A DNA stretch of 64,000 nucleotides from Candidatus Bathyarchaeota archaeon (GTDB lineage Archaea > Thermoproteota > Bathyarchaeia > Bathyarchaeales > Bathycorpusculaceae): positions 64,001 to 128,000 of the forward strand of contig CAVYRJ010000004.1 of the NCBI GenBank assembly GCA_963770935.1, in the 5' to 3' direction. Under the pieces are notes generated by a model that was not told the origin of the DNA, made no database searches, and saw nothing but the letters and a program-made list of their open reading frames with translations. Positions 1 to 64,000 of the stretch are shown here, piece by piece (the first letter of the stretch is position 1; each line of letters starts with the position of its first letter). The translations under genes and the position numbers were made by a program.

Positions 1-2
1 AT

Positions 3-980
3 GATGTTACCTTGTTTACTTCAAAATTTCCAGACTCCAAAAACGAAGAAACAGTTGATGGCGTTAAAATCGTCAGGGCAGGCGGACGATTTACGGTTTA
101 TCGCCAAGCGAAACGATTCTATTCGAAGAATTTTAGAAAAGAAAGATTCGACATTATTATCGATGAAATTAATACTCAACCCTTTTTTGCTCCAAAGTTT
201 GCAAAAAACGGTGAGAAGGTTATCGCTTTGATTCATCAGTTAGCAAGGGAATTCTGGTTTTTTGAAACTCCCTTTCCAGTTAGTTACGTAGGTTATCATT
301 TTCTTGAGAATCGCTGGTTAAAACAATACATTAACGTGCCTACAATAACTGTTTCTGAGAGTACGCGTAGCGATTTGTTAAAATTAGGTTTTAAGCATGT
401 TTCGGTTGTACCTGAGGGTCTGAATTTTGAGCCATTGAATATTTTATCCGAAAAAGATTCTAATCCAATTGTGGTTTTCTCAGGTCGTTTGAAGCGTGCT
501 AAGCGACCCGACCATGCGATTAAAGCTTTTGCAATCTTGAAGGAGAAGGTTCCAAATGCACAGTTATGGGTTTTTGGAGACGGTCCATTTAGGAAAAATC
601 TTGAAGGAATCTCTAGTGAAGGGGTCCATTTTTTTGGAAGCTTGAGTAGTTTACAGCGAAGAGAGTTGTTAAGTAAAAGTTGGATCTTGATTGTTCCCGG
701 GTTACGTGAGGGTTGGGGATTAAACATTATTGAAGCTAACGCTTTAGGGGTGGCTGCAGTTGCGTATGATGTTCCTGGGTTATGCGATAGCGTTAGAAAT
801 AATGAAACAGGACTGCTGGCGGAAGGCGGCAACATCAAGGATCTTGCAGAAAAAACTCTTAGTGTAATAACCAATAATCTGCTAAGGAAAAAGCTTAGCC
901 TAAATGCGCTAAATTACTCTAAACAATTTAGCTGGGACAAAACAGCTGACGAATTCATGAAGCTGATAACTAATGAATGA
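3..980 (+). CDS. Glycosyltransferase family 4 (GT-B), 5'-truncated by window edge
   Basis: Frame is open from base 3 (DVTLFTSKF...). It has SGRLKRAKRP and the GT4 signature EGWGLNIIEANALG. Confidence 0.9.
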   Translation, partial: DVTLFTSKFPDSKNEETVDGVKIVRAGGRFTVYRQAKRFYSKNFRKERFDIIIDEINTQPFFAPKFAKNGEKVIALIHQLAREFWFFETPFPVSYVGYHFLENRWLKQYINVPTITVSESTRSDLLKLGFKHVSVVPEGLNFEPLNILSEKDSNPIVVFSGRLKRAKRPDHAIKAFAILKEKVPNAQLWVFGDGPFRKNLEGISSEGVHFFGSLSSLQRRELLSKSWILIVPGLREGWGLNIIEANALGVAAVAYDVPGLCDSVRNNETGLLAEGGNIKDLAEKTLSVITNNLLRKKLSLNALNYSKQFSWDKTADEFMKLITNE

Positions 981-2013
981 CACTCCATTGGTTTTTGTTA
1001 TTGTAATAAATTACAATGGCCTAAAATACCTAAAGACCTGTCTGTCGTCCCTTGACCAACAAACATATCCCAACTATAAAATAATAGTTTTTGACAATGC
1101 TTCAACCGACAACTCAGCAGAATTTATTAAACAAAATTTTCCCAAAATAAAACTTATCCAAGCCAAAAGTAATCTTGGCTTTGCCGAAGGAAACAATTTA
1201 GCAATAAAGTTTGCCCTTAATCAAAATGCTGAATATGTTTTTTTAGTTAATAATGACACGGACGCCGAAGATGACTTGATTGAGAAGTTGATTGTTACCT
1301 GTAAAAGTGATGAATCCATTGGCATTGCGGGTCCAGCAGTATTTGACCTTAAAAATAGACGCTCAATACAAGAAATGGGAATGTCTATAGATAGATTTGG
1401 GTATGCTTTTGCACTAAAAAATAAGCAAGATGTTTCATTTACCTTTTTTGTTTCAGGCTGCGCAATGATGATAAAGTCAGAATTAATAAGAACAATAGGC
1501 TCATTTGATGAAAAATATTTCATGTTTGCAGAAGACTTGGATCTTTGTTGGCGGGCACAGCTTGCAGGGCATAAAATAGCGGTAAATGATCATGCTAAAA
1601 TTTTTCATGCAAGTGGCGGCAGTATTTCAGGGGGCGTCGTTAAGGAGTTAAGCTACAAAACTAGCGTCCAAAGAATTTTTTTAAGGGAAAAAAACACATT
1701 AAGAACTCTAATTAAAAACTACGGCACATTTAATATGATTAAAACTGTTCCTTTTTATGTTTCCTTGGTTTTGTTTGAATCTATTTTTTGGGTTTCCGTT
1801 CTTAAACCTATTACTTCAAAAAATATTTTGAAGGCGATTTTTTGGAATATCAAGGTTCTTCCAGATACCTTTAAGCAAAGAGCCCGTGTCCAAAGCATCC
1901 GCCGAATAGATGATCGTGAAATCACTAAAAAAATGGTCAGTGGCTATTACAAATTAAGCATTTTCCGAACTATAGGCGTTCCAGATTTCACTGTTTCCCA
2001 GAATCAACCGTAA
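973..2013 (+). CDS. Glycosyltransferase family 2 (rhamnosyltransferase-like)
   Basis: VIVINYNG, VFDNASTDNS, NLGFAEGNN, LVNNDT and FAEDLDLCWR are GT2 motifs. Confidence 0.9.
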   Translation: MNDTPLVFVIVINYNGLKYLKTCLSSLDQQTYPNYKIIVFDNASTDNSAEFIKQNFPKIKLIQAKSNLGFAEGNNLAIKFALNQNAEYVFLVNNDTDAEDDLIEKLIVTCKSDESIGIAGPAVFDLKNRRSIQEMGMSIDRFGYAFALKNKQDVSFTFFVSGCAMMIKSELIRTIGSFDEKYFMFAEDLDLCWRAQLAGHKIAVNDHAKIFHASGGSISGGVVKELSYKTSVQRIFLREKNTLRTLIKNYGTFNMIKTVPFYVSLVLFESIFWVSVLKPITSKNILKAIFWNIKVLPDTFKQRARVQSIRRIDDREITKKMVSGYYKLSIFRTIGVPDFTVSQNQP

Positions 2014-2120
2014 GAATTTTGCAGATATTCTAAGGTTTCTTCTTCTTAATGCAAAACACGATGTTCTTATATAGATTACACGCATAAAACTGGATAAGAT
2101 TCCCCGAAAGGTTCTTGATG

Positions 2121-4846
2121 ATGAAAAAGCTTACTGCCATTAGGAATAGTCATACTGTTCTTCGCAGGCTTAGTTCCGCTTTTATGGTTAAAACCTGATT
2201 TCATTATCAGCAATGGAGACAATATTCCACCATCCCTGAACGCTGATAAAACTTTCAGTTCTTCAGCAAGCATGTGGTCGCCTGATTACCTTGGATACGC
2301 CAGTCCCGATCCTGCTTATCTTCTAAACACTTATTTCGCCGCTTTTCTAGGGAATTTGGGAATAAGTGTGGGTTATGTTCAGATATTATTCCAAATATTG
2401 CTGTACATGGGCGCCGGCTTTGCAATGTATTTCTTCTCAAAAACAATATATTCAGACAACAAAATCGCCCCGTTTTTTGCCGCCTTCTTCTACATGTTCA
2501 ATTTTTTTATTTTAAACAGCAGGTTCAACCTCGGGTTTGCATGGCTTTACACTTTTCTTCCGTTTCTTTTAGCCTTATTTGTCAGAATTGTAAATGCATC
2601 TTACAGGCAGGATAAGAAATCAGCAAACGTAGGAGTAATTTTTTTTGCATTTGTATCGGTTGTGGCATTATCTGTGGCAAGCATTAACCCAGCAAATATT
2701 GCATTGTTTCTTTTTGCTTTGACAGTTTTTGCCGTTTACTTTCTAATTAAGCACAGAAAAAACTTGCTGCCTTTCCTATTTGCAGTAGGCAAAATAATAG
2801 CAGTCACAATCCCAATAAACATCTGGTGGATGTACCCAATGCTGAACACCTTCTTTTTTTCTCCTGCAGGACTAAATTCCCAAGTAAACGTTGCCTCTTG
2901 GAGTTGGACGCATGAGCGGGCATCTTTTTTGAACTTGTTCTGGTTTAATGGAACTTGGGGTTGGTTACCTGAGTATGTGCAGCAATGGATTATTGACTAT
3001 TACAATTATCCTGTCATTGCAGTATTGATGTTTGTTCCCTTTATTACCGCAGCAGTTGCATTGCTCTTTAAAAGTAACAAGTCGCGTTTCAACGCTTACA
3101 TCATGGCTTGTATTCTTATCTTTATTTTCTTAGCAACAGGTTTGCATGACCCTATTGCCCAACTCGTCAATTCACAACTCTATCAGCATATTCCTTTAAT
3201 GAGCATGTTTAGAGAACCTGCCTCCAAGTTCACTCTACTGGCTATTCCTTTTTTGGCTCTACTCATCGGATATGCTGCTGACAAAATAGCGAACATTAAA
3301 TTAAACGTAAGTCCCAAAAACTTAAAGTTGGCTAAAATTTTCGTTTTATTATTCTTAGCCTCCAGTTTTATAGTCTCTTCTATACCCATTTTTACACCAA
3401 GTTCTTTGGGCGGGTTTGTGGGCACGTCTTCATATGTCCAAATTCCTCAATACTGGTTTCAAGCATCAAACTGGATAAACAATCAACCTGGTGACTGGAA
3501 GATTCTTTTAATGCCACTCAACGACTTCTACCAAATGAATTATTCATGGGGATATTACGGGTCAGATCAGTTGCTTGAGAGGTTTTTTGAAAAACCAATA
3601 GTTTCAACAGCTGCTCTAAATGGGTATATAACCAATGACAATACGTCCAAGGATTTGATGCAAATACGAACCGCAGTAAAATCCAGTAACGTGGATGAAT
3701 TCAAGGCTTTGCTTGATTTATTAAGCATAAAATACATAGTACAGCGAAATGATGTCGTAACCGACATCTACGACACCAACCACGTTCTAGTTTCACTTCA
3801 AGCTGGAAGGAACCTGAAGACTCCCCTTGAGATGCAAACTTTCTTTGCTGAACAATCCAACTACCTTAAACTGGTTAAAAGCTTTGGTCAACTAGACATC
3901 TTATGAGTACACACAAGCTAAGCCTTCGATATATGCCCTATTAACTTCAACGCTGGAGCAGACAGACATTCAAATTTATGAGCGTACTAGCATTAACAAG
4001 ACAATGGATTTTTCAGTCCAAAACGATATTGAAAGTTGGAACTGGATTGCTCCCAGCAAGTCTCAAGCTACCTGTCAAATAAGCCAAAACAATGGTTCGT
4101 TGGAAGCCGAAATGAGGGCTTCACCAAACGCCTCAATAAGAATTGATTCACCCCTGATACAAGTCGAAAACCAAAGCAGGTATGTAATTAAAGCCGAAAT
4201 CTCCGCCAATAACGTTGACCGAGTTGAGTTCAAAATTGCTGAGTACTCGCAAGACAGAACTCTATTGAAAAATTGGTCTTTAGCTCAGAAAGACGATGGA
4301 AATTTTACGTCCTACGATTTAATATCTGAATTTGAACCTCGGACGGAAAATACGAAATATTTGAATATCCAAATATGGAACGATTTTTGGCATGAAACTA
4401 CCCAAGGCAATCTTACGGTGGATAGTCTCAGCGTTACCGGCACCGTTTTTACTTTAAATTCAACAGGACTTGAAAAACTATACGCAAATAGCCCCAATAA
4501 CCCAACGATTTCTAGAATCCAAAACTTAAGCCCCACCAAAATGGTTGTTTCAGTGAATGCAACTCAACCTTTTATTCTCGTAACAGGTCAAGTCCTTGAT
4601 CGATTTTGGGTTGCTTACGTGAATGGTCAGAAAGTCAGCCCCACACCCGTTTACCTAGGCTTGAAGGGTTTCATGCTTAATCAGACTGGACAATTCGATG
4701 TGACTATTGAATATGAGCCTCAGATTGAGTTTAATTATCTCTTAGCATTATCCGGAGCAACTCTGTTAATCTTATGTGTAGGGTTAGTTTATCTAAATAG
4801 GAAATCGGTTAAGGGGCTTATTAAAAAGAAACAAACAAAAGTTTGA
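2121..4846 (+). CDS. Large polytopic GT-C-like membrane protein (AftD/YfhO-like) with extracellular carbohydrate-binding-like domain and C-terminal TM; split by indels
   Basis: ORFs 2272-3906 and 4004-4846 join if one T is removed at ~3901 (LDI-YEYTQAKPSIY...KTMDF, frame open 3902-4004). The upstream in-frame hydrophobic segment LLPLGIVILFFAGLVPLLW from 2131 implies a start near 2121. About 12 TM segments, FREPASKF motif, YfhO-like C-terminus (FILVTGQVLDRFWVAYVNG). Confidence 0.65.
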
Positions 4847-4858
4847 GATGTAGAAATA

Positions 4859-6031
4859 ATGGGAGTATCTGAAAAATTCTTAGAATTCTTCAAGAAATCT
4901 TCTCACCGTTTCCCAAGGAGACTGTTTCGATTAGCTAATGAGAGCTTTGAAGTTACACGTGGGTACATCTCATCGATCAATTCCAACTCAAAGGTTATTA
5001 AAAAAACCCAAAGACAACTATTGCAGAAAAATTTTGCTCGAAACACAAAAGGCCTGATTATTTTTTTGACCCCGGGAATTGATATGGTTAATGGCGGTAT
5101 CCTCTCCATTACATCACTTTTTGAAGAGACCAAACGCCTCAATTTTCTGCACGGTTCAGAGGTTATTCTTTGTACGTATCCAAGTGATCCTCAATTACTG
5201 AAATATACAAAATTTAAAAATAACAATACTTTATACAATTTTTCCGATGTGTTTCGTTTTTTTAGTAATATTGATAATTTGATAATCCATATTCCTGAAC
5301 ATTTTATTTATCGTTTTTACTGGTTCATCTCTAAAACAGATAGGGCGATTTTAAGCAAGATTAAAAATGTGCAAATCAATATCATGATTCAAAACATTGA
5401 TTATTTACCCTCAAACAGGACCATTATGAAGCTACAAAAATTAGGAAAATTGACCAGTACAACAGCTCACTCCAAATATTCTACAATAGAACTGAAAAAC
5501 AGGCTCGGTTTTCCTTTGCATAAATTGTCAGTTTATGTTAGTCCAGAACAATATTATTTTAGAAAATTTCGTGAAAAAGAAAACTTGATGATTGTTTCAC
5601 CTGATCGGCATCCCAGAAAAATAGAAATTTTAAAATTAATTGAAAAAGAACTGCCGCTTCTAAAAATCAAGATTATCAAAAATCTGACTTATGAGGAGTA
5701 TAAAGAAACTATTTCAAGAGCAAAATGGGCTTTAACTTTCGGCGAAGGCTTAGACGGCTACTTTGTTGAAACAATCTTTAGCGGGGGAATTGGCTTTAGC
5801 GTTTATAATGCAAAATACTTTACGAAGGATTTTGGATCACTGCGTACAGTTTACGGGAGCTACGAGATTTTGATTCAGAACTTATGCAAAGATATTTTGG
5901 AACTTGACGATGAAAAAGCTTATGCCGATTACCAAAACAGACAGTTTGAGCTTTGCAGCAAACGTTACGATTACAGGAATTACCTAAAAAACCTGGAAGC
6001 TTTCTACAAAGGAGAATACACCTACAAATAG
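4859..6031 (+). CDS. Probable glycosyltransferase-like protein of unknown family
   Basis: Soluble basic 390-aa ORF inside the glycan locus. NGGILSI near the N-terminus and FGEGLDGYFVE resemble GT-B motifs. Confidence 0.5.
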   Translation: MGVSEKFLEFFKKSSHRFPRRLFRLANESFEVTRGYISSINSNSKVIKKTQRQLLQKNFARNTKGLIIFLTPGIDMVNGGILSITSLFEETKRLNFLHGSEVILCTYPSDPQLLKYTKFKNNNTLYNFSDVFRFFSNIDNLIIHIPEHFIYRFYWFISKTDRAILSKIKNVQINIMIQNIDYLPSNRTIMKLQKLGKLTSTTAHSKYSTIELKNRLGFPLHKLSVYVSPEQYYFRKFREKENLMIVSPDRHPRKIEILKLIEKELPLLKIKIIKNLTYEEYKETISRAKWALTFGEGLDGYFVETIFSGGIGFSVYNAKYFTKDFGSLRTVYGSYEILIQNLCKDILELDDEKAYADYQNRQFELCSKRYDYRNYLKNLEAFYKGEYTYK

Positions 6032-6105
6032 CTCGGTAAGCTAATAGGTAAAATTATAAGCAGAAACCTCACAGTAGCAAACGCAGTCTTCATGAAGGTT
6101 GAAAA

Positions 6106-6767
6106 ATGGCTAAAGAAACTTATATTATAGGTGCAGGCGGGTTTGCCAGAGAAACCCTTGACATATACATCGATTTAGGCAGAGAAACAGATGTTCTTGG
6201 GTTTCTGGAAGAAAATTGTCAAAATGACGGATCCATTTTAAACGGGAAGCCAGTTCATGATATATCTTATCTTAATCAAATTAATGGACAAAACAAACCT
6301 TTGGTTAATTGGTGCCATTGGATCAACTAAACGGAAAGAATCTTTTGATGAAACTTGAAAAAGAAGGATACTGCTTTGATACTTTAATTCATCCAAGCGC
6401 AATTAGGTCAAGATGGGTGACGGTTGGGGCAGGTTCTATTGTTACCCCTGGTGTAATTATGACTTGCCAAATCGACATCGGTCGGCATGTAATACTTAAT
6501 TTGGGAACCCAAATAGGTCATGATGTCAGAATAGGTGATTATTCTACACTTTCTCCGGGAGTAGAGGTAATGGGTCATGTCAATTTGGGGGATGAAGTTT
6601 ATGTTGGTACAAATGCTACCATAATTGACCGAATAAAGGTTGGAAACGGAGCAATTATTGCTGCAGGTGCTGTTGTTACAAAAGATGTTCCAGAAATGTC
6701 GCTTGTTGCTGGAGTTCCAGCTGTGGTGAAAAAAGTGTACAAGTCGCGGGAAGAAAAGCCGTGGTGA
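6106..6767 (+). CDS. Sugar N-acyltransferase, NeuD/PglD/VioB-like left-handed beta-helix family; split by two +1 indels
   Basis: IIGAGGFARE N-terminus. Removing one base at ~6306 and one at ~6336 restores VIGAIGSTKRKNLLMKL. IHPSA, IGHD, hexapeptide repeats and GAVVTKDVP..SLVAGVPA follow. Confidence 0.85.
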
Positions 6768-6772
6768 AGAGA

Positions 6773-7636
6773 ATGGAAATCAAAAAAGTGGCTGTTTTGG
6801 GCGCTGGACAAATGGGATTGAGTATTGCCCAAATTGCTGCGCAGGTAGCCGAATGTGAAGTTTATTTGTATGACATAAAAAAAGATGCCTTAAAAAACGC
6901 TATAGTTACGATAAAGAGAAACCTCCAAACATGCGTAGATAAAGGGAAAATGACTGCTGCAGAATTCAATAAAGTGACAGCTAAGATTCACCCCGTCTTT
7001 GACCTCGAAGCGGCCGTGAAGGTTGCTGAGCTAATCATTGAAGCCGTACCTGAAAATCTCGAAATAAAAAAGGCAGTATTATCCCAAACAGATAGAACCT
7101 CTAAACCAGAGGCTTTCATAGTTTCAAATACATCTTCAATAAGCATCTCTGAATTGGCATCTTCAACAAAGCGGCCTGAAAAATTTGCAGGTATGCACTT
7201 CTTTAATCCTGCTCAAGTCATAAAGCTCGTTGAAGTTGTTAGGGGTGAAAAAACCTCTGACGAGACAGTAGAGGTTATTGTTAGTGCCGCGAAGAAAATG
7301 GGTAAAGATCCTGTGATAATTAGAAAAGACTCTTCTGGTTTTGTGGTTAACCGTATTATCATTTTAGCTCTCAACGAGGCTGCTTCTCTAGTTTGGGAGG
7401 GAGTTGCTAGTCCCGAAGAAGTTGACAAAGCAATCAAGTTAGGCTTGAACTGGCCGATGGGTCCTTTGGCTTTAATTGATTTCATTGGAGTTGACACTGT
7501 TTTATCTATCTGTGAAGTATTGCAGAAAAATCTTGGACCAAAATATTCTCCGTGTCCAATTTTGGCGACAATGGTCAAGAAAGGCACTTTGGGCTGCAAA
7601 ACTGGGAAGGGTTTCTATGATTGGACAAGTCAATGA
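6773..7636 (+). CDS. hbd: 3-hydroxybutyryl-CoA / 3-hydroxyacyl-CoA dehydrogenase
   Basis: VAVLGAGQMG Rossmann fold, IEAVPENLEIK, SNTSSISI, catalytic GMHFFNP, GFVVNRI, PMGPL, GKGFY. Alternative GTG start at 6761. Confidence 0.92.
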   Translation: MEIKKVAVLGAGQMGLSIAQIAAQVAECEVYLYDIKKDALKNAIVTIKRNLQTCVDKGKMTAAEFNKVTAKIHPVFDLEAAVKVAELIIEAVPENLEIKKAVLSQTDRTSKPEAFIVSNTSSISISELASSTKRPEKFAGMHFFNPAQVIKLVEVVRGEKTSDETVEVIVSAAKKMGKDPVIIRKDSSGFVVNRIIILALNEAASLVWEGVASPEEVDKAIKLGLNWPMGPLALIDFIGVDTVLSICEVLQKNLGPKYSPCPILATMVKKGTLGCKTGKGFYDWTSQ

Positions 7637-7688
7637 TTAAATAGATTTTTAAAGATGTTGTGTCAAAAAGAAGTGAGCGATTTGCAGC

Positions 7689-8795
7689 ATGATAACAGTT
7701 ACTAAAGCGGACCTTCCTCCTATTGAGAAATACTTTGAGTATTTGAGAAAAATCTGGGCTAATCATTGGTTGACAAACGACGGCGAATTTGTGCAGTTGC
7801 TTGGTCAGCGAATAGAAGAATATCTTGGTGTTAAGAACTTGGTTTTGCTTTCTAATGGTACTGTTGCGCTTCAGTTAGCATTAAGGGCGCTTAAACTTAA
7901 AGGCGAGGTAATCACGACGCCTTTTACGTTTGCTGCAACCACTAATGTTCTGCTTTGGGAAGGTCTAACTCCAGTTTTTGCAGATATAGACTCTGAAACA
8001 TATAATATCGATCCTCGTAAAGTAGAAGAAAAAATAACTGATAAAACAAGTGCCATACTTGCAGTTCATGTTTATGGTAACCCATGCTACATGAACGAAC
8101 TCCAAAGTATTGCAGAAAGGCATAATCTTAAGATTATTTATGACGCTGCTCATGCATTCGGCGTACAGTTTGAGGGGTATCCCGTCACATGTTTTGGCGA
8201 TTTATCTACACTCAGTTTTCATGCGACAAAAGTTTTTAACACAATTGAAGGTGGAGCGGTTGTTGCCAATGACGACAGGATTGTTGAGATTCTGAAATTA
8301 ATGAGGAACCATGGGATTAAGTCGGAGACTGAGGTTGTTCTTCCAGGAACTAATGCTAAAATGAATGAATTCCAGGCTGCTATGGGATTATGCAATCTTG
8401 ATTTCGTTGATGAATCAATGAGTTCAAGAAAAGTTCTTTATGACCGATATGTTGAGCGGTTATCCGGTTTGCCAATTACTTTCCAAAAAATAGTCGCATC
8501 AAAATACAATTTTAGCTATATGCCCATTTTGTTTGAATCATCTACAGAGCGGGATTCCGTTTACTCTTTCCTTATTGAAAAAGGAATAAAACCGAGAAAG
8601 TATTTCTTTCCTCTTACAGTAAATTTTGATTATTTTAAGAAAGAAGGACTTGGGTTAGTTGAGAAATATGGACTTGAAAATGCCACAAAAATCGCTGACA
8701 GGGTTTTATGTCTTCCGCTTCATCCAAGCCTTGAGGCTTCAAAGGTTGATTATATTACATCTTTGATTGAAGAAAATCATAAACTCTATTTTTAG
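7689..8795 (+). CDS. DegT/DnrJ/EryC1/StrS PLP sugar aminotransferase, VioA-like
   Basis: SNGTVALQLAL, TTPFTFAAT, VHVYGNPC, IYDAAHAFG, SFHATKVFNTIEGG and NAKMNEFQAAMGL are typical of the VioA subgroup. Confidence 0.9.
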   Translation: MITVTKADLPPIEKYFEYLRKIWANHWLTNDGEFVQLLGQRIEEYLGVKNLVLLSNGTVALQLALRALKLKGEVITTPFTFAATTNVLLWEGLTPVFADIDSETYNIDPRKVEEKITDKTSAILAVHVYGNPCYMNELQSIAERHNLKIIYDAAHAFGVQFEGYPVTCFGDLSTLSFHATKVFNTIEGGAVVANDDRIVEILKLMRNHGIKSETEVVLPGTNAKMNEFQAAMGLCNLDFVDESMSSRKVLYDRYVERLSGLPITFQKIVASKYNFSYMPILFESSTERDSVYSFLIEKGIKPRKYFFPLTVNFDYFKKEGLGLVEKYGLENATKIADRVLCLPLHPSLEASKVDYITSLIEENHKLYF

Positions 8796-8875
8796 GCATA
8801 AATCACTCAAAAGTCGAAGTTAATTGACTGTAAGTCGCTTAAGCGTAGGATTTGTATATTTTTGTTGTTCTCAAG

Positions 8876-8890
8876 GAAAGTCTTTTTAAG
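8876..8890 (+). promoter_or_regulatory. Putative archaeal BRE-TATA promoter
   Basis: GAAAGTCTTTTTAAG: purine-rich BRE followed by TTTTTAA, upstream of ORF 8946. Confidence 0.45.
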
Positions 8891-8945
8891 GCATCCAAGT
8901 GCATAGTGGAGTATTCATACGTGAGATGTCGGCGGTTTAAGCATA

Positions 8946-9308
8946 TTGCAGAATAACCCTCTAAGCCTACTTAATAGATCAGATCTGATAAAACTAAGAG
9001 TGAAAGCCATCCGCGCTGGCGTGTGGTTCAAAGCTTTACCTAGGATCGATAGAGTGCTTGTTGATTTAACGATAAAAGTAGCTGAAAACATTCGCAGTGC
9101 ATATTTAGCCAAGAGTATATTTGCTGTCGTGGGCAAGTTGGAGGGGTTATTGGAAAGCAGTGTCATGAAATCATTAAGGTTGATTGGTTGCCCGCTTGCA
9201 GAAAAAATCAGTTCTATAGCCCAAAAATTGGGCAACACTTCATCCAAGAACTGGGCGTCAGATTCATCGTTTGCGTTTTTCTTAGCTGTAATGCATACAA
9301 ATAGATGA
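8946..9308 (+). CDS. Conserved archaeal hypothetical protein, basic and helical
   Basis: 120-aa ORF with KAIRAGVWFKALPRIDRVLVDLTIKV, a pattern I recall from archaeal hypotheticals. It has an upstream TATA element and is co-directional with the locus. Confidence 0.65.
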   Translation: MQNNPLSLLNRSDLIKLRVKAIRAGVWFKALPRIDRVLVDLTIKVAENIRSAYLAKSIFAVVGKLEGLLESSVMKSLRLIGCPLAEKISSIAQKLGNTSSKNWASDSSFAFFLAVMHTNR

Positions 9309-9341
9309 CTCTATGGAATATTTAATAGGTAATTAGTTCGT

Positions 9342-10280
9342 ATGACCAAAGCTCTAGTTACTGGTGGCGCTGGATTCATTGGTAGCCATGTTGTTGACCG
9401 ATTGGTCAATGAAGGGTATGAAATTAGGATTATAGATGACTTATCTACGGGTAAATTGGACAATATTAAAGGTCATTTAAGCTCCGGCGAAGTTGAGCTG
9501 ATTAGGGGTGACATTCGTGATGCTTCTCTTGTCAAAAAAAGTCTCGAAGGCGTTACTGTTGTTATTCATTTGGCTGCATTAGTTAGTGTTCCTCTCTCTG
9601 TTGAGAATCCCAATTTAACTTTCGACATTAACCTTTTAGGAACCCTGAATTTACTTCGCTCGAGTATTCAGAAGCATATCGATCGGTTTGTGTTTATTTC
9701 CAGCTGTGCCGTTTGTGGTGAACCCGCGTCGTTGCCAGTTACCGAGGAAACGCGAACGAATCCGATTTCGCCTTATGCAGAATCAAAGCTTATCGGCGAA
9801 CGTTACTGCTTGGGCTTCAGCGAACGGCGCCTTTTGCCTTCTGTTGTGTTGCGTTTCTTCAATGTTTATGGTCCAAGGCAAGGTATGAACGAATATAGTG
9901 GAGTCATTACTCGTTTCATTGAACGATGTGGTCAGAAGTTGCCTTTGACAATCTATGGCGACGGTTTACAGACAAGAGATTTCGTTAATGTTAGAGATGT
10001 TGCAGAAGCAATTTTTGCTTCAACAAAAAGCAGCAAGGCTGAAGGCGAAGTTTTTAACATCGGTTCAGGCAAGCCTACAACTATTAACGAGCTAGCACAT
10101 GCAATTTTGGAGTTGACTGGTGTAGACTCAAAAATTAACTATGAAAAGCCTCGAGTTGGCGATATCAAAGACAGTTATGCAGACATTACCAAAGCTAAGA
10201 AGTTCTTGAGTTATGAGCCTAGAGTTTCGTTGAGAGATGGTTTACATGTTTTACTTAAAGAAAAAAAGTCTACTGTATAA
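9342..10280 (+). CDS. NAD-dependent nucleotide-sugar 4-epimerase (GalE/WbpP-like)
   Basis: LVTGGAGFIGSH, HLAALVSV, SPYAESK (YxxxK), LRFFNVYGPRQ, GDGLQTRDFV. Confidence 0.9.
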   Translation: MTKALVTGGAGFIGSHVVDRLVNEGYEIRIIDDLSTGKLDNIKGHLSSGEVELIRGDIRDASLVKKSLEGVTVVIHLAALVSVPLSVENPNLTFDINLLGTLNLLRSSIQKHIDRFVFISSCAVCGEPASLPVTEETRTNPISPYAESKLIGERYCLGFSERRLLPSVVLRFFNVYGPRQGMNEYSGVITRFIERCGQKLPLTIYGDGLQTRDFVNVRDVAEAIFASTKSSKAEGEVFNIGSGKPTTINELAHAILELTGVDSKINYEKPRVGDIKDSYADITKAKKFLSYEPRVSLRDGLHVLLKEKKSTV

Positions 10281-10399
10281 GTATGAGAACATTGGTTCTA
10301 TGAAAAGGCTAAAAGGGCCATTAGGTTGCGTAGCCTTTTTAAATTGAGTTATACACTAAACATTATGCATGTTATTGGTCGGCAAGGAAAGAAGATTTA

Positions 10400-11341
10400 A
10401 TGGTAATGCAAGCATTCGAGATGAATTCATCAACAAAGATGAAACCGTTTATAGTTGTCGGCATACCAGCGTTTAACGAAGAGCAAACTATTGCACGAGT
10501 AATTCTGGAAGCTCAAAAATTTGCAAGTAAAGTTGTTGTCTGCGATGATGGATCTACGGACTATACTGCAAAAATCTCAGAAGGCTTAGGCGCTGATGTG
10601 ATTAGGCATGAGAAGAATAGTGGTTACGGGGCTTCGATCAAAAGTCTTTTCTTACGTGCTAACGAGTTGAATGCTGATGTTTTTGTTACTTTAGATGCCG
10701 ATGGTCAACATGAGCCAAATGAGATTCCACTTGTAATCAAACCCATTGTTGAGGGCGCAGCTGATGTGGTGATTGGCAGCCGATTTGTTAATAAAAATGG
10801 AACAATAGAGATGCCGCTTTACAGGCAACTTGGTGCTAAACTTATTACCAAAATGGTTAACGGTTCAGCAAAGAACGGCGTATCTGACTCTCAAAGTGGT
10901 TTTAGAGCTTATAGTCAATTAGCATTGGATCGCCTTAACTTCTTTGAGGATGGCATGGGAGCCAGTGTCGAAATACTGCTTAAAGCCAGCAAACAAGATT
11001 TGCGTATTGTTGAGGTTCCAAGTACATGCAAGTATAATACAAGTAGTGGTGATACGTCTTCTGAGAATCCAGTAACACACGCTATGGGAGTAATTTTTTC
11101 ATTGATCCGTTTAGTTGTGGAAGAAAGACCATTATTGTTTTTGGGTGTTCCTAGTTTATTTTGTTTGCTCGCTGGTGTTGGATTTGGAGTATGGATGTTG
11201 CAGATTTATGCCGCAATACAAATTATAGAAACAAATGTTGCATTGGCATCGTTGGCGTTTATTTTAATAGGATTCTTTATGTTATCGACTTCTATCACGT
11301 TGTATGCTATAGCTAGAATATCAGAAAAATTCGCCAAATAA
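10400..11341 (+). CDS. GT2 polyprenol-phosphate glycosyltransferase (DPM1/AglJ-like) with two C-terminal TM helices
   Basis: IPAFNEE, DDGSTD, TLDADGQH, VIGSRF, DSQSGFRAY and a hydrophobic C-terminal hairpin. Confidence 0.88.
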   Translation: MVMQAFEMNSSTKMKPFIVVGIPAFNEEQTIARVILEAQKFASKVVVCDDGSTDYTAKISEGLGADVIRHEKNSGYGASIKSLFLRANELNADVFVTLDADGQHEPNEIPLVIKPIVEGAADVVIGSRFVNKNGTIEMPLYRQLGAKLITKMVNGSAKNGVSDSQSGFRAYSQLALDRLNFFEDGMGASVEILLKASKQDLRIVEVPSTCKYNTSSGDTSSENPVTHAMGVIFSLIRLVVEERPLLFLGVPSLFCLLAGVGFGVWMLQIYAAIQIIETNVALASLAFILIGFFMLSTSITLYAIARISEKFAK

Positions 11342-11350
11342 TTGCGAGGA

Positions 11351-12284
11351 ATGAATTATTAGCACAAAGATCTTAGTGACAGGCGGTTTGGGCTTTATTG
11401 GCTCAAATTTAGTTCAAGAACTAGAAAAACACGGATATGATGTATGGGCTTGCGATTTGATACAATCTTGGCAGTCAAACTACGTTCGCTGTGACGTTAG
11501 TAAATTTGGCCAGGTGGAGAGGATGTTTGATGAGCATGCCTTTGATTATGTTTATCATGCGGCGGCAGAGTATGGTAGGTGGAATGGCGAGGATTACTAT
11601 GAAAACCTCTGGGCAACAAATGCTGTAGGCACTAAGAACATTCTGCGTGCGCAAGAGAAGAAGAAGTTCCGTTTGATTTTCTTTGGTAGCGCTGAAGTTT
11701 ACGGGGATTATGAGGGTGTTATGCGGGAGGACGTTATGGATACTGTTGCGATTAAGCAGATGAATGACTATGCCATTTCTAAATGGGTAAACGAAATGCA
11801 AATCCTAAATTCTGCTTCTATGTTTGGAACTGAGACGGTTAGGATGCGGTTGTTTAATGTTTATGGCGTAGGCGAGCATTATACGCCCTACCGGGGTTGG
11901 ATTCCCAAATTTATCTACAAAGCAATGCATGATGAGCCTTATACTGTTTTTTTGGGTCATAAGCGTACTCTTGAATATGTTGAGGACCTCTGCAGAGCAT
12001 TCGCTAATATTATTGATAATTTTAAGTCGGGTGAGGTTTACAACTTTGGCGGAGAGACTCAGTATGATATCAAGTTTGTTTCTGATTTGATATTGAAGAA
12101 CCTGAATAAAGATGACTCCAAAGTTACTTACAAAGACTCAGAGCCTTTTACGACTAAAATAAAGACTCCAGATGCGTCCAAGGCAAGGAAGGATTTGGAT
12201 TTTAAATTGACCGTGGCCCCAGAAGATGGTATTCGTAGGACTGTGGATTGGTTCAAAGAACTTTACGATAAACAGAGTGTTTGA
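11351..12284 (+). CDS. NAD-dependent epimerase/dehydratase
   Basis: KILVTGGLGFIGS begins upstream of the GTG at 11376. ATG 11351 is one base out of frame (probable +1 indel) or the start is ATT. YAISK catalytic motif, RLFNVYG. Confidence 0.85.
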
Positions 12285-12297
12285 TGGGGCGTTTAGT

Positions 12298-13299
12298 TTG
12301 AACAAAAAAGTGCTTGATGTGTTTGATGGAAAGACTGTTTTGGTGACTGGTGGCGCTGGTGCTATTGGTTCTAACTTGGTTAAGAAGCTGTGCGAACTGA
12401 AGACAAAGAAGATCATAATTATTGATGATTTTTCTTCATCTTATGATTGGAATGTGCCTGTAAGCCCAAAAATTACTTTGATTAAGGGTAACATTTTAGA
12501 TGATGAGAAGTTGAAGTGGGCATTTAAGGAGAGACCTGAGATTGTTTATCATCTTGCTGCTCATTTTGCTAATCAGAATTCAGTTGATAATCCCGAAACT
12601 GATTTGATGGTTAATGGTATGGGTATTTTGAGGGTTCTTGAGTTTGCGCATTTGGTTGGGGTAGAGCGTTTTGTTTATGCTTCTTCGGGTTGTGGTATTT
12701 ATGGTGCTGATTCGAAGATGCCGTTTGAAGAGCATGATGTTTCGATGAAGCTTTACACGCCATATCAAGTGACAAAGATGTTAGGCGAGCTCTATACTAA
12801 TTATTATTTTAATTTGTATCATCTTCCAATTGTTAATGCGAGATTTTTTAATTCGTATGGTCCTGGTGAGGTTCCGGGAAAGTACAGAAATGTTATCCCG
12901 AATTTCTTTTATTGGGCAATTAACAAGCAACCATTGCCTATTACGGGTACTGGTGATGAGACTAGGGATTTTACTTTTGTTGGGGATCTCGTTAATGGTT
13001 TGTTATCTATGGCGTATTATAAGGAGGCGATTGGAGAGGCTTTTAATTTGGCGACTGCGAAAGAGATTCGGATTGGTGATCTGGCTTTGTGGATTAATGA
13101 ATTAACTGGTAATAAGGCTGGAGTTGTTTTCACTGAAAGGCGTGATTGGGACAAGAAAAATCGGCTCTTGGCATCGATTGATAAAGCAAGCCGGGTTCTC
13201 GGATACGATCCGTGTATGGATTTCAAAGAAGGACTAAAGAAAGTAAATGCCTGGTTTGTTGAAAACTGGGAAAATATCGATGCCTCATATAAAAATTAA
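12298..13299 (+). CDS. NAD-dependent epimerase/dehydratase
   Basis: VLVTGGAGAIGSN, YHLAAHFANQNS, TPYQVTK, RFFNSYGP, GDETRDFTFV. TTG start just after the previous stop. Confidence 0.88.
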   Translation: MNKKVLDVFDGKTVLVTGGAGAIGSNLVKKLCELKTKKIIIIDDFSSSYDWNVPVSPKITLIKGNILDDEKLKWAFKERPEIVYHLAAHFANQNSVDNPETDLMVNGMGILRVLEFAHLVGVERFVYASSGCGIYGADSKMPFEEHDVSMKLYTPYQVTKMLGELYTNYYFNLYHLPIVNARFFNSYGPGEVPGKYRNVIPNFFYWAINKQPLPITGTGDETRDFTFVGDLVNGLLSMAYYKEAIGEAFNLATAKEIRIGDLALWINELTGNKAGVVFTERRDWDKKNRLLASIDKASRVLGYDPCMDFKEGLKKVNAWFVENWENIDASYKN

Positions 13300-13330
13300 A
13301 AGCAAAAAGACTAATTGAGCAAGAACTGTT

Positions 13331-15397
13331 TTGTGTGGCATTTTTGGGCTATTAATCGGTGAGGATCTAAAGCTCTCACCCAAAGATCTAATGCAAGTCT
13401 TAAACAGCATTTTTAAGTTGTCAGAGTCTCGTGGTAAAGAAGCGTCAGGGTTAGCTGTTAGACTTAAGGATTCAATTTATGTGCTTAAGGAGCCAATTAC
13501 CTCATCAAAACTAGTTAAGACCTCAAGGTACAAAGAGCTGTTCAATCAAACAATAAACACTGAGGGATATAATGGCTATCAGTTGCAAGCTCCAATTTTA
13601 ATCTTGGGTCATTCACGCTTGCAAACTAACGGTCAAAGTGAAATCAACGCTAACAATCAGCCCGTTGTGAAGGATGGAGCCGTTGGAATCCATAATGGAA
13701 TTATTGTTAATGATGATAAATTATGGAAATCATTTTCTGAACTAAAAAAGAAATATGATGTTGATACAGAGGTATTTCTTGGTTTATTGCAGATGTTTCG
13801 GGCTCAAGGCAAATCTGTAATTGAAGCTTTAAAGCTTGTTTTTGAACAAATTGAGGGTTCAGCTTCTGTGGCTGTTGAATTTGATGATGTTAATAATCTT
13901 ATACTTGCATCAAACACTGGTTCACTTTATATGGCTTTGGACAAAAGTGAGAAGATTTTGGTGTTTGCTTCTGAAAAATATATTCTTCAACAGGTTCTTA
14001 ATAATAAATTATTAAGAAATCTCTTCGCTGAATGGCAAATAACACAGGTTAAGGCAGGTCAAGGTTACCTATTCGATCTTAATTTAACAAAAAAGCAGAT
14101 GTTTTCATTAAATGAGACTTCAGTTGAAAATGCCGCTGTTTGTCAATCAAAGTCAAAAGCCAAAATCTATGAACTCTACGACCAGCAATCTCCACTACTT
14201 CCAGACCCAAGCCAATACCTTTTGGGAGAAGATATTAAACGAGTGATGATTCAAAACTGGAAAGCACTTTATTCAAGTGAAACTTCGCTAAAAAGGTGTA
14301 ACCGTTGCCTTTTGCCTGAGACGATGCCTTTCATATGCTTTGATCAAGAAGGCGTTTGTAGTTATTGTAGAGATTATGAGACAAGAGGTAATTACCTGAA
14401 AGGAGAAAAAGCGCTTGAAGAATTTATTTCTCAGTATCGGAGTAATTCAGGCGAACCAGATGTTCTTTTGGGTTTTAGTGGTGGAAGAGACAGCGCATTT
14501 GGATTGGACTACATTAAGAATACTTTGGGTTTGCATCCCATAACTTTTACATACGATTGGGGGATGGTAAACGACCTTGCTCGCAGAAATCAAGCAAGAG
14601 TAGTTGGTAAACTGGGCATAGAACACATTGTTATTTCAGCTGACATTCGAACTAAACGTACAAACATACGTAAGAATTTGAAGGCTTGGTTGAAAAGACC
14701 AGATCTAGGTATGGTTCCCATACTTATGGCTGGAGACAAGCAATTTTATTATTATTTTCACAAGGTTCGAAAGCAAACTGGAATAAAGCTGTTCATTTTC
14801 TGCGGTGGATATGAAGGTGAAGAAGGAACTGGACTTTTCAAGTACGGGTTTTGTAACGTTACAACTCAAGGTAATAAGAATGCGTTGAAGCGAATGACTG
14901 GTATTTCACGAAAAAATAAGTTAAAAATAATGTATTATTATCTGAAGCAATTTGTTATGAACCCTGCTTATATTAACAAGTCAATATTTGATACTTTGTT
15001 TGCCTATTATTCCTCTTATGTATTGACTGATGATTATTTGTATCTTTTCCACTATTTGGATTGGGACGAAAGCAAAATTGTAAATTCTATAACTGAGAAG
15101 TTCAATTGGGAAAGAGAGACTGATACAATTGCAACTTGGCGCACTGACGATGGTACAGCAGCATTCTATAACTATATTTATATGACGTTGGCAGGGTTTA
15201 CTGAGTTTGACATTTTTAGGAGCCATCAAATACGAGAAGGTAAACTGACCAGAGCTCAAGCGTTTGAAATCATAAAAGAAGAAAACAAACCTCGTTTCAA
15301 ATCCATAGAATGGTATGGACAAGCCATTGATTTTGACATGAACAAAGCTATAGAAACAATAAACTCGGCACCAAGACTTTACCCGAAAACCAAATAA
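13331..15397 (+). CDS. Fusion of class II (Ntn) glutamine amidotransferase and PP-loop N-acetyl-sugar amidotransferase (WbpG/WbuX-like)
   Basis: MCGIFG with N-terminal Cys, SRG, GHSRL, HNGII, DTE. The second half has CNRC-x-CSYC, PP-loop GFSGGRDS and IREGKLTRAQA. Confidence 0.8.
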   Translation: MCGIFGLLIGEDLKLSPKDLMQVLNSIFKLSESRGKEASGLAVRLKDSIYVLKEPITSSKLVKTSRYKELFNQTINTEGYNGYQLQAPILILGHSRLQTNGQSEINANNQPVVKDGAVGIHNGIIVNDDKLWKSFSELKKKYDVDTEVFLGLLQMFRAQGKSVIEALKLVFEQIEGSASVAVEFDDVNNLILASNTGSLYMALDKSEKILVFASEKYILQQVLNNKLLRNLFAEWQITQVKAGQGYLFDLNLTKKQMFSLNETSVENAAVCQSKSKAKIYELYDQQSPLLPDPSQYLLGEDIKRVMIQNWKALYSSETSLKRCNRCLLPETMPFICFDQEGVCSYCRDYETRGNYLKGEKALEEFISQYRSNSGEPDVLLGFSGGRDSAFGLDYIKNTLGLHPITFTYDWGMVNDLARRNQARVVGKLGIEHIVISADIRTKRTNIRKNLKAWLKRPDLGMVPILMAGDKQFYYYFHKVRKQTGIKLFIFCGGYEGEEGTGLFKYGFCNVTTQGNKNALKRMTGISRKNKLKIMYYYLKQFVMNPAYINKSIFDTLFAYYSSYVLTDDYLYLFHYLDWDESKIVNSITEKFNWERETDTIATWRTDDGTAAFYNYIYMTLAGFTEFDIFRSHQIREGKLTRAQAFEIIKEENKPRFKSIEWYGQAIDFDMNKAIETINSAPRLYPKTK

Positions 15398-15401
15398 ACC
15401 A

Positions 15402-16658
15402 TTGATAAAGAAAAAGTTGAGCTCCCAGAAACTTCAAGATAAAGCAAAATCATCATTGAAGGTCCTTATTATCGGTGAATACTTTCCGCCAGATATAGGT
15501 GGCGCGGCAACTAGAGCAAATAACGTTGCAAAAGGACTTGCATTGAATGGTTGCGATGTCACTATAGTTACGGCTTTTCCCCATTATCCGACTGGAAATA
15601 TTCCTAAAGAATACAAGCACAAGCCATTAAAAGTCGAATATACAGGAAATTCAAGGGTTATCAGAACTTTCGTTTTTCCTTTAATGTCAGAAGGGCTTCA
15701 TAAAAGGCTGGTTATTTTTTGCTCGTTTATTGTTTCAACTTTGTTTGCTTTGCCGTTTGTTGGGAAAATTGATGTAGTTTGGGCTGCAAACCCTGATGTG
15801 TTTGTGCTTTTGCCAGCTAACATATATGGAAGTATTAAGAGACGGCCTATAGTGTCCAATGTTGACGATTTGATTATTGAGGATTTATATGATTTAAATT
15901 TAGTTCAAAGAGGGTCGGTTACTTCGAAATTAGCTGAGTTTTTTACTAGGGTGCTTTTTGCTAAAGTTAAAGCGGTTACACCGATAAGTCCAGGATATAT
16001 TCAAACCTTAAGAAAATATGGGGTAGACAAAAATGACATTCAGGTAGTGAGAGGAGGTGTGGATTTGGATGTTTTCAAACCACAATCCAAACATAAAGTT
16101 GGGAAAAAATTTACAGTATTGTATTCCGGCGGCTTTTCGATAGCATATGATTTTGAACAAATATTCAAGGCTGCAAAAATTATTGAGGCCATAGATCCTG
16201 CCGTTGAGTTTGTTATTCAAGGGAAAGGAGAGCTCTTAAATTCTATGCGTTCAAAAGTTAATGAACTAAAATTGAAAAGTGTGCAGATCCTTGATAAGTT
16301 ACTAAGCAGGGAAGAGGTGGGTGAGTTTTTGAGTCAGGCAGATGTGTTGATTTTGCCTCTTGCTGATTTTAAAACGCCTTATCGTGGTATGTCATCTAAA
16401 CTTTATGAGTATCAAGCTGCTGGAAAGCCGATAATTTGCTGCAGCAAAGGTATACCGAAAGATTATGTGGAAGAAACAAATTCAGGGTTGTGTGTTAATC
16501 CAGGGGATTACAAAGCTCTGGCAAAAGCAGTAATGGACTTGCGTTTGAATGAGAAGATCGCGAAAACAATGGGCATTAATGGGAGAAAACTTGTGGAAAA
16601 GGAAGACTCAATTCAGGCCATTGGATTACAAATGAAAACAATCTTAGAATCCTGTTAA
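15402..16658 (+). CDS. Glycosyltransferase family 4 (WbuB-like)
   Basis: EYFPPDIGGAATR, TAFPHYPTG, SSKLYEYQAAGKPII. Confidence 0.9.
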   Translation: MIKKKLSSQKLQDKAKSSLKVLIIGEYFPPDIGGAATRANNVAKGLALNGCDVTIVTAFPHYPTGNIPKEYKHKPLKVEYTGNSRVIRTFVFPLMSEGLHKRLVIFCSFIVSTLFALPFVGKIDVVWAANPDVFVLLPANIYGSIKRRPIVSNVDDLIIEDLYDLNLVQRGSVTSKLAEFFTRVLFAKVKAVTPISPGYIQTLRKYGVDKNDIQVVRGGVDLDVFKPQSKHKVGKKFTVLYSGGFSIAYDFEQIFKAAKIIEAIDPAVEFVIQGKGELLNSMRSKVNELKLKSVQILDKLLSREEVGEFLSQADVLILPLADFKTPYRGMSSKLYEYQAAGKPIICCSKGIPKDYVEETNSGLCVNPGDYKALAKAVMDLRLNEKIAKTMGINGRKLVEKEDSIQAIGLQMKTILESC

Positions 16659-16671
16659 GTGGGAATTTTCA

Positions 16672-17856
16672 TTGAAAATTTTATCAGTGATTCCTTATTT
16701 TTACCCTGCTGAATTTTTCGGAGGTCCTGTTAAGATAGCCTTCGATTTAGGTAAAGAATTGGTCAAAAGGGGTAATGAGGTTTTTGTCTATACCTCTGAT
16801 GCTTTGGACTTGAATAACAGAGTTAAAAAAAAAGAAATTGAAATAGAAGGGATGTGCGTACATTATTTCAAAAATTTATCAATGTTTTCGGTTAAGGCAT
16901 CTAAACTTTTTTTGACACCTGAAATGTATAAACAATTGTACATTGATTTGAGCAGTTTAGATTCATTTGACATTATTCATGTTCATGAATATTCAACTTA
17001 CCAAAATATCATTGTCCGCCAATTAGCAAAAAAATATGGTGTTCCATATGTTCTTCAAGCTCATGGGTCATTGCCAATAATTGGTCGAGAAGGCAGGCGA
17101 TGGCTTTTTGATGCTTTTTTTGGTCATAACCTATTAAAAGATGCTGCAAAAGTAATTGCCTTAAACCGTATGGAAGTTAACCAATATAGCCTAGCAGGGG
17201 TACCGGCTGAAAAAATAGCTTTGATTCCTAATGGAATTGATTTATCTCAATTCGCAGACTTGCCCATAAGAGGTCGTTTTAGAAAAAAATTTGGCATAAA
17301 TGAGAACAAACAAATATTGTTATTCCTAGGAAGGCTAAATAAAATAAAAGGTCTTGATACCCTTGTTATTGCTTTTAAGCAAATAATTAAAGAATCTAAG
17401 AATATCATACTTATAATAGCTGGTCCAGACGACGGTTATCTTGATTCGCTTAAAAACTTGGTTAGTTCTTTGAAAATGGGCAATAATGTTTTGCTGGTCG
17501 GACCTTTATATGGCGAAGATAAGCTTTCCGCATATGTAGATGCTGACGTATACGTTTTGCCTTCTACATATGAAACATTCCCTGTTACAATATTGGAAGC
17601 ATATGCATGTTCCAAACCTGTAATTGCCTCAAATATTGGTAGTTTAAACAATCTCGTTTTTGACGGAGTGACAGGTCTTTTGGTTGAAGCAAGCTCTGCA
17701 AAGAAGCTAGCGCAAAGTGTTATTTCATTGTTGAATGATCCTAAAAAAGCGAAGGAAATGGGGTTAAACGGAAGAAGGCTCGTTTACGAAAATTATAATA
17801 CAGAAAAAATTGGAGAAATGTTTGAGACTATATACAATTCAATTCTTTGCTCGTAA
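16672..17856 (+). CDS. Glycosyltransferase family 4
   Basis: FGGPVK, IPNGID, FLGRLNKIKGLD, ETFPVTILEAYACSKPVI. Confidence 0.92.
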   Translation: MKILSVIPYFYPAEFFGGPVKIAFDLGKELVKRGNEVFVYTSDALDLNNRVKKKEIEIEGMCVHYFKNLSMFSVKASKLFLTPEMYKQLYIDLSSLDSFDIIHVHEYSTYQNIIVRQLAKKYGVPYVLQAHGSLPIIGREGRRWLFDAFFGHNLLKDAAKVIALNRMEVNQYSLAGVPAEKIALIPNGIDLSQFADLPIRGRFRKKFGINENKQILLFLGRLNKIKGLDTLVIAFKQIIKESKNIILIIAGPDDGYLDSLKNLVSSLKMGNNVLLVGPLYGEDKLSAYVDADVYVLPSTYETFPVTILEAYACSKPVIASNIGSLNNLVFDGVTGLLVEASSAKKLAQSVISLLNDPKKAKEMGLNGRRLVYENYNTEKIGEMFETIYNSILCS

Positions 17857-17898
17857 AGTTACTTGGTAATATTTCAATAAAGGTTTTAGTTTATTTCG

Positions 17899-18999
17899 AT
17901 GAAAGATAAAGTTCTAAATATACATTACTATGTTGAATTATCGAGTGCTACTCTTCATGCTAGAGCTCTTCCCTTAGCTCGGTCTTTGAAAAAACACCGA
18001 ATCCACTGTAAAATTGTTTTACCTATAAAATGGTCTTCGATAGCAGGAGGAAAGCTTTGCGAGATTCTATCGATTTTTTTAACTCATAATCCTAAGGATT
18101 ACATTAAAACCCTTCAAATTAGACCTGCAGCAGTAATTATCGGAAGATCATCATCAGTTAACCTTTTTTTGTTCCAGACCCTTCTGAGACTTCGAGGAAT
18201 TAAAGTCATTTTCGACTTAGACGATGCAGTAATTTTGCCTTCAATCTCTTTTTTAGGGGCAAAAGTCAGGAGCCCCGCTTATTTTTGCGCTGAGAAAATG
18301 CTCCAGCATTCTGATTCTGTCATTGTCAACGGAAATTACCTTTTATCTTATTCTAAACGTTTCAACAACAAGGTAACTGTAATTCATGTTCCAGTTGACA
18401 CCGAACTTTTCCACCCAAGAAAAAAATTGTTTTCATCCAAAATAACAATTGGCTGGCAGGGTAATCCTGCAAATCACTATGATAATTTAGCGATGTTAAT
18501 CAAACCATTGGAAACACTGGCTAAGGAACATAATATTAGATTTAAAATGGCATCGTCTATGGGAGACGCTAAAGTCAAACAGATGTTTGAACATTTGGAG
18601 AATCTGATAGAAATAGACTATGGTTCCGATCACTGGCTCTCTCTTAGGCAATTTGCAGAACAATTGTTTGATTTTGATATCATGGTTGCACCGTTGGCAA
18701 CAAACAATTGGAATCAAGGCAAGAGCGCTTTGCGAGTCAGTGCGGGTATGGCTATGGGAATTCCAGTCGTCGCAAGCCCAGTGGGAGAGCAAAAATATGT
18801 TGTCCACCATGGAGTGAATGGGTTTCTGGCAGCTAACGAAATAGAATGGTATAGTTTTCTTAAAGTTTTAGTAGAAAAAGATGAATTGCGATTTGAAATG
18901 GGTAGACATGCTAGAGAAACAAGTGAAAATGAGTTATCTCTAGATATTTCGGGTAAAAGATTGAATTTGATAATCAGGAGTCTGCAAGAGTGCTCTTAG
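17899..18999 (+). CDS. Glycosyltransferase family 4-like
   Basis: IFDLDDA, TIGWQG, GKSALR...AMGIPVVASPVG, HGVNGFL. Confidence 0.85.
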   Translation: MKDKVLNIHYYVELSSATLHARALPLARSLKKHRIHCKIVLPIKWSSIAGGKLCEILSIFLTHNPKDYIKTLQIRPAAVIIGRSSSVNLFLFQTLLRLRGIKVIFDLDDAVILPSISFLGAKVRSPAYFCAEKMLQHSDSVIVNGNYLLSYSKRFNNKVTVIHVPVDTELFHPRKKLFSSKITIGWQGNPANHYDNLAMLIKPLETLAKEHNIRFKMASSMGDAKVKQMFEHLENLIEIDYGSDHWLSLRQFAEQLFDFDIMVAPLATNNWNQGKSALRVSAGMAMGIPVVASPVGEQKYVVHHGVNGFLAANEIEWYSFLKVLVEKDELRFEMGRHARETSENELSLDISGKRLNLIIRSLQECS

Positions 19000-20336
19000 A
19001 TTCAAATTCAAAAGAGATCGTTTCCAGTCAAAATCAAGAATTCAAGGAATTAACACATCAAATTCATCGGAAAAATAAGAAAGTGCTGTTTATTTTTCCT
19101 GAAAGAATTGAATTCATTAAACTTGTCAAATCATTATCGGGAACCCTATTAAAAAATAAGATCTCAATTGTTGTCTTATTGGATGAACATGAAACAAACG
19201 TTCTATTTCAAAATAAAGTAGATGGAGTTGTCTTTAAAGATCTATCCTACTATACATCGAAAAACGCTCTATGTATTCTCAATGAAGAGAAACCCAGTTT
19301 AGTTGTTACCGATAATGATCAAGAGCCGATTCGAGGAGCTTTTGTCATAACAGCGCGAATACTTAACATTCCAATTTTGATTCTGCGCGAAATGGTAATG
19401 GTTTCCAAACCCAAATTTGATCAAATGTTTTTTTTGGTTTTTCGCAAAATAGGTGAACTTCCCCGGTTATTTGCGAAGTACTTTTTCTGTTTTAATTCTA
19501 TTCTTGTTATTAAGCCATCTTATTTTTTTAATTTGTATGAGGTTTTTAAAAGATTTATTTACCATTTATCAAATCCGACCGCTGGTGAATTTGCTGATTA
19601 TATTTTGACTAATACTGATGAGGATGCACGATTGTTAGAGAGATTATTAAGGCGTCCGCGTTTCGTACTTGCAGTTGGTGATCCCCGTTTTGATGATATT
19701 GTGAATGCAACTCTTTTTGAGCGTCAGAAGATTCGGGAAGAAATTAATCGGTCCTTTAAAATTCCTGGCTATAAAAAAATAATCCTTTTTCTCTCAAGTT
19801 CTCAAGTTGAACATGGGATGTGGAGTGTGGAAAAGAAAAAACAGGTTAACACCGAAATCCTTGATTTGTTCTCGAAATTCCAAAATGATGCAGAAATAAT
19901 TATAAAACTTCATCCTGTGGAAAAGAATATATTTCCTCTCATCTGGAAACCAAATTACAGTGAGTTCATTCATGTTACTGATTTTGATGTCTCCAAACTT
20001 ATAATTGGCAGTGATTTAGTTGTTACTTGGGTTTCGACAGCCATGGTTAATGCAGTATTGGCGATGAAACCTTTAGTTGTGATCGATTTCTTCAATGATG
20101 GGGTTACTGGTGGTGTTCTTCTATCTACACAGGCAATTGTAGACAATGGTGCCGCTTTAATGGCTGTTAATAGCTATGATCTATATGATTTTACAAAACT
20201 TATTTTGAATGATAATCATTTTGTAAAGGCACTGCAGAGTAGTCAAGAACTCTTCCATAATACGTATCTGAAAAGGATTGATGGAAAGTCAATAGATAGA
20301 ATCTCTGAAACGATCATAAATATAATTGGTTGTTGA
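18990..20336 (+). CDS. GT-B fold protein of the CDP-glycerol:glycerophosphotransferase / capsule-synthesis-like group; candidate nonulosonate transferase
   Basis: VGDPRFD, IIIKLHPVE, SDLVVTWVSTAMVNAVLAMKPLVVI and DGKSIDRI are recurrent motifs of this group. Confidence 0.55.
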   Translation: MLLDSNSKEIVSSQNQEFKELTHQIHRKNKKVLFIFPERIEFIKLVKSLSGTLLKNKISIVVLLDEHETNVLFQNKVDGVVFKDLSYYTSKNALCILNEEKPSLVVTDNDQEPIRGAFVITARILNIPILILREMVMVSKPKFDQMFFLVFRKIGELPRLFAKYFFCFNSILVIKPSYFFNLYEVFKRFIYHLSNPTAGEFADYILTNTDEDARLLERLLRRPRFVLAVGDPRFDDIVNATLFERQKIREEINRSFKIPGYKKIILFLSSSQVEHGMWSVEKKKQVNTEILDLFSKFQNDAEIIIKLHPVEKNIFPLIWKPNYSEFIHVTDFDVSKLIIGSDLVVTWVSTAMVNAVLAMKPLVVIDFFNDGVTGGVLLSTQAIVDNGAALMAVNSYDLYDFTKLILNDNHFVKALQSSQELFHNTYLKRIDGKSIDRISETIINIIGC

Positions 20337-20388
20337 CATGGATAGCATTTTGGCAGGGCATTATATCTTTAAGTAGTAAAGTTCATTT

Positions 20389-23300
20389 ATGAACGCCATG
20401 AATTCTTACAAGAATCTGCTCAGGAATATAGATGTCTTAGCAGTTATCTTGGCAATTGCAGGGTGGGTTATCCTCATTTCTGATAATCCTCTGTCAGTTT
20501 ATATGGGTATGATCATTGGGGTAGCAGCAGGCTTAGTCTACTATTTTATCAAAACCAAACAGGGAAAAATAATCAAAATTCCAGTAATTCCTTCATTTAT
20601 TTCCTCAATTATCTTAATTATACTATTTTTTGTCTTTATATTTACACTCTTCACTCAGGAAACAGGCCTAATTGCTCTTAATTGGTTTGTCATACAAACG
20701 TCAGATTGGATAAGTTTCATCGTGACAAACGCTTTCTTGACTTTCATACCAGGATTTATCATATTGAATGCAATCGATCGGGAAAGCAAAATTTCCACAA
20801 TGCCGCGCATAGTAATTTCTGTACTTTTAAGTATATTCTTAAGTTCCCAATTGATTTATGTTGCCAAACAAATTACCCTTGATAGTTTTTCAACAAATAT
20901 TCTATTTATCACCGTTAATTTTGCACTTATAGCAATCTTCCTCAGGATAAAATTAAAGAAGCAAACTCCGATTCGACAAAAATACAAAGAAATAAACGTC
21001 AATTTAATGTTGGCTATTGTCTTTCTTATTATTCTTTCGGCAATTCTTGTTTATCTTCAACAATTTGTTTATGAAGCATTTGTAAGGGGCGATAACTGGA
21101 ATTATTTGGCTACGTCGAATTACATCGATAAAGGCGCATCTTCTTTGACGCCCGTTGGCAAGTTCTATAGTATAAAGTCACTATCGATTTATGAACTTTA
21201 CAATTTAGGATTATTCAGTCTATCTGGTTTTCCTGCAGTCAATTCGATGATGATAACTAGCATTGTTATTGCATCTTTGATACCTGTTGCTTTTTTTGTA
21301 ATGAGCTCACAGTATTTGAGAAGTAAGAAAATTACCCTTCTATCAACCCTAGTTTATATCGCGATTTCAGGCTTTGGCTGGATACCTTTCATTAGTCAGA
21401 AAATAGGTTTAGGTATACAGCATTATAATCCTCAGGAATTGTTTACGATTTTAGCTGGTATTGCACCTCAAGTCCTTAATGATATTTCTCAACCTCAAGG
21501 TAGCATTCCTGAAGGTTTCAAGACTTATGTTCTAGCTCTTATTTCAATCATGATGTTGCTATTTTTAATTAAGAGTCAACTATCTACAAAATCAAGAGTT
21601 TTTTTGATTGCGGTATTAACTGCTTTTGCTTTCTTGGCTCACATAGAGACAACTTTGGCGTTCTTTTTCGCATTTTTACCTGCTTATGTTCTCTTAAGTA
21701 AAAAGAAATTGCGTATTGTAAGAGAGAATATTGTGGCTCTTGCGCTGGGTATTCTACTTACGTTTGTAATAGGTTTGTCATCTCTGACTACGCTGATAAT
21801 TCCTTTTGAACTTAACTATCTGTTAGTTGCTTTTGTTCTTGGCGCGCTCCTAATCTATACCTATCTCAAACAGTATTTGAAATTAAAGCTTCCAAATTTC
21901 ACAAATATTTATGAGTTTTTTAAAAAGTCAGCATTGCTATTGATCTGTTATTTCTATTTCCTTTCACTTATCGTTCTCATTTCGTATGGTTTCTCACATA
22001 TGTATTATGGTGACTCTGTAGTATACTTAGGATTTACCTTCCCCTGGTATTATTATCCTTTAAGTTTTGGTATTGCTGGAGCTCTTTCTTTATTAGGCCT
22101 ATCTATTAAGTTTGAAAAATACAAGTCCTTATCCTTTTTTGTACTTGCCGCAGTGTTAACTATCGTTTTGGGCATTGCAGTATCATATCTGAATCTCAAT
22201 TTTTTTAATACAGGCACGAAGGAGTGGCGTTTAATATACAGAATTCTGCCGATAGCCACTTCTATTTTTGGTGGTTGGGCGCTATTCAAGTTAATGGTTA
22301 TTTTTAAGAAAATTGACTTTCATGTAATTTATCGAGCGGCAAGAACTGAAAACTGTCACCGAATTAGGTTGCGGCGTCTCTCTTTTGTTTTATTTTTATC
22401 TGTAATTATCCTTGGGGTTCCTAGCACAATTATTTCTTCAGAGTACTGGATGACTTCAAATATAACTCCTTTCGGTTCGGCTTATGCAACTATTGAAAAC
22501 CTTGAATTAGCTAACTTCGTTAACCAAAATGTTCCCATTACTTCACGAGTGGCTACCACAGGTGATATGTCAAATGCTATAATAAAACTGGCAGGGGGCA
22601 CAACGGCTATACCTTCAATATATCCTGACTTTCTACTTTCCTCCCGTCCTGAAACAATAGCTTTCCTTTCTTCCGATGTAGGGTTTGTTTGCATAGATAA
22701 GGAGATTGCTGAGCCTTCTGTGAACCGCGACTTCATAAGCTATCTCCCCATAGTGCTTGATAACGCTCGTTTCTCAGTCTATAGTTTACCATACTTAGAG
22801 TCGCCGTCTCAATCCAGTTTAGGGTACTTAGCTCCATTGCAGTATAGTAATGACACTCTTCTATCATACCTACTTATTTCATCTTTGAACTCCTCTTATC
22901 AACTGGTAAATGACGATTTTTATAAAAAATCAATAGTAATAACGCCATCCGATCTCGAAATAAATGAACAAAGTGCTTACAATGTCAATAGTTCTGATTT
23001 GCTTGATTGGGTACGTGACGGAGGCACATTTATAGTAATGGGTGGGCAAGGTGCCATGTTTAACTCGCTTGGCTTGTTTTTTGGGGGCATAAATTATCAT
23101 GCAAACTCTACAGCCAACGGTATTAGTATCACCTCTACAACATATCCCATTAAAACACTTAACCTTAAGCCACTTAATTATCGCGTTGATGCTGATGTTC
23201 ACGTCTTGAGTTATTATTCGCTGAACGGTAGCAAGGTATCTCCTTTCATAACTGAAAAAAGGATCGGAAACGGAACTATCTTTTATGTTTACATTGATCC

Positions 23301-24150
23301 TATCTATCAAGCGATAGAAACAGGAAACAATGGCTGGATCGCAAATTATGAATTAGTCACAATTGTCAAAAATGCCCTTGAAAAAGGTGGTATTCATTTT
23401 CCTGAGAGTTATGGAGGGCTATCCAGAGATCCGTTGGAAAATAGGTGGATAGGCAAATACGATACGTACGGAACGAACGATTTCTTGGCAGAGGGTAACA
23501 TAACAACTATTGCAAATGTCTCAGGTTCGCATCTAATAGCGCAACCAATTCGAGCAGAAAAATTGTTTATTAATGATGTGCGGCAGATCACAATTAATAA
23601 TACAAAAATCAATTCGATCAGAATTTCGGGTTCTGTCAGTTTAGAAGTGAAATCTAACATATGCAATTTAACTGGTTTAGACGGTAATGCTATTCCCTCT
23701 TATGTTCCACTTAAGTATGAAAATAGCTCTATTAGAATGACCGTTGGCAATGGCTCTAAAATTGAAATCTATACTGCGAAAGGGAATTATTCGATTAATG
23801 ATGGTTCAATATTGATTGAAACAAACTCGGCAGGACTTGTTTTATTAAAACCTCAGATTATTGTTGATGGCGCAATTACTTTTTCACAGATTTCACTACC
23901 TTCTGATTCTTCTGCTTGGAATTTTAACGTACGACTTGTCGGAAATCTGAACTTTAGAATTGGCTATAGTGATGGCACCTATATGTTCATGGACGAGTTC
24001 GTGGGTGAATACGATAGGATTGTTCAAAATGATGCTATCGTCGATGTGATCCCTTGGACAGCTATTCTTTTCTCATTGCCTAACATCTTTCTAGTAATAG
24101 GCATAATCTTTTTAGGGGCTTTAACATTCAGGAAGTGGAAAAACACATGA
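20389..24150 (+). CDS. 1253-aa polytopic membrane protein, GT-C-like N-terminal half plus large extracellular domain and C-terminal anchor
   Basis: About 18-20 hydrophobic segments and an RGDNWNY loop after the early TMs. The soluble region has many N-x-S/T sequons and a LLDWVRDGGTFIVMG segment. Confidence 0.6.
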   Translation: MNAMNSYKNLLRNIDVLAVILAIAGWVILISDNPLSVYMGMIIGVAAGLVYYFIKTKQGKIIKIPVIPSFISSIILIILFFVFIFTLFTQETGLIALNWFVIQTSDWISFIVTNAFLTFIPGFIILNAIDRESKISTMPRIVISVLLSIFLSSQLIYVAKQITLDSFSTNILFITVNFALIAIFLRIKLKKQTPIRQKYKEINVNLMLAIVFLIILSAILVYLQQFVYEAFVRGDNWNYLATSNYIDKGASSLTPVGKFYSIKSLSIYELYNLGLFSLSGFPAVNSMMITSIVIASLIPVAFFVMSSQYLRSKKITLLSTLVYIAISGFGWIPFISQKIGLGIQHYNPQELFTILAGIAPQVLNDISQPQGSIPEGFKTYVLALISIMMLLFLIKSQLSTKSRVFLIAVLTAFAFLAHIETTLAFFFAFLPAYVLLSKKKLRIVRENIVALALGILLTFVIGLSSLTTLIIPFELNYLLVAFVLGALLIYTYLKQYLKLKLPNFTNIYEFFKKSALLLICYFYFLSLIVLISYGFSHMYYGDSVVYLGFTFPWYYYPLSFGIAGALSLLGLSIKFEKYKSLSFFVLAAVLTIVLGIAVSYLNLNFFNTGTKEWRLIYRILPIATSIFGGWALFKLMVIFKKIDFHVIYRAARTENCHRIRLRRLSFVLFLSVIILGVPSTIISSEYWMTSNITPFGSAYATIENLELANFVNQNVPITSRVATTGDMSNAIIKLAGGTTAIPSIYPDFLLSSRPETIAFLSSDVGFVCIDKEIAEPSVNRDFISYLPIVLDNARFSVYSLPYLESPSQSSLGYLAPLQYSNDTLLSYLLISSLNSSYQLVNDDFYKKSIVITPSDLEINEQSAYNVNSSDLLDWVRDGGTFIVMGGQGAMFNSLGLFFGGINYHANSTANGISITSTTYPIKTLNLKPLNYRVDADVHVLSYYSLNGSKVSPFITEKRIGNGTIFYVYIDPIYQAIETGNNGWIANYELVTIVKNALEKGGIHFPESYGGLSRDPLENRWIGKYDTYGTNDFLAEGNITTIANVSGSHLIAQPIRAEKLFINDVRQITINNTKINSIRISGSVSLEVKSNICNLTGLDGNAIPSYVPLKYENSSIRMTVGNGSKIEIYTAKGNYSINDGSILIETNSAGLVLLKPQIIVDGAITFSQISLPSDSSAWNFNVRLVGNLNFRIGYSDGTYMFMDEFVGEYDRIVQNDAIVDVIPWTAILFSLPNIFLVIGIIFLGALTFRKWKNT

Positions 24151-25133
24151 TATCCCTCACAAAAGAATTGATTAAAGAAAACGGTTCCGATGGGGTATTG
24201 TCCTTTGCTCAAAGGTTCTCACTTCAGTTAATGGAAGAATATTATAATTTCAGAAAAGGCGCCGTTAGGGTTACAGATGAAGTCTGGAGAAAAATTAATT
24301 TTAGTGCATTGAATTTGCACTCCGATTCTGAGTCAAGGTTACTTTTAAACCCGGTTGATGAAGGTTTTTCAAAAGAATTTTGTCTTTATGGCTTTAGGGA
24401 ACCATTAAATACTTTTGCCATTTTTAATAAGATTAAACGGAAAAAGCCTTTCGTTCTTGATATTGGGAGCAATCTTGGGTATTTTCCATTGGTTGAACTC
24501 CAGGCCGGCGCTAAACATGTTATAGCTGTCGAACCTGTTCCTTTGACTTTTTCTTTCCTATCAAAAACTCTTGAAAAATACGGTAATGCAACTTCTCTCA
24601 ATATTGCGATGTCCGATAAAGAGGAAATGCTAAAACTCTATGTGGCCAAAAAATTTAACGTCACTTCCTCTCAAGCTGAGTTGTTAAAAGATGGGGGGCA
24701 TGAGATTTTTAAGGAGATTACTGTTCATGCATTACCTCTCTCTAATTTAGCTGAAAAGTTTCCTATAGATTTGATCAGGCTAGATTTGGAAGGGCATGAA
24801 TATTTTATGCTTGGTAGCGATATCCCTGAACGAATTAACACTATTTGTATGGAGCTTCATGTTATTCCTCCGTTCGGAAGAGATCATGTTAGACAACTTT
24901 TTAAGAATTTTAAAAAACATGGTTTTAGGCTTTCGTTGGTCATTGATGAAATGCCACGTGGCTTTTATCCGCTTGTTAGCAACTTCGGGTTGGAAGCGAC
25001 CTATAAGTTGATTAATAGTTTTAAAAGAAAGAATTTAAGCGGTATTAGTTACGAGTTGGATGTTGACTTTGATTCTCTTGCGAATAATATTAACAGAGGC
25101 ATAATTCATCTCATATTGGAAAAAGGTTCCTAA
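24147..25133 (+). CDS. FkbM-family SAM-dependent methyltransferase
   Basis: VLDIGSNLGYF, VIAVEPVP, IDLIRLDLEGHEY, MELH. ATG overlaps the previous stop (ATGA). Confidence 0.85.
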   Translation: MISLTKELIKENGSDGVLSFAQRFSLQLMEEYYNFRKGAVRVTDEVWRKINFSALNLHSDSESRLLLNPVDEGFSKEFCLYGFREPLNTFAIFNKIKRKKPFVLDIGSNLGYFPLVELQAGAKHVIAVEPVPLTFSFLSKTLEKYGNATSLNIAMSDKEEMLKLYVAKKFNVTSSQAELLKDGGHEIFKEITVHALPLSNLAEKFPIDLIRLDLEGHEYFMLGSDIPERINTICMELHVIPPFGRDHVRQLFKNFKKHGFRLSLVIDEMPRGFYPLVSNFGLEATYKLINSFKRKNLSGISYELDVDFDSLANNINRGIIHLILEKGS

Positions 25134-25177
25134 TTAAGTCTCTGACTGAGTTAAAATTGTCGTTTGTATGAAATGGG

Positions 25178-25191
25178 GAAAGGCTTTTAAG
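25178..25191 (+). promoter_or_regulatory. Putative BRE-TATA promoter for the pse sub-cluster
   Basis: GAAAGGCTTTTAAG about 50 nt upstream of GTG 25242. Confidence 0.45.
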
Positions 25192-25241
25192 ACGCCCGTT
25201 TAGTATTTATCCAAATAATAATACAATCGGGGGAAAAATAA

Positions 25242-26435
25242 GTGAAATATTGTACTAAATGTTTAATGCCAGATACTCGTCCTCACACGATCATGACTAA
25301 AGAAGGACTATGTCAAGCATGTTTGAACCAGGAAGAGAAGAAAAAGGTTGACTGGTCAAAAAGATGGGTAGAACTAAAGGCTTTATGTGATAAATACCGG
25401 AGGAAAGACGGGTATTACGATTGTGTTATTCCCGTTAGTGGAGGAAAAGATAGTCACTATTTAGTTTATATTATGAAGGAAAAAATGGGAATGAATCCGC
25501 TTCTAATAACCGTGGCAGATCCATTTACAAAAACTATTACAGGCCAAAAAAACTTTGCAAATTTGGGATCTGCTTTTAATTGTGACATGATACTTTTCAA
25601 TTTGAGCATTGATCTTTTTAGAAGAGTAACTAAGATCGGTTTCGAGGAACTTGGTGAACCATTGCGTTTTGTTGAAGCAGCAATTTATACTGCTCCTTAC
25701 AAAATTGCAGTGTCTATGAATATACCTCTAATTGTTTTTGGCGAAAACGCAGCTTTTGAGTATGGAACAACAGATAAAGAAGACTATAGCGCCAAAAAAT
25801 ATATAGCGGCAGGACACAGCGCTGCAGCAGAAAAACTTGGCAAAGAAATTTGTGATTTCTGGTTAACCCGTGGAATTTCCAAAGCTGAAATGAATGCCAT
25901 TATTCCCCCAACTCAAGCTGAGGTTGATAGAGTAAAGCCTGAGCCTATCTTTATGAGTTATTTCACACCCTGGGATGATGAGAGAAATTATCAGATAGCG
26001 AAACGTTATGGATTCATAGATTTAGTTCATGAATGGCGAAGAGAAGGAAATGTTGAAGACTATGGTCAGATAGACTCAATTTCTTACATTGTTCATCTTT
26101 GGATGAAATATCCAAAGTTTGGTTTTGGCCGAGCTACTGATATAACCTGTAGATGGATTAGGGGCGGCAAGATAACAAGGGCAGAAGCGATAAAGCTTGT
26201 AATGAAATACGATCATAGGTTGGATAAGTTAGCAATGCAGGACTTTATTAATTTCATGGGTTATCAGCCAAGACAATTTTGGGACATTGTTGAAAAGTTC
26301 TGGAACAAAGAAATATTTGAAAATGTTGATGGAACGTGGATACTGAAAAATCCTTTGTGGAAGTTAGAAAATCCAACAAGTTATGTCTCTCTTCCACCCT
26401 TCGTAGACGTCAAGGAAAAAGAATCAAGTAAATAA
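25242..26435 (+). CDS. N-acetyl sugar amidotransferase (PseA/WbpG/WbuX family)
   Basis: YCTKCLMPDTRP, GLCQAC, YDCVIPVSGGKDS PP-loop, KYPKFGFGRATD, IRGGKITRAEA. Confidence 0.9.
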   Translation: MKYCTKCLMPDTRPHTIMTKEGLCQACLNQEEKKKVDWSKRWVELKALCDKYRRKDGYYDCVIPVSGGKDSHYLVYIMKEKMGMNPLLITVADPFTKTITGQKNFANLGSAFNCDMILFNLSIDLFRRVTKIGFEELGEPLRFVEAAIYTAPYKIAVSMNIPLIVFGENAAFEYGTTDKEDYSAKKYIAAGHSAAAEKLGKEICDFWLTRGISKAEMNAIIPPTQAEVDRVKPEPIFMSYFTPWDDERNYQIAKRYGFIDLVHEWRREGNVEDYGQIDSISYIVHLWMKYPKFGFGRATDITCRWIRGGKITRAEAIKLVMKYDHRLDKLAMQDFINFMGYQPRQFWDIVEKFWNKEIFENVDGTWILKNPLWKLENPTSYVSLPPFVDVKEKESSK

Positions 26436-26541
26436 CATAATCAACATTTTCTATCTTTTCTTTTTTTGCTTTAAATTCTGCATTTTTATGGAATAATTAA
26501 AATACTTACGGTTTGTATAAGGTGCCCATTGGGTCTTTGCT

Positions 26542-27132
26542 ATGAAAGAAGAGAAAATAAAGCTATGGGGCTCTGATTTTGGTGTTGATTATACAAATAG
26601 AAATGTTATAGATCCTGAGACCCGAGTTAACGCTTTTAGATCTATGGTTGGCGATCTTAAAATTAATAAGATTTTAGAAGTTGGCAGTAATGTTGGTCAT
26701 AATCTTGTAGCTCTCTCAAGAATTGGTGATTATCAATTGATTGGGTTAGAGCCATCGAAGTATGCGGTGTTGCATGGTAGATTAGATAATAAATTGGCAA
26801 TCCTTGAGGGAAATATATTCGATATACCTTTCAAAGATGGATATTTTGATTTGGTTTTTACGAGCGGCGTTTTGATTCATATCAGTTTAGAAGATCTGCC
26901 AAAAGCAATTGATGAATTGTATCGTGTATCTAGTAAGTACTTGTTAGTAATTGAGTATTATGCGCAAGAAGAGACAGTGATACCTTATCATGGGCATAAT
27001 GATGTGCTCTGGAAAAGAGATTTTAAGAAACATTTTGAGGAGCGTTATCCACAATTAAAAATTGTTAAATCGGGGTATTGGGATAAGGCTGATGGATTTG
27101 ATAGAACGCATTGGTGGCTATTTGAGAAATAG
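26542..27132 (+). CDS. Pseudaminic-acid-biosynthesis-associated methyltransferase
   Basis: WGSDFGVDYTNRN, ILEVGSNVGHNL, FDLVFTSGVLIHI, YHGHNDVLWKRDF, WWLFEK. Adjacent to pseB. Confidence 0.85.
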   Translation: MKEEKIKLWGSDFGVDYTNRNVIDPETRVNAFRSMVGDLKINKILEVGSNVGHNLVALSRIGDYQLIGLEPSKYAVLHGRLDNKLAILEGNIFDIPFKDGYFDLVFTSGVLIHISLEDLPKAIDELYRVSSKYLLVIEYYAQEETVIPYHGHNDVLWKRDFKKHFEERYPQLKIVKSGYWDKADGFDRTHWWLFEK

Positions 27133-27218
27133 GTTGTTGCATATGCCTAAAATGATCGATTAAAATGACAGAAGATTTGCATACAATGTGTAGTCTTTGG
27201 TTTGGGAAGGTAATGTAG

Positions 27219-28187
27219 GTGTTTTGGGAAAATAAGGTTGTGATGGTAACTGGCGGTACCGGTTCGTTTGGGAAAATGTTCATTAAGGTTATGCTTCGTG
27301 ACTTTCATCCAAAAAAATTGATAGTTTTTAGTAGAGATGAATTAAAACAACATGAAATGCAAACCTGTGGATACGATGACCCTGCATTACGTTTCTTCAT
27401 CGGTGATGTAAGGGACGCTTCGCGTTTGAATCGAGCTATGAATGACGTAGATGTAGTTATTCATGCGGCTGCTCTAAAACAAGTTCCTGCTTGTGAATAC
27501 AACCCTATAGAAGCTGTAATGACAAATGTTATGGGTGCAAGAAATGTAATTGATGCCGCCCTAGATGCAGAGGTGGAGAGAGTTATCGGTCTCAGTACAG
27601 ATAAAGCCGTAAATCCAGTCAACCTATATGGAGCTACTAAACTAGTAGCTGAGAAGCTTTTTGTTCAAGCAAACTCATATAGCGGAGAAAAACCCACCCG
27701 ATTTGCCTGCGTTCGATATGGCAATGTCGTAGGAAGCAGGGGCAGCGTTATTCCACTTTTTGCTCAACAACGAAACAATGGAAGTGTCACTGTTACTGAT
27801 GCTCGTATGACACGTTTCTGGATTGACTTGGAACAAGGGGTAAAGTTTGTCATTAATTGTATTGAAAAAATGAACGGCGGTGAAGTTTTCATTCCTAAAA
27901 TCCCCAGTATGAATATAATGGACCTAGTTGAAGCTATAGCGCCAAAATGTGACGTCAAATTTATTGGGATTCGACCTGGAGAAAAGCTTCATGAGACTTT
28001 GTTAGGCGAAGATGAGTCATGGCATACCGTGGAATTAGACGATATGTATGTTATTGAGCCTCTTCATGCGTGGTGGAACGCAAAAAACTGGTCAAACGGT
28101 GAAAAACTACCTGAAGGTTTTCGATATTCAAGTAATACTAACATAGAAAAACTATCTGTCGAAGACTTAAGAAAGCTAGCTAAATAA
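27219..28187 (+). CDS. pseB: UDP-N-acetylglucosamine 4,6-dehydratase (inverting)
   Basis: TGGTGSFG, FSRDELKQ, HAAALKQVPACEYNP, STDKAVNPVNLYGATK, RYGNVVGSRGSV, GIRPGEKLHE. Confidence 0.93.
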   Translation: MFWENKVVMVTGGTGSFGKMFIKVMLRDFHPKKLIVFSRDELKQHEMQTCGYDDPALRFFIGDVRDASRLNRAMNDVDVVIHAAALKQVPACEYNPIEAVMTNVMGARNVIDAALDAEVERVIGLSTDKAVNPVNLYGATKLVAEKLFVQANSYSGEKPTRFACVRYGNVVGSRGSVIPLFAQQRNNGSVTVTDARMTRFWIDLEQGVKFVINCIEKMNGGEVFIPKIPSMNIMDLVEAIAPKCDVKFIGIRPGEKLHETLLGEDESWHTVELDDMYVIEPLHAWWNAKNWSNGEKLPEGFRYSSNTNIEKLSVEDLRKLAK

Positions 28188-28207
28188 CATTTACTTGGGA
28201 GGTCATA

Positions 28208-29362
28208 TTGATGCTAGATTTTATACCGTATGGTAAGCAATCGATAGACGAAGAAGACATTAAAGCAGTAACAAATGTTTTGCGTTCCGATTGGTTAACT
28301 ACAGGCCCAATGGTTGAGGCTTTTGAAAAGGCGGTAGCAGAACTTGTAGGTGCCAAGTATGCAGTGGCTTTTTCAAGTGGAACTGCTGGTTTGCATGCCG
28401 CTGCGTTTGCTTCAAACATTGTCAAAGGAGATGAAGTTCTTGTGCCGCCTATGACTTTTGTTGCGACTGCTAACTCTGTGGTGTATCAAGGGGGAAATCC
28501 CGTTTTTGTTGATGTAGAACCGGATACATTATTGATAGATCCTTTGAAATTGGAAGAGAAGATTAATCCTAAAACCCGAGCTATAATTGCGGTTGATTAT
28601 GCTGGACAGCCATGTAATTACGATGATTTGAGCAAGATTGCTGAAAAAAATAATTTGATTCTTATTTCAGATGCTTGTCATGCTCTTGGAGCTAAATATC
28701 GAGGAAGCCGGATTGGTTCTTTGGCGGATCTTACTGTTTTTAGTTTCCATCCTGTAAAGCACATAACTACAGGGGAAGGTGGAATGGTTGTTACCGATAA
28801 TGCAGACTTTGCGAATAGGATGCGACGGTTTCGTAATCATGGCATTCAAACTGATTATCGTCAAAGAGCTGAGGCTGGAACTTGGTTTTATGAGATGGTG
28901 GATCTTGGTTATAATTATCGGTTGACAGATATTCAGTGTGCCTTAGGTTTAAGTCAGTTGAGAAAGCTCGGAGGTTGGATTGATAGAAGGCGAGAAATTG
29001 CCAAAATGTATGATGCAGGTTTTCGTGGTGAATCGTGCGTTAAAGCGTTGAAGGTAAGTGGAGATGTTTTTCATGTTTATCATCTATATGTTGTTCAGTT
29101 ATCCATTGATAAACTAAAGTTGAGTAAGTCACAGATTTTTTCGTCTTTGAGGAATGCTGGGATTGGTGTGAACGTGCATTATATTCCTGTTCATTTGCAC
29201 CCGTATTACAAAGTAAACTTTGGGACTTCATTGGGTTTATGTCCAGTTGCAGAGTCTGCTTACGAGAGAATCCTTTCTTTACCAATTTTTCCAGGGATGT
29301 CAGATGATGATGTCAGCCGTGTAATAGTGGAAGTTAAGAAAGTCTTGGAGAATTGTTCATGA
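28208..29362 (+). CDS. pseC: UDP-4-amino-4,6-dideoxy-N-acetyl-beta-L-altrosamine transaminase
   Basis: IPYGKQSIDEEDI, SDWLTTGP, FSFHPVKHITTGEGG, LGYNYRLTDIQCALG, GVNVHYIPVH. Follows pseB. Confidence 0.92.
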   Translation: MMLDFIPYGKQSIDEEDIKAVTNVLRSDWLTTGPMVEAFEKAVAELVGAKYAVAFSSGTAGLHAAAFASNIVKGDEVLVPPMTFVATANSVVYQGGNPVFVDVEPDTLLIDPLKLEEKINPKTRAIIAVDYAGQPCNYDDLSKIAEKNNLILISDACHALGAKYRGSRIGSLADLTVFSFHPVKHITTGEGGMVVTDNADFANRMRRFRNHGIQTDYRQRAEAGTWFYEMVDLGYNYRLTDIQCALGLSQLRKLGGWIDRRREIAKMYDAGFRGESCVKALKVSGDVFHVYHLYVVQLSIDKLKLSKSQIFSSLRNAGIGVNVHYIPVHLHPYYKVNFGTSLGLCPVAESAYERILSLPIFPGMSDDDVSRVIVEVKKVLENCS

Positions 29363-30091
29363 GAATTGTTGCAATAATCCAGGCTAGAATGAACAGTAAT
29401 AGGTTACCTGGGAAAGTGCTGAAAGATATTTGTGGCGAATCAATGCTTAGTCGGGTTGTTCATCGTGTTAAGTCTGCGGCTTCTTTAGATAAGGTTGTTG
29501 TTGCAACCAGCGATACGCTTGTTGATGATTTAATTGAAAATGAATGTGGTAAGTTAGGTGTCTCTGTTTTTAGAGGTAGGGAAGATGATGTACTTGACCG
29601 GTTTTTTCAAGCTGCACTTTATCATAAGGCTGAAGTTGTTGTTCGTATTACTGCTGATTGTCCTTTGATTGAGCCAGAAATTATTGATAAGGTTGTTCAA
29701 GCTTTTTTGAAGTTCAGAAGTGGATTATGCTAGTAATACATTGCAACGGACCTATCCTCGTGGTTTAGATGTTGAAGCGGTTGGTTTACAAGCTCTAACT
29801 ACCGCTTGGAAAAATTCATTTAAGCCATATCATAGAGCCCATGTAACGCCATATATTTATGAAAATACTGATTTATTCAAGCTTTTATCAGTAACTAATT
29901 CAAGTGACTGGAGCAGATATCGTTGGACCGTGGATACTCATGAAGATCTTCAATTCGTTCGTAGAGTCTATGAGATTCTAGGCGGCAACAGTCTATTCAG
30001 CTGGAATGAGGTATTGAGTCTATGCGAGGGGAATCAAAGTCTGGTCGAACTGAATTGTCATGTACAACAGAAACCTTTGGAGAAGAGTTAG
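29359..30091 (+). CDS. pseF: Nonulosonate cytidylyltransferase (SpsF/PseF-type); split by +1 indel
   Basis: IIQARMNSNRLPGKVL, RITADCPLIEP. Removing one T at ~29713 gives KSEVDYASN...YPRGLDVE...HVTPYI...RWTVDT. Confidence 0.8.
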
Positions 30092-30094
30092 TAT

Positions 30095-31612
30095 TTGATA
30101 GTTTTTAGGGCAGACGCTAGCCCTCAAATTGGCACTGGTCATATTATGCGTTGTCTAGCGCTCGGGCAAATTTTTCGAAAGGTCGGTGAAGGTTCAGTTT
30201 TTGTAATGTGCCAGATTACTCCGTCTATAAGGGTTCGTCTTGAATCAGAAGGTTTCGGGATAAAAGTGTTAAATTGCATTCCAGGAAGCGCTGATGATGT
30301 TGAACAGACACTACTGGTGTTAAAGGATGTATCGGCTTCGTGGATAGTATTAGATGGATACAATTTTAACGCGGCGTACCAACTTACAATTAAGGATTCG
30401 GGTAAAAAACTATTGTTTATTGACGATAATGGTTGTGTAAGCCATTATTACGCCGACGTTGTACTTAACCAGAATATCCACGCCTCTGAAAAACTCTATT
30501 CAAAAAGAGAACCTAACACTACCTTGCTATTGGGAACCCGATATGCTCTTCTTCGAGAAGAATTTTTGTCATGGCAAGGATGGAAACGACAGATTCCTGC
30601 ATTAGCTCAAAATATATTGGTGACTCTTGGCGGTTCTGATCCTGAGAATGTTACGAAAAAAATTTATGATGCAATCATTCAACTGGAATTTAATCAACTA
30701 AACGTCATAATTGTTGCAGCAAATAACCAGTATTCTGACCAAATGAAGTTTTTGATTGAAAAATCCAAAGTCAATATATCGCTCAAGAGTAACGTTGAGA
30801 AAATGTCTGATTTAATGGCTTGGGCTGATATTGCTATATCGGCGGGAGGGACTTCAACTTGGGAATTAGCTTTCATGGGTGTGCCAATGATTACCATAGC
30901 AATTGCGGATAATCAATGTCACATAGTTGAAGAACTGAGCAAAGATCGAGTTGCTGTGAATGCTGGTTGGCATAAAGATATAACGCCCTCAATGATCGCC
31001 GAAAAAATTTCTGAGCTGATTTGTGATCCCAAAAAAAGAAGTGAAATGTCGCAGCGGTCTCAAGCTCTTGTAGATGGAAATGGCGCCGATCGAGTTCTTA
31101 AGGCACTGAGGAGCGTTTCGTCATCGAAGACAATAGACAGTTTGCAGTTAAGAAGAGTTCAGGAGGGCGATGAGGATTTTTTATGGCGTCTGGCAAATGA
31201 CCCCGATGTTCGTTCTGCTTCTTTTTCCACAAAGATGATCCCATGGGAAGATCATATTAGATGGTTTAGAAAACAGTTAAACGATCCATCTTGCATTTTT
31301 TTTATTGCAACATGTGAAAATATACCCGTAGGTCAAGTTCGATTTGAAATGAAAGATGAAGAAGCGACAATATCAATCAGTGTTAAAAGAGAGTACCGCA
31401 AAAAGAACTTTGGAAGTAATATAATCAGGATTTCAACGCAGAAAATTTTCGATTCAACTAAGACAAAAAAAGTTCATGGCTACGTAAAGATAGATAATAC
31501 AGCATCTGTTTTAGCCTTTCAAAAAGCTAATTATAAAAATTTAGGACGATGTAATATTAAGGATTATAACTCGTTTCATTTAGTGAAAGAGAGAGAAGAA
31601 ATCAATGACTAA
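30095..31612 (+). CDS. pseG: PseG UDP-sugar hydrolase fused to C-terminal GNAT acetyltransferase (PseH-like)
   Basis: FRADASPQIGTGHIMRCLAL, LVTLGGSDP, ISAGGTSTWEL, VDGNGADRV, then GNAT domain ANDPDVR...IPWEDHIRWF...VGQVRF. Confidence 0.9.
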   Translation: MIVFRADASPQIGTGHIMRCLALGQIFRKVGEGSVFVMCQITPSIRVRLESEGFGIKVLNCIPGSADDVEQTLLVLKDVSASWIVLDGYNFNAAYQLTIKDSGKKLLFIDDNGCVSHYYADVVLNQNIHASEKLYSKREPNTTLLLGTRYALLREEFLSWQGWKRQIPALAQNILVTLGGSDPENVTKKIYDAIIQLEFNQLNVIIVAANNQYSDQMKFLIEKSKVNISLKSNVEKMSDLMAWADIAISAGGTSTWELAFMGVPMITIAIADNQCHIVEELSKDRVAVNAGWHKDITPSMIAEKISELICDPKKRSEMSQRSQALVDGNGADRVLKALRSVSSSKTIDSLQLRRVQEGDEDFLWRLANDPDVRSASFSTKMIPWEDHIRWFRKQLNDPSCIFFIATCENIPVGQVRFEMKDEEATISISVKREYRKKNFGSNIIRISTQKIFDSTKTKKVHGYVKIDNTASVLAFQKANYKNLGRCNIKDYNSFHLVKEREEIND

Positions 31613-32657
31613 TTACATACACATCGGAAAACGTATTATTGGCACCGGTCGACCAGTTTACATTGTGGCTGAATTATCAGCTAATCATAATCAAGACTTT
31701 GATCAAGCGGTGAAGTTGATTCATGCAGCCAAAGAAGCAGGAGTTGATGCCGTCAAAGTTCAAACGTTTACAGCCGATACTATGACTTTGAAGTCTGACA
31801 AAGAATATTTTAAAATAAAGGAAGGCACCCCGTGGAGTGGAAGAACTCTCTATGATCTCTATCGAGAAGCAAGCATGCCTTGGGAATGGCAGCCAAAACT
31901 CAAAATAATTGCTAACGATTTAGGATTAGATTTTTTCTCAACATCGTTTGATATTTCATCGCTCGATTTTTTGGAAGACATGAATGTTCCCATTCACAAA
32001 GTTGCATCATTTGAATTAGTGGATATTCCATTGATTAAAGCAATAGCAAAGACAAAAAAGCCACTTTTTATTTCAACTGGAATGGCGACTTTGGAAGAGA
32101 TATCTGAAGCTGTTTTAGCTGCAAAGGAGGTGGGCGCTACCGAAATTGTTTTGCTAAAGTGCACTAGTTCCTATCCGGCTTGTTCTAATGAAATGAATTT
32201 GCGTGCTATTCCGTACCTTGCAAAGACGTTTGATGTTCCAGTTGGTCTTTCGGATCACTCGTTGAATCCAGAAGTTTCTGTTGCCTCTATTGCACTTGGA
32301 GCTTGCATTATTGAAAAACATTTGACTCTGTCCAGGGATATTCCTGGTCCAGATAGCGGATTTTCGTTAGAACCTGCTGAGTTTAAGCAACTTGTTGAAA
32401 ACCTTCGAGTAGTTGAGAGTTCTCTTGGTTCAGAAGTATGTTGTACTCAGGATTGTGAAAAATCCAGTAGAGCTTTTCGTCGATCCATTTTTGTTGTTAA
32501 AGACATGAAAGCTGGCGATTTTTTCACTCCAGAGAATATACGTTCAATTAGACCTGCATATGGTCTTTCACCGAAGTATCTAAAGGACTGTTTAGGCAAA
32601 CGCGCTGCCAAGGATATTGACATGGGGACTCCCTTAAGTTTGGATTTGGTTTCTTAA
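31605..32657 (+). CDS. pseI: Pseudaminic acid synthase (NeuB family with SAF domain)
   Basis: IVAELSANHNQ, VKVQTFTADTMT, KVASFELVD, LLKCTSSYP, GLSDHS, IIEKHLTL, SIRPAYGL. Confidence 0.93.
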   Translation: MTNYIHIGKRIIGTGRPVYIVAELSANHNQDFDQAVKLIHAAKEAGVDAVKVQTFTADTMTLKSDKEYFKIKEGTPWSGRTLYDLYREASMPWEWQPKLKIIANDLGLDFFSTSFDISSLDFLEDMNVPIHKVASFELVDIPLIKAIAKTKKPLFISTGMATLEEISEAVLAAKEVGATEIVLLKCTSSYPACSNEMNLRAIPYLAKTFDVPVGLSDHSLNPEVSVASIALGACIIEKHLTLSRDIPGPDSGFSLEPAEFKQLVENLRVVESSLGSEVCCTQDCEKSSRAFRRSIFVVKDMKAGDFFTPENIRSIRPAYGLSPKYLKDCLGKRAAKDIDMGTPLSLDLVS

Positions 32658-32706
32658 ATTAGAAATAGAAATTACGGCCTTTGGTAAACGCGCTTCTTGT
32701 ATGCGA

Positions 32707-33753
32707 CTATTTAAATCGGCAAATGGCTTTCAGTTTTTTGTAGCCGTATTGTCTCTTGTCAATATAGTAGAAGATCAACCCCAAAGAAAAAGTCGTGACT
32801 AAATTGGCAGTAACATAAACCATTCCCATTAGGGTAGGGGAGGTACTTGTAAATAAGAAAAATCCGTTCAACCCTACACCGAAATATATCAGTTGCACTA
32901 AGAATATGTGATAAGAGGCTTTTCCTATTACGTTAATTTTTCTTCCGACATTCGAAAGCCCACCAAAAAGAGGGTGGACTAACAAAATTATCGCAACTAT
33001 GAAAGAGGAGTAAAAGAAAGAAAATAAGTTTTGAGTCTCCCATTCAGGCCTGAAAAAAGGAGTAGGCTGCCTCATGAAGACTAAAATGTAAACAAATGAG
33101 GCTGTCGCCAGAACTGTCAAGACAATGAATCCCTTGGTTTTATAAAAAGCAGTTTTTGTGCGAAGTGCAGCAGATAAATAGATTCCCAATCCAAACGCAG
33201 CTAGATATCTTAATGAGCTAATGTAGTAAATCCAATATGATAGCATGGGTGCAATTAGTTCGAAACATAAATCTATTCCAAATAGAGTTGCTAATGTCAA
33301 ATTGGGATTCTTTTGGTAGCAATAAAAAATGATTGGGGCGATTAGCATTATTTGAATTAGTAGCGATGTGTAGTAACTGCCGGGTCCTCCTGAAGGCAAT
33401 TGAAATGTTAATATCCTTATTAGTCCCTGCGTTGTTATCGCAAAATTAACGGATATAATATAGACAATATCTATAATGTAAACGACCAAGAAAGGTACTA
33501 TTAAGCGCCTTATCTTCTGTTTAAAATAAACGGGAGTGTATGAATCTTTGAGTGAATGTTTAGTTATTTTGGTGTATGAAAGGTACCAGAGGATTCCGCT
33601 GACCATTATAAAGACAGGGATTGCTTGTGAAATATGAAATGGTGAGTAAATGTCCAAAAGAATGTATGCTGGTAAGCTATGTAGTAAAATGACTGCTGTA
33701 ATAGCTATCGTTTTAATGAAGTCAATCTGATGAAAATATGAGGGGTTATTCAT
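32707..33753 (-). CDS. Membrane O-acyltransferase, Acyl_transf_3 (OafA-like)
   Basis: IDFIKTIAITAVILLH, AIPVFIMVSG, KIRRLIVPF, IGKASYHIFLVQ. About 10 TM. Confidence 0.85.
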   Translation of the reverse strand: MNNPSYFHQIDFIKTIAITAVILLHSLPAYILLDIYSPFHISQAIPVFIMVSGILWYLSYTKITKHSLKDSYTPVYFKQKIRRLIVPFLVVYIIDIVYIISVNFAITTQGLIRILTFQLPSGGPGSYYTSLLIQIMLIAPIIFYCYQKNPNLTLATLFGIDLCFELIAPMLSYWIYYISSLRYLAAFGLGIYLSAALRTKTAFYKTKGFIVLTVLATASFVYILVFMRQPTPFFRPEWETQNLFSFFYSSFIVAIILLVHPLFGGLSNVGRKINVIGKASYHIFLVQLIYFGVGLNGFFLFTSTSPTLMGMVYVTANLVTTFSLGLIFYYIDKRQYGYKKLKAICRFK

Positions 33754-34031
33754 AGTGTAGATTTCTTTTATTTGATTTTATTGTTTTGATGTTCTATAGC
33801 TCCTGATCTATTTAATATTCGTGTATTTGAAACAATTTCAAAATATAAAATCTGTTCTTTGTAAATAAATACCTAAAAGGGCTTTTTTTTGCTTAAATAT
33901 ATAAGTTGCTCATTCAATACACAAACAATGTTTGAATGGTACTAGAATAATATGAAGGAACAATTGCAATTGATTAGATCACATTTGGGCGCTCTCTGGT
34001 GTCAGTTCAGCGAGAATAGGTTTACGGTGTA

Positions 34032-36148
34032 ATGATGATGTGGTGGGATTGGACTGAGATTACCTTATTCGAGTCTGTTCTATTTTCAATTCTAAGTATA
34101 TTTATCTTGTACTTGGTCGGTTTTGGTGTTTTGAGCCTATTTTGTTCTTTGAGTAAAAAGAACGATCCATTTGATGCTCTCGATTTTTTCCAAAAAACTA
34201 ATTTTAGAGTATTGTTTGGCTTCGTTTTTGTTTATCTTTTTTACTATACGTTTGCATTTCTTAATTTGGCCTTGTTTTCTACTTTGCTCATTATTTCTCT
34301 TTCCCTTATTGGCATTGGTACAATGTTTAAACACAAAAAGAAATGGTTCAAAAAACCGTCCATCATTATTTCAAACAATTATTATAATATCGCATTATTT
34401 TCAATCTTAATCGTAGTCATATTCCTTTCTTCAATGCTAATAACGGGTTTTTATGGGTCAACAATTGATGACGGGGCGGATCATACATTGATAACTAGAA
34501 TTGTTTTGGATAATCCTGTCTCGTTGTTGACGCGTTCAGGACAGCCTTTTGCTAACTTAACACTTAATTATCCATCAGGATCACATGTGCTTTCCGCTTT
34601 TTTTGTTTCTTTATTTAATGTCTCGATACAAAAAATTGTTATTTTGATTAGTGTTATTTTGCCTACCTTAATTGCTCTTGCATTTTATTCGACGATAAAA
34701 TGTTTATTCAAAAATAATACAATTTCGATGTTGGTCTTGATAGTTGCGTCTTTTTTCACAGTTGGGTTTGCTTGGTGGCCAATAAGTTGGGGTGGATTGC
34801 CTGTATTGCTGTCGTTGTATCTAGCGGTTAGTAGTATGGGTTTATTTTTTATGTTTTTGTTATCAAAGCCACTTTCTTATCTAAACTCCTTCTTGTTAGG
34901 TTTAATCCTTTTTATCTCGTCTCAAACATATCCAACTGCATTACTTGTAGAATTAATATGGCTCGCATTGATTCTAATCACGAAGTTATCAACCATGGCT
35001 TGGGATAGCCATTCATTCAAGGTTCCAATTTATTCCTTCCTTAAAGTGGAAGAATGTAACCCATGTTATTGTCTTCCTAATACCCATGCTATTTAGCGTT
35101 CCGTACTTCTATTCAATATATGCTCACAACATCGCTGGTGTCCAATTTGCTGAATTGAATCCGGCATCAAATTATTTAGCAGAAAGTGTAATCAGACGTA
35201 TAAGTTTTAATTGGTTGATTGATATTCCCTCGCTTTCATTTTTTTACTCAGAATTAGGTAAATTGTTTTCTTTGGCGTCTTTTGCAATAATTCTAATTAT
35301 TGCGTTTTCTTATCCCACGATTAGGCAAAAAAATTCGCAATATTTTTCCAGCAGGATTTGCGTTTAATTTACTGTTGGTTTATTTTTTTAGGCTAGCCAT
35401 TATGGCGTACTTAGCCATTACTCTTTTTCTTCCTGTAAATTTTCTAATTGATTTTTTCAATCCGGAGAGAGTTTGGCAGCACATATTTATTGTAGCAACA
35501 ATCATGACAACAATTGTTATTTTTTCCTCTTTACATCTCTCCTATTTATTGCTCAAACGATTATCCAAGAATGAGGAAAGATCAGTAAAGAAATTTAGCA
35601 AAAATAGACTTTTGGCAGTGGCTATATCGATATTATTGATATCGACCGCAGTTTTTCTGAGTGTACCAGTTGTAACGGAACAACAACAAACTTACAACAA
35701 AATGAAAGTCCAGCTAAATTATTATACCGTCCTTGGCCCAGATGACGTGTCACTGATGAATTGGATTAAAGATAATGTTGATTCTCAATCCCTAATTTTG
35801 ATCTCCAGAGGTGATAGTGGTCAATATTTGACGGCTGTTAGTGAGAAGCAATCATTCTGTGGTTACAACGGAATAGAAAATTATAGTGCGATAATGACAT
35901 TTCTAACTGCCAATTCCTCTGATTTGAGAGCGATTCCGTATTTGATAGACAATAAAATTTCATTTGTGTTTATAGGTTCTAAGCCCTCTACTTTTGCCCT
36001 TGATTCTGTGATTCGTAGGTCTTTTAATGCCTCGCAATTTCTCTCAACTCCTTATTTCAATCTTACTAAAGAAGTTGGGAATGCTTGGCTTTTCCAGTTT
36101 GATGCTTCCTCTGCCTTAAAGGCATACAACACTGGTCTAATTCATTGA
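34032..36148 (+). CDS. Polytopic GT-C-like membrane protein; split by two +1 indels
   Basis: Three ORFs join on removal of one A at ~35044 (LKWKNVTHVIVFLIPMLFS) and one T at ~35305 (AFLIPRLGKK). DDGADH and YPSGSH loop motifs. The C-terminal soluble domain DDVSLMNWIKDN...YLIDNKISFVFIG is typical of GT-C tails. Confidence 0.6.
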
Positions 36149-36357
36149 CAATTTAGGTGAATTGATATTCTACAACTGACAAGCTTAACCGTTCAGAAAT
36201 TAGTTACCTGAAAAGTCTACGAATCATTGCTGATGATAAATCGATAGCGCGCTAACGAAATGGAAAAAATTTCTGTGAAGGGAGGGTTGTATCTCTCTGA
36301 GAATAGTATTATCTACGGTCATATTAGCTGTGAATAATCTTTAGGTAAATAATCGTA

Positions 36358-37926
36358 TTACTCACATTGTTGGTAAAAGTGTAAATTAAGCACGTTCGTT
36401 TTATCAATTGCGAAAGATTTCGTATTATCTATAAGGGTGTTGTTTCTAACAATGATCCCGTCTCCATATAGCAGATTTATACCAATGGTGCAGTTGCTAA
36501 TTATGTTTCCTTCAATGATGATGTTTTTTGATTTAAGAGGATTTCCGTCCCAGTTGATGTGGTCAGGAACCATTATTCTGACGTATATTCCCCATTGAGA
36601 ACCAAAGACGACATTATTGGTTACATTAACGTTTTCACTTATTCCAGTAAATCTGTTGTGAACTGGGTTGCTTTCTACCTCAATTCCTCCTTCGGCGCCT
36701 TCTATACATCCAAATACTGTGTTTTGAGTTATAGTAACGTTTACGCCAGATGCAGCTGCTATTGCGTTATGTCCTGACAAAGTTTGATCGACAGTGTTAT
36801 TGGCGACTAAGACGTTGCTTGATAACCCATAAATTGCTATGGCGTTGTAAGCTCCAGCTGCCGCTGTTACATTATTACCTATGACAAACACTTTGTCGAA
36901 GGGTGCCTTGAAAGGTTCCAGAGTTCCACCCATAACCAATATGCCATATGTTCGGTTAGGAAAATTAATCAATATATTGTTCTGTATCCAGATGTCGCTT
37001 GATGAGGCCAGGGTAATTCCGCCATCAAATAGAGGTCGATTTTCGGCCAGATTTCCATCAATATGAACGTCTGTGATACCACCCATCACTCTGACGAGAT
37101 GAAAAGTTGATTGATCAATTGAACGACAATTCTTAACAATACTATGAGATCCATTGATCTGAATTGGATGAGAATTCGGTACATTAGAAAAGGTCAGATT
37201 TTGTATTTTGACGTAATTTCCCAAGGTTAATACTGCATCTTTTTCTGAAATGTCATTTTGGATAACAATGTCTTGAATGGACACATTTTGTGCACCAGCG
37301 GATACCGTAAGTGCGCTGCGGTTCCCTAATTTAGATGCATCAATTACCAGGTCTTTTATGGTAATGTTGAATGCATTTTTCTCGATATTCAAACATTTAG
37401 AATCTAAATAGAGAGTTACGTTTGGATTGGCTCCCGATAAGATGATGTTGCTGGTGATTAACAAATCCGCACTAGAAATGAAGGCGTCCGACAGAAGAGT
37501 AATTTCACCGCCAATAGGACCTAACGCATTAATGGCGGTCTGTATCGCTTCGGTTTCATTGAGCATAATAGGTGCAATTTGTATGGGTTCAATATTATTT
37601 ATGTTGTCATTAATGTTGTAAGTGGGCAAGCCCATATTATAGATAACAGGGACGACAGATTTTGAAGGGGGAATTGGTTTTGGGGTGGGTAACACAATGG
37701 TTTGTGACGGAGTATTGGATAAACTGTCGCTGTTACTAGTTGTTATGTTGGTGTTATCTGGATTTTGCTGCACTGTCCCATTAGTTAAAATTGGAGGTGT
37801 TAAAAAGGCAGATCTGCTATGCGAAGTGAAGGGTATAATACCAGTGCTAATTATAGCAACTGTTGCTATGATCGCTACAAGTTTCCACTTGTATGTAAAA
37901 GGAATTAGATACTCCTCCCTTCTCAT
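36358..37926 (-). CDS. Membrane-anchored or secreted right-handed beta-helix (pectate-lyase-like) protein
   Basis: N-terminal TM, Pro/Thr/Ser linker, AIQTAINALGPIGGEITL cap, many I-x-N-N-x-V repeats. The C-terminus may be affected by an indel near 36385. Confidence 0.8.
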   Translation of the reverse strand: MRREEYLIPFTYKWKLVAIIATVAIISTGIIPFTSHSRSAFLTPPILTNGTVQQNPDNTNITTSNSDSLSNTPSQTIVLPTPKPIPPSKSVVPVIYNMGLPTYNINDNINNIEPIQIAPIMLNETEAIQTAINALGPIGGEITLLSDAFISSADLLITSNIILSGANPNVTLYLDSKCLNIEKNAFNITIKDLVIDASKLGNRSALTVSAGAQNVSIQDIVIQNDISEKDAVLTLGNYVKIQNLTFSNVPNSHPIQINGSHSIVKNCRSIDQSTFHLVRVMGGITDVHIDGNLAENRPLFDGGITLASSSDIWIQNNILINFPNRTYGILVMGGTLEPFKAPFDKVFVIGNNVTAAAGAYNAIAIYGLSSNVLVANNTVDQTLSGHNAIAAASGVNVTITQNTVFGCIEGAEGGIEVESNPVHNRFTGISENVNVTNNVVFGSQWGIYVRIMVPDHINWDGNPLKSKNIIIEGNIISNCTIGINLLYGDGIIVRNNTLIDNTKSFAIDKTNVLNLHFYQQCE

Positions 37927-38230
37927 TATTAATTAAAAGGTTTGTGACTTTTAAAGATGAACTAATCTGATGCCTTATTGAACACTAAGGTATCCGCATC
38001 TAATTTTAAGCAGGCATTTAAATAAAAAGTAGTCAAGTCATTTATTCGATGCTAAGCAATCGATTTTTACTAATAAATATTAAAGCTTCTCAAAATCAAG
38101 AATGTAGTTTAATCGAAACATCAACTAATTCAAATTGTATATCATCAATTTGTTTGATGTTTAGACACAGGCTTATCTTGTACGTATTGAATTGAAAATT
38201 AAGTGTTGATCCTTTGACTTAAGGATTTTC

Positions 38231-39967
38231 TTACGACAAGTTTAGGGTTGCAGTCCACATGACATATTGGGGAGTCTCAACTTCAGCTCCATTGCTATAA
38301 AACATCACAACATAAAATCGAGTGGTCTCAATTTGGTAAGCCCAAGCATCAATAACACGTCCATTTCCTGTCACTGAAACATGAACGACAGGTCCCTGCG
38401 GAAAAGTGACACCGAAATCTATCCAACTGCTACTGGTAGTTAAGGTCGTTTTGGAAATCTGCATTATTCGACCTGTATTGCCAGTCCCAACATAGTTAAT
38501 TTTCACTACCCCAGCCGGGTTGATATTTCCATTTACTTCACAGCCTTCTTCCGTCGCGATTATCGTTACGGTAGCAGGAGCTCCGCTGAAATAATTATTA
38601 GTAAAGATAGTGCTAGTGGGTAGTGTTAAGGTAGTGTCGCCGCAAACGGCAAATTTGTTATCTCTGAATATGTTTCCCCAAGGTTTAGTTTCGGGCGATA
38701 GTTCTGTTCTAAACTCGATGAATGGCGCTGTTGTGTTGAGTAGCCAGGGTTCAAAGTAGCATTTAGAAAAGGTGTTGCCTTCAGGTACTAGTCCTGGGTT
38801 AGTTGTGATGAGTTGCACTTGTCCGTTGCAGTTGTTTTCAATTTCTGCGCCTTCAAAGATTTCATTTGAAGCTGAGCCCTCGATTAGAACTCCCCATTGT
38901 AGGTTTGTGACTATTGAGCCGCCATAGAATGTGTTGTGTGCAACGGTGTTATCGCCTGGATTACGTTTTATGTGAACGCCAATGTTATTGTCGTGGCTCA
39001 TCAGACTGTAAAAATTGTTGAAAATGGTAGCTCCTGAGGCGGAGGATTTGATGTATACTCCCGCGTTATAGTTTTGGATAGCCAGGTTATAGCTTACAAA
39101 TCTTGAGGTACTGCTTAATGTTAAACCGTTATTCGCGTATCCAGTACCAATTAGCTGCAAGTTGCTGATCTCTTGGTGATAACTTTCGATTGTATTAGCA
39201 ACGGTTATGCCGTGTGTAAATTGTAGGATTGTTCCTAGCCCTTCGCCAATGAGTCTAATGTTTCTGTAAGAAAGGTTAAGGGATGTGCCGATATAGGTGC
39301 CATTTTTCACAAAAACAATTCCATCTCCTTCTGCGCAAGCTGAGGAGAATACATAACTAGCATCCGTTGAATTGAAAGCTATGCTACCGTCAGTGCCGTT
39401 CTTTGCATAATAGTTATTTTCACTTTTGTAGATCAAGTAGCTGTAGGGTTGCTGCGGGTTGGTTAGGGATGTTGTGTTGCCCCAACTATTAATCAATGCC
39501 TTAATGCTTCCGTCCCAATTGGACTTGTAGGCCATTGTAGTATAAGCATCGATAATTTGTTGAACTGTCATTTTTAACTGGGTGTTTTCCCATTTTCCTG
39601 AGACTGAGTTATAATGCAAGATGTCCCCGTTGGATACGCATGCGAATGTTACATCAGTCAATTTAGCCAATGTAGATGTGGGTTGGGAGCAATTAGCATT
39701 TTGCCATCTTTCGGCTGTAGCATTCCAGATGAGCAATTGCCCATTTTTAAGGCCTAACAATTCAACATCTGCTAGGTTTGCAATTGTGTTGTTGCTGGTT
39801 ATGTAATTGGCAGGTGTGCTTTGTGCAATAGGATCCGCAGGAAGGTTGGATTGTGACTCGATCAGGAAAATGTTTCCTTGAGCATCAACAAGTAATGCAA
39901 AAGATAGAGCGCATAAGAAAAAAATAATTATGAATCGTTTAAAGTAAAAGTTTCTTTTTTCTTTCAA
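38231..39967 (-). CDS. Secreted tailspike-like beta-helix protein
   Basis: Signal-peptide-like N-terminus, two tail-fibre-type repeats, beta-helix start VFVKNGTY...IRLIGEGLGTIL, and a C-terminal IDFGVTFPQGPVVHVS...VMWTA domain. Confidence 0.7.
   Translation of the reverse strand: MKEKRNFYFKRFIIIFFLCALSFALLVDAQGNIFLIESQSNLPADPIAQSTPANYITSNNTIANLADVELLGLKNGQLLIWNATAERWQNANCSQPTSTLAKLTDVTFACVSNGDILHYNSVSGKWENTQLKMTVQQIIDAYTTMAYKSNWDGSIKALINSWGNTTSLTNPQQPYSYLIYKSENNYYAKNGTDGSIAFNSTDASYVFSSACAEGDGIVFVKNGTYIGTSLNLSYRNIRLIGEGLGTILQFTHGITVANTIESYHQEISNLQLIGTGYANNGLTLSSTSRFVSYNLAIQNYNAGVYIKSSASGATIFNNFYSLMSHDNNIGVHIKRNPGDNTVAHNTFYGGSIVTNLQWGVLIEGSASNEIFEGAEIENNCNGQVQLITTNPGLVPEGNTFSKCYFEPWLLNTTAPFIEFRTELSPETKPWGNIFRDNKFAVCGDTTLTLPTSTIFTNNYFSGAPATVTIIATEEGCEVNGNINPAGVVKINYVGTGNTGRIMQISKTTLTTSSSWIDFGVTFPQGPVVHVSVTGNGRVIDAWAYQIETTRFYVVMFYSNGAEVETPQYVMWTATLNLS
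39581..39787 (-). repeat. Two ~30-aa protein repeats (L-x-D-V...NG-x-x-L-x-[WY]N...W-x-N)
   Basis: TIANLADVELLGLKNGQLLIWNATAERWQNA versus TLAKLTDVTFACVSNGDILHYNSVSGKWENT. Confidence 0.75.
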
Positions 39968-40006
39968 TTTGGCGCCTTCTTGTAATATAGCAAATCCTGA
40001 TAGTAC

Positions 40007-40036
40007 TGATTATTAAGACTTATTTATCAATAATCA
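40007..40036. promoter_or_regulatory. Perfect 8-bp inverted repeat, possible operator upstream of the tailspike-like gene
   Basis: TGATTATT-N14-AATAATCA, 40-70 nt upstream of the TTG at 39967. Confidence 0.35.
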
Positions 40037-40573
40037 ATAGTTAAGGTGTAGGCTGCCAGGGGTATGTATGTGATAATCCAACTGGCAGTCCCAGAAGAAA
40101 AATTGGTCATTCTCACCATTCTTAGCCAGCATAGGTGGAGAAAAAAATTGAATCACCTTGAGCCCAACTCTATTTAAGGAATTATTATTATTCTACGTAA
40201 GCAGATGTAAAGAAAACCAATTTACAACTGCTTGATACAAGCTTCCAAGGAAGTTTAGAGAAAGATACGCCAGAAGCGTTAAAAATACCGCTCCAGTAGC
40301 TTGCATCTTCTACTATCACAAAAAAATAATACCTCATTTCTGACTGTTTAACACCCTTAACCGAAAACCAAAAACAGAAATAAGCCACCCAGCCACGTCT
40401 GACAATAAATACCACAGTCGAAAACCGATCCAAAACCAATAGTAAAGTTGAACACAAAACATTCAACTTACACACAAACACAACATACTTCTCTTTTACT
40501 AAACCAAAAGTGATAAACGACACTTAATCAACATCAATTAACTTAAAACAATACATTAGATTGGGAAACGAAG

Positions 40574-42151
40574 ATGTCTAAGGCTACAGAGATGGCAAGG
40601 GTTTCAGCGAAAGGCGGCTTTCACCTACTCTGGGGTCTAGTACTATCCACATTGATATCGGCTGTTGGAACAATAATTATCGCTAGACTTCTGGGACCAG
40701 ATAACATGGGTTTATACGCAATTGCTCTTGCAGCACCTAACTTAATTGCTACATTCCGAGATTGGGGGGTAACTACAGCTATGATAAAGTATTCTGCTGA
40801 ACATAATAACGAAAATGATGTGGCAAAAGTCAGAAGCGTTTTTGTTTCTGGAATAGCCTTCGAAATAATTGTCGGTTCGGCTCTTTCCGTGTTGTCTCTG
40901 ATTCTTTCAGGTTTTCTAGCTGGATTCTATGGGCGCCCAGCTATTGTTCAGTTAATCCAGATTGCTTCACTTTCGATTTTAACTGCTGCCTTGGTTAACG
41001 CAGCAACTTCAGCTTTCACAGGTCTAGAAAAAATGCATTTGAACAGTATAATGTTAATTGTTCAATCAATAGTGAAGACCGGTATGATTCTTTTGCTTGT
41101 AGTTTTGGGTTTAGGTACGCTTGGCGCTGTTGTTGGTTTTTCAGTTGGGGTGATAGTTGCTGGGGTTACTGGGGTGTTGCTTGTTTATGCAATGTATCAA
41201 TCATTGCCTAAGCCAACTAATGGAAAATTAGAGTTTACAAAAACAACAAAGACCATGCTCAAGTATGGGTTGCCATTATCAATAGGGGCTATTTTGGCTG
41301 GGTTTCTTACCCAATTCTATAGCACTGTCACGTTTATTTTCGTTACTGACAATTCATTAATTGGCAATCACTCAGTGGCTACCAACTTCGTTGTTCTAAT
41401 CACATTCTTTGCTACCCCAGTGACAACCATGTTGTTTCCTGCCTTTTCAAAGTTGGATGCCAATAAAGACAGGGAGGTTCTCAAAAACGTTTTTCAATAT
41501 TCAGTAAAATATGCTGCTCTTATTGTTGTACCAGTTACAGCGATGGTAATGGCTTTAGCACAACCTGCTATTGGAACCATTTTCGATGATAAGTATGTCC
41601 AAGCACCACTTTACCTTGCATTGTTATCGGTGACTTACCTTTTGTCTGCTTTTGGCAGCTTAAGCACTGGTAACCTAATAAACGGTCAAGGATACACTAA
41701 ATATAACCTAAAATTAACACTACTCACTGTAACAATTGGTTTTCCATTAAGTTTTATCTTAATTTCTCAGTTCGGCATAATTGGCTTAATAGTTACATCG
41801 ATAATTGTTGGGCTTCCAAGTTTCTTTTTGAGCCTTCGTTTTATTAAAAAGAATTTTGGTGTTTCTTTAGATTGGGTTTCTTCTGCTAAAATTTTATTCT
41901 CTTCAGGGGCGGCAGCAATTTTAACTTATCTTGCAATTATTTGGATGCCGTTTAGCAATCCAATTCTATTAATCTTGGGTGTGTTAATTTTCGCGATTTC
42001 TTTTCTACTTTTAGCAGTGATAACCCGAACTATAAACAAGACTGATTTAGGTAACATTCATGAAATTGTTAATGCATTAGGGCCTCTTCGAAAACCATTG
42101 TTTATTGTGCTTAATTTAATCGAGAGGTTAATTGATACTTTTCAGAAATAA
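40574..42151 (+). CDS. Oligosaccharide flippase (Wzx/RfbX, MOP superfamily)
   Basis: About 14 TM. IIARLLGPDNMGLYAI, DWGVTTAMIKY, MLKYGLPLSI, LFPAFSKL. Confidence 0.9.
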   Translation: MSKATEMARVSAKGGFHLLWGLVLSTLISAVGTIIIARLLGPDNMGLYAIALAAPNLIATFRDWGVTTAMIKYSAEHNNENDVAKVRSVFVSGIAFEIIVGSALSVLSLILSGFLAGFYGRPAIVQLIQIASLSILTAALVNAATSAFTGLEKMHLNSIMLIVQSIVKTGMILLLVVLGLGTLGAVVGFSVGVIVAGVTGVLLVYAMYQSLPKPTNGKLEFTKTTKTMLKYGLPLSIGAILAGFLTQFYSTVTFIFVTDNSLIGNHSVATNFVVLITFFATPVTTMLFPAFSKLDANKDREVLKNVFQYSVKYAALIVVPVTAMVMALAQPAIGTIFDDKYVQAPLYLALLSVTYLLSAFGSLSTGNLINGQGYTKYNLKLTLLTVTIGFPLSFILISQFGIIGLIVTSIIVGLPSFFLSLRFIKKNFGVSLDWVSSAKILFSSGAAAILTYLAIIWMPFSNPILLILGVLIFAISFLLLAVITRTINKTDLGNIHEIVNALGPLRKPLFIVLNLIERLIDTFQK

Positions 42152-42209
42152 TTGAGTCCTTAAAAAAAGGACATTTAGATTGATCTTTTTTAGGAAAAGA
42201 GAAATGGGT

Positions 42210-42416
42210 TCACTGTGAAATTTCGATTAAGTATTGGTTTGATCCAAAGTACTCTCCGGTGTGGTGGCTTAATTTTCTGTATTTGCCGCAGTAGTTTCCC
42301 CCGGTATGTGTGCATGTATAGCTTGCGTTTGAATACAGGCTACATGAACGAGAGAATTTGCATTTTGCTTTTCGATAAATCAAAGAAGACATTAACATGT
42401 CTCTAGATTTTTTCAT
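42210..42416 (-). CDS. Small Cys-rich putative metal-binding protein
   Basis: CKFSRSCSLYSNASYTCTHTGGNYCGKYR (C-x5-C-x9-C-x7-C). Fills the gap between the flippase and rmlA. Confidence 0.5.
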   Translation of the reverse strand: MKKSRDMLMSSLIYRKAKCKFSRSCSLYSNASYTCTHTGGNYCGKYRKLSHHTGEYFGSNQYLIEISQ

Positions 42417-42583
42417 ATTTTCTCGCCTATTCTTAGTAGATGAGGGCTCGATACTTTATTATTAGATTATTTGTTAATAGTATTATGTGGTTGTAACTGC
42501 ACAACAACAACCGATTGGTGAAATATTGTTTAATAAGTTAAGGGCAAATCATACTATAACAAAGGCATTAGAGAGGGATTGAT

Positions 42584-43642
42584 TTGAAAGCTCTTGTTCT
42601 CAGCGGCGGAAAAGGCACCCGGCTCAGACCTTTAACTTTTACCTGCGCAAAACAACTTATTCCTGTAGCCAACAAACCCATTTTAGGTTACGTTCTTGAC
42701 CAAGTCGCGGCAACCAACATAAAAAAAGTAGGCATAATCACGGCACCGGAGACCGGTCAATTTGTTGAAGATTACGTTAAGGATGGTTCAAGCTGGAACC
42801 TTAATGTTTGTTATATTCCTCAAGAACCGCTCGGTTTGGCACATGCAGTTAAGACAGCTAGGCGTTTTTTGCGTCAAGATTCTTTTATTATGTGTTTAGG
42901 CGATAACGTGACAGGTCAAGGCTTGGAATCGTTTGTCAAGAAATTTAATAATGGGCACCTTGACGCGCTTATTATTCTCAAAGAGGTTGAGAATCCCTCA
43001 GCCTTTGGCATTGCGCAGTTGGATGACAAAGGCAATATAGTGAGGCTTGCGGAAAAGCCTAAGACACCGATGGGCAATTTAGCAATTATCGGAACTTACC
43101 TGTTCTCCAAAAAAGTCCATGAGGCTATAGAACGAATCAAGCCATCTTGGCGTGGCGAACTAGAAATTACCGACGCCATCCAAGAAATGATTAATATGGG
43201 CTTCTCTGTAAAAGCTGAAATATTAGATTCTTGGTGGCTTGACACAGGCAAAAAAGACGACATCTTATCCGCCAACGCCAAAATACTCGATGAGTACATT
43301 GAGTTGGACGTGAAAGGAACTGTAACCAACAGTACAATTGATGGTCGGGTTAAAGTCGCGCCTGACGCAAAAATAATAAATAGCACTATCAGGGGACCGT
43401 GCATCATTGGAAAGAACACTTATATTGAAAACTCGTTTATCGGACCTTACTCAAGCATCGGCGACAACTCTAAAATTATTTGCTCAAACATCCAGTACTG
43501 TGTTATACAGGACAGTGTAACCATTAAAGACATCGAACGCCTTGAAGACAGTTTAATCGGCAAAAACGCTAAGGTAAACCGTAACGAAAGGAACCGAACC
43601 ATAAAGCTACATGTGGGCGATTACTCAGAAATAGAAGTTTGA
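42584..43642 (+). CDS. rmlA: Glucose-1-phosphate thymidylyltransferase, long form
   Basis: LSGGKGTRLRPLTFTCAKQLIPVANKP, PLGLAHAV, PSWRGELEITDAI, WWLDTGK, C-terminal LbH. Confidence 0.93.
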   Translation: MKALVLSGGKGTRLRPLTFTCAKQLIPVANKPILGYVLDQVAATNIKKVGIITAPETGQFVEDYVKDGSSWNLNVCYIPQEPLGLAHAVKTARRFLRQDSFIMCLGDNVTGQGLESFVKKFNNGHLDALIILKEVENPSAFGIAQLDDKGNIVRLAEKPKTPMGNLAIIGTYLFSKKVHEAIERIKPSWRGELEITDAIQEMINMGFSVKAEILDSWWLDTGKKDDILSANAKILDEYIELDVKGTVTNSTIDGRVKVAPDAKIINSTIRGPCIIGKNTYIENSFIGPYSSIGDNSKIICSNIQYCVIQDSVTIKDIERLEDSLIGKNAKVNRNERNRTIKLHVGDYSEIEV

Positions 43643-43710
43643 CGGCCGAAAATAGGAACCATTATAAAGTTTTTTAAACGATATGTCTGAATGTAAACAA
43701 GGAATCGCTT

Positions 43711-44214
43711 ATGTTACAAGGGATAAAAATTAGGCCAATACGTCGTTTTCCCGACGAGAGAGGCTTCTTCTCAGAAGTTATGCGTAAGGATTGGAAGGAC
43801 CTTTTCGGAGAAGACACAGTTGCTCAAGCAAACTTGTCATTTACATATCCTGATGTTGTTCGTGCTTGGCACAGACACGTAAAGGGGCAAACCGATTACT
43901 TTTTGGCACTTAGAGGCATGATTAAAATTTGCGCTTTCAACGATGAGACACAGGAAGTTAATGAGGTTATTTCAAGCGGCTTTGATTTGCAGGTTGTTCG
44001 GATGCCCGGGAATTACTGGCATGGCTTTAAAGCGCTCGGAAATGAACCCGCTATGCTGCTGTATTTCACCACTAACCTGTATGATCCTGAGAACCCTGAC
44101 GAGGAGCGTCGACCTTGGAATGACCCAACACTTATTCCAAAAATCGTTAATGGCAATAAGAATGATACGCGTATTGGTAAACCTTGGGATTGGAATTTTC
44201 CCCCCCACAAGTGA
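43711..44214 (+). CDS. rmlC: dTDP-4-dehydrorhamnose 3,5-epimerase
   Basis: PDERGFFSE, VRAWHRH, YWHGFKA, DEERRPWND. Confidence 0.9.
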   Translation: MLQGIKIRPIRRFPDERGFFSEVMRKDWKDLFGEDTVAQANLSFTYPDVVRAWHRHVKGQTDYFLALRGMIKICAFNDETQEVNEVISSGFDLQVVRMPGNYWHGFKALGNEPAMLLYFTTNLYDPENPDEERRPWNDPTLIPKIVNGNKNDTRIGKPWDWNFPPHK

Positions 44215-44220
44215 TGAAAT

Positions 44221-45228
44221 ATGAAACTGTTAGTTACTGGTGGTTTAGGATTTATCGGAAGCAACTTCTGCAGGCTAATGCTTGCTAAACACCCTGACTA
44301 TGAATTGATAAATGTAGACAAAATTGGCATAGGAGCTAACCCGTCGAATTTGCATGATATCGAGAATGATAAGCGGTACACTTTCATTAAGGGCGATATT
44401 TGTAACCCGCTACTCATGAACCGTTTGGTTCATCAAGTGGATGCGGTTGTGAATATTGCGGCGGAAACGCATGTTGACCGAAGCATCTCTGACCCTAATG
44501 TGTTCCTGCAGAACAACACTGTTGGCACCTTCACGATTTTGGAAGCCATCCGAAAGCATAATCATAAAGCTAGGCTTTTGCAAGTCTCTACAGACGAGGT
44601 TTACGGTGAAGCCCTCGAAGGCTCATTTACGGAAAACACCTCGCCTAAACCTTCTAATCCTTACTCAGCTGCCAAAGCCGCCGCCGACATGTTCGTGCTG
44701 TCTTACCACAGAACTTATGGTTTAAACGTATCAATAACCCGGTGCACCAACAATTTCGGACCCTACCAGCTTCCTGAAAAATTAATTCCCAAAACAGTCA
44801 TCCGCGCTTTAAGGGACCTACCAATTCCAATTTATGGTAAAGGTACAAACATTCGCGACTGGATATACGTTCAAGACCATTGTGAAGCTCTAAACACAGT
44901 GCTTGAAAAGGGCAAACCGGGAGAAATCTATAATGTTTCTGCAGGAAACGAGATTGCAAACATTGAAATCGTTAAGAAAATTATCTGCTTGCTGAATAAA
45001 CCAGAGAGCCTGATCACCTACGTTGAAGACCGACCCGGCCATGACACACGCTACAGTTTAGATTCTGCAAAAACCAGAAATGAACTGGGTTGGAAGCCAA
45101 AGTTCAGCTTTGAGAAGTCTATAGAGTCGACAGTTAAATGGTATCTTGACAACGAGCACTGGTGGACACCGTTTGCAACCGAAGTTATTTTGCATCCGAC
45201 ACCATGGAAATTCGGTGGCATTCATTGA
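44221..45228 (+). CDS. rmlB: dTDP-glucose 4,6-dehydratase
   Basis: VTGGLGFIGSNF, AAETHVDRSI, VSTDEVYG, PYSAAKA, PEKLIP, DRPGHDTRY. Confidence 0.95.
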   Translation: MKLLVTGGLGFIGSNFCRLMLAKHPDYELINVDKIGIGANPSNLHDIENDKRYTFIKGDICNPLLMNRLVHQVDAVVNIAAETHVDRSISDPNVFLQNNTVGTFTILEAIRKHNHKARLLQVSTDEVYGEALEGSFTENTSPKPSNPYSAAKAAADMFVLSYHRTYGLNVSITRCTNNFGPYQLPEKLIPKTVIRALRDLPIPIYGKGTNIRDWIYVQDHCEALNTVLEKGKPGEIYNVSAGNEIANIEIVKKIICLLNKPESLITYVEDRPGHDTRYSLDSAKTRNELGWKPKFSFEKSIESTVKWYLDNEHWWTPFATEVILHPTPWKFGGIH

Positions 45229-46136
45229 GGCTTCTAATTACAGGTGCAAGTGGTCTTTACGGTTCAAGACTAGCTCAGCTGGCGCTTGCGAAGAACTTTG
45301 AAGTCTATTCATCGGATATTCAGAGCTTAACAGTTTACGGCACCTTCGTTAAGTTAGATATTTCTGAGAGAGCACAGGTTGTAGAAGCCTTCAAAAACAT
45401 AAAGCCTGATGTGGTAGTTCACGCTGCAAGCTTAACCGATGTAGACAAATGCGAACTGAACAAAGCGCTCGCCTGGAAAGTCAACGTCGACGGCACCAAA
45501 AATATAGTTGAATCAACAGAAAAAACGGGTTCTTTTCTAATCTACATATCCACTGATTACGTATTTAGCGGCGAGAAAGGTTGCTACGTGGAATCTGATG
45601 CATGTGACCCGGCAAACTATTACGGGTTAACCAAGCTTTTAGCCGAAGAAATCGTCCAAACCCAAGCCGAATACTTCATAGCGCGTCCCAGCGTCATCTA
45701 TGGTTCTACTCCTGCAGCAGGAAAAGTTAACTTCGCCCTATGGCTCATCGAAACCCTCCGAAAACGTGAACGTGTAAAAATTATTACTGACCAATGGAAC
45801 ACCCCTACACTCAACACTAATTTAGCTGAAATGACCTTGGAAGTTATTGAGCGTAGGTTAACCGGAACCTATCACTTGAGTGGTGCCACACGTGTTAGCC
45901 GAGTTGAATTTGCTGAGCAAATCGCTGATGAGTTTGGCTTGGATAAGGGCTTGATTGATTCTGTTTCGTCTTCAGATTTTACTTGGCCAGCTAGACGTCC
46001 AATGGATTCGTCACTTGATACCTCTAAAGCAAAGAAGACTTTAAAGAATAAGCCGCTCGAGATGGGTGAAGCGGTGGAAAGGTTGAGGGTTGAGCTCTCA
46101 GGAAAAGGTGCTCAACATAGCAAAACTGTTATTTAA
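45225..46136 (+). CDS. rmlD: dTDP-4-dehydrorhamnose reductase
   Basis: LITGASGLYG, TDVDKCE, YISTDYVFSG, YYGLTKL, ARRPMDSSLD. TTG start overlaps the rmlB stop. Confidence 0.93.
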   Translation: MRLLITGASGLYGSRLAQLALAKNFEVYSSDIQSLTVYGTFVKLDISERAQVVEAFKNIKPDVVVHAASLTDVDKCELNKALAWKVNVDGTKNIVESTEKTGSFLIYISTDYVFSGEKGCYVESDACDPANYYGLTKLLAEEIVQTQAEYFIARPSVIYGSTPAAGKVNFALWLIETLRKRERVKIITDQWNTPTLNTNLAEMTLEVIERRLTGTYHLSGATRVSRVEFAEQIADEFGLDKGLIDSVSSSDFTWPARRPMDSSLDTSKAKKTLKNKPLEMGEAVERLRVELSGKGAQHSKTVI

Positions 46137-46168
46137 TTGAACTTAACCCTTGACATGTTTGGTAATTG

Positions 46169-46531
46169 ATGAAACAACAAACCAATATTAAGCAAATTGC
46201 GCGGCAACGCATTCAAATTCTCTTCGAGCAAGCCAAAAAGATTGCCAAATCGAACCCTAAATTAGCAACACAATATGTTTTGTCGGCAAGAAAGATTGCC
46301 ATGGCCGCTAGAATTAGGTTGCCTGCTGAATTCAGGCGTGAAACCTGCAAAGAATGTAATGCCTTGTTTGTGCATGGTGTCAATTGCCGTGTTAGGGTAA
46401 AGCAGAAAAGGGAGCCTCACGTTTTAGTAACATGTTTAAACTGCGGCAACCAGACTCGTATGCTGTTAAGAGAGAAAAAGGAGCACAGAGAACTTGAGCA
46501 AGATAACTACTCGAATGAAGCGCCACGTTAG
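46169..46531 (+). CDS. rnp4: Ribonuclease P protein component 4 (Rpr2/Rpp21)
   Basis: IARQRIQILF, CKEC...CLNCG zinc ribbon, conserved position before yhbY and rps19e. Confidence 0.9.
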   Translation: MKQQTNIKQIARQRIQILFEQAKKIAKSNPKLATQYVLSARKIAMAARIRLPAEFRRETCKECNALFVHGVNCRVRVKQKREPHVLVTCLNCGNQTRMLLREKKEHRELEQDNYSNEAPR

Positions 46532-46796
46532 GCACGTTTTGAAAGATGAGAACCCGACGATTTGGGTTGGCAAAGACGGTTTGACGCCGCAGTTGGCTAG
46601 TGAAATTGAGAAGCAACTTCAAAGAAACAAGATGGTTAAGGTCAGAATTTTGCCAGCTGCAATGCAGGGAGAAGTTTCGGCTCAGGTTATTGCGGCTAAC
46701 GCTGCTGAGCAAACTAACGCTGCACTGGTTGAAGTCCGCGGTCACGTGTTCATTCTATTCCGAAAACGAAGAACGGAAGAACCAGAGCAGCCATAA
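46494..46796 (+). CDS. YhbY/CRM-domain RNA-binding protein
   Basis: PTIWVGKDGLT, MVKVRIL, EVRGHVFILFR. Confidence 0.9.
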   Translation: MSKITTRMKRHVRHVLKDENPTIWVGKDGLTPQLASEIEKQLQRNKMVKVRILPAAMQGEVSAQVIAANAAEQTNAALVEVRGHVFILFRKRRTEEPEQP

Positions 46797-47083
46797 ACAA
46801 GGTAGAGTTATTCTCTGTTAACGGGCTTTGGTGTTGCGATTAGGAACTAGTATGTGCTCAGTTTGTTGCACTTGCCTAAAGACAATGAGTATGCCGGCAG
46901 ACCTTTATGGGTGTAAGCGTCGCGCTCACTCACGTAAGAAATCAAGCGAAATCCAACTATTGAACCTAAACATAAGTGGCTTATAGAAAAAAGGGACTGC
47001 AAAAGTATGCTTGGTTGTTCAGAGAATATTTATATTAGGCTTCATTGTTTAACTGCAAGGAAAAACCAAAGGATAAGAGCAAC

Positions 47084-47548
47084 TTGACGACTCCTCATGA
47101 CGTTCCAGCTTCAAAATTTATCGATAGATTAGCAAAGTATCTTAGGGAAAACGTTGATGAAGTTCAGCCTCTTCCATGGGCAACTTTCGCTAAAACAGGC
47201 ATGCATGTTGAGAAGCAGCCTCAGAACCCTAACTGGTGGTACACCAGAAGCGCATCAGTTCTACGCAAAGTATACATTTATGGTCCAATCGGACTCGAAA
47301 AATTACGTTCTGAATATGGCGGCAGAAAGAACAGAGGCAGCAAACCTGACCGCGTGAAAAAAGCTGGTGGAAGCGGCATCCGCAAAGCACTACAACAGCT
47401 TGAAACAGCGGGTTTAATCCAGATTACAAAGCCTAAAGGAAGAACCATGACTCCTAAAGGACGAAAGCTTCTCCAAGAGGTTGCTGGAGACTTATCGAAA
47501 GAAATAGTTAAAACTGTCCCTGAGCTCAAGAAGTATCAAGGCGAATAG
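47084..47548 (+). CDS. rps19e: 30S ribosomal protein S19e
   Basis: TTPHDVPA, WWYTRSASVLRKVY, GPIG, GSGIRKALQQLE. TTG start. Confidence 0.95.
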   Translation: MTTPHDVPASKFIDRLAKYLRENVDEVQPLPWATFAKTGMHVEKQPQNPNWWYTRSASVLRKVYIYGPIGLEKLRSEYGGRKNRGSKPDRVKKAGGSGIRKALQQLETAGLIQITKPKGRTMTPKGRKLLQEVAGDLSKEIVKTVPELKKYQGE

Positions 47549-47553
47549 TGACA

Positions 47554-47883
47554 ATGTCCGATGACGAGCTTGACCAAATCCGCAAACGAAAACTTTTGTC
47601 GATGCAACATCGCATGAGTGATGAGCAAAGGCAAGCTCAAGCAGAACAGCAGATGGAAGATCAAAAACAGGCGTTGCTCAGCAAGATATTGGCGCCTGAA
47701 GCTCGGCAAAGGCTAAATAACCTGAAAATGGTTAGGAAAGAGTTTGCTGAGAATATCGAGATGCAGCTGATTGAGATGGCGCAAACTGGAAAGTTGCCCA
47801 TTCCACTGTCAGATGCACAGCTCAAACAGATCCTAGTTCAGCTTCAATCACGGAAGCGAGAGACAAAAATCAGAAGGATATAG
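47554..47883 (+). CDS. PDCD5-like dsDNA-binding protein
   Basis: DDELDQIRKRKL, ILAPEARQRLNNLKMV, LSDAQLKQIL, RETKIRRI. Confidence 0.9.
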   Translation: MSDDELDQIRKRKLLSMQHRMSDEQRQAQAEQQMEDQKQALLSKILAPEARQRLNNLKMVRKEFAENIEMQLIEMAQTGKLPIPLSDAQLKQILVQLQSRKRETKIRRI

Positions 47884-47885
47884 AA

Positions 47886-48044
47886 ATGGCAAGAGTTAAA
47901 CCAATAGGAAAAAAACTCAGATTAGCCAAAGCTGGCAAAGAATCACAGTCTGTTCCAACATGGGTAATCGCCAGAACTGATGGTAAAGTTAGGAATAATC
48001 CTAAGCAGAGACGCAACTGGAGAACAAGAAAAATAAAGGCATAG
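47886..48044 (+). CDS. rpl39e: 50S ribosomal protein L39e (not in ORF track)
   Basis: Hand translation: MARVKPIGKKLRLAKAGKESQSVPTWVIARTDGKVRNNPKQRRNWRTRKIKA*. Confidence 0.95.
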   Translation: MARVKPIGKKLRLAKAGKESQSVPTWVIARTDGKVRNNPKQRRNWRTRKIKA

Positions 48045-48059
48045 GAGAATTAGATCGCA

Positions 48060-48519
48060 ATGGCCCAAGAAACTAAAGTTAAGCAAGCACCAAAAGACGA
48101 AGAAACAGAAGAATTGGCTAATTTACCAGAAGAACTTGAAACTGAGGAAGGCGTCAAAGAGCAAGCGCCAGAAGAAGCCGTAGCAGGAAGCTAAGCCTAA
48201 GAAAAAGAAGAAAGACGAAGAAATCGTTGAAGAAAGATTCTACACCATACCATTGTCAAAAGCCTTGGTTAGACCACCAAAAAAACGTGCTCCACGTGCT
48301 ATGCAACTCATCAAAATTTTTGTCACCAAACACATGAAGCTTACAATGAAGGTTTCTGAAGAAGAGGAAGAAGAAGAGTTGCCTCAACTAGTCATCAGCA
48401 AAGAAGTTAACGAGAAAGTTTGGGACAGAGGAATCGAGAAACCTCCACGCAAAATCAAGACTCGTGTAACCAAGGATAAAGACGGCAACGTAACTGTCTA
48501 CTTAGCAGAAACACAATAA
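48060..48519 (+). CDS. rpl31e: 50S ribosomal protein L31e with acidic N-terminal extension; +1 indel near 48188
   Basis: EERFYTIPLSKA...KRAPRAMQLIKIFVTKHMK...VNEKVWDRGIEKPPRKIK. The acidic leader from ATG 48060 joins on removal of one base. Confidence 0.9.
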
Positions 48520-48549
48520 CTGTTTCTTTATTTTGTTTTTATTTCATTT
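48520..48549 (+). terminator. T-rich putative archaeal terminator
   Basis: TGTTTCTTTATTTTGTTTTTATTTCATTT directly after the rpl31e stop. Confidence 0.45.
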
Positions 48550-48695
48550 AACACTAACTGAGAATACCCTTTCTTATTCGCAAGTGTTGCAGAATTGAGC
48601 AATATTTTTTAAAACTTAAGGAGATACCGCAATCTAAAAAAAGGAGTATCGCATGAAACTTTCCGCTAAAGAACATTCACAGGAGAAATTAATTC

Positions 48696-49379
48696 TTGAC
48701 CGTTTACTTATCAAGCATCGTTGGAAGCGCAAGCATAGGCGTTTACTCACTTGCAACTGAGAACATAGTTATGGTTCCGCGGATGGTGCCGCTACAGAAA
48801 GCGCAAGAATTCGCGGACTGGCTAAAAGTGAAGCTTGCCTACACATCCATCAGCGGCTCAGTGTTGGTTGGTGCATTGGTATGCGCAAACTCCAACGGCA
48901 TGATGGTTTCAAACGCCATTAGAGAAGAAGAATTAACGGCGATAAAAACGGTTTTCGAAGGAAACATCACCGTAATGGAAACCAAAAAAACCGCTTACGG
49001 CAACCTGGTTTTAGCCAGCGATAAAGGTGCAGTGGTTGACCCAAGATTCAAAGAAACTGAAATCAAAAAAATCTCCCAAGCTTTAGGCGTGGAAGCGGTG
49101 CCAACAGAAATCGCGGGTTTACCATACGTCGGCTCTTTAGCTGTAGCAACAAACAAAGGCGTCTTAGCACACCCAATGCTTAAGGATGAGGAACGAAAAA
49201 TCTTGGAAAACGTCTTCAAAGTTCCCGTTGACGTGGGCACAATAAACTGTGGAGTTCCATATGTTGGCACAGGTTTACTTGCGAATAGTCATGCTGCTGT
49301 TGCTGGTTCTATGACAACTGGACCCGAGATGTTTATAATTGGGAATGCACTGGATGTTGTGCAGGAAGAAGAAAAATGA
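48696..49379 (+). CDS. eif6: Translation initiation factor 6 (aIF6)
   Basis: GSASIGVY, GSVLVGAL..ANSNG, GNLVLASDKGA, VGTINCGVPYVGTGL, TTGPE. Confidence 0.95.
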   Translation: MTVYLSSIVGSASIGVYSLATENIVMVPRMVPLQKAQEFADWLKVKLAYTSISGSVLVGALVCANSNGMMVSNAIREEELTAIKTVFEGNITVMETKKTAYGNLVLASDKGAVVDPRFKETEIKKISQALGVEAVPTEIAGLPYVGSLAVATNKGVLAHPMLKDEERKILENVFKVPVDVGTINCGVPYVGTGLLANSHAAVAGSMTTGPEMFIIGNALDVVQEEEK

Positions 49380-49603
49380 AAGCTTTCAAAGTAACTGGCC
49401 AAATAAACAAGCCAAGACTATCAACTCCATTCGTTAGAGAACTCGTAGCTGACAAAAGCGAACATGCTGTTGAGAAGGTTTACGCTGAAATAGGCAGCAG
49501 ACACCGCGTAAAACGCTACCACATCAAAATCATAAGTTCAGAAGAAATTTCTGTTGACCAAATTGAGAACCCCATCTTAAAGAAAATTGTAAGTGGGGAA
49601 TAA
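49376..49603 (+). CDS. rpl18a: 50S ribosomal protein L18Ae/LX
   Basis: MKAFKVTG, AVEKVYAEIGSRHRVKRYHIKI. Confidence 0.92.
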   Translation: MKAFKVTGQINKPRLSTPFVRELVADKSEHAVEKVYAEIGSRHRVKRYHIKIISSEEISVDQIENPILKKIVSGE

Positions 49604-49606
49604 TTC

Positions 49607-50044
49607 TTGGCACAAAGAGCTCAAGCTGAAGAGGAACTTCGCAGACTCAGCATGGAAATGCGTTATCTAGAACAAACTGCAGAAGCTCTGCAACAGCGCA
49701 TAAGCATGGTGAATGCAGCATTAACCGACATAAACTATGCTAACATGACACTTGATGGCATTGAGAAAGAAAAAGAAAACTCTGAAATGCTTGTTCCAAT
49801 CGGCGGAAGCTCTTACGTTAAAGTGAAACTTGCAGACCCAAACAAAGTAATCATAGGCTTGGGTTCAGGTGTATCAGTCGAGAAAACCCTTCCAGAAGCA
49901 AAAGCCACCCTCAAAGAACGCCTAGATGAGCTGGAGAAAACTATGCATTCAGCCCAACAGCAATTCAGTCAAGTGGCTGAACGGATAAACTCTGGCAGAA
50001 GCAGACTCGAAAATCTGCTTTCGACAAGAGAAGGGAAACAGTAG
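49607..50044 (+). CDS. pfdA: Prefoldin alpha subunit
   Basis: Coiled coils flanking EMLVPIGGSSYV...KVIIGLGSGVSVEK. Confidence 0.93.
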   Translation: MAQRAQAEEELRRLSMEMRYLEQTAEALQQRISMVNAALTDINYANMTLDGIEKEKENSEMLVPIGGSSYVKVKLADPNKVIIGLGSGVSVEKTLPEAKATLKERLDELEKTMHSAQQQFSQVAERINSGRSRLENLLSTREGKQ

Positions 50045-50048
50045 CTCG

Positions 50049-50954
50049 ATGTTTGAGAAGCTTAAATCAGGTTTTAAAGGCTTAGTAAACAAAGTAACAA
50101 CAACTGAACTTAAAGCAGAAAACCTATCTCCTATTTTATCAGATTTTAAAATGAGTCTTGCCGAAAACGATGTGGCTTTTCCAGTTGCAGACAAAATCTG
50201 CGATGAACTCGAATTGCGTTTAGCGGGTGTTCAGGTTAAACGCTTAGAAGACCGAAAAAAAATTGTTGAAGACAACCTACGGCATGTCCTCTTAGATGTC
50301 ATGTTAACTAAACAAAGAATTGACCTGCTTAAAATGGCAGATGAGAAACGCAAAAAGAAGGAACCCTTTTCTTTGATGTTTGTAGGCATCAACGGCACAG
50401 GAAAAACCACAACAATCGCGAAGGTTGCGCAGTTTCTGAGGGACAAAAGCTTCTCAGTGTTGCTTGCTGCCGCTGACACTTACCGTGCTGGCTCGATTGA
50501 GCAGTTGGAGGAGCATGGTAAGCGTTTGGGTATGCGTGTGATTAAGAGTATTTATGGCGGTGACCCAGCAGCTGTCGCTTATGACGCTGTTAGTCACGCA
50601 AAAGCCCATGGAATCAACATTGTTTTGATTGATACTGCTGGTAGAATGCAGACTAACCAGAACCTGATGAATGAGCTGGTTAAAGTGAAGCGTGTTGTGC
50701 GTCCTGACTTAACAGTTTTCGTGGTGGATTCGCTAATTGGAAACGATGCAGTTATGCAGGCGGAAGAGTTCAACAAGGCAATTGGCATTGACGCAACGAT
50801 CCTAACCAAAGTGGATGCTGACGTGAAAGGCGGTTCAGCACTAAGCGTAACATACGTGACGCAAAAACCGATTTTGTTTATTGGTGTGGGGCAAACCTAC
50901 AAGGATTTGGAACTGTTTAACCCAGAAAAATTCGTCAATATGGTCCTAAGATAA
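50049..50954 (+). CDS. ftsY: Signal recognition particle receptor FtsY
   Basis: GINGTGKTTTIAK, DTYRAGSIEQL, DTAGRMQT, TKVDADVKGG, GVGQTY. Confidence 0.96.
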   Translation: MFEKLKSGFKGLVNKVTTTELKAENLSPILSDFKMSLAENDVAFPVADKICDELELRLAGVQVKRLEDRKKIVEDNLRHVLLDVMLTKQRIDLLKMADEKRKKKEPFSLMFVGINGTGKTTTIAKVAQFLRDKSFSVLLAAADTYRAGSIEQLEEHGKRLGMRVIKSIYGGDPAAVAYDAVSHAKAHGINIVLIDTAGRMQTNQNLMNELVKVKRVVRPDLTVFVVDSLIGNDAVMQAEEFNKAIGIDATILTKVDADVKGGSALSVTYVTQKPILFIGVGQTYKDLELFNPEKFVNMVLR

Positions 50955-50957
50955 ACG

Positions 50958-51316
50958 TTAAGGTTCTTCTATTTCAGCTAGTTCGAAGCTTATTTTACTC
51001 GGGTAAATCCGGTATGCCTTGATGAAATCTTCGATGGCTTGGTCGATGTCCAATGTGCCAAAAAAATTGACGAATTCTTTATCGATTCCATCAAGGTTCT
51101 TTGACGTGTAAACTTTTAGTTGCGCCAAGAACTCTTTTTCAGGTTGCAGTTCTTCCATGGTAATGTTTTTGGGAAATCAATAGTGACGAACAGGTTAGTC
51201 AAGATGTCTAGTGCTGCTGCTTTGCGGACTTTTTCGTTTTTTGTTTTTATGACGATTAGTCTTTGTTCGATTTTCCGGTAATTCCAATTAATGTCTTGAT
51301 TTAATGATGCTGACAA
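50958..51316 (-). CDS. Hypothetical protein, probably one gene split by an indel near 51165
   Basis: Two overlapping 66-aa ORFs on the same strand join through an A-run as IDFPKNITMEELQPEK. Confidence 0.45.
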
Positions 51317-51358
51317 AGTAAATCCCTAAAAAATAGAGTGTAACCAGACTATTTTATG

Positions 51359-51664
51359 TTACTTTTTTAGTTCAACCACTAACAGGTCAAGCGTTGTTTG
51401 CCCAATGTTTTCGGCTTCATGCGACTGAGCTTTAAGAAACATTGTGTCACCAGCTACAAGGTCAAAAATATCGGTTTTGCTCTGCGAAGTCAACTTCATC
51501 TTGCCACCCTCAAGCACATAAACAACATGATCAGGATGACTATGCATCACGGCTTTGTCGCCAGGATGGAAAGTTACAGTAAGTACACGTACACGTTCAT
51601 TTTCCATCTTGAACTTGTAAACGTTGCTTGCTACATCTAACGGATTAAGCAGATTTTCACTCAT
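51359..51664 (-). CDS. Cupin-domain protein
   Basis: ENERVRVL, PGDKAVMHSHPDHVVYVLEGG, HEAENIG, VVELK. Confidence 0.88.
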   Translation of the reverse strand: MSENLLNPLDVASNVYKFKMENERVRVLTVTFHPGDKAVMHSHPDHVVYVLEGGKMKLTSQSKTDIFDLVAGDTMFLKAQSHEAENIGQTTLDLLVVELKK

Positions 51665-51762
51665 TAGAACAATTCACCAATTGACTGTGAGATTTAAAAC
51701 AATTAAGCCTGTGTGGTTACACCTTAACAGTCACAAGTAATCTGGTGCCCGGACTGATGTTT

Positions 51763-51975
51763 TTAGGTAGTTTCCTTGTTCCGTTTTGAAGGGTCACGCA
51801 GGTTTTGGATTGGCGAGTCATCGGTGTAGCCTTGTGCGGCTTGGGTTTTCTGTTTGTACTTCTGCTCCGCCATTTTCGCTTTGCCTTCTTTGCTGCTTAA
51901 CTCAACGCTGTTCTCAAGCTTCCATATTGTTTTGCCAATTCGGCGTTGACCTTTAGTGACTGTGCATCTTCCCAT
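51763..51975 (-). CDS. Small basic hypothetical protein
   Basis: 70-aa Lys/Arg-rich ORF with ATG start, divergent from the SRPBCC gene. Confidence 0.5.
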   Translation of the reverse strand: MGRCTVTKGQRRIGKTIWKLENSVELSSKEGKAKMAEQKYKQKTQAAQGYTDDSPIQNLRDPSKRNKETT

Positions 51976-52048
51976 TTTTGCTCACTGATACTTAAACGTT
52001 AAAGTTAAAAAACCCTTCCAACTTACTAGTAATTGGTCGTGTTATTTT

Positions 52049-52465
52049 TTGAAAAAACTTGAATTAACCACAATAACCCAAAAAGTTATCATCCCAAAAG
52101 TCTCCCCAAAACAAGTCTACGAAGCCTACGTGGACCCAAAAAAACACAGCGAATTCACAGAAAGCAAAGCTACAGGCAAACCAGTAGTTGGAGGCAAATT
52201 CACCGCTTGGGATAAATACATCTCAGGCAAATTCGTAGAACTTGAAGAAGGGAAACGAGTAGTTCAAGAATGGACATCGACGGATTTTCCTGAAGGTTAC
52301 CCTCCATCTAAGCTGGAGTTGACTTTTCGTGAAGTGCCTAAAGGAACAGAAATCACCATGGTGCACTCCAACGTTCCAAAGGAGATTGCGGATGACGCAG
52401 CTGATGGTTGGACGGAGTTCTACTGGGAGCCAATGAAGAAATATTTCAAAAAAGAGAAGAATTAG
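52049..52465 (+). CDS. SRPBCC/AHSA1-like domain protein
   Basis: SPKQVYEAY, GGKFTAWDKYISGKF, RVVQEW, GTEITMVHSNVP, GWTEFYWEPMK. Confidence 0.88.
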   Translation: MKKLELTTITQKVIIPKVSPKQVYEAYVDPKKHSEFTESKATGKPVVGGKFTAWDKYISGKFVELEEGKRVVQEWTSTDFPEGYPPSKLELTFREVPKGTEITMVHSNVPKEIADDAADGWTEFYWEPMKKYFKKEKN

Positions 52466-52476
52466 TGCAAAACCAA

Positions 52477-53971
52477 TTATTTTGAGGTGCTGGTTTTGAA
52501 TTTTCTGTTATCTTTTTTGCAGAGCTCTCTGACAAGATTGCGACCCATCAGGCACACAGTGTTTAATCCGATTGTGCCTCCAGCCCACTGTCCCACCATG
52601 TAGAAATTCTTCAGACCAGGAAGCGTTTTGCTGACCCCGTTTTTGCGAACTATTGCATCGTACTCTTTTGGGGCACCCCACGCTTGGTAACCATGGTAAG
52701 AACCCGTCCAATGCTCAACCGAAATAGGTGTAACAACGTCGATGGCTTCGATCTTATTTTTGAACGTGGGAAAACGTTTCTCCAGCTTTTCAGCTAGTAA
52801 ATCTGCCACTTTTTGTTTTTCTAAACTATACTTTTCGGGGTTAGTTGACAGTTCTTTCCAGTAGTCATAGTTGGAATCAAAAACAACTTTAACCACAGTT
52901 TTGCCTTCAGGCGCAAGTGTAGGGTCAAAACCAAAAACTTCCACATCAAGTCTATCTCTTTCTCTGTTTTCCACTGTAAATGGCTTATCTTGGAAGAGAA
53001 CGAGGGCATGTGGTTCCTTGGAGAGGTCAAGTGTCTACTCCATACCAAACTTCTAACCCGAAAGCCTGAGTTTTAGGAACGGCGTTGTAGTAGGATTGAA
53101 TAAGGTCATTAACGTATTTTCCGTCCAGCATACTAAATATGGTCGAGCGACCGTCGGCTGCTGAAACAATCACTTCAGCAGAATGCTGGGAACCATCCTC
53201 TAATTGAACGCCCACAGCTTTTCCTTTTTCAACAAGGATTTTAACGACTTTAGAGCGGTATGCTATTTCGCCGCCGAGTTCAAGATATCTTTTCTCCATG
53301 TTCTTTGAAATAGCCATTGACCCGCCAATTGGCCATCCGCCATCACCGTTGTTTAAGGTAGCTAAGAAAATCAAAGAAAGTACCACTGGAACCTCTGGAA
53401 TATCATATTGTATTGTTGCAAATGCTTTGCGTAGAAAGGGGTCACTGAATTTTTCAGCGTAATCTTTTAGGGTTATCTTGCTGTATTTCATTAGGGCTCC
53501 AAGTAGCGGGATCATCTTTAGTTTGGTGCCTATTCCTCCTGAAAGCGCTGAGAAAAGGTCGTAGCCGCTGAATCGATGGGCCTGCTTGATGTATTCTCCT
53601 ATCAATTTTTTATCTTGTGGAGCAAGTTCCTCCATGTGTTTTTTGAGTTCGTTAAGGTTGGTGTGAACTGTAAAGACTTTGCCGCTTGGGTCTTCGACTT
53701 GAACAAATTCCTTAAAACTGTAGGTCTTCAATCCCCTAAGTGCACCGAGTTCTTGCCACATATTATTGTTCACAGAATTTGGAGTAACGCCAAAAACGTT
53801 GTGAACTGCATAGTCGAAAGTGTAGCCTTTGCGTTTCCATGAGACGCATACTCCGCCAGGTTTTTCTTGCATTTCAAAAATCTTGGTTTTGTAACCGTTC
53901 ATTTGAGCGTAGGTGCCTGTGGCTAAACCTGCAAGACCTGCTCCTATTATTATCATGGATTTGGAAGACAT
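52477..53971 (-). CDS. NAD(P)/FAD-dependent oxidoreductase, phytoene-desaturase-like; +1 indel near 53032
   Basis: IIGAGLAGL, PGGVCVSWKRKGYTFD, GWPIGGS. Joins via DLSKEPHAL to DVVTPISVEHWTG...TLPGLKNFYMVGQW. Confidence 0.85.
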
Positions 53972-54058
53972 TCTTTATCGTGCCAATGTGAAATGTGGTT
54001 TTTGACGTTAAATTCTTTTCGCAGAATCAAGTAAGGGGGGATTCTTTAGGTGAATAAA

Positions 54059-54286
54059 TTACTTTTTTCTGGGCGTTTCTTTGATGGTTCCTGTGATGGT
54101 TTGTACGGTTTCCTCGCATACTTCTGGTTTCCAAGTGCAAATGCCTTCAATTATTTCATCTAGATAATGCGCTAGCTCCTCACTCTTTACTTGTTTAGCG
54201 CAGTCCACCCTATAGACTATTTCATCTTTTTTTCGGCTTACTATAATTGAAACCAGAACTTTTTCATCCATGGCACTCAGACTCAA
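54059..54286 (-). CDS. Small hypothetical protein
   Basis: 75-aa ORF with globular composition, co-directional with neighbours. Confidence 0.5.
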   Translation of the reverse strand: MSLSAMDEKVLVSIIVSRKKDEIVYRVDCAKQVKSEELAHYLDEIIEGICTWKPEVCEETVQTITGTIKETPRKK

Positions 54287-54341
54287 TTCTATTATCTGTG
54301 CAATTTAAATTTGAAGCTTCTTACCCCAGTTTGCAGGAAAG

Positions 54342-54552
54342 CTATAGCCTATTGAAGTATTCAAAAGGCGCATACCAGAAAATCGTAATTGGTTTTTTGC
54401 ATTCGGGATTCTGGCATTTATGTTGTTTTTTGACGATGTTTTTGTGGTAAGCTCTTTGGCATTGGTTTTGCGAAAGAAAATGCTATGTGAAGTCGGTCTG
54501 GCGGCTTAATCTCGAGGATTTCATAGCAAAAGGGGCATTCAACAATGGCCAT
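54342..54552 (-). CDS. Small zinc-ribbon protein, ~69 aa (not in ORF track; +1 indel near 54450)
   Basis: GGAGG upstream of ATG. MAIVECPFCYEILEIKPPDRLHIAFSFAKPMPKS joins YHKNIVKKQHKCQNPECKKPITIFWYAPFEYFNRL*. The span is 211 nt = 70 codons + 1. Confidence 0.7.
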
Positions 54553-54819
54553 AAAGATACCCTCCAATTATCATATAGGCTGTTTGCTCTAAAAAAAGTT
54601 GCCGTGCAATTTGAAAAACTAAAACTTTAATTAGATAACCTGCCAGAAACAAAAATCTGCAGGTGACAATAGTGAGCAAGGTCAATGCAAGCGCTCTTAT
54701 TTTTCTATTTGAAGTCATTATTTGCAATCAAAAAGTGATTGTGAATGGATTATTTCGCCTTTACCAACTGCAAAGTCGTTAATATATATTGCTTCCTCGG
54801 CACATGAATCCTTGTAGGG

Positions 54820-55164
54820 TCAAACGGTTGGACTTAATTTGACCATTATTTCTTGATTGTCAACTTTTACCAAATATTTAGGTAAGTCCTCAATATCTGG
54901 GCGGTCAAGAGGTTCGACAGGAGGAGAAACAACTTTGCCTGTGGTTACGTCAAACCTTGCCTTATGATTTGGGCACGTAACTATATTGTTTTCTAAAACT
55001 CCTTCGGAAAGGTCACCTCCAAAATGAGTGCATTCACTGCCAACAGCATAATATTTTCCATTGACGTTGACGATGAGAATTTCTTTTCCGTACATTGTAA
55101 CTTTTTTCATTTTGCCCAATGCGATCTCTGACTTGTCAACTGCACGAAAATACACTGATTCCAT
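54820..55164 (-). CDS. Rieske [2Fe-2S] ferredoxin-type protein
   Basis: CTHFGGDLSEG...VTCPNHKARFDVTTG (CxH...CxxH). Confidence 0.92.
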   Translation of the reverse strand: MESVYFRAVDKSEIALGKMKKVTMYGKEILIVNVNGKYYAVGSECTHFGGDLSEGVLENNIVTCPNHKARFDVTTGKVVSPPVEPLDRPDIEDLPKYLVKVDNQEIMVKLSPTV

Positions 55165-55448
55165 TAAAACCAACCCTTCAACTATAGCTTAACTAAAATT
55201 TCATCAAATAAAAAGGTTCAAAGAGGACTAAGACAACTATCCAAACCTAAGGACCGCGAACTTTTTTTCCTGACAAAAAAGGGTGGGAGTTTTTCAAGAT
55301 AGACACAATTATCTCAAGTTATTGGTGTGATTTTACTACGATTAACCGTTTTGTTCACATCAAAATGAATGTAGCATCGAAGAGAAGCTCAAAAAGTGCC
55401 TATTTTCAATTTAAAGTATTTACCTTACACCCCTAATACTACGGATGT

Positions 55449-55796
55449 TTGGTAGTCAAATTGGAAAGAGCAAAACTAACAGCTAAAGCACTTAATGAGC
55501 TAACTGAAAGCTATGCGGAAGCCTGCATTGCGCTAAAATCCACTGCCAAAGAGATGGCTAAAACAAAGAAGCTGTGGCGTGAAGGCAATAAGTCGAATCT
55601 TATTAGGATCGGAATGGCCTGTATTATGTTCCCTGATCCTTCGCCAATAAGTGAGATAGTTGGTGCGGGTTTCCTGGTAGCGGGGGCGGTCCAGAAAGGA
55701 ATCCAAAAACGAACGCTCTATGTAGGCGACATTAAAAAGAATCTTGAAAGCACTCTTAGAGAACTTGGCGCTACACAAGGGAACATACATCTGTAA
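55449..55796 (+). CDS. Hypothetical protein with central hydrophobic hairpin
   Basis: LIRIGMACIMFPDPSPISEIVGAGFLVAG flanked by helical segments. Confidence 0.6.
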   Translation: MVVKLERAKLTAKALNELTESYAEACIALKSTAKEMAKTKKLWREGNKSNLIRIGMACIMFPDPSPISEIVGAGFLVAGAVQKGIQKRTLYVGDIKKNLESTLRELGATQGNIHL

Positions 55797-55911
55797 AAGA
55801 ACTAAACTAAAAAAATTTCCGGGTTACATTTCTGTTTTTAGTTCCGCAATTCCAGTTTGTTTTTGCCTATGACGATTCATTAACAAAAAAAAGAAAGAAT
55901 ATTTCTTGCAA

Positions 55912-56694
55912 TTACGATTTTTGTCTTTTTTTTAGCAGGATCATTGCTACGGCTGTGACTGCAATCGCTACGGCTATTATGATTGCACCTGCCTGAGTTA
56001 GGGTAACTATGGTGTGGTTTGGGGTCTGTTTTGCTGATATACCAACTAAAGCCCAGACTATGACTAACGCATAAGGGATGTCTTTTCTTAATGCCAAACT
56101 CAGAATTGTAATTAGCAATGCGACGGCAACTACGATTATTGCCCAGGTTGTTGGGTCTATGCCCGCGCCATCCCAGCCTACATTGACAAGGGTTGCTGAA
56201 ATGTTAGCTATTGTGGCGATGGTTATCCATCCTAAATAGACGCTGAATGGCAAATGAACGGCGAGTTTTTCTTTAATTGATGTTTTTGTTTTTCCTATGT
56301 CTACGCGCTGGTAAATTGCAATTAGTGAAGCTAATAGAATTAGCATTAAGCCAACTGAAAGGGGTAGTTGTTCGTATTGCCATGCAAAAAGCCATGCAAT
56401 GTTAGCTATACAGCTTAAAATGAAAAAGAAGCTAATTTGTTTCTGGAAGGGGCGATCTTTATTTTTTGGTAGGGCTTGGTAGACTGTAAATATTCCCAGT
56501 AAAAGGTAGATGACTCCCCAGATAGAGAAGACATAGCCTGCTGGAGTGATCAGCGTTGGGTTTACATCTGAAACTTGAGCGGTAAGTTTACCGCCTATCA
56601 TAGTGGTGCTGCCTGCTAAACTATTAATGATGACAGTCGCGATAAAGGCAACCAAGTTTAGGTATCTGAAATAGTTAGACTGAATGGGTTGCAT
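55912..56694 (-). CDS. Tryptophan-rich sensory protein (TspO/MBR-like) membrane protein
   Basis: ITPAGYVFSIWGVIY, ANIAWLFAW, PFSVYLGWITIATIAN, YALVIVWALVGI. Confidence 0.82.
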   Translation of the reverse strand: MQPIQSNYFRYLNLVAFIATVIINSLAGSTTMIGGKLTAQVSDVNPTLITPAGYVFSIWGVIYLLLGIFTVYQALPKNKDRPFQKQISFFFILSCIANIAWLFAWQYEQLPLSVGLMLILLASLIAIYQRVDIGKTKTSIKEKLAVHLPFSVYLGWITIATIANISATLVNVGWDGAGIDPTTWAIIVVAVALLITILSLALRKDIPYALVIVWALVGISAKQTPNHTIVTLTQAGAIIIAVAIAVTAVAMILLKKRQKS

Positions 56695-56932
56695 AATTTT
56701 CTCCCTGTTCTTGTTGTCATTTGTGGTATTTAAAATATTCAACGATGACTTCTGTATTTTTGTAATAATAAAGCAAGCTTGCGTCTTTAGCTCAAAGAGC
56801 ATACTATAGGCTTATTTATTATGCCTGGTTTGTTTTGGTTTTCTAGTTTTCTCCTTTGGTTATCCTCCTCCTTGGAAGCAGACAAACTCGTTTACTTTTG
56901 AAAATGGGAGGTGTATGTTGTCATGGGATTAA

Positions 56933-57064
56933 GTGAGAGTTCAAGCTGCCATAGTTGATGTAAGTGCCCGATTGGGTGCCTTTGTAACTGCTGCCGCAAC
57001 TGAAGCAGGGTATGAATACGTTTGCACAATGGACAATGTGACGCTTTTCAGAAAACGAAAGTAA
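56933..57064 (+). pseudogene. Probable relic of a tyrosine integrase C-terminus
   Basis: Short ORF ending EAGYEYVCTMDNVTLFRKRK*, matching my recollection of the C-terminal tail of bathyarchaeal site-specific integrases. It ends 30 nt from the tRNA-Cys 3' end. Confidence 0.55.
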
Positions 57065-57093
57065 TTTCCAAAGTATATTGGTTTATGCCAATA

Positions 57094-57166
57094 AGCTGGG
57101 GATGGGAGTTGAACCCATATATAGCAGCTCTGCAGGCTACCGCCTGAACCGTTCGGCCACCCCAGC
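57094..57166 (-). tRNA. tRNA-Cys (GCA), intronless, CCA not encoded
   Basis: Cloverleaf: acceptor GCTGGGG/CCCCAGC, D arm GCCG/AGGC, anticodon stem GTAGC/GCTGC with loop CTGCAGA, T arm ATGGG-TTCAACT-CCCAT, discriminator U73. Confidence 0.95.
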
Positions 57167-57191
57167 ACGGGATTCTAAGGTTGTGACTGAC

Positions 57192-57201
57192 ATAAATATA
57201 T
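57192..57201 (-). promoter_or_regulatory. TATA box of tRNA-Cys
   Basis: ATATATTTAT on the minus strand ~26-35 nt upstream of the tRNA 5' end. Confidence 0.55.
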
Positions 57202-57245
57202 TGTTGGCTCAGCCTGTTTTTTGTGCCATCTGCCAAAACGCTTGC

Positions 57246-57608
57246 TTATTTTTTGAAGGCTAAACCCGAAAAAACAGCAACTTGCTTGCTTTGACTACAG
57301 ACTGTGACATTGTATAATCCCATTGTTTTGCCGTCTGAAACCCGAGTTGCTTCCGCTGTCAATGTGTCGCCTTCCACTGAGGGCTTAAGAAAGTTTATGC
57401 TCACCTGAACTGCCACTGCAACATTGTCGCCGAAGTTGCATGCTTGTGCAAAAGCGTAGTCCGCTAAAGAAAAGATTGCGCCGCCATGTGTAAATCCCAA
57501 GGCATTTGTGTGGAGCTTTTCAATTTTCATTGTTACTTTGGCGTACCCATCTTTTGCATCAAGTACCTTGATCCCTAAGGCTTCTGCAAAGTGATCTGTG
57601 CCTTTCAT
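57246..57608 (-). CDS. PaaI-family hotdog-fold thioesterase
   Basis: DHFAEALGI, HTNALGFTHGGAIFSLAD, INFLKP. Confidence 0.9.
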   Translation of the reverse strand: MKGTDHFAEALGIKVLDAKDGYAKVTMKIEKLHTNALGFTHGGAIFSLADYAFAQACNFGDNVAVAVQVSINFLKPSVEGDTLTAEATRVSDGKTMGLYNVTVCSQSKQVAVFSGLAFKK

Positions 57609-58669
57609 TTTATCTTTACCTTTTTGGGTTTTTCCTCGCTCATCAAGTAGTTATAGATTTTGCGGAACAGTGAAATCAAGCCTTTCGGAGCGAAAATCAC
57701 GATAACTATGAGGATTAAGCCTATTATTAGGAGACTTAGGGGTGGTCCAACGTTGCTTACGCTGGGGAAGTATGACCCAAGTGCTCCATTTAAAGAATCA
57801 ACTACGCTTGGTAAGGTCGAGATCTGCTGGATTGAAACGAAAAATATTGATCCGATGATTGGTCCTGCGACTGTTCCTAAGCCTCCAATGACTGACATTA
57901 TTAGAGGCAGAAATGAGTTTGCTGGTGAAAAAACTGAGTTGTCGATGAGTCTGATAAAGTAGGCGTTTAAGCCTCCTGCTATTCCGGCGAAGAATGTGCT
58001 GATAACAAACGCTATCAACTTGTATTTTGCGGTGTTTATTCCAATCATTTTTGCTTCGGCTTCATTTCCATGGATAGCTCTGAACGCCAACCCCATTCTG
58101 GATTTCATTATGAAAAACATAACCGATATCGATGTCAAGGCAAAGAGGACAACCAGAACGTAGAATGGGTAGCCTTTAGTTACAAGAGTTGTCGTTGCAT
58201 AACCGTCTATTCCTTGAGTGATTGAGTTAAATTGGCTTGATAGTGTTGCGGCTATGACTGAAAAACCAAACGTTACCATGGCCAAGTACCATGCCTTCAA
58301 TCTTGTGCAGGCTAAACCTATCAGTAGCCCAACTCCTGCTGAAAGTAATCCGCCTAGCAAAAGTGCTAATATTAAAATAGCGACGGATAAGCCGCCAACT
58401 GGCATCTGGGTCGTGCCCAGAAAGCTAACTGTTGCTTTTGATATTGAGCCACCTATGATGGCCGCAGCGAAGCCGCCGATGCCTAAGAAGACAGCATGTC
58501 CCAAGGAACCTTGCCCCGAATTAGCTAAGAAATTCCAGCTTGCAGCGTAGATGGCAAAAATAGTGATCAAAGTCATAACTGTAAGGAAAAAATTATCTTG
58601 GACAAGTAACGGAACGAACGCTAGAATAACAAAGAAGACAATAATGAATAAGAAACCCTTGGAATGCAA
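57605..58669 (-). CDS. livM: Branched-chain amino acid-type ABC permease (LivM-like)
   Basis: GQGSLGHAVFLGIG, YLAMVTFGF, SRMGLAFRAI..NEAEAKMIGIN, IGGLGTVAGPIIG, FAPKGL. Confidence 0.9.
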   Translation of the reverse strand: MHSKGFLFIIVFFVILAFVPLLVQDNFFLTVMTLITIFAIYAASWNFLANSGQGSLGHAVFLGIGGFAAAIIGGSISKATVSFLGTTQMPVGGLSVAILILALLLGGLLSAGVGLLIGLACTRLKAWYLAMVTFGFSVIAATLSSQFNSITQGIDGYATTTLVTKGYPFYVLVVLFALTSISVMFFIMKSRMGLAFRAIHGNEAEAKMIGINTAKYKLIAFVISTFFAGIAGGLNAYFIRLIDNSVFSPANSFLPLIMSVIGGLGTVAGPIIGSIFFVSIQQISTLPSVVDSLNGALGSYFPSVSNVGPPLSLLIIGLILIVIVIFAPKGLISLFRKIYNYLMSEEKPKKVKIK

Positions 58670-58701
58670 TAATGTGACTTAGCGATTGTTTTAGTTGCAT
58701 T

Positions 58702-59580
58702 CTATTCCCCCTTTTCCCCGAATATTCCGTTGGGTCGAATTATGAGCACAACTATGAGTAAGGCAAAGGCAACAGCGCTTCCCCAGGTGCCACCCAAAAA
58801 CAGCGTCGCCATTTGTTCTGTTATGCCGTATAGTAATCCGCCGATGATGGCGCCCTTTATGCTTCCTAGGCCGCCCATTATTATGATGGCGAAAGCTATG
58901 ATTGTAGGCAAAGCTCCAACCTGATAATCGAAGGGATAAATTATGCCGTACAATCCTCCTGCGACCGCTGCCAAGGCTGCTCCGATGGCGAAGGTGATCA
59001 TGTAGACTTTTTGGACGTTTATGCCCATCAGCATGGCTGTTGTGTTTCTTTGGCTGGTTGCTCGCATTGCTAAGCCGATTTTCGTTTTCCATAGAAGCAG
59101 ACCAAAAATTACCAGTGCAGCAACAACAACGAAGACGGCAATGACGCGGTCATACGTTATAGATAAGCCTGGCAAGCCAACACTCATGCCGTAGAAGGGG
59201 CTCACCACCTGCTTTGAGTTGGCTCCCCAAATTAACATTGCAACGTTTTCAAAAATGTAGATCAAACCTAAGCTAACGAAAATTTCGTTAAGTTTGTCTG
59301 TGCCCAGAACCTTGCGGAATGTGAACCTTTCAACCACAACACCTAATAGGGCAACAACAAACATTGAAACAAGGATGGCAATGTATGCGTTTAATCCTAA
59401 TGAAACAGATATAGTCCAGGTTAAGAAAGCACTTATCATGAGCAGTTGACCGTGGGCAAAATTGACGAGTTTCATGACGCCGAAGATTATGTTTAATCCT
59501 GTTGCCAAAAGGATGTATACGCAGCCTATGGCGACACCCCAAACTAACGTTAAGATGATTGTTGGTGCCGTTATGTCCAT
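58702..59580 (-). CDS. livH: Branched-chain amino acid-type ABC permease (LivH-like)
   Basis: GLNIIFGVMKLVNFAHG, TKIGLAMRATSQ, GGLGSIKGAIIGG, IRPNGIFG. Confidence 0.92.
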   Translation of the reverse strand: MDITAPTIILTLVWGVAIGCVYILLATGLNIIFGVMKLVNFAHGQLLMISAFLTWTISVSLGLNAYIAILVSMFVVALLGVVVERFTFRKVLGTDKLNEIFVSLGLIYIFENVAMLIWGANSKQVVSPFYGMSVGLPGLSITYDRVIAVFVVVAALVIFGLLLWKTKIGLAMRATSQRNTTAMLMGINVQKVYMITFAIGAALAAVAGGLYGIIYPFDYQVGALPTIIAFAIIIMGGLGSIKGAIIGGLLYGITEQMATLFLGGTWGSAVAFALLIVVLIIRPNGIFGEKGE

Positions 59581-59685
59581 GGTTTAACATATCCCTTCTT
59601 TGGTTTAGCGATTGAAATAACTTCTCATGTTAACTATTTAAAACATGCGAGAAATAAAAGAAAAGGAAGGTTAGATTGTTTTTGT

Positions 59686-61061
59686 TTACTGTCCAGCTTG
59701 ATATCCTGTTGGCAATACGAAGTTTGCTTGTTTTAGGTTGGTGCTGCCTGGTGGTGACCAAACTATTTGTGATGTTAGATGGATTAGATGATGCATCCCA
59801 TTTCAGTTGCTCAATGAAGGTTACGGGGTCGATTTCATGGTAGTTGACGCCTGTGCTGAACTGTATTTTACCAGTCTTTGTCTGGATAAGCATCTGGTCG
59901 ATATTTGTGTTCTCGATTGCTGTGCGAACTGCTGCTTTGTCAACTGTTCCAGCTCTTTCGATTGCATCTTTAGCGATGTAGAATGCATCGTATGTGTCGG
60001 CACCCATCATTCCCGGCATAACATGTGGATAAGCTTTGTCGAAAGCCTTAGCATAGTTTTCTACAACTGTCGAGTATGAAGGCGTCATGAAGGGGTTGAG
60101 TTTCGACTCAAGAAGTTGTCCGTCACCTACGCTTCCCAGCAGGTCGTAGAAGGCTTCGTCTTGGTTGTTTTCAACTGCAATATAGACAGTCTTTAAGCCA
60201 ACGTCGTCCCATCCTTGTTTTATTATGAGTGGTGTCTTGTCGGGGTTGTCAGCGATGAATACTGCGTCTGGATGTGCTGCGGCGACTGCTGTTAAGTCAG
60301 TTTGGTAGTTTGTGGTTGCAGGGTCATAAGCTCTGTCTGCAACGATGCTGATTGGAAGGCTTTCGTTCTGTATCCAGAATTTAGTTGCCTGTGCAACTCC
60401 TGTTCCGAAAGCGTCGTTTCGGTAGAGTAGTGCAAGACTGAAGTTTCGGTCTGCGGCAACCATGGGTTTCATTTCGCTTGCAAAGAAGTCAACGACTGTT
60501 TTGCTGTAGTGATATGTTGTTGTGCAGTAGTGGAAGATGTAGCTCATGCCTTCTGCGTCAGCGATGCTGTTTGGTCCGTTTGGTCCAAAGCCGCCGTAGT
60601 TGCCTTGTGGTCCTCTTCTTGTTACAAGTTGGTTTGAGGCTCCGGCGATGATGTATGGCACTCTGTTTTCGATTGCTACGATTTCGTTTGCAAGTGTGCC
60701 TGCACTGCCGTATCCGCCGATCAACATGTCGACGTTGTCTGTTTCTACTGCTCGGGTAACTGGAGTTACTGCGTTTGCTGGGGCATCATTGTTTGTGTCA
60801 GCGATGACAATGGTAAGGTTTACTTTGGTGTTCCAACTTGAAACGTAGACGCCGCCTGCATCGTTGATTTCTTGGACGGCTAGTCGAGCGGCACGTTCCA
60901 TGTCTTGTCCAATTGGCGACCCTGATATCGGTGCGACTAATCCTATCTTTATGTCTCTTGCGTCAGGTGATGCTGTTTGGGGTTAATTGCGTGGCTATAG
61001 CTGCTACTGCTGCAACAGCAATTATTACAACGACTAAAATAGCTAGTATTTTCTTTTGCAT
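59686..61061 (-). CDS. ABC substrate-binding protein (LivK/LivJ-like) with N-terminal anchor; indels near 60980 and 59780
   Basis: MQKKILAILVVVIIAVAAV leader joins DIKIGLVAPISG...ARLAVQEINDAGG, GGYGS, YDAFYI. The corrected C-terminus QIVWSPPG...LPTGYQAGQ* ends at 59686. Confidence 0.85.
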
Positions 61062-61114
61062 TTTACTTTCCTCTTGTTTTTTCTTTGCTATATCACAAGG
61101 ATTCGTTAATAAAA

Positions 61115-61703
61115 TTAACTCTTTAACACGGTTTCTCTGCCTAACTGGAAAGCTTTCAGATTCAAATTGATGTATTTTTCTTTAAGCCTTCCCGCTATAG
61201 CGTGCTCAAAAGACTCTACTTTAACGGGAATCTCTGGAAGCGCCGATAATGCCCCCAGAAGAATCGTGTTAACAACCAGCATGTTGCCTAATTTCTCAGC
61301 GATGCCAACGCCGTCAACTTCATGAACCGATGCTTTAGCCCTTAGCATAAGCCATCAACTCTTCAATCTTTTTGGGCTTCGCGCCTGTAACCATGCAGTT
61401 TGGCGGAATGTACTTCATGTTCACGATTACAGTACCGTTTTTCTTTAGCATTGGCAAGGCTCGGGCGGTTTCCAAAATCTCAAAACCCACGATGGCGTCG
61501 GCTTTTCCTGTTTCAATGAGCGGCGACTCAACTTTGCTGCCAATCCTCGTGTATGCAACTATGGAGCCTCCACGTTGAGCCATCCCGTGAATCTCAGCTT
61601 TCGCCACATCAAACCCATCCAGCATTGCGGCTTCACAGTAAATGTCGCTTAAAACTACCACTCCTTGACCTCCAACACCGCTGAATACTATGTCGAGATT
61701 CAT
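61115..61703 (-). CDS. iorB: Indolepyruvate:ferredoxin oxidoreductase beta subunit; +1 indel near 61345
   Basis: IVFSGVGGQG, AEIHGMAQRGGSIV, SPLIETGKAD, then NTILLGAL...NLKAFQLG. AGGAGG lies upstream of the ATG. Confidence 0.9.
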
Positions 61704-63894
61704 CTTTTCTTTCCTCCTTATGGCTTCAAAGGGGCATACAGCTTCGCATACCCCGCACCCATAACAGAGTGTTGCGTCTATTTCGGCATGTTCACTTTTT
61801 AGGCTGATGGCTGGGCAACCGAAGGCTTTTACGCAGACTCCGCAGGCGTTGCATTCTTCTTTGACTTCTCGAGGCTTGCCGCGTTCAATTAGAAGAGGAC
61901 ATGGTCGCTGGGAAATGATTACGGAAGGACCCTGATATTCTAATGTCTCTCTTACGGCGGCGGTTGCGGCTTTGATATCGAAGGGGTCGATGACTTCGAT
62001 TTTTTCTATGCCGACTCCTTTTGCGATATCTTTGATTCTTATGACTTTTGCGTCGGTGCCCATGGCGGTTTTTCCTGAGCCTGGAGTGGGTTGGTGCCCC
62101 GTCATTGCAACAACGCTGTTATCCATGATGATTACGCACACGTTAGCTTTGTTGTATACAATGTTTAGCAGCCCCGGCATGCCTGCATGGAAAAAAGTTG
62201 AATCGCCGATGACCGCAAATACTTTTTCTTTAACTCCAGCATGAATCATTCCTGCAGCTTGAGAAATTCCCGCCGCCCATGCAAAGGCAAGATTGAACGG
62301 CGCTAACAGGCGGCAAAACTCCCAGTGTATAGCACCCGATGTCGCCTGTGACGATTTTGTCATTGGATCTGCCAGTCAAAGTCAAAGCGCTTTCAGGGCA
62401 TGCTGGGATACATTTTGGGTTGCCACCACAGGTGTCGCAGATTATTGCTTTGTGGCTGGTTGGATGAAGCGTTATGGCGCCGTATTTGCAGGCTTCGATG
62501 CACCAGTCGCAGCCTTTGCATTTTGATTCATCGATGACTATTGCTCCAGTTTCCTTGGTTTGAGTAATGGCGTTTTCAGGGCAGGCGTGGATGCAGGGCG
62601 CGTCAATGCAGCCTTTGCAGGTTACCGCTGTGTTTAGGATTTGTCCAATTCTTACTGAGCGAATCCGTGATTTGAGAGGATTGAAGACTTTTTCTTTCTC
62701 AAAAGAGCAAGCGTACTCGCAAATGTCACAGCCCACACATTTTTCGTTGTCGCATTCAACATGCTGGTTGGTCATGTTTAGGGCATAGTAGAATGCTCGG
62801 TGGGGGCATCCAGGGCAGAGGGCTGGTGGTCGAGGAGGCAAATCTATGGACTCTTGCCTTTCAGCTTTAGATGTTAATCCCAAATTGGCAAAGGCTTGTC
62901 GAACGTTGTCGGGCGTGAATTCGCCGATTTCTTCTAAACCCAACTGGCTTTTACCCAAAACCTCAAGGTTTAGCCGCTGAAGGTTTTCTTCGATGTAAGG
63001 TCTTAATTCCTCGATAACTATGAGCTTCTTAACCTTGGATGCGAATGCCTTTACAATTTCCACTGGAAAAGGATGAACAAAACCCAACTTTAGCCACGAA
63101 AACTTGTTCGTATCCAAAACTGATCGAGCGTAGTAGTAGCCAACTCCGCTTCCCACAATGCCGATTTCGCTTCCATTATCCTCAGCCACATTAAACTTTG
63201 AATCGTTAGCAAGCCGTTTTGCTTCCGCCAACCTGCCCTCCAGAACACGGTGCTGCCTAATAGCATTGGATGGAACCATCACCCATTTTGAGCTGTCTTT
63301 ATCGAATTCGGCTTTCCGCTTAATTTTCTGAAAATTGCCAAGTTTTACTCTGGCTTTTCCATGCGCAACTCTTGTGGTTAGACGCACAATGACGGGCAGA
63401 TGGAGTTTTTCGCTGATTTCAAAAGCTTCTTTTGCCATGTCGTGGGCTTCTTGTGGGCTGCCTGCATCCAGCAACGGCAGTTTTGAGTGGACTGCAAAGA
63501 AGCGGGTGTCTTGTTCGTTTTGGCTGCTATGCAATGCGGGGTCGTCACAGACCGCTATTACCATGCCGCCTTCAACGCCAGTGTAAGCCAAGGTCATAGC
63601 TGCGTCTGCGGCAACGTTCAAGCCAACATGCTTCATAGAAACAATCGAGCGTACCCCAGCCATAGAAGCGCCAGAAGCAACTTCGGTAGCTACAATCTCG
63701 TTTATGCTCCACTCTGCGTAGATGCCGAATTCTTTAGAGACTTCAGCTATAGTTTCCAAGATTTCAGTGGCAGGTGTCCCGGGATATGAAGCGGCAACTC
63801 TTACGGTGGCTTCCACTGCCCCGCGTGCAACTGCCTCATCACCGTTAAGCAAGGCAAAGGTGCCCGGCTTATCTGCTGCAATCTTGGAAGTCAT
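61700..63894 (-). CDS. iorA: Indolepyruvate:ferredoxin oxidoreductase alpha subunit with an inserted four-cluster ferredoxin domain; +1 indel near 62270
   Basis: GDEAVARGA, YPGTPATE, SMKHVGLNVAAD, SSQNEQD, PPALCPGCPHR, GDIGCYTLG, TPP motif IGDSTFFHAG...DN, AMTGHQ, C-terminal 2x[4Fe-4S]. Confidence 0.9.
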
Positions 63895-63905
63895 AAATTT
63901 GTCCT

Positions 63906-64000
63906 TTACATTTTGCCCTTACGCAAATCCAACACTCTTTTTGCTTTGCCCTCTGTTCTTGGGAGTTCGCCTGGCTTTACAATTTCCACGTCAGCTGATA
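63906..64000 (-). CDS. paaK: Phenylacetate-CoA ligase, C-terminal 30 aa only (gene runs off window)
   Basis: Hand translation SADVEIVKPGELPRTEGKAKRVLDLRKGKM* matches the PaaK tail. Directly upstream of iorA. Confidence 0.8.
   Translation of the reverse strand, partial: SADVEIVKPGELPRTEGKAKRVLDLRKGKM

Follow-up and report, generated by a model that had tools for sequence, protein, structure and literature searches.

A 3-hydroxybutyryl-CoA dehydrogenase gene in a conserved amino-sugar cassette of Bathyarchaeia and its possible role in glycan acylation

The glycan island and its cassette

Three genes, encoding an LbH sugar N-acyltransferase, a 3-hydroxybutyryl-CoA dehydrogenase (Hbd) and a sugar aminotransferase, follow each other within a glycan island of 46 kb in a Bathyarchaeia genome (G000). 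The island lies in the 64,000-nucleotide stretch of DNA that was analyzed, here called the window (Table 1). Bathyarchaeia are very abundant uncultured archaea of sediments, peat and soil, this one being a soil and wetland archaeon, and the nearest relatives of the window are Bathyarchaeia MAGs, in agreement with the archaeal source assumed before. The initial annotation had placed the three cassette genes, a TTATAA hexamer and the RmlA and RmlB genes along this DNA, and each was found in its place. The acyltransferase stop codon is at 6765-6767 and the Hbd ATG is 5 nt downstream, whilst an alternative GTG start at 6761 overlaps this stop codon, so that both spacings that had been described exist.

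Table 1. Features of the window that are discussed in the text, in window positions
Feature	Position	Strand	Basis
GT-C (AftD-like) membrane glycosyltransferase	2185..4846	+	PF11847 57.6 bits; frameshift ~3900
Conserved 390-aa protein, predicted GT-B glycosyltransferase fold	4859..6031	+	Foldseek on AF2 model
TTATAA, TATA-like hexamer	6054..6059	+	in 74-nt spacer upstream of acyltransferase
VioB/PglD-type LbH sugar N-acyltransferase	6106..6767	+	PglD_N + Hexapep; TIGR03570
3-hydroxybutyryl-CoA dehydrogenase (Hbd, 3HCDH family)	6773..7636	+	Pfam 3HCDH_N + 3HCDH
DegT-family sugar aminotransferase, DesI/VioA-like	7689..8795	+	PF01041
GalE/WbpP-like NDP-sugar 4-epimerase	9342..10280	+	PDB 6wjb (1e-66), UDP-glucose 4-epimerase 4zrm (1e-61)
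RmlA, glucose-1-phosphate thymidylyltransferase, long archaeal form	42584..43642	+	TIGR01208 453 bits vs cut-off 320
RmlB, dTDP-glucose 4,6-dehydratase	44221..45228	+	TIGR01181 468.7 bits vs cut-off 365

The GT-C and 4-epimerase genes are conserved neighbors of the cassette. The GT-C gene is read in two frames: a 924-aa orthologue from the relative G012 matches 2185-3900 in frame 1 and continues over 3902-4843 in frame 2. In G012, G022, G105 and G057, orthologues of 913-962 aa precede the cassette. The 390-aa protein has no Pfam or NCBIfam match. Its AF2 model has a pLDDT of 67, and in Foldseek the top matches of this model are without exception GT-B glycosyltransferases (E 9e-8, TM 0.55); its Atlas neighbors include GT4 clusters at 0.94. 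It lies directly 5' of the acyltransferase gene, with 47-69% identity, in G012, G022, G105, G057, L106 and L107, and it can be suggested as a candidate transferase for the modified sugar. The 4-epimerase gene is kept downstream of the cassette in G012, G022, G105 and G057 (67-82% identical). This protein is not a 4,6-dehydratase; it reads ISSCAVCG at the position of the dehydratase TDE motif.

Two smaller elements of the initial annotation fared differently. The TTATAA hexamer is present, yet it occurs 19 times in the window compared with 36 expected from shuffles, and the corresponding spacers in the relatives are not conserved and could not be aligned. O-methylation of the sugar by an FkbM protein was unsupported, as this gene is 15 kb from the cassette and none of G012, G022, G105 and G057 shows an FkbM match within ~10 kb of its cassette.

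Conservation of the cassette among relatives

The block of GT-B protein, acyltransferase, Hbd and aminotransferase was found in 5 of the 120 species representatives of the genus, the window included, with the same order and tight spacing in G012, G022, G048 and G105. The metagenome contig L106 carries the same four genes. The aminotransferase is 70-80% identical in the relatives, and Hbd lies between the acyltransferase and the aminotransferase in six of the seven loci of this acyltransferase clade. The search for such a linkage that the initial annotation had proposed thus gave a recurrent arrangement, and the data support a conserved unit and not a chance adjacency.

The relative G057 keeps the GT-B, acyltransferase and aminotransferase genes in a highly syntenic locus, which has a 361-nt spacer and neither an Hbd gene nor a remnant of one. 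This locus indicates that the acyltransferase-aminotransferase pair can be maintained in the absence of Hbd. All three G057 proteins sit on long branches and the acyltransferase is not singled out, which gives no acyltransferase-specific signal of a donor switch.

The acyltransferase and its frame breaks

The N-terminal piece of the acyltransferase matches PglD_N (PF17836, 26.1 bits) and the C-terminal piece matches Hexapep (PF00132, 55.1 bits); both domains are present in the intact G057 protein. Against TIGR03570 (NeuD/PglB/VioB) the score is 155.5 bits compared with a cut-off of 160.8, where only the 152-aa C-terminal fragment was scored. The best solved structures for the G012 orthologue are VioB 7txp (1.1e-24) and the WeeI-like 4m9c (3e-24), and perosamine N-acetyltransferase and PglD match as well. 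No fusion of acyltransferase and Hbd was seen among the nine longer homologues found.

The initial annotation missed the two frame breaks that the gene has in the assembly. It is read in frame 1 to ~6300, in frame 2 over 6305-6337 and in frame 3 from 6339, which corresponds to two single extra bases, one within 6301-6304 and one at ~6338. Three Logan contigs from three studies of other metagenomes (X1 and X4, 98-99% identical to the window, and X3, ~96%) span the breaks, and relative to the window each has a single-base gap at 6303/6305 and another at 6333/6339. The frame is uninterrupted in G012, G022, G105, G048, L106 and G057, and intact orthologues have 218-226 aa. Frameshifts are also found in the GT-C and PseF genes of the same island and in CobD on another contig of the genome. 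Since the three outside contigs lack both bases and other genes are frameshifted, the extra bases are most likely an assembly or sequencing error.

Identity and origin of the cassette Hbd

The Hbd protein has both domains of its family, 3HCDH_N (PF02737, 201.5 bits) and 3HCDH (PF00725, 108.3 bits). It matches the clostridial Hbd structures 6aa8 and 4kue at E 1e-74 with ~47% identity, and its NTSS, GMHFFNP, VEV and GFVVNR sequences align with the same motifs of these enzymes; we take them to hold the catalytic Ser, His, Glu and Asn, with roles assigned from the clostridial and human enzymes. Its score against PRK05808 in NCBIfam is 326.6 bits, under the curated cut-off of 408. The dN/dS of Hbd is 0.15-0.17 at a dS of 0.55-0.75, in comparison to 0.10-0.13 for the acyltransferase and 0.06 for the aminotransferase. 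The cassette Hbds are under purifying selection, and together with the conserved motifs this indicates a functional protein with a predicted dehydrogenase activity.

It was found that the cassette copy is the only true 3HCDH gene, as a single strong copy, in G000, and each cassette Hbd is the sole such Hbd found in its own genome. The initial annotation had noted that no thiolase or crotonase is nearby; there is none in the window, and no ECH_1 crotonase was detected in the whole G000 genome, which is 91% complete. The same search gave none in G012, G022, G048, G105 and G075, and across the genus ECH_1 was found in 5 of 120 genomes, none of which has the cassette. As no crotonase was found, the G000 Hbd does not look like a housekeeping copy. 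The initial annotation had also weighed a linkage unique to this genome combined with a sole housekeeping hbd, and what is seen is a linkage that recurs and a sole Hbd that lacks a crotonase.

In the Hbd tree the six cassette proteins form one clade (SH-aLRT 99) nested in a Bathyarchaeia Hbd clade, and so the separate group of glycan-locus copies that had been predicted does exist. Their branches are long (0.39 for the window compared with a median of 0.084). In the other rows of the Bathyarchaeia clade a crotonase gene lies within two ORFs of hbd in 39 of 46, and in all eight loci that were checked with Pfam ECH_1 is directly 3' of hbd, five of them with a thiolase as well. From this tree and these neighborhoods, the cassette Hbd appears to go back to the Hbds of hbd-crotonase(-thiolase) operons in other Bathyarchaeia, by a single entry into the cassette.

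Identity of the sugar

The aminotransferase matches PF01041 (DegT_DnrJ_EryC1) with 327.5 bits across 345 residues and contains SFHATK, presumably its PLP lysine motif. Its best family is TIGR04427 (DesI), at 290 bits far under the cut-off of 650, and its best structure is DesI 2po3 (2.7e-60), with perosamine synthetases (5e-50) and QdtB (2e-45) behind it. Both Hbd and the aminotransferase are below curated cut-offs, and their substrates may have shifted.

The RmlA and RmlB assignments made before hold, as both exceed their curated cut-offs, and RmlD is also above its own. One RmlB above the cut-off is found in each of G012, G022, G048, G105 and G057. No Gmd above the cut-off was found in G000, and PseB is the one UDP-GlcNAc 4,6-dehydratase that was seen among the window's genes; it belongs to a Pse pathway that is complete and includes a PseC. 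Based on the VioB and DesI structure matches, the presence of RmlA and RmlB and the lack of a Gmd match above the cut-off, the cassette sugar is most likely dTDP-Qui4N (viosamine), the sugar that had been favored from the start.

Discussion

The location of Hbd, wedged between an enzyme that makes an amino sugar and one that acylates it, suggests that the surface sugar probably carries a 3-hydroxybutyryl group instead of an acetyl group. In the pathway that we propose, RmlA and RmlB of the same island, whose gene identities are clear, would supply dTDP-4-keto-6-deoxyglucose to the cassette, and the DesI/VioA-like aminotransferase would, by its best homology, aminate C4. The G000 thiolase (83.7 bits), which adjoins a DUF35-type gene as in the archaeal mevalonate-pathway complex, may form acetoacetyl-CoA. 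The orphan Hbd, by the established chemistry of its family, would reduce this with NAD(P)H to (S)-3-hydroxybutyryl-CoA if the substrate reaches it. The VioB-like acyltransferase would then, as the gene linkage suggests, place the 3-hydroxybutyryl on the 4-amino group, and, more speculatively, transfer of the completed sugar may fall to the adjacent GT-B protein. Thiolase channelling in archaea may leave free acetoacetyl-CoA scarce, which counts against the supply proposed here. The Hbd-less G057 locus, the sub-cut-off scores of Hbd and the aminotransferase, and the absence of acyltransferase-Hbd fusions among the longer homologues found also speak against the pathway. We hold it slightly better than an even bet that dTDP-4-amino-4,6-dideoxyglucose is N-acylated with (S)-3-hydroxybutyryl for a surface glycan, in a CoA-based archaeal analogue of the viosamine island of Pseudomonas syringae.

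A wider scenario is more tentative, and we put its chances a little short of even. It would have Hbd captured once from a hbd-crt-thl operon type of other Bathyarchaeia and inserted between the VioB-like and VioA-like genes in a genus that had lost the rest of the pathway. It would now serve glycan tailoring solely, tapping the acetoacetyl-CoA of the mevalonate pathway for (S)-3-hydroxybutyryl viosamine by a CoA-based route distinct from the bacterial ACP-based one. This would be the first time that a step supplying the acyl donor of an archaeal glycan is predicted in the lineage.

One other option is that the cassette makes plain N-acetyl-viosamine, with an acyltransferase that uses acetyl-CoA and Hbd as a passenger whose redox or CoA role is unrelated. 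Among solved structures, those closest to the acyltransferase (VioB, perosamine N-acetyltransferase and PglD) are listed as acetyltransferases, G057 has the same locus without Hbd, and the rmlBA/vioAB module of A. baumannii is described as leading to Qui4NAc (PMC9676051). Yet a passenger would hardly be retained between the same two genes in nearly all loci of the clade and under purifying selection, and with no other Hbd in these genomes and no crotonase partner no other role is apparent; we therefore find the acetyl product unlikely. A different 4-amino-6-deoxyhexose, of the GDP-perosamine or UDP-bacillosamine type, is somewhat less likely again. The perosamine enzymes are the next-best structure matches, the WeeI-like 4m9c and PglD match the acyltransferase and the DesI model cut-off is not reached, but Gmd was not found above the cut-off in G000, PseB is tied to the Pse pathway with PseC, and RmlA and RmlB are present, RmlB in all five relatives tested.

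The 3-hydroxybutyryl product could also arise in the reversed order, where acetoacetyl is first transferred from acetoacetyl-CoA and reduction by the Hbd-family enzyme takes place on the N-acetoacetyl sugar nucleotide. In P. syringae dTDP-N-acetoacetylviosamine is proposed as the precursor that VioR reduces (PMC3927599), and the long branch and sub-cut-off equivalog score of the cassette Hbd fit a changed substrate. However, all its characterized close relatives (E ~1e-74) are CoA-thioester dehydrogenases and there is no sign of sugar-nucleotide binding in Hbd, which makes this order slightly more doubtful still. Least probable is a locus that is truly decaying, with a dead pathway in this genome: two breaks in the acyltransferase and one each in GT-C and PseF do share one island, but the frameshifted CobD on another contig shows that the assembly is generally indel-prone, the three break-spanning contigs lack both extra bases, and outside the breaks the acyltransferase sequence is that of a conserved protein.

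The closest known parallel to the proposed (S)-3-hydroxybutyryl viosamine pathway is the island of P. syringae pv. tabaci, whose genes (vioA, vioB, vioT, vioM, vioS, vioR and acp) are described as making dTDP-Qui4N(3-hydroxy-1-oxobutyl)2Me for flagellin, with a dedicated 3-oxoacyl reductase, KAS III and ACP (PMC3927599). By that account the two systems have in common a 4-aminotransferase of the DegT family, an LbH acyltransferase of the VioB type, a dedicated reductase for the 3-hydroxybutyryl group (predicted in the archaeon) and an adjacent glycosyltransferase (in the archaeon the predicted GT-B protein), and both would draw the keto-sugar from the Rml pathway. The reductases differ: an SDR 3-oxoacyl-ACP reductase in P. 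syringae, and in the archaeon a 3HCDH enzyme predicted to act on CoA esters, which makes the systems analogous and not homologous. KAS III, ACP and SDR 3-oxoacyl-ACP reductase were not seen among ORFs of at least 90 aa over 12-16658, a limit below which an ACP-sized gene would fall. Without KAS III or ACP in the cassette, it would be the cellular thiolase that provides the C4 unit. The archaeal cassette further differs from the island as described in its expected (S) stereochemistry, its host and, apparently, the lack of a linked methyltransferase.

In A. baumannii, qhbCB/gdr is reported to give a QuiNAc4N-(S)-3-hydroxybutanoyl sugar and qhbAB/gdr to give the acetylated one (PMC9676051), and rmlBA/vioAB is the K-locus module for Qui4NAc (PMC9676051; PMC3628348). 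The pair of an aminotransferase and an LbH acyltransferase acting on a 4-amino-4,6-dideoxy sugar is common to these modules and the archaeal cassette. As these modules are described, it is the acyltransferase alone (QhbA or QhbC) that decides which acyl group is attached, and no acyl-CoA supply gene is named, whereas the archaeal cassette embeds Hbd. With the Hbd of the clostridial and Bathyarchaeial hbd-crt-thl operons, as in 6aa8 and 4kue, the cassette protein shares the two domains and the catalytic motifs. It differs in having no crotonase or thiolase neighbors, in residing in genomes with no crotonase detected, in its longer branch and in scoring below the family cut-off.

The anthrose operon of Bacillus anthracis encodes an enoyl-CoA hydratase, a glycosyltransferase, an aminotransferase and an LbH N-acyltransferase. 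Its logic is alike, with a CoA-ester enzyme beside the aminotransferase and the acyltransferase leading to a hydroxy-acyl group on 4-amino-4,6-dideoxyglucose; it differs in having a hydratase instead of a dehydrogenase, a 3-hydroxy-3-methylbutyryl group and a bacterial host.

We found no publication that deals with surface glycans in Bathyarchaeia, nor any on archaeal cassettes that combine thiolase, Hbd and acyltransferase. The practical weight of the prediction is modest, as bacteria are already known to have both N-3-hydroxybutyryl amino sugars and genes dedicated to acyl supply. Its interest is in a central-metabolism enzyme that may have changed jobs, with Hbd as the sole remnant of its pathway surviving only inside a glycan operon, where the cassette would link isoprenoid precursor metabolism, through acetoacetyl-CoA, to glycan decoration. 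G057 offers a natural Hbd-less variant for comparison, and the predicted sugar, a 4-amino-4,6-dideoxyhexose bearing an acyl group of +86.04 Da, would have a residue mass of ~231.11 Da.

The glycan island and the cassette genes

The genome of the window (G000; the window is G000:C4:64001-128000) is 1.98 Mb in size, in 18 contigs, and is 91% complete. Its host is archaeal, as the nearest relatives of the window 3-hydroxybutyryl-CoA dehydrogenase (Hbd) are Bathyarchaeia MAGs. One glycan island was found, with archaeal housekeeping genes on its downstream side. Three adjoining genes in this island had been described in the initial annotation as an acyltransferase, an Hbd and an aminotransferase, and our searches confirmed all three, with a frameshift caveat on the acyltransferase. 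Hbd scores 326.6 bits on PRK05808, under the cut-off of 408, and matches clostridial Hbd structures at E ~1e-74 with aligned catalytic motifs, whose Ser, His, Glu and Asn are the catalytic residues of the clostridial and human enzymes; it is the one true 3HCDH gene of G000. The top structure for the aminotransferase is DesI (2po3, 2.7e-60), with perosamine synthetases and QdtB behind it, and for the acyltransferase orthologue of the congener G012 the top structures are VioB 7txp (1.1e-24) and 4m9c (3e-24). The TATA-like element upstream of the acyltransferase is indeed in the sequence, but the spacers of the relatives are not conserved.

Features of the glycan island (window positions; bits are profile scores)
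Feature	Position	Family or score
Glycan island	12 to ~46,100	nearly all + strand
GT-C (AftD-like)	2185-4846
390-aa protein	4859-6031	no family match
Acyltransferase	6106-6767	PglD_N + Hexapep; TIGR03570 NeuD/PglB/VioB 155.5 bits
Hbd	ATG at 6773, 5 nt past acyltransferase stop; GTG at 6761 overlaps that stop	3HCDH_N + 3HCDH
Aminotransferase	7689-8795	DegT 327.5 bits; top family DesI, 290 bits (cut-off 650)
120-aa ORF	8946-9308	no family match
SDR	9342-10280	4-epimerase-like
688-aa fusion	13331-15397	class-II glutamine amidotransferase domain + WbuX-like N-acetyl-sugar amidotransferase
1253-aa ORF	20389-24150	no Pfam match
FkbM methyltransferase	24135-25133
PseB, PseC, PseF, PseG-PseH fusion, PseI	27219-32657	NCBIfam bits: PseB 502, PseC 480, PseG-PseH 222 and 46, PseI 456
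RmlA, RmlC, RmlB, RmlD		RmlA 453 bits (cut-off 320); RmlB 468.7 bits (cut-off 365)
GT4, GT2, GT-C glycosyltransferases
SDR sugar enzymes, several
Wzx-type flippase

Other parts of the island can be described beside the cassette. A complete pseudaminic-acid pathway is present here in a Bathyarchaeia genome. The 688-aa amidotransferase fusion is 80-82% conserved in G012 and in G057, a congener whose cassette is without hbd, and its product may be an acetamidino sugar. The 1253-aa ORF lies just upstream of the FkbM gene, and the 120-aa ORF, between the aminotransferase and the epimerase, is overlapped by an opposite-strand ORF and is 85% identical to its 127-aa G012 counterpart. The SDR that follows was considered as an in-cassette 4,6-dehydratase and ruled out, since it resembles a 4-epimerase; its PDB match 6wjb is a UDP-GlcNAc 4-epimerase.

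Frame breaks in the acyltransferase

The acyltransferase is read in a first frame to ~6300, a second at 6305-6337 and a third from 6339, equivalent to two one-base insertions. The second-frame segment, LIGAIGSTKRK, resembles LIGAMGSTKRK of the relatives, and the orthologues are unbroken (218-226 aa) in G012, G022, G105, G048, the metagenome contig L106 and G057. The breaks are covered by three Logan contigs of other metagenomes (X1 record 2, X3 record 12 and X4 record 19), each from a different run and study, and each has one base less at 6303/6305 and one less at 6333/6339. These contigs come from samples other than the source, and the best run contains a fraction of 0.43 of the words; wetland, soil, peat and sediment are run labels only. 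Among the sequencing runs searched, no RNA run containing the stretch was found.

Similar breaks are seen elsewhere in G000. The GT-C gene has a frameshift at ~3900, where the orthologues of G012, G022, G105 and G057 are single ORFs of 913-962 aa, and the PseF-like cytidylyltransferase is split at ~29715. On another contig (L100, G000:C8:249565-253224) CobD/CbiB is found as two overlapping ORFs, 2404-3162 and 3017-3376, covering profile positions 74-282 and 2-69. The frame-split GT-C, PseF and CobD genes thus suggest an indel-prone assembly, and the two acyltransferase breaks are therefore read as probable sequencing errors; a real, strain-specific inactivation is unlikely.

Conservation of the cassette

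A search with Hbd covered each of the 120 species that represent the genus, and the arrangement that the initial annotation proposed to look for, hbd flanked by the acyltransferase and aminotransferase genes, was recovered in five of them (G000, G012, G022, G048 and G105); L106 has the same block. The conserved core consists of GT-C, the 390-aa protein, acyltransferase, Hbd, aminotransferase and the 4-epimerase-like SDR, and the linkage of acyltransferase, Hbd and aminotransferase is beyond chance. The 390-aa protein is predicted to adopt a GT-B glycosyltransferase fold, a call of moderate confidence given its pLDDT of 67, Foldseek E of 9e-8 and TM of 0.55.

Neither the best 80 Hbd loci across GTDB species nor a 401-genome sample of the phylum gave a cassette outside the genus. 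Acyltransferase and aminotransferase lie within 6 kb in one of these 80 loci (L024), which is the G048 cassette itself, and an acyltransferase query in the even sample of 401 phylum genomes matched only G000, G057 and, at 37%, G263. In a metagenome scan the acyltransferase was found at three loci, including L106 with the complete cassette and L107 with the up280/GT-B/acyltransferase edge. G048 also has a second, partial GT-B and acyltransferase copy at a contig end (L132, G048:C34:1-1826), its full cassette being on C103; since this genome is listed with 6% contamination, the copy may come from a second strain.

Origin and upkeep of the Hbd

In a tree of 99 rows, a check that the initial annotation had proposed, the glycan-locus Hbds stand apart: the six copies from cassettes group as a single clade (SH-aLRT 99) within a Bathyarchaeia clade (99), adjoining the Hbd of G031, a genome of another family. 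They have long branches (0.39 for the window vs a median of 0.084). The other Bathyarchaeia Hbds belong to a classical operon. In all eight other loci checked with Pfam ECH_1 directly follows hbd, with thiolase next in five, and by BLAST a crotonase lies within two ORFs of hbd in 39 of the 46 non-cassette rows (37/43 with identical rows counted once); the seven rows without one were inspected. The cassette Hbd stands alone, without its own thiolase, and its origin is traceable to operon Hbds of the same class.

ECH_1 was not found in G000, nor in G012, G022, G048, G105 and the congener G075, and none of the five genomes that have it, out of 120 in the genus, carries the cassette. Purifying selection acts on the cassette Hbd, with dN/dS of 0.15-0.17 (dS 0.55-0.75), next to 0.10-0.13 for the acyltransferase and 0.06 for the aminotransferase. 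Purifying selection, crotonase-free genomes and a single 3HCDH gene argue, on sequence grounds, that Hbd is kept and functional solely within this operon, in genomes without its usual pathway.

The genus has another Hbd, placed apart from the cassette copies, at a contig end of G075 (L033/L015, G075:C4). It is 50% identical, has a long branch, and its genome has no crotonase. Genes for a Hexapep acyltransferase, a polysaccharide deacetylase, a GT4 and an FkbM methyltransferase run convergently towards it. This locus may be an independent Hbd-glycan association, but its contig stops 460 nt upstream.

Proposed pathway and alternatives

The family-level gene identities, the conserved block, the orphan Hbd and the presence of RmlA and RmlB in the island are the observations behind the following scheme. 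RmlA and RmlB would make dTDP-4-keto-6-deoxyglucose, which the DesI-like aminotransferase would convert to dTDP-Qui4N. A thiolase would supply acetoacetyl-CoA, to be reduced by Hbd to (S)-3-hydroxybutyryl-CoA, the (S) form being expected from the established chemistry of the Hbd family. The VioB-like acyltransferase would then N-acylate the sugar, with the acyl group read from gene linkage only, and transfer of the completed sugar may fall to the adjoining GT-B protein. Archaea have a thiolase/HMG-CoA synthase/DUF35 complex, and the G000 thiolase adjoins a DUF35-type gene. We somewhat favour an N-(3-hydroxybutyryl) amino sugar as the cassette product. This interpretation, already put forward in the initial annotation, is supported in part, by the linkage, the Hbd clade and the island RmlA/RmlB, but its suggestion that the FkbM protein O-methylates the sugar finds no support from gene linkage, and FkbM was ruled out as a module member.

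One alternative is that the acyltransferase simply uses acetyl-CoA. G057 holds a highly syntenic locus (L116/L138, G057:C12; eleven genes collinear with window genes to which they are 60-85% identical) with a 361-nt A/C-rich spacer between acyltransferase and aminotransferase in place of hbd. No hbd remnant was found in this spacer by tblastn (E up to 10) or blastn, and thus remnants do not separate gain from loss. In a tree of acyltransferase and aminotransferase G057 falls beside the window (support 85/91, below the starred level) on a long branch, a placement compatible with hbd loss; each of the three proteins compared shows this long branch, and there is no acyltransferase-specific signal among them. 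With a locus without hbd and no such signal, the use of acetyl-CoA is therefore kept as a rather unlikely reading.

A GDP- or UDP-sugar as substrate is unlikely, because G000 yielded no Gmd scoring over its cut-off and the Pse pathway is self-contained; RmlB was found in 5/5 relatives tested. A reversed order, in which acetoacetyl is transferred first and then reduced, would give the same product and is quite improbable here; the P. syringae authors propose this route for VioR (PMC3927599).

Comparison with known systems

In the literature covered, with most subscription journals outside its scope, no paper was found that describes a glycan locus containing Hbd, or an archaeal glycan with a 3-hydroxybutyryl group. 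The anthrose operon is one comparison system. Among characterised systems the viosamine island of P. syringae comes closest: it follows the same vioA/vioB logic and also has a dedicated reductase, but it builds its C4 acyl on ACP by KAS III and an SDR reductase, where the cassette has Hbd (PMC3927599). In A. baumannii, rmlBA/vioAB lead to Qui4NAc and qhbCB/gdr to an (S)-3-hydroxybutanoyl bacillosamine derivative, and the accessible portions of these reports name no acyl-supply gene (PMC9676051, PMC3628348). Two enzymes, FdhC and QdhC, are named as transferring 3-hydroxybutanoyl to 3-amino sugars (PMC4869667).

None of the nine longer acyltransferase homologues found is fused to a 3HCDH domain. 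A 558-aa metagenome protein (P0002) has ATP-grasp domains fused to a PglD_N + Hexapep acyltransferase, and may be another coupling of acyl activation to sugar N-acylation.
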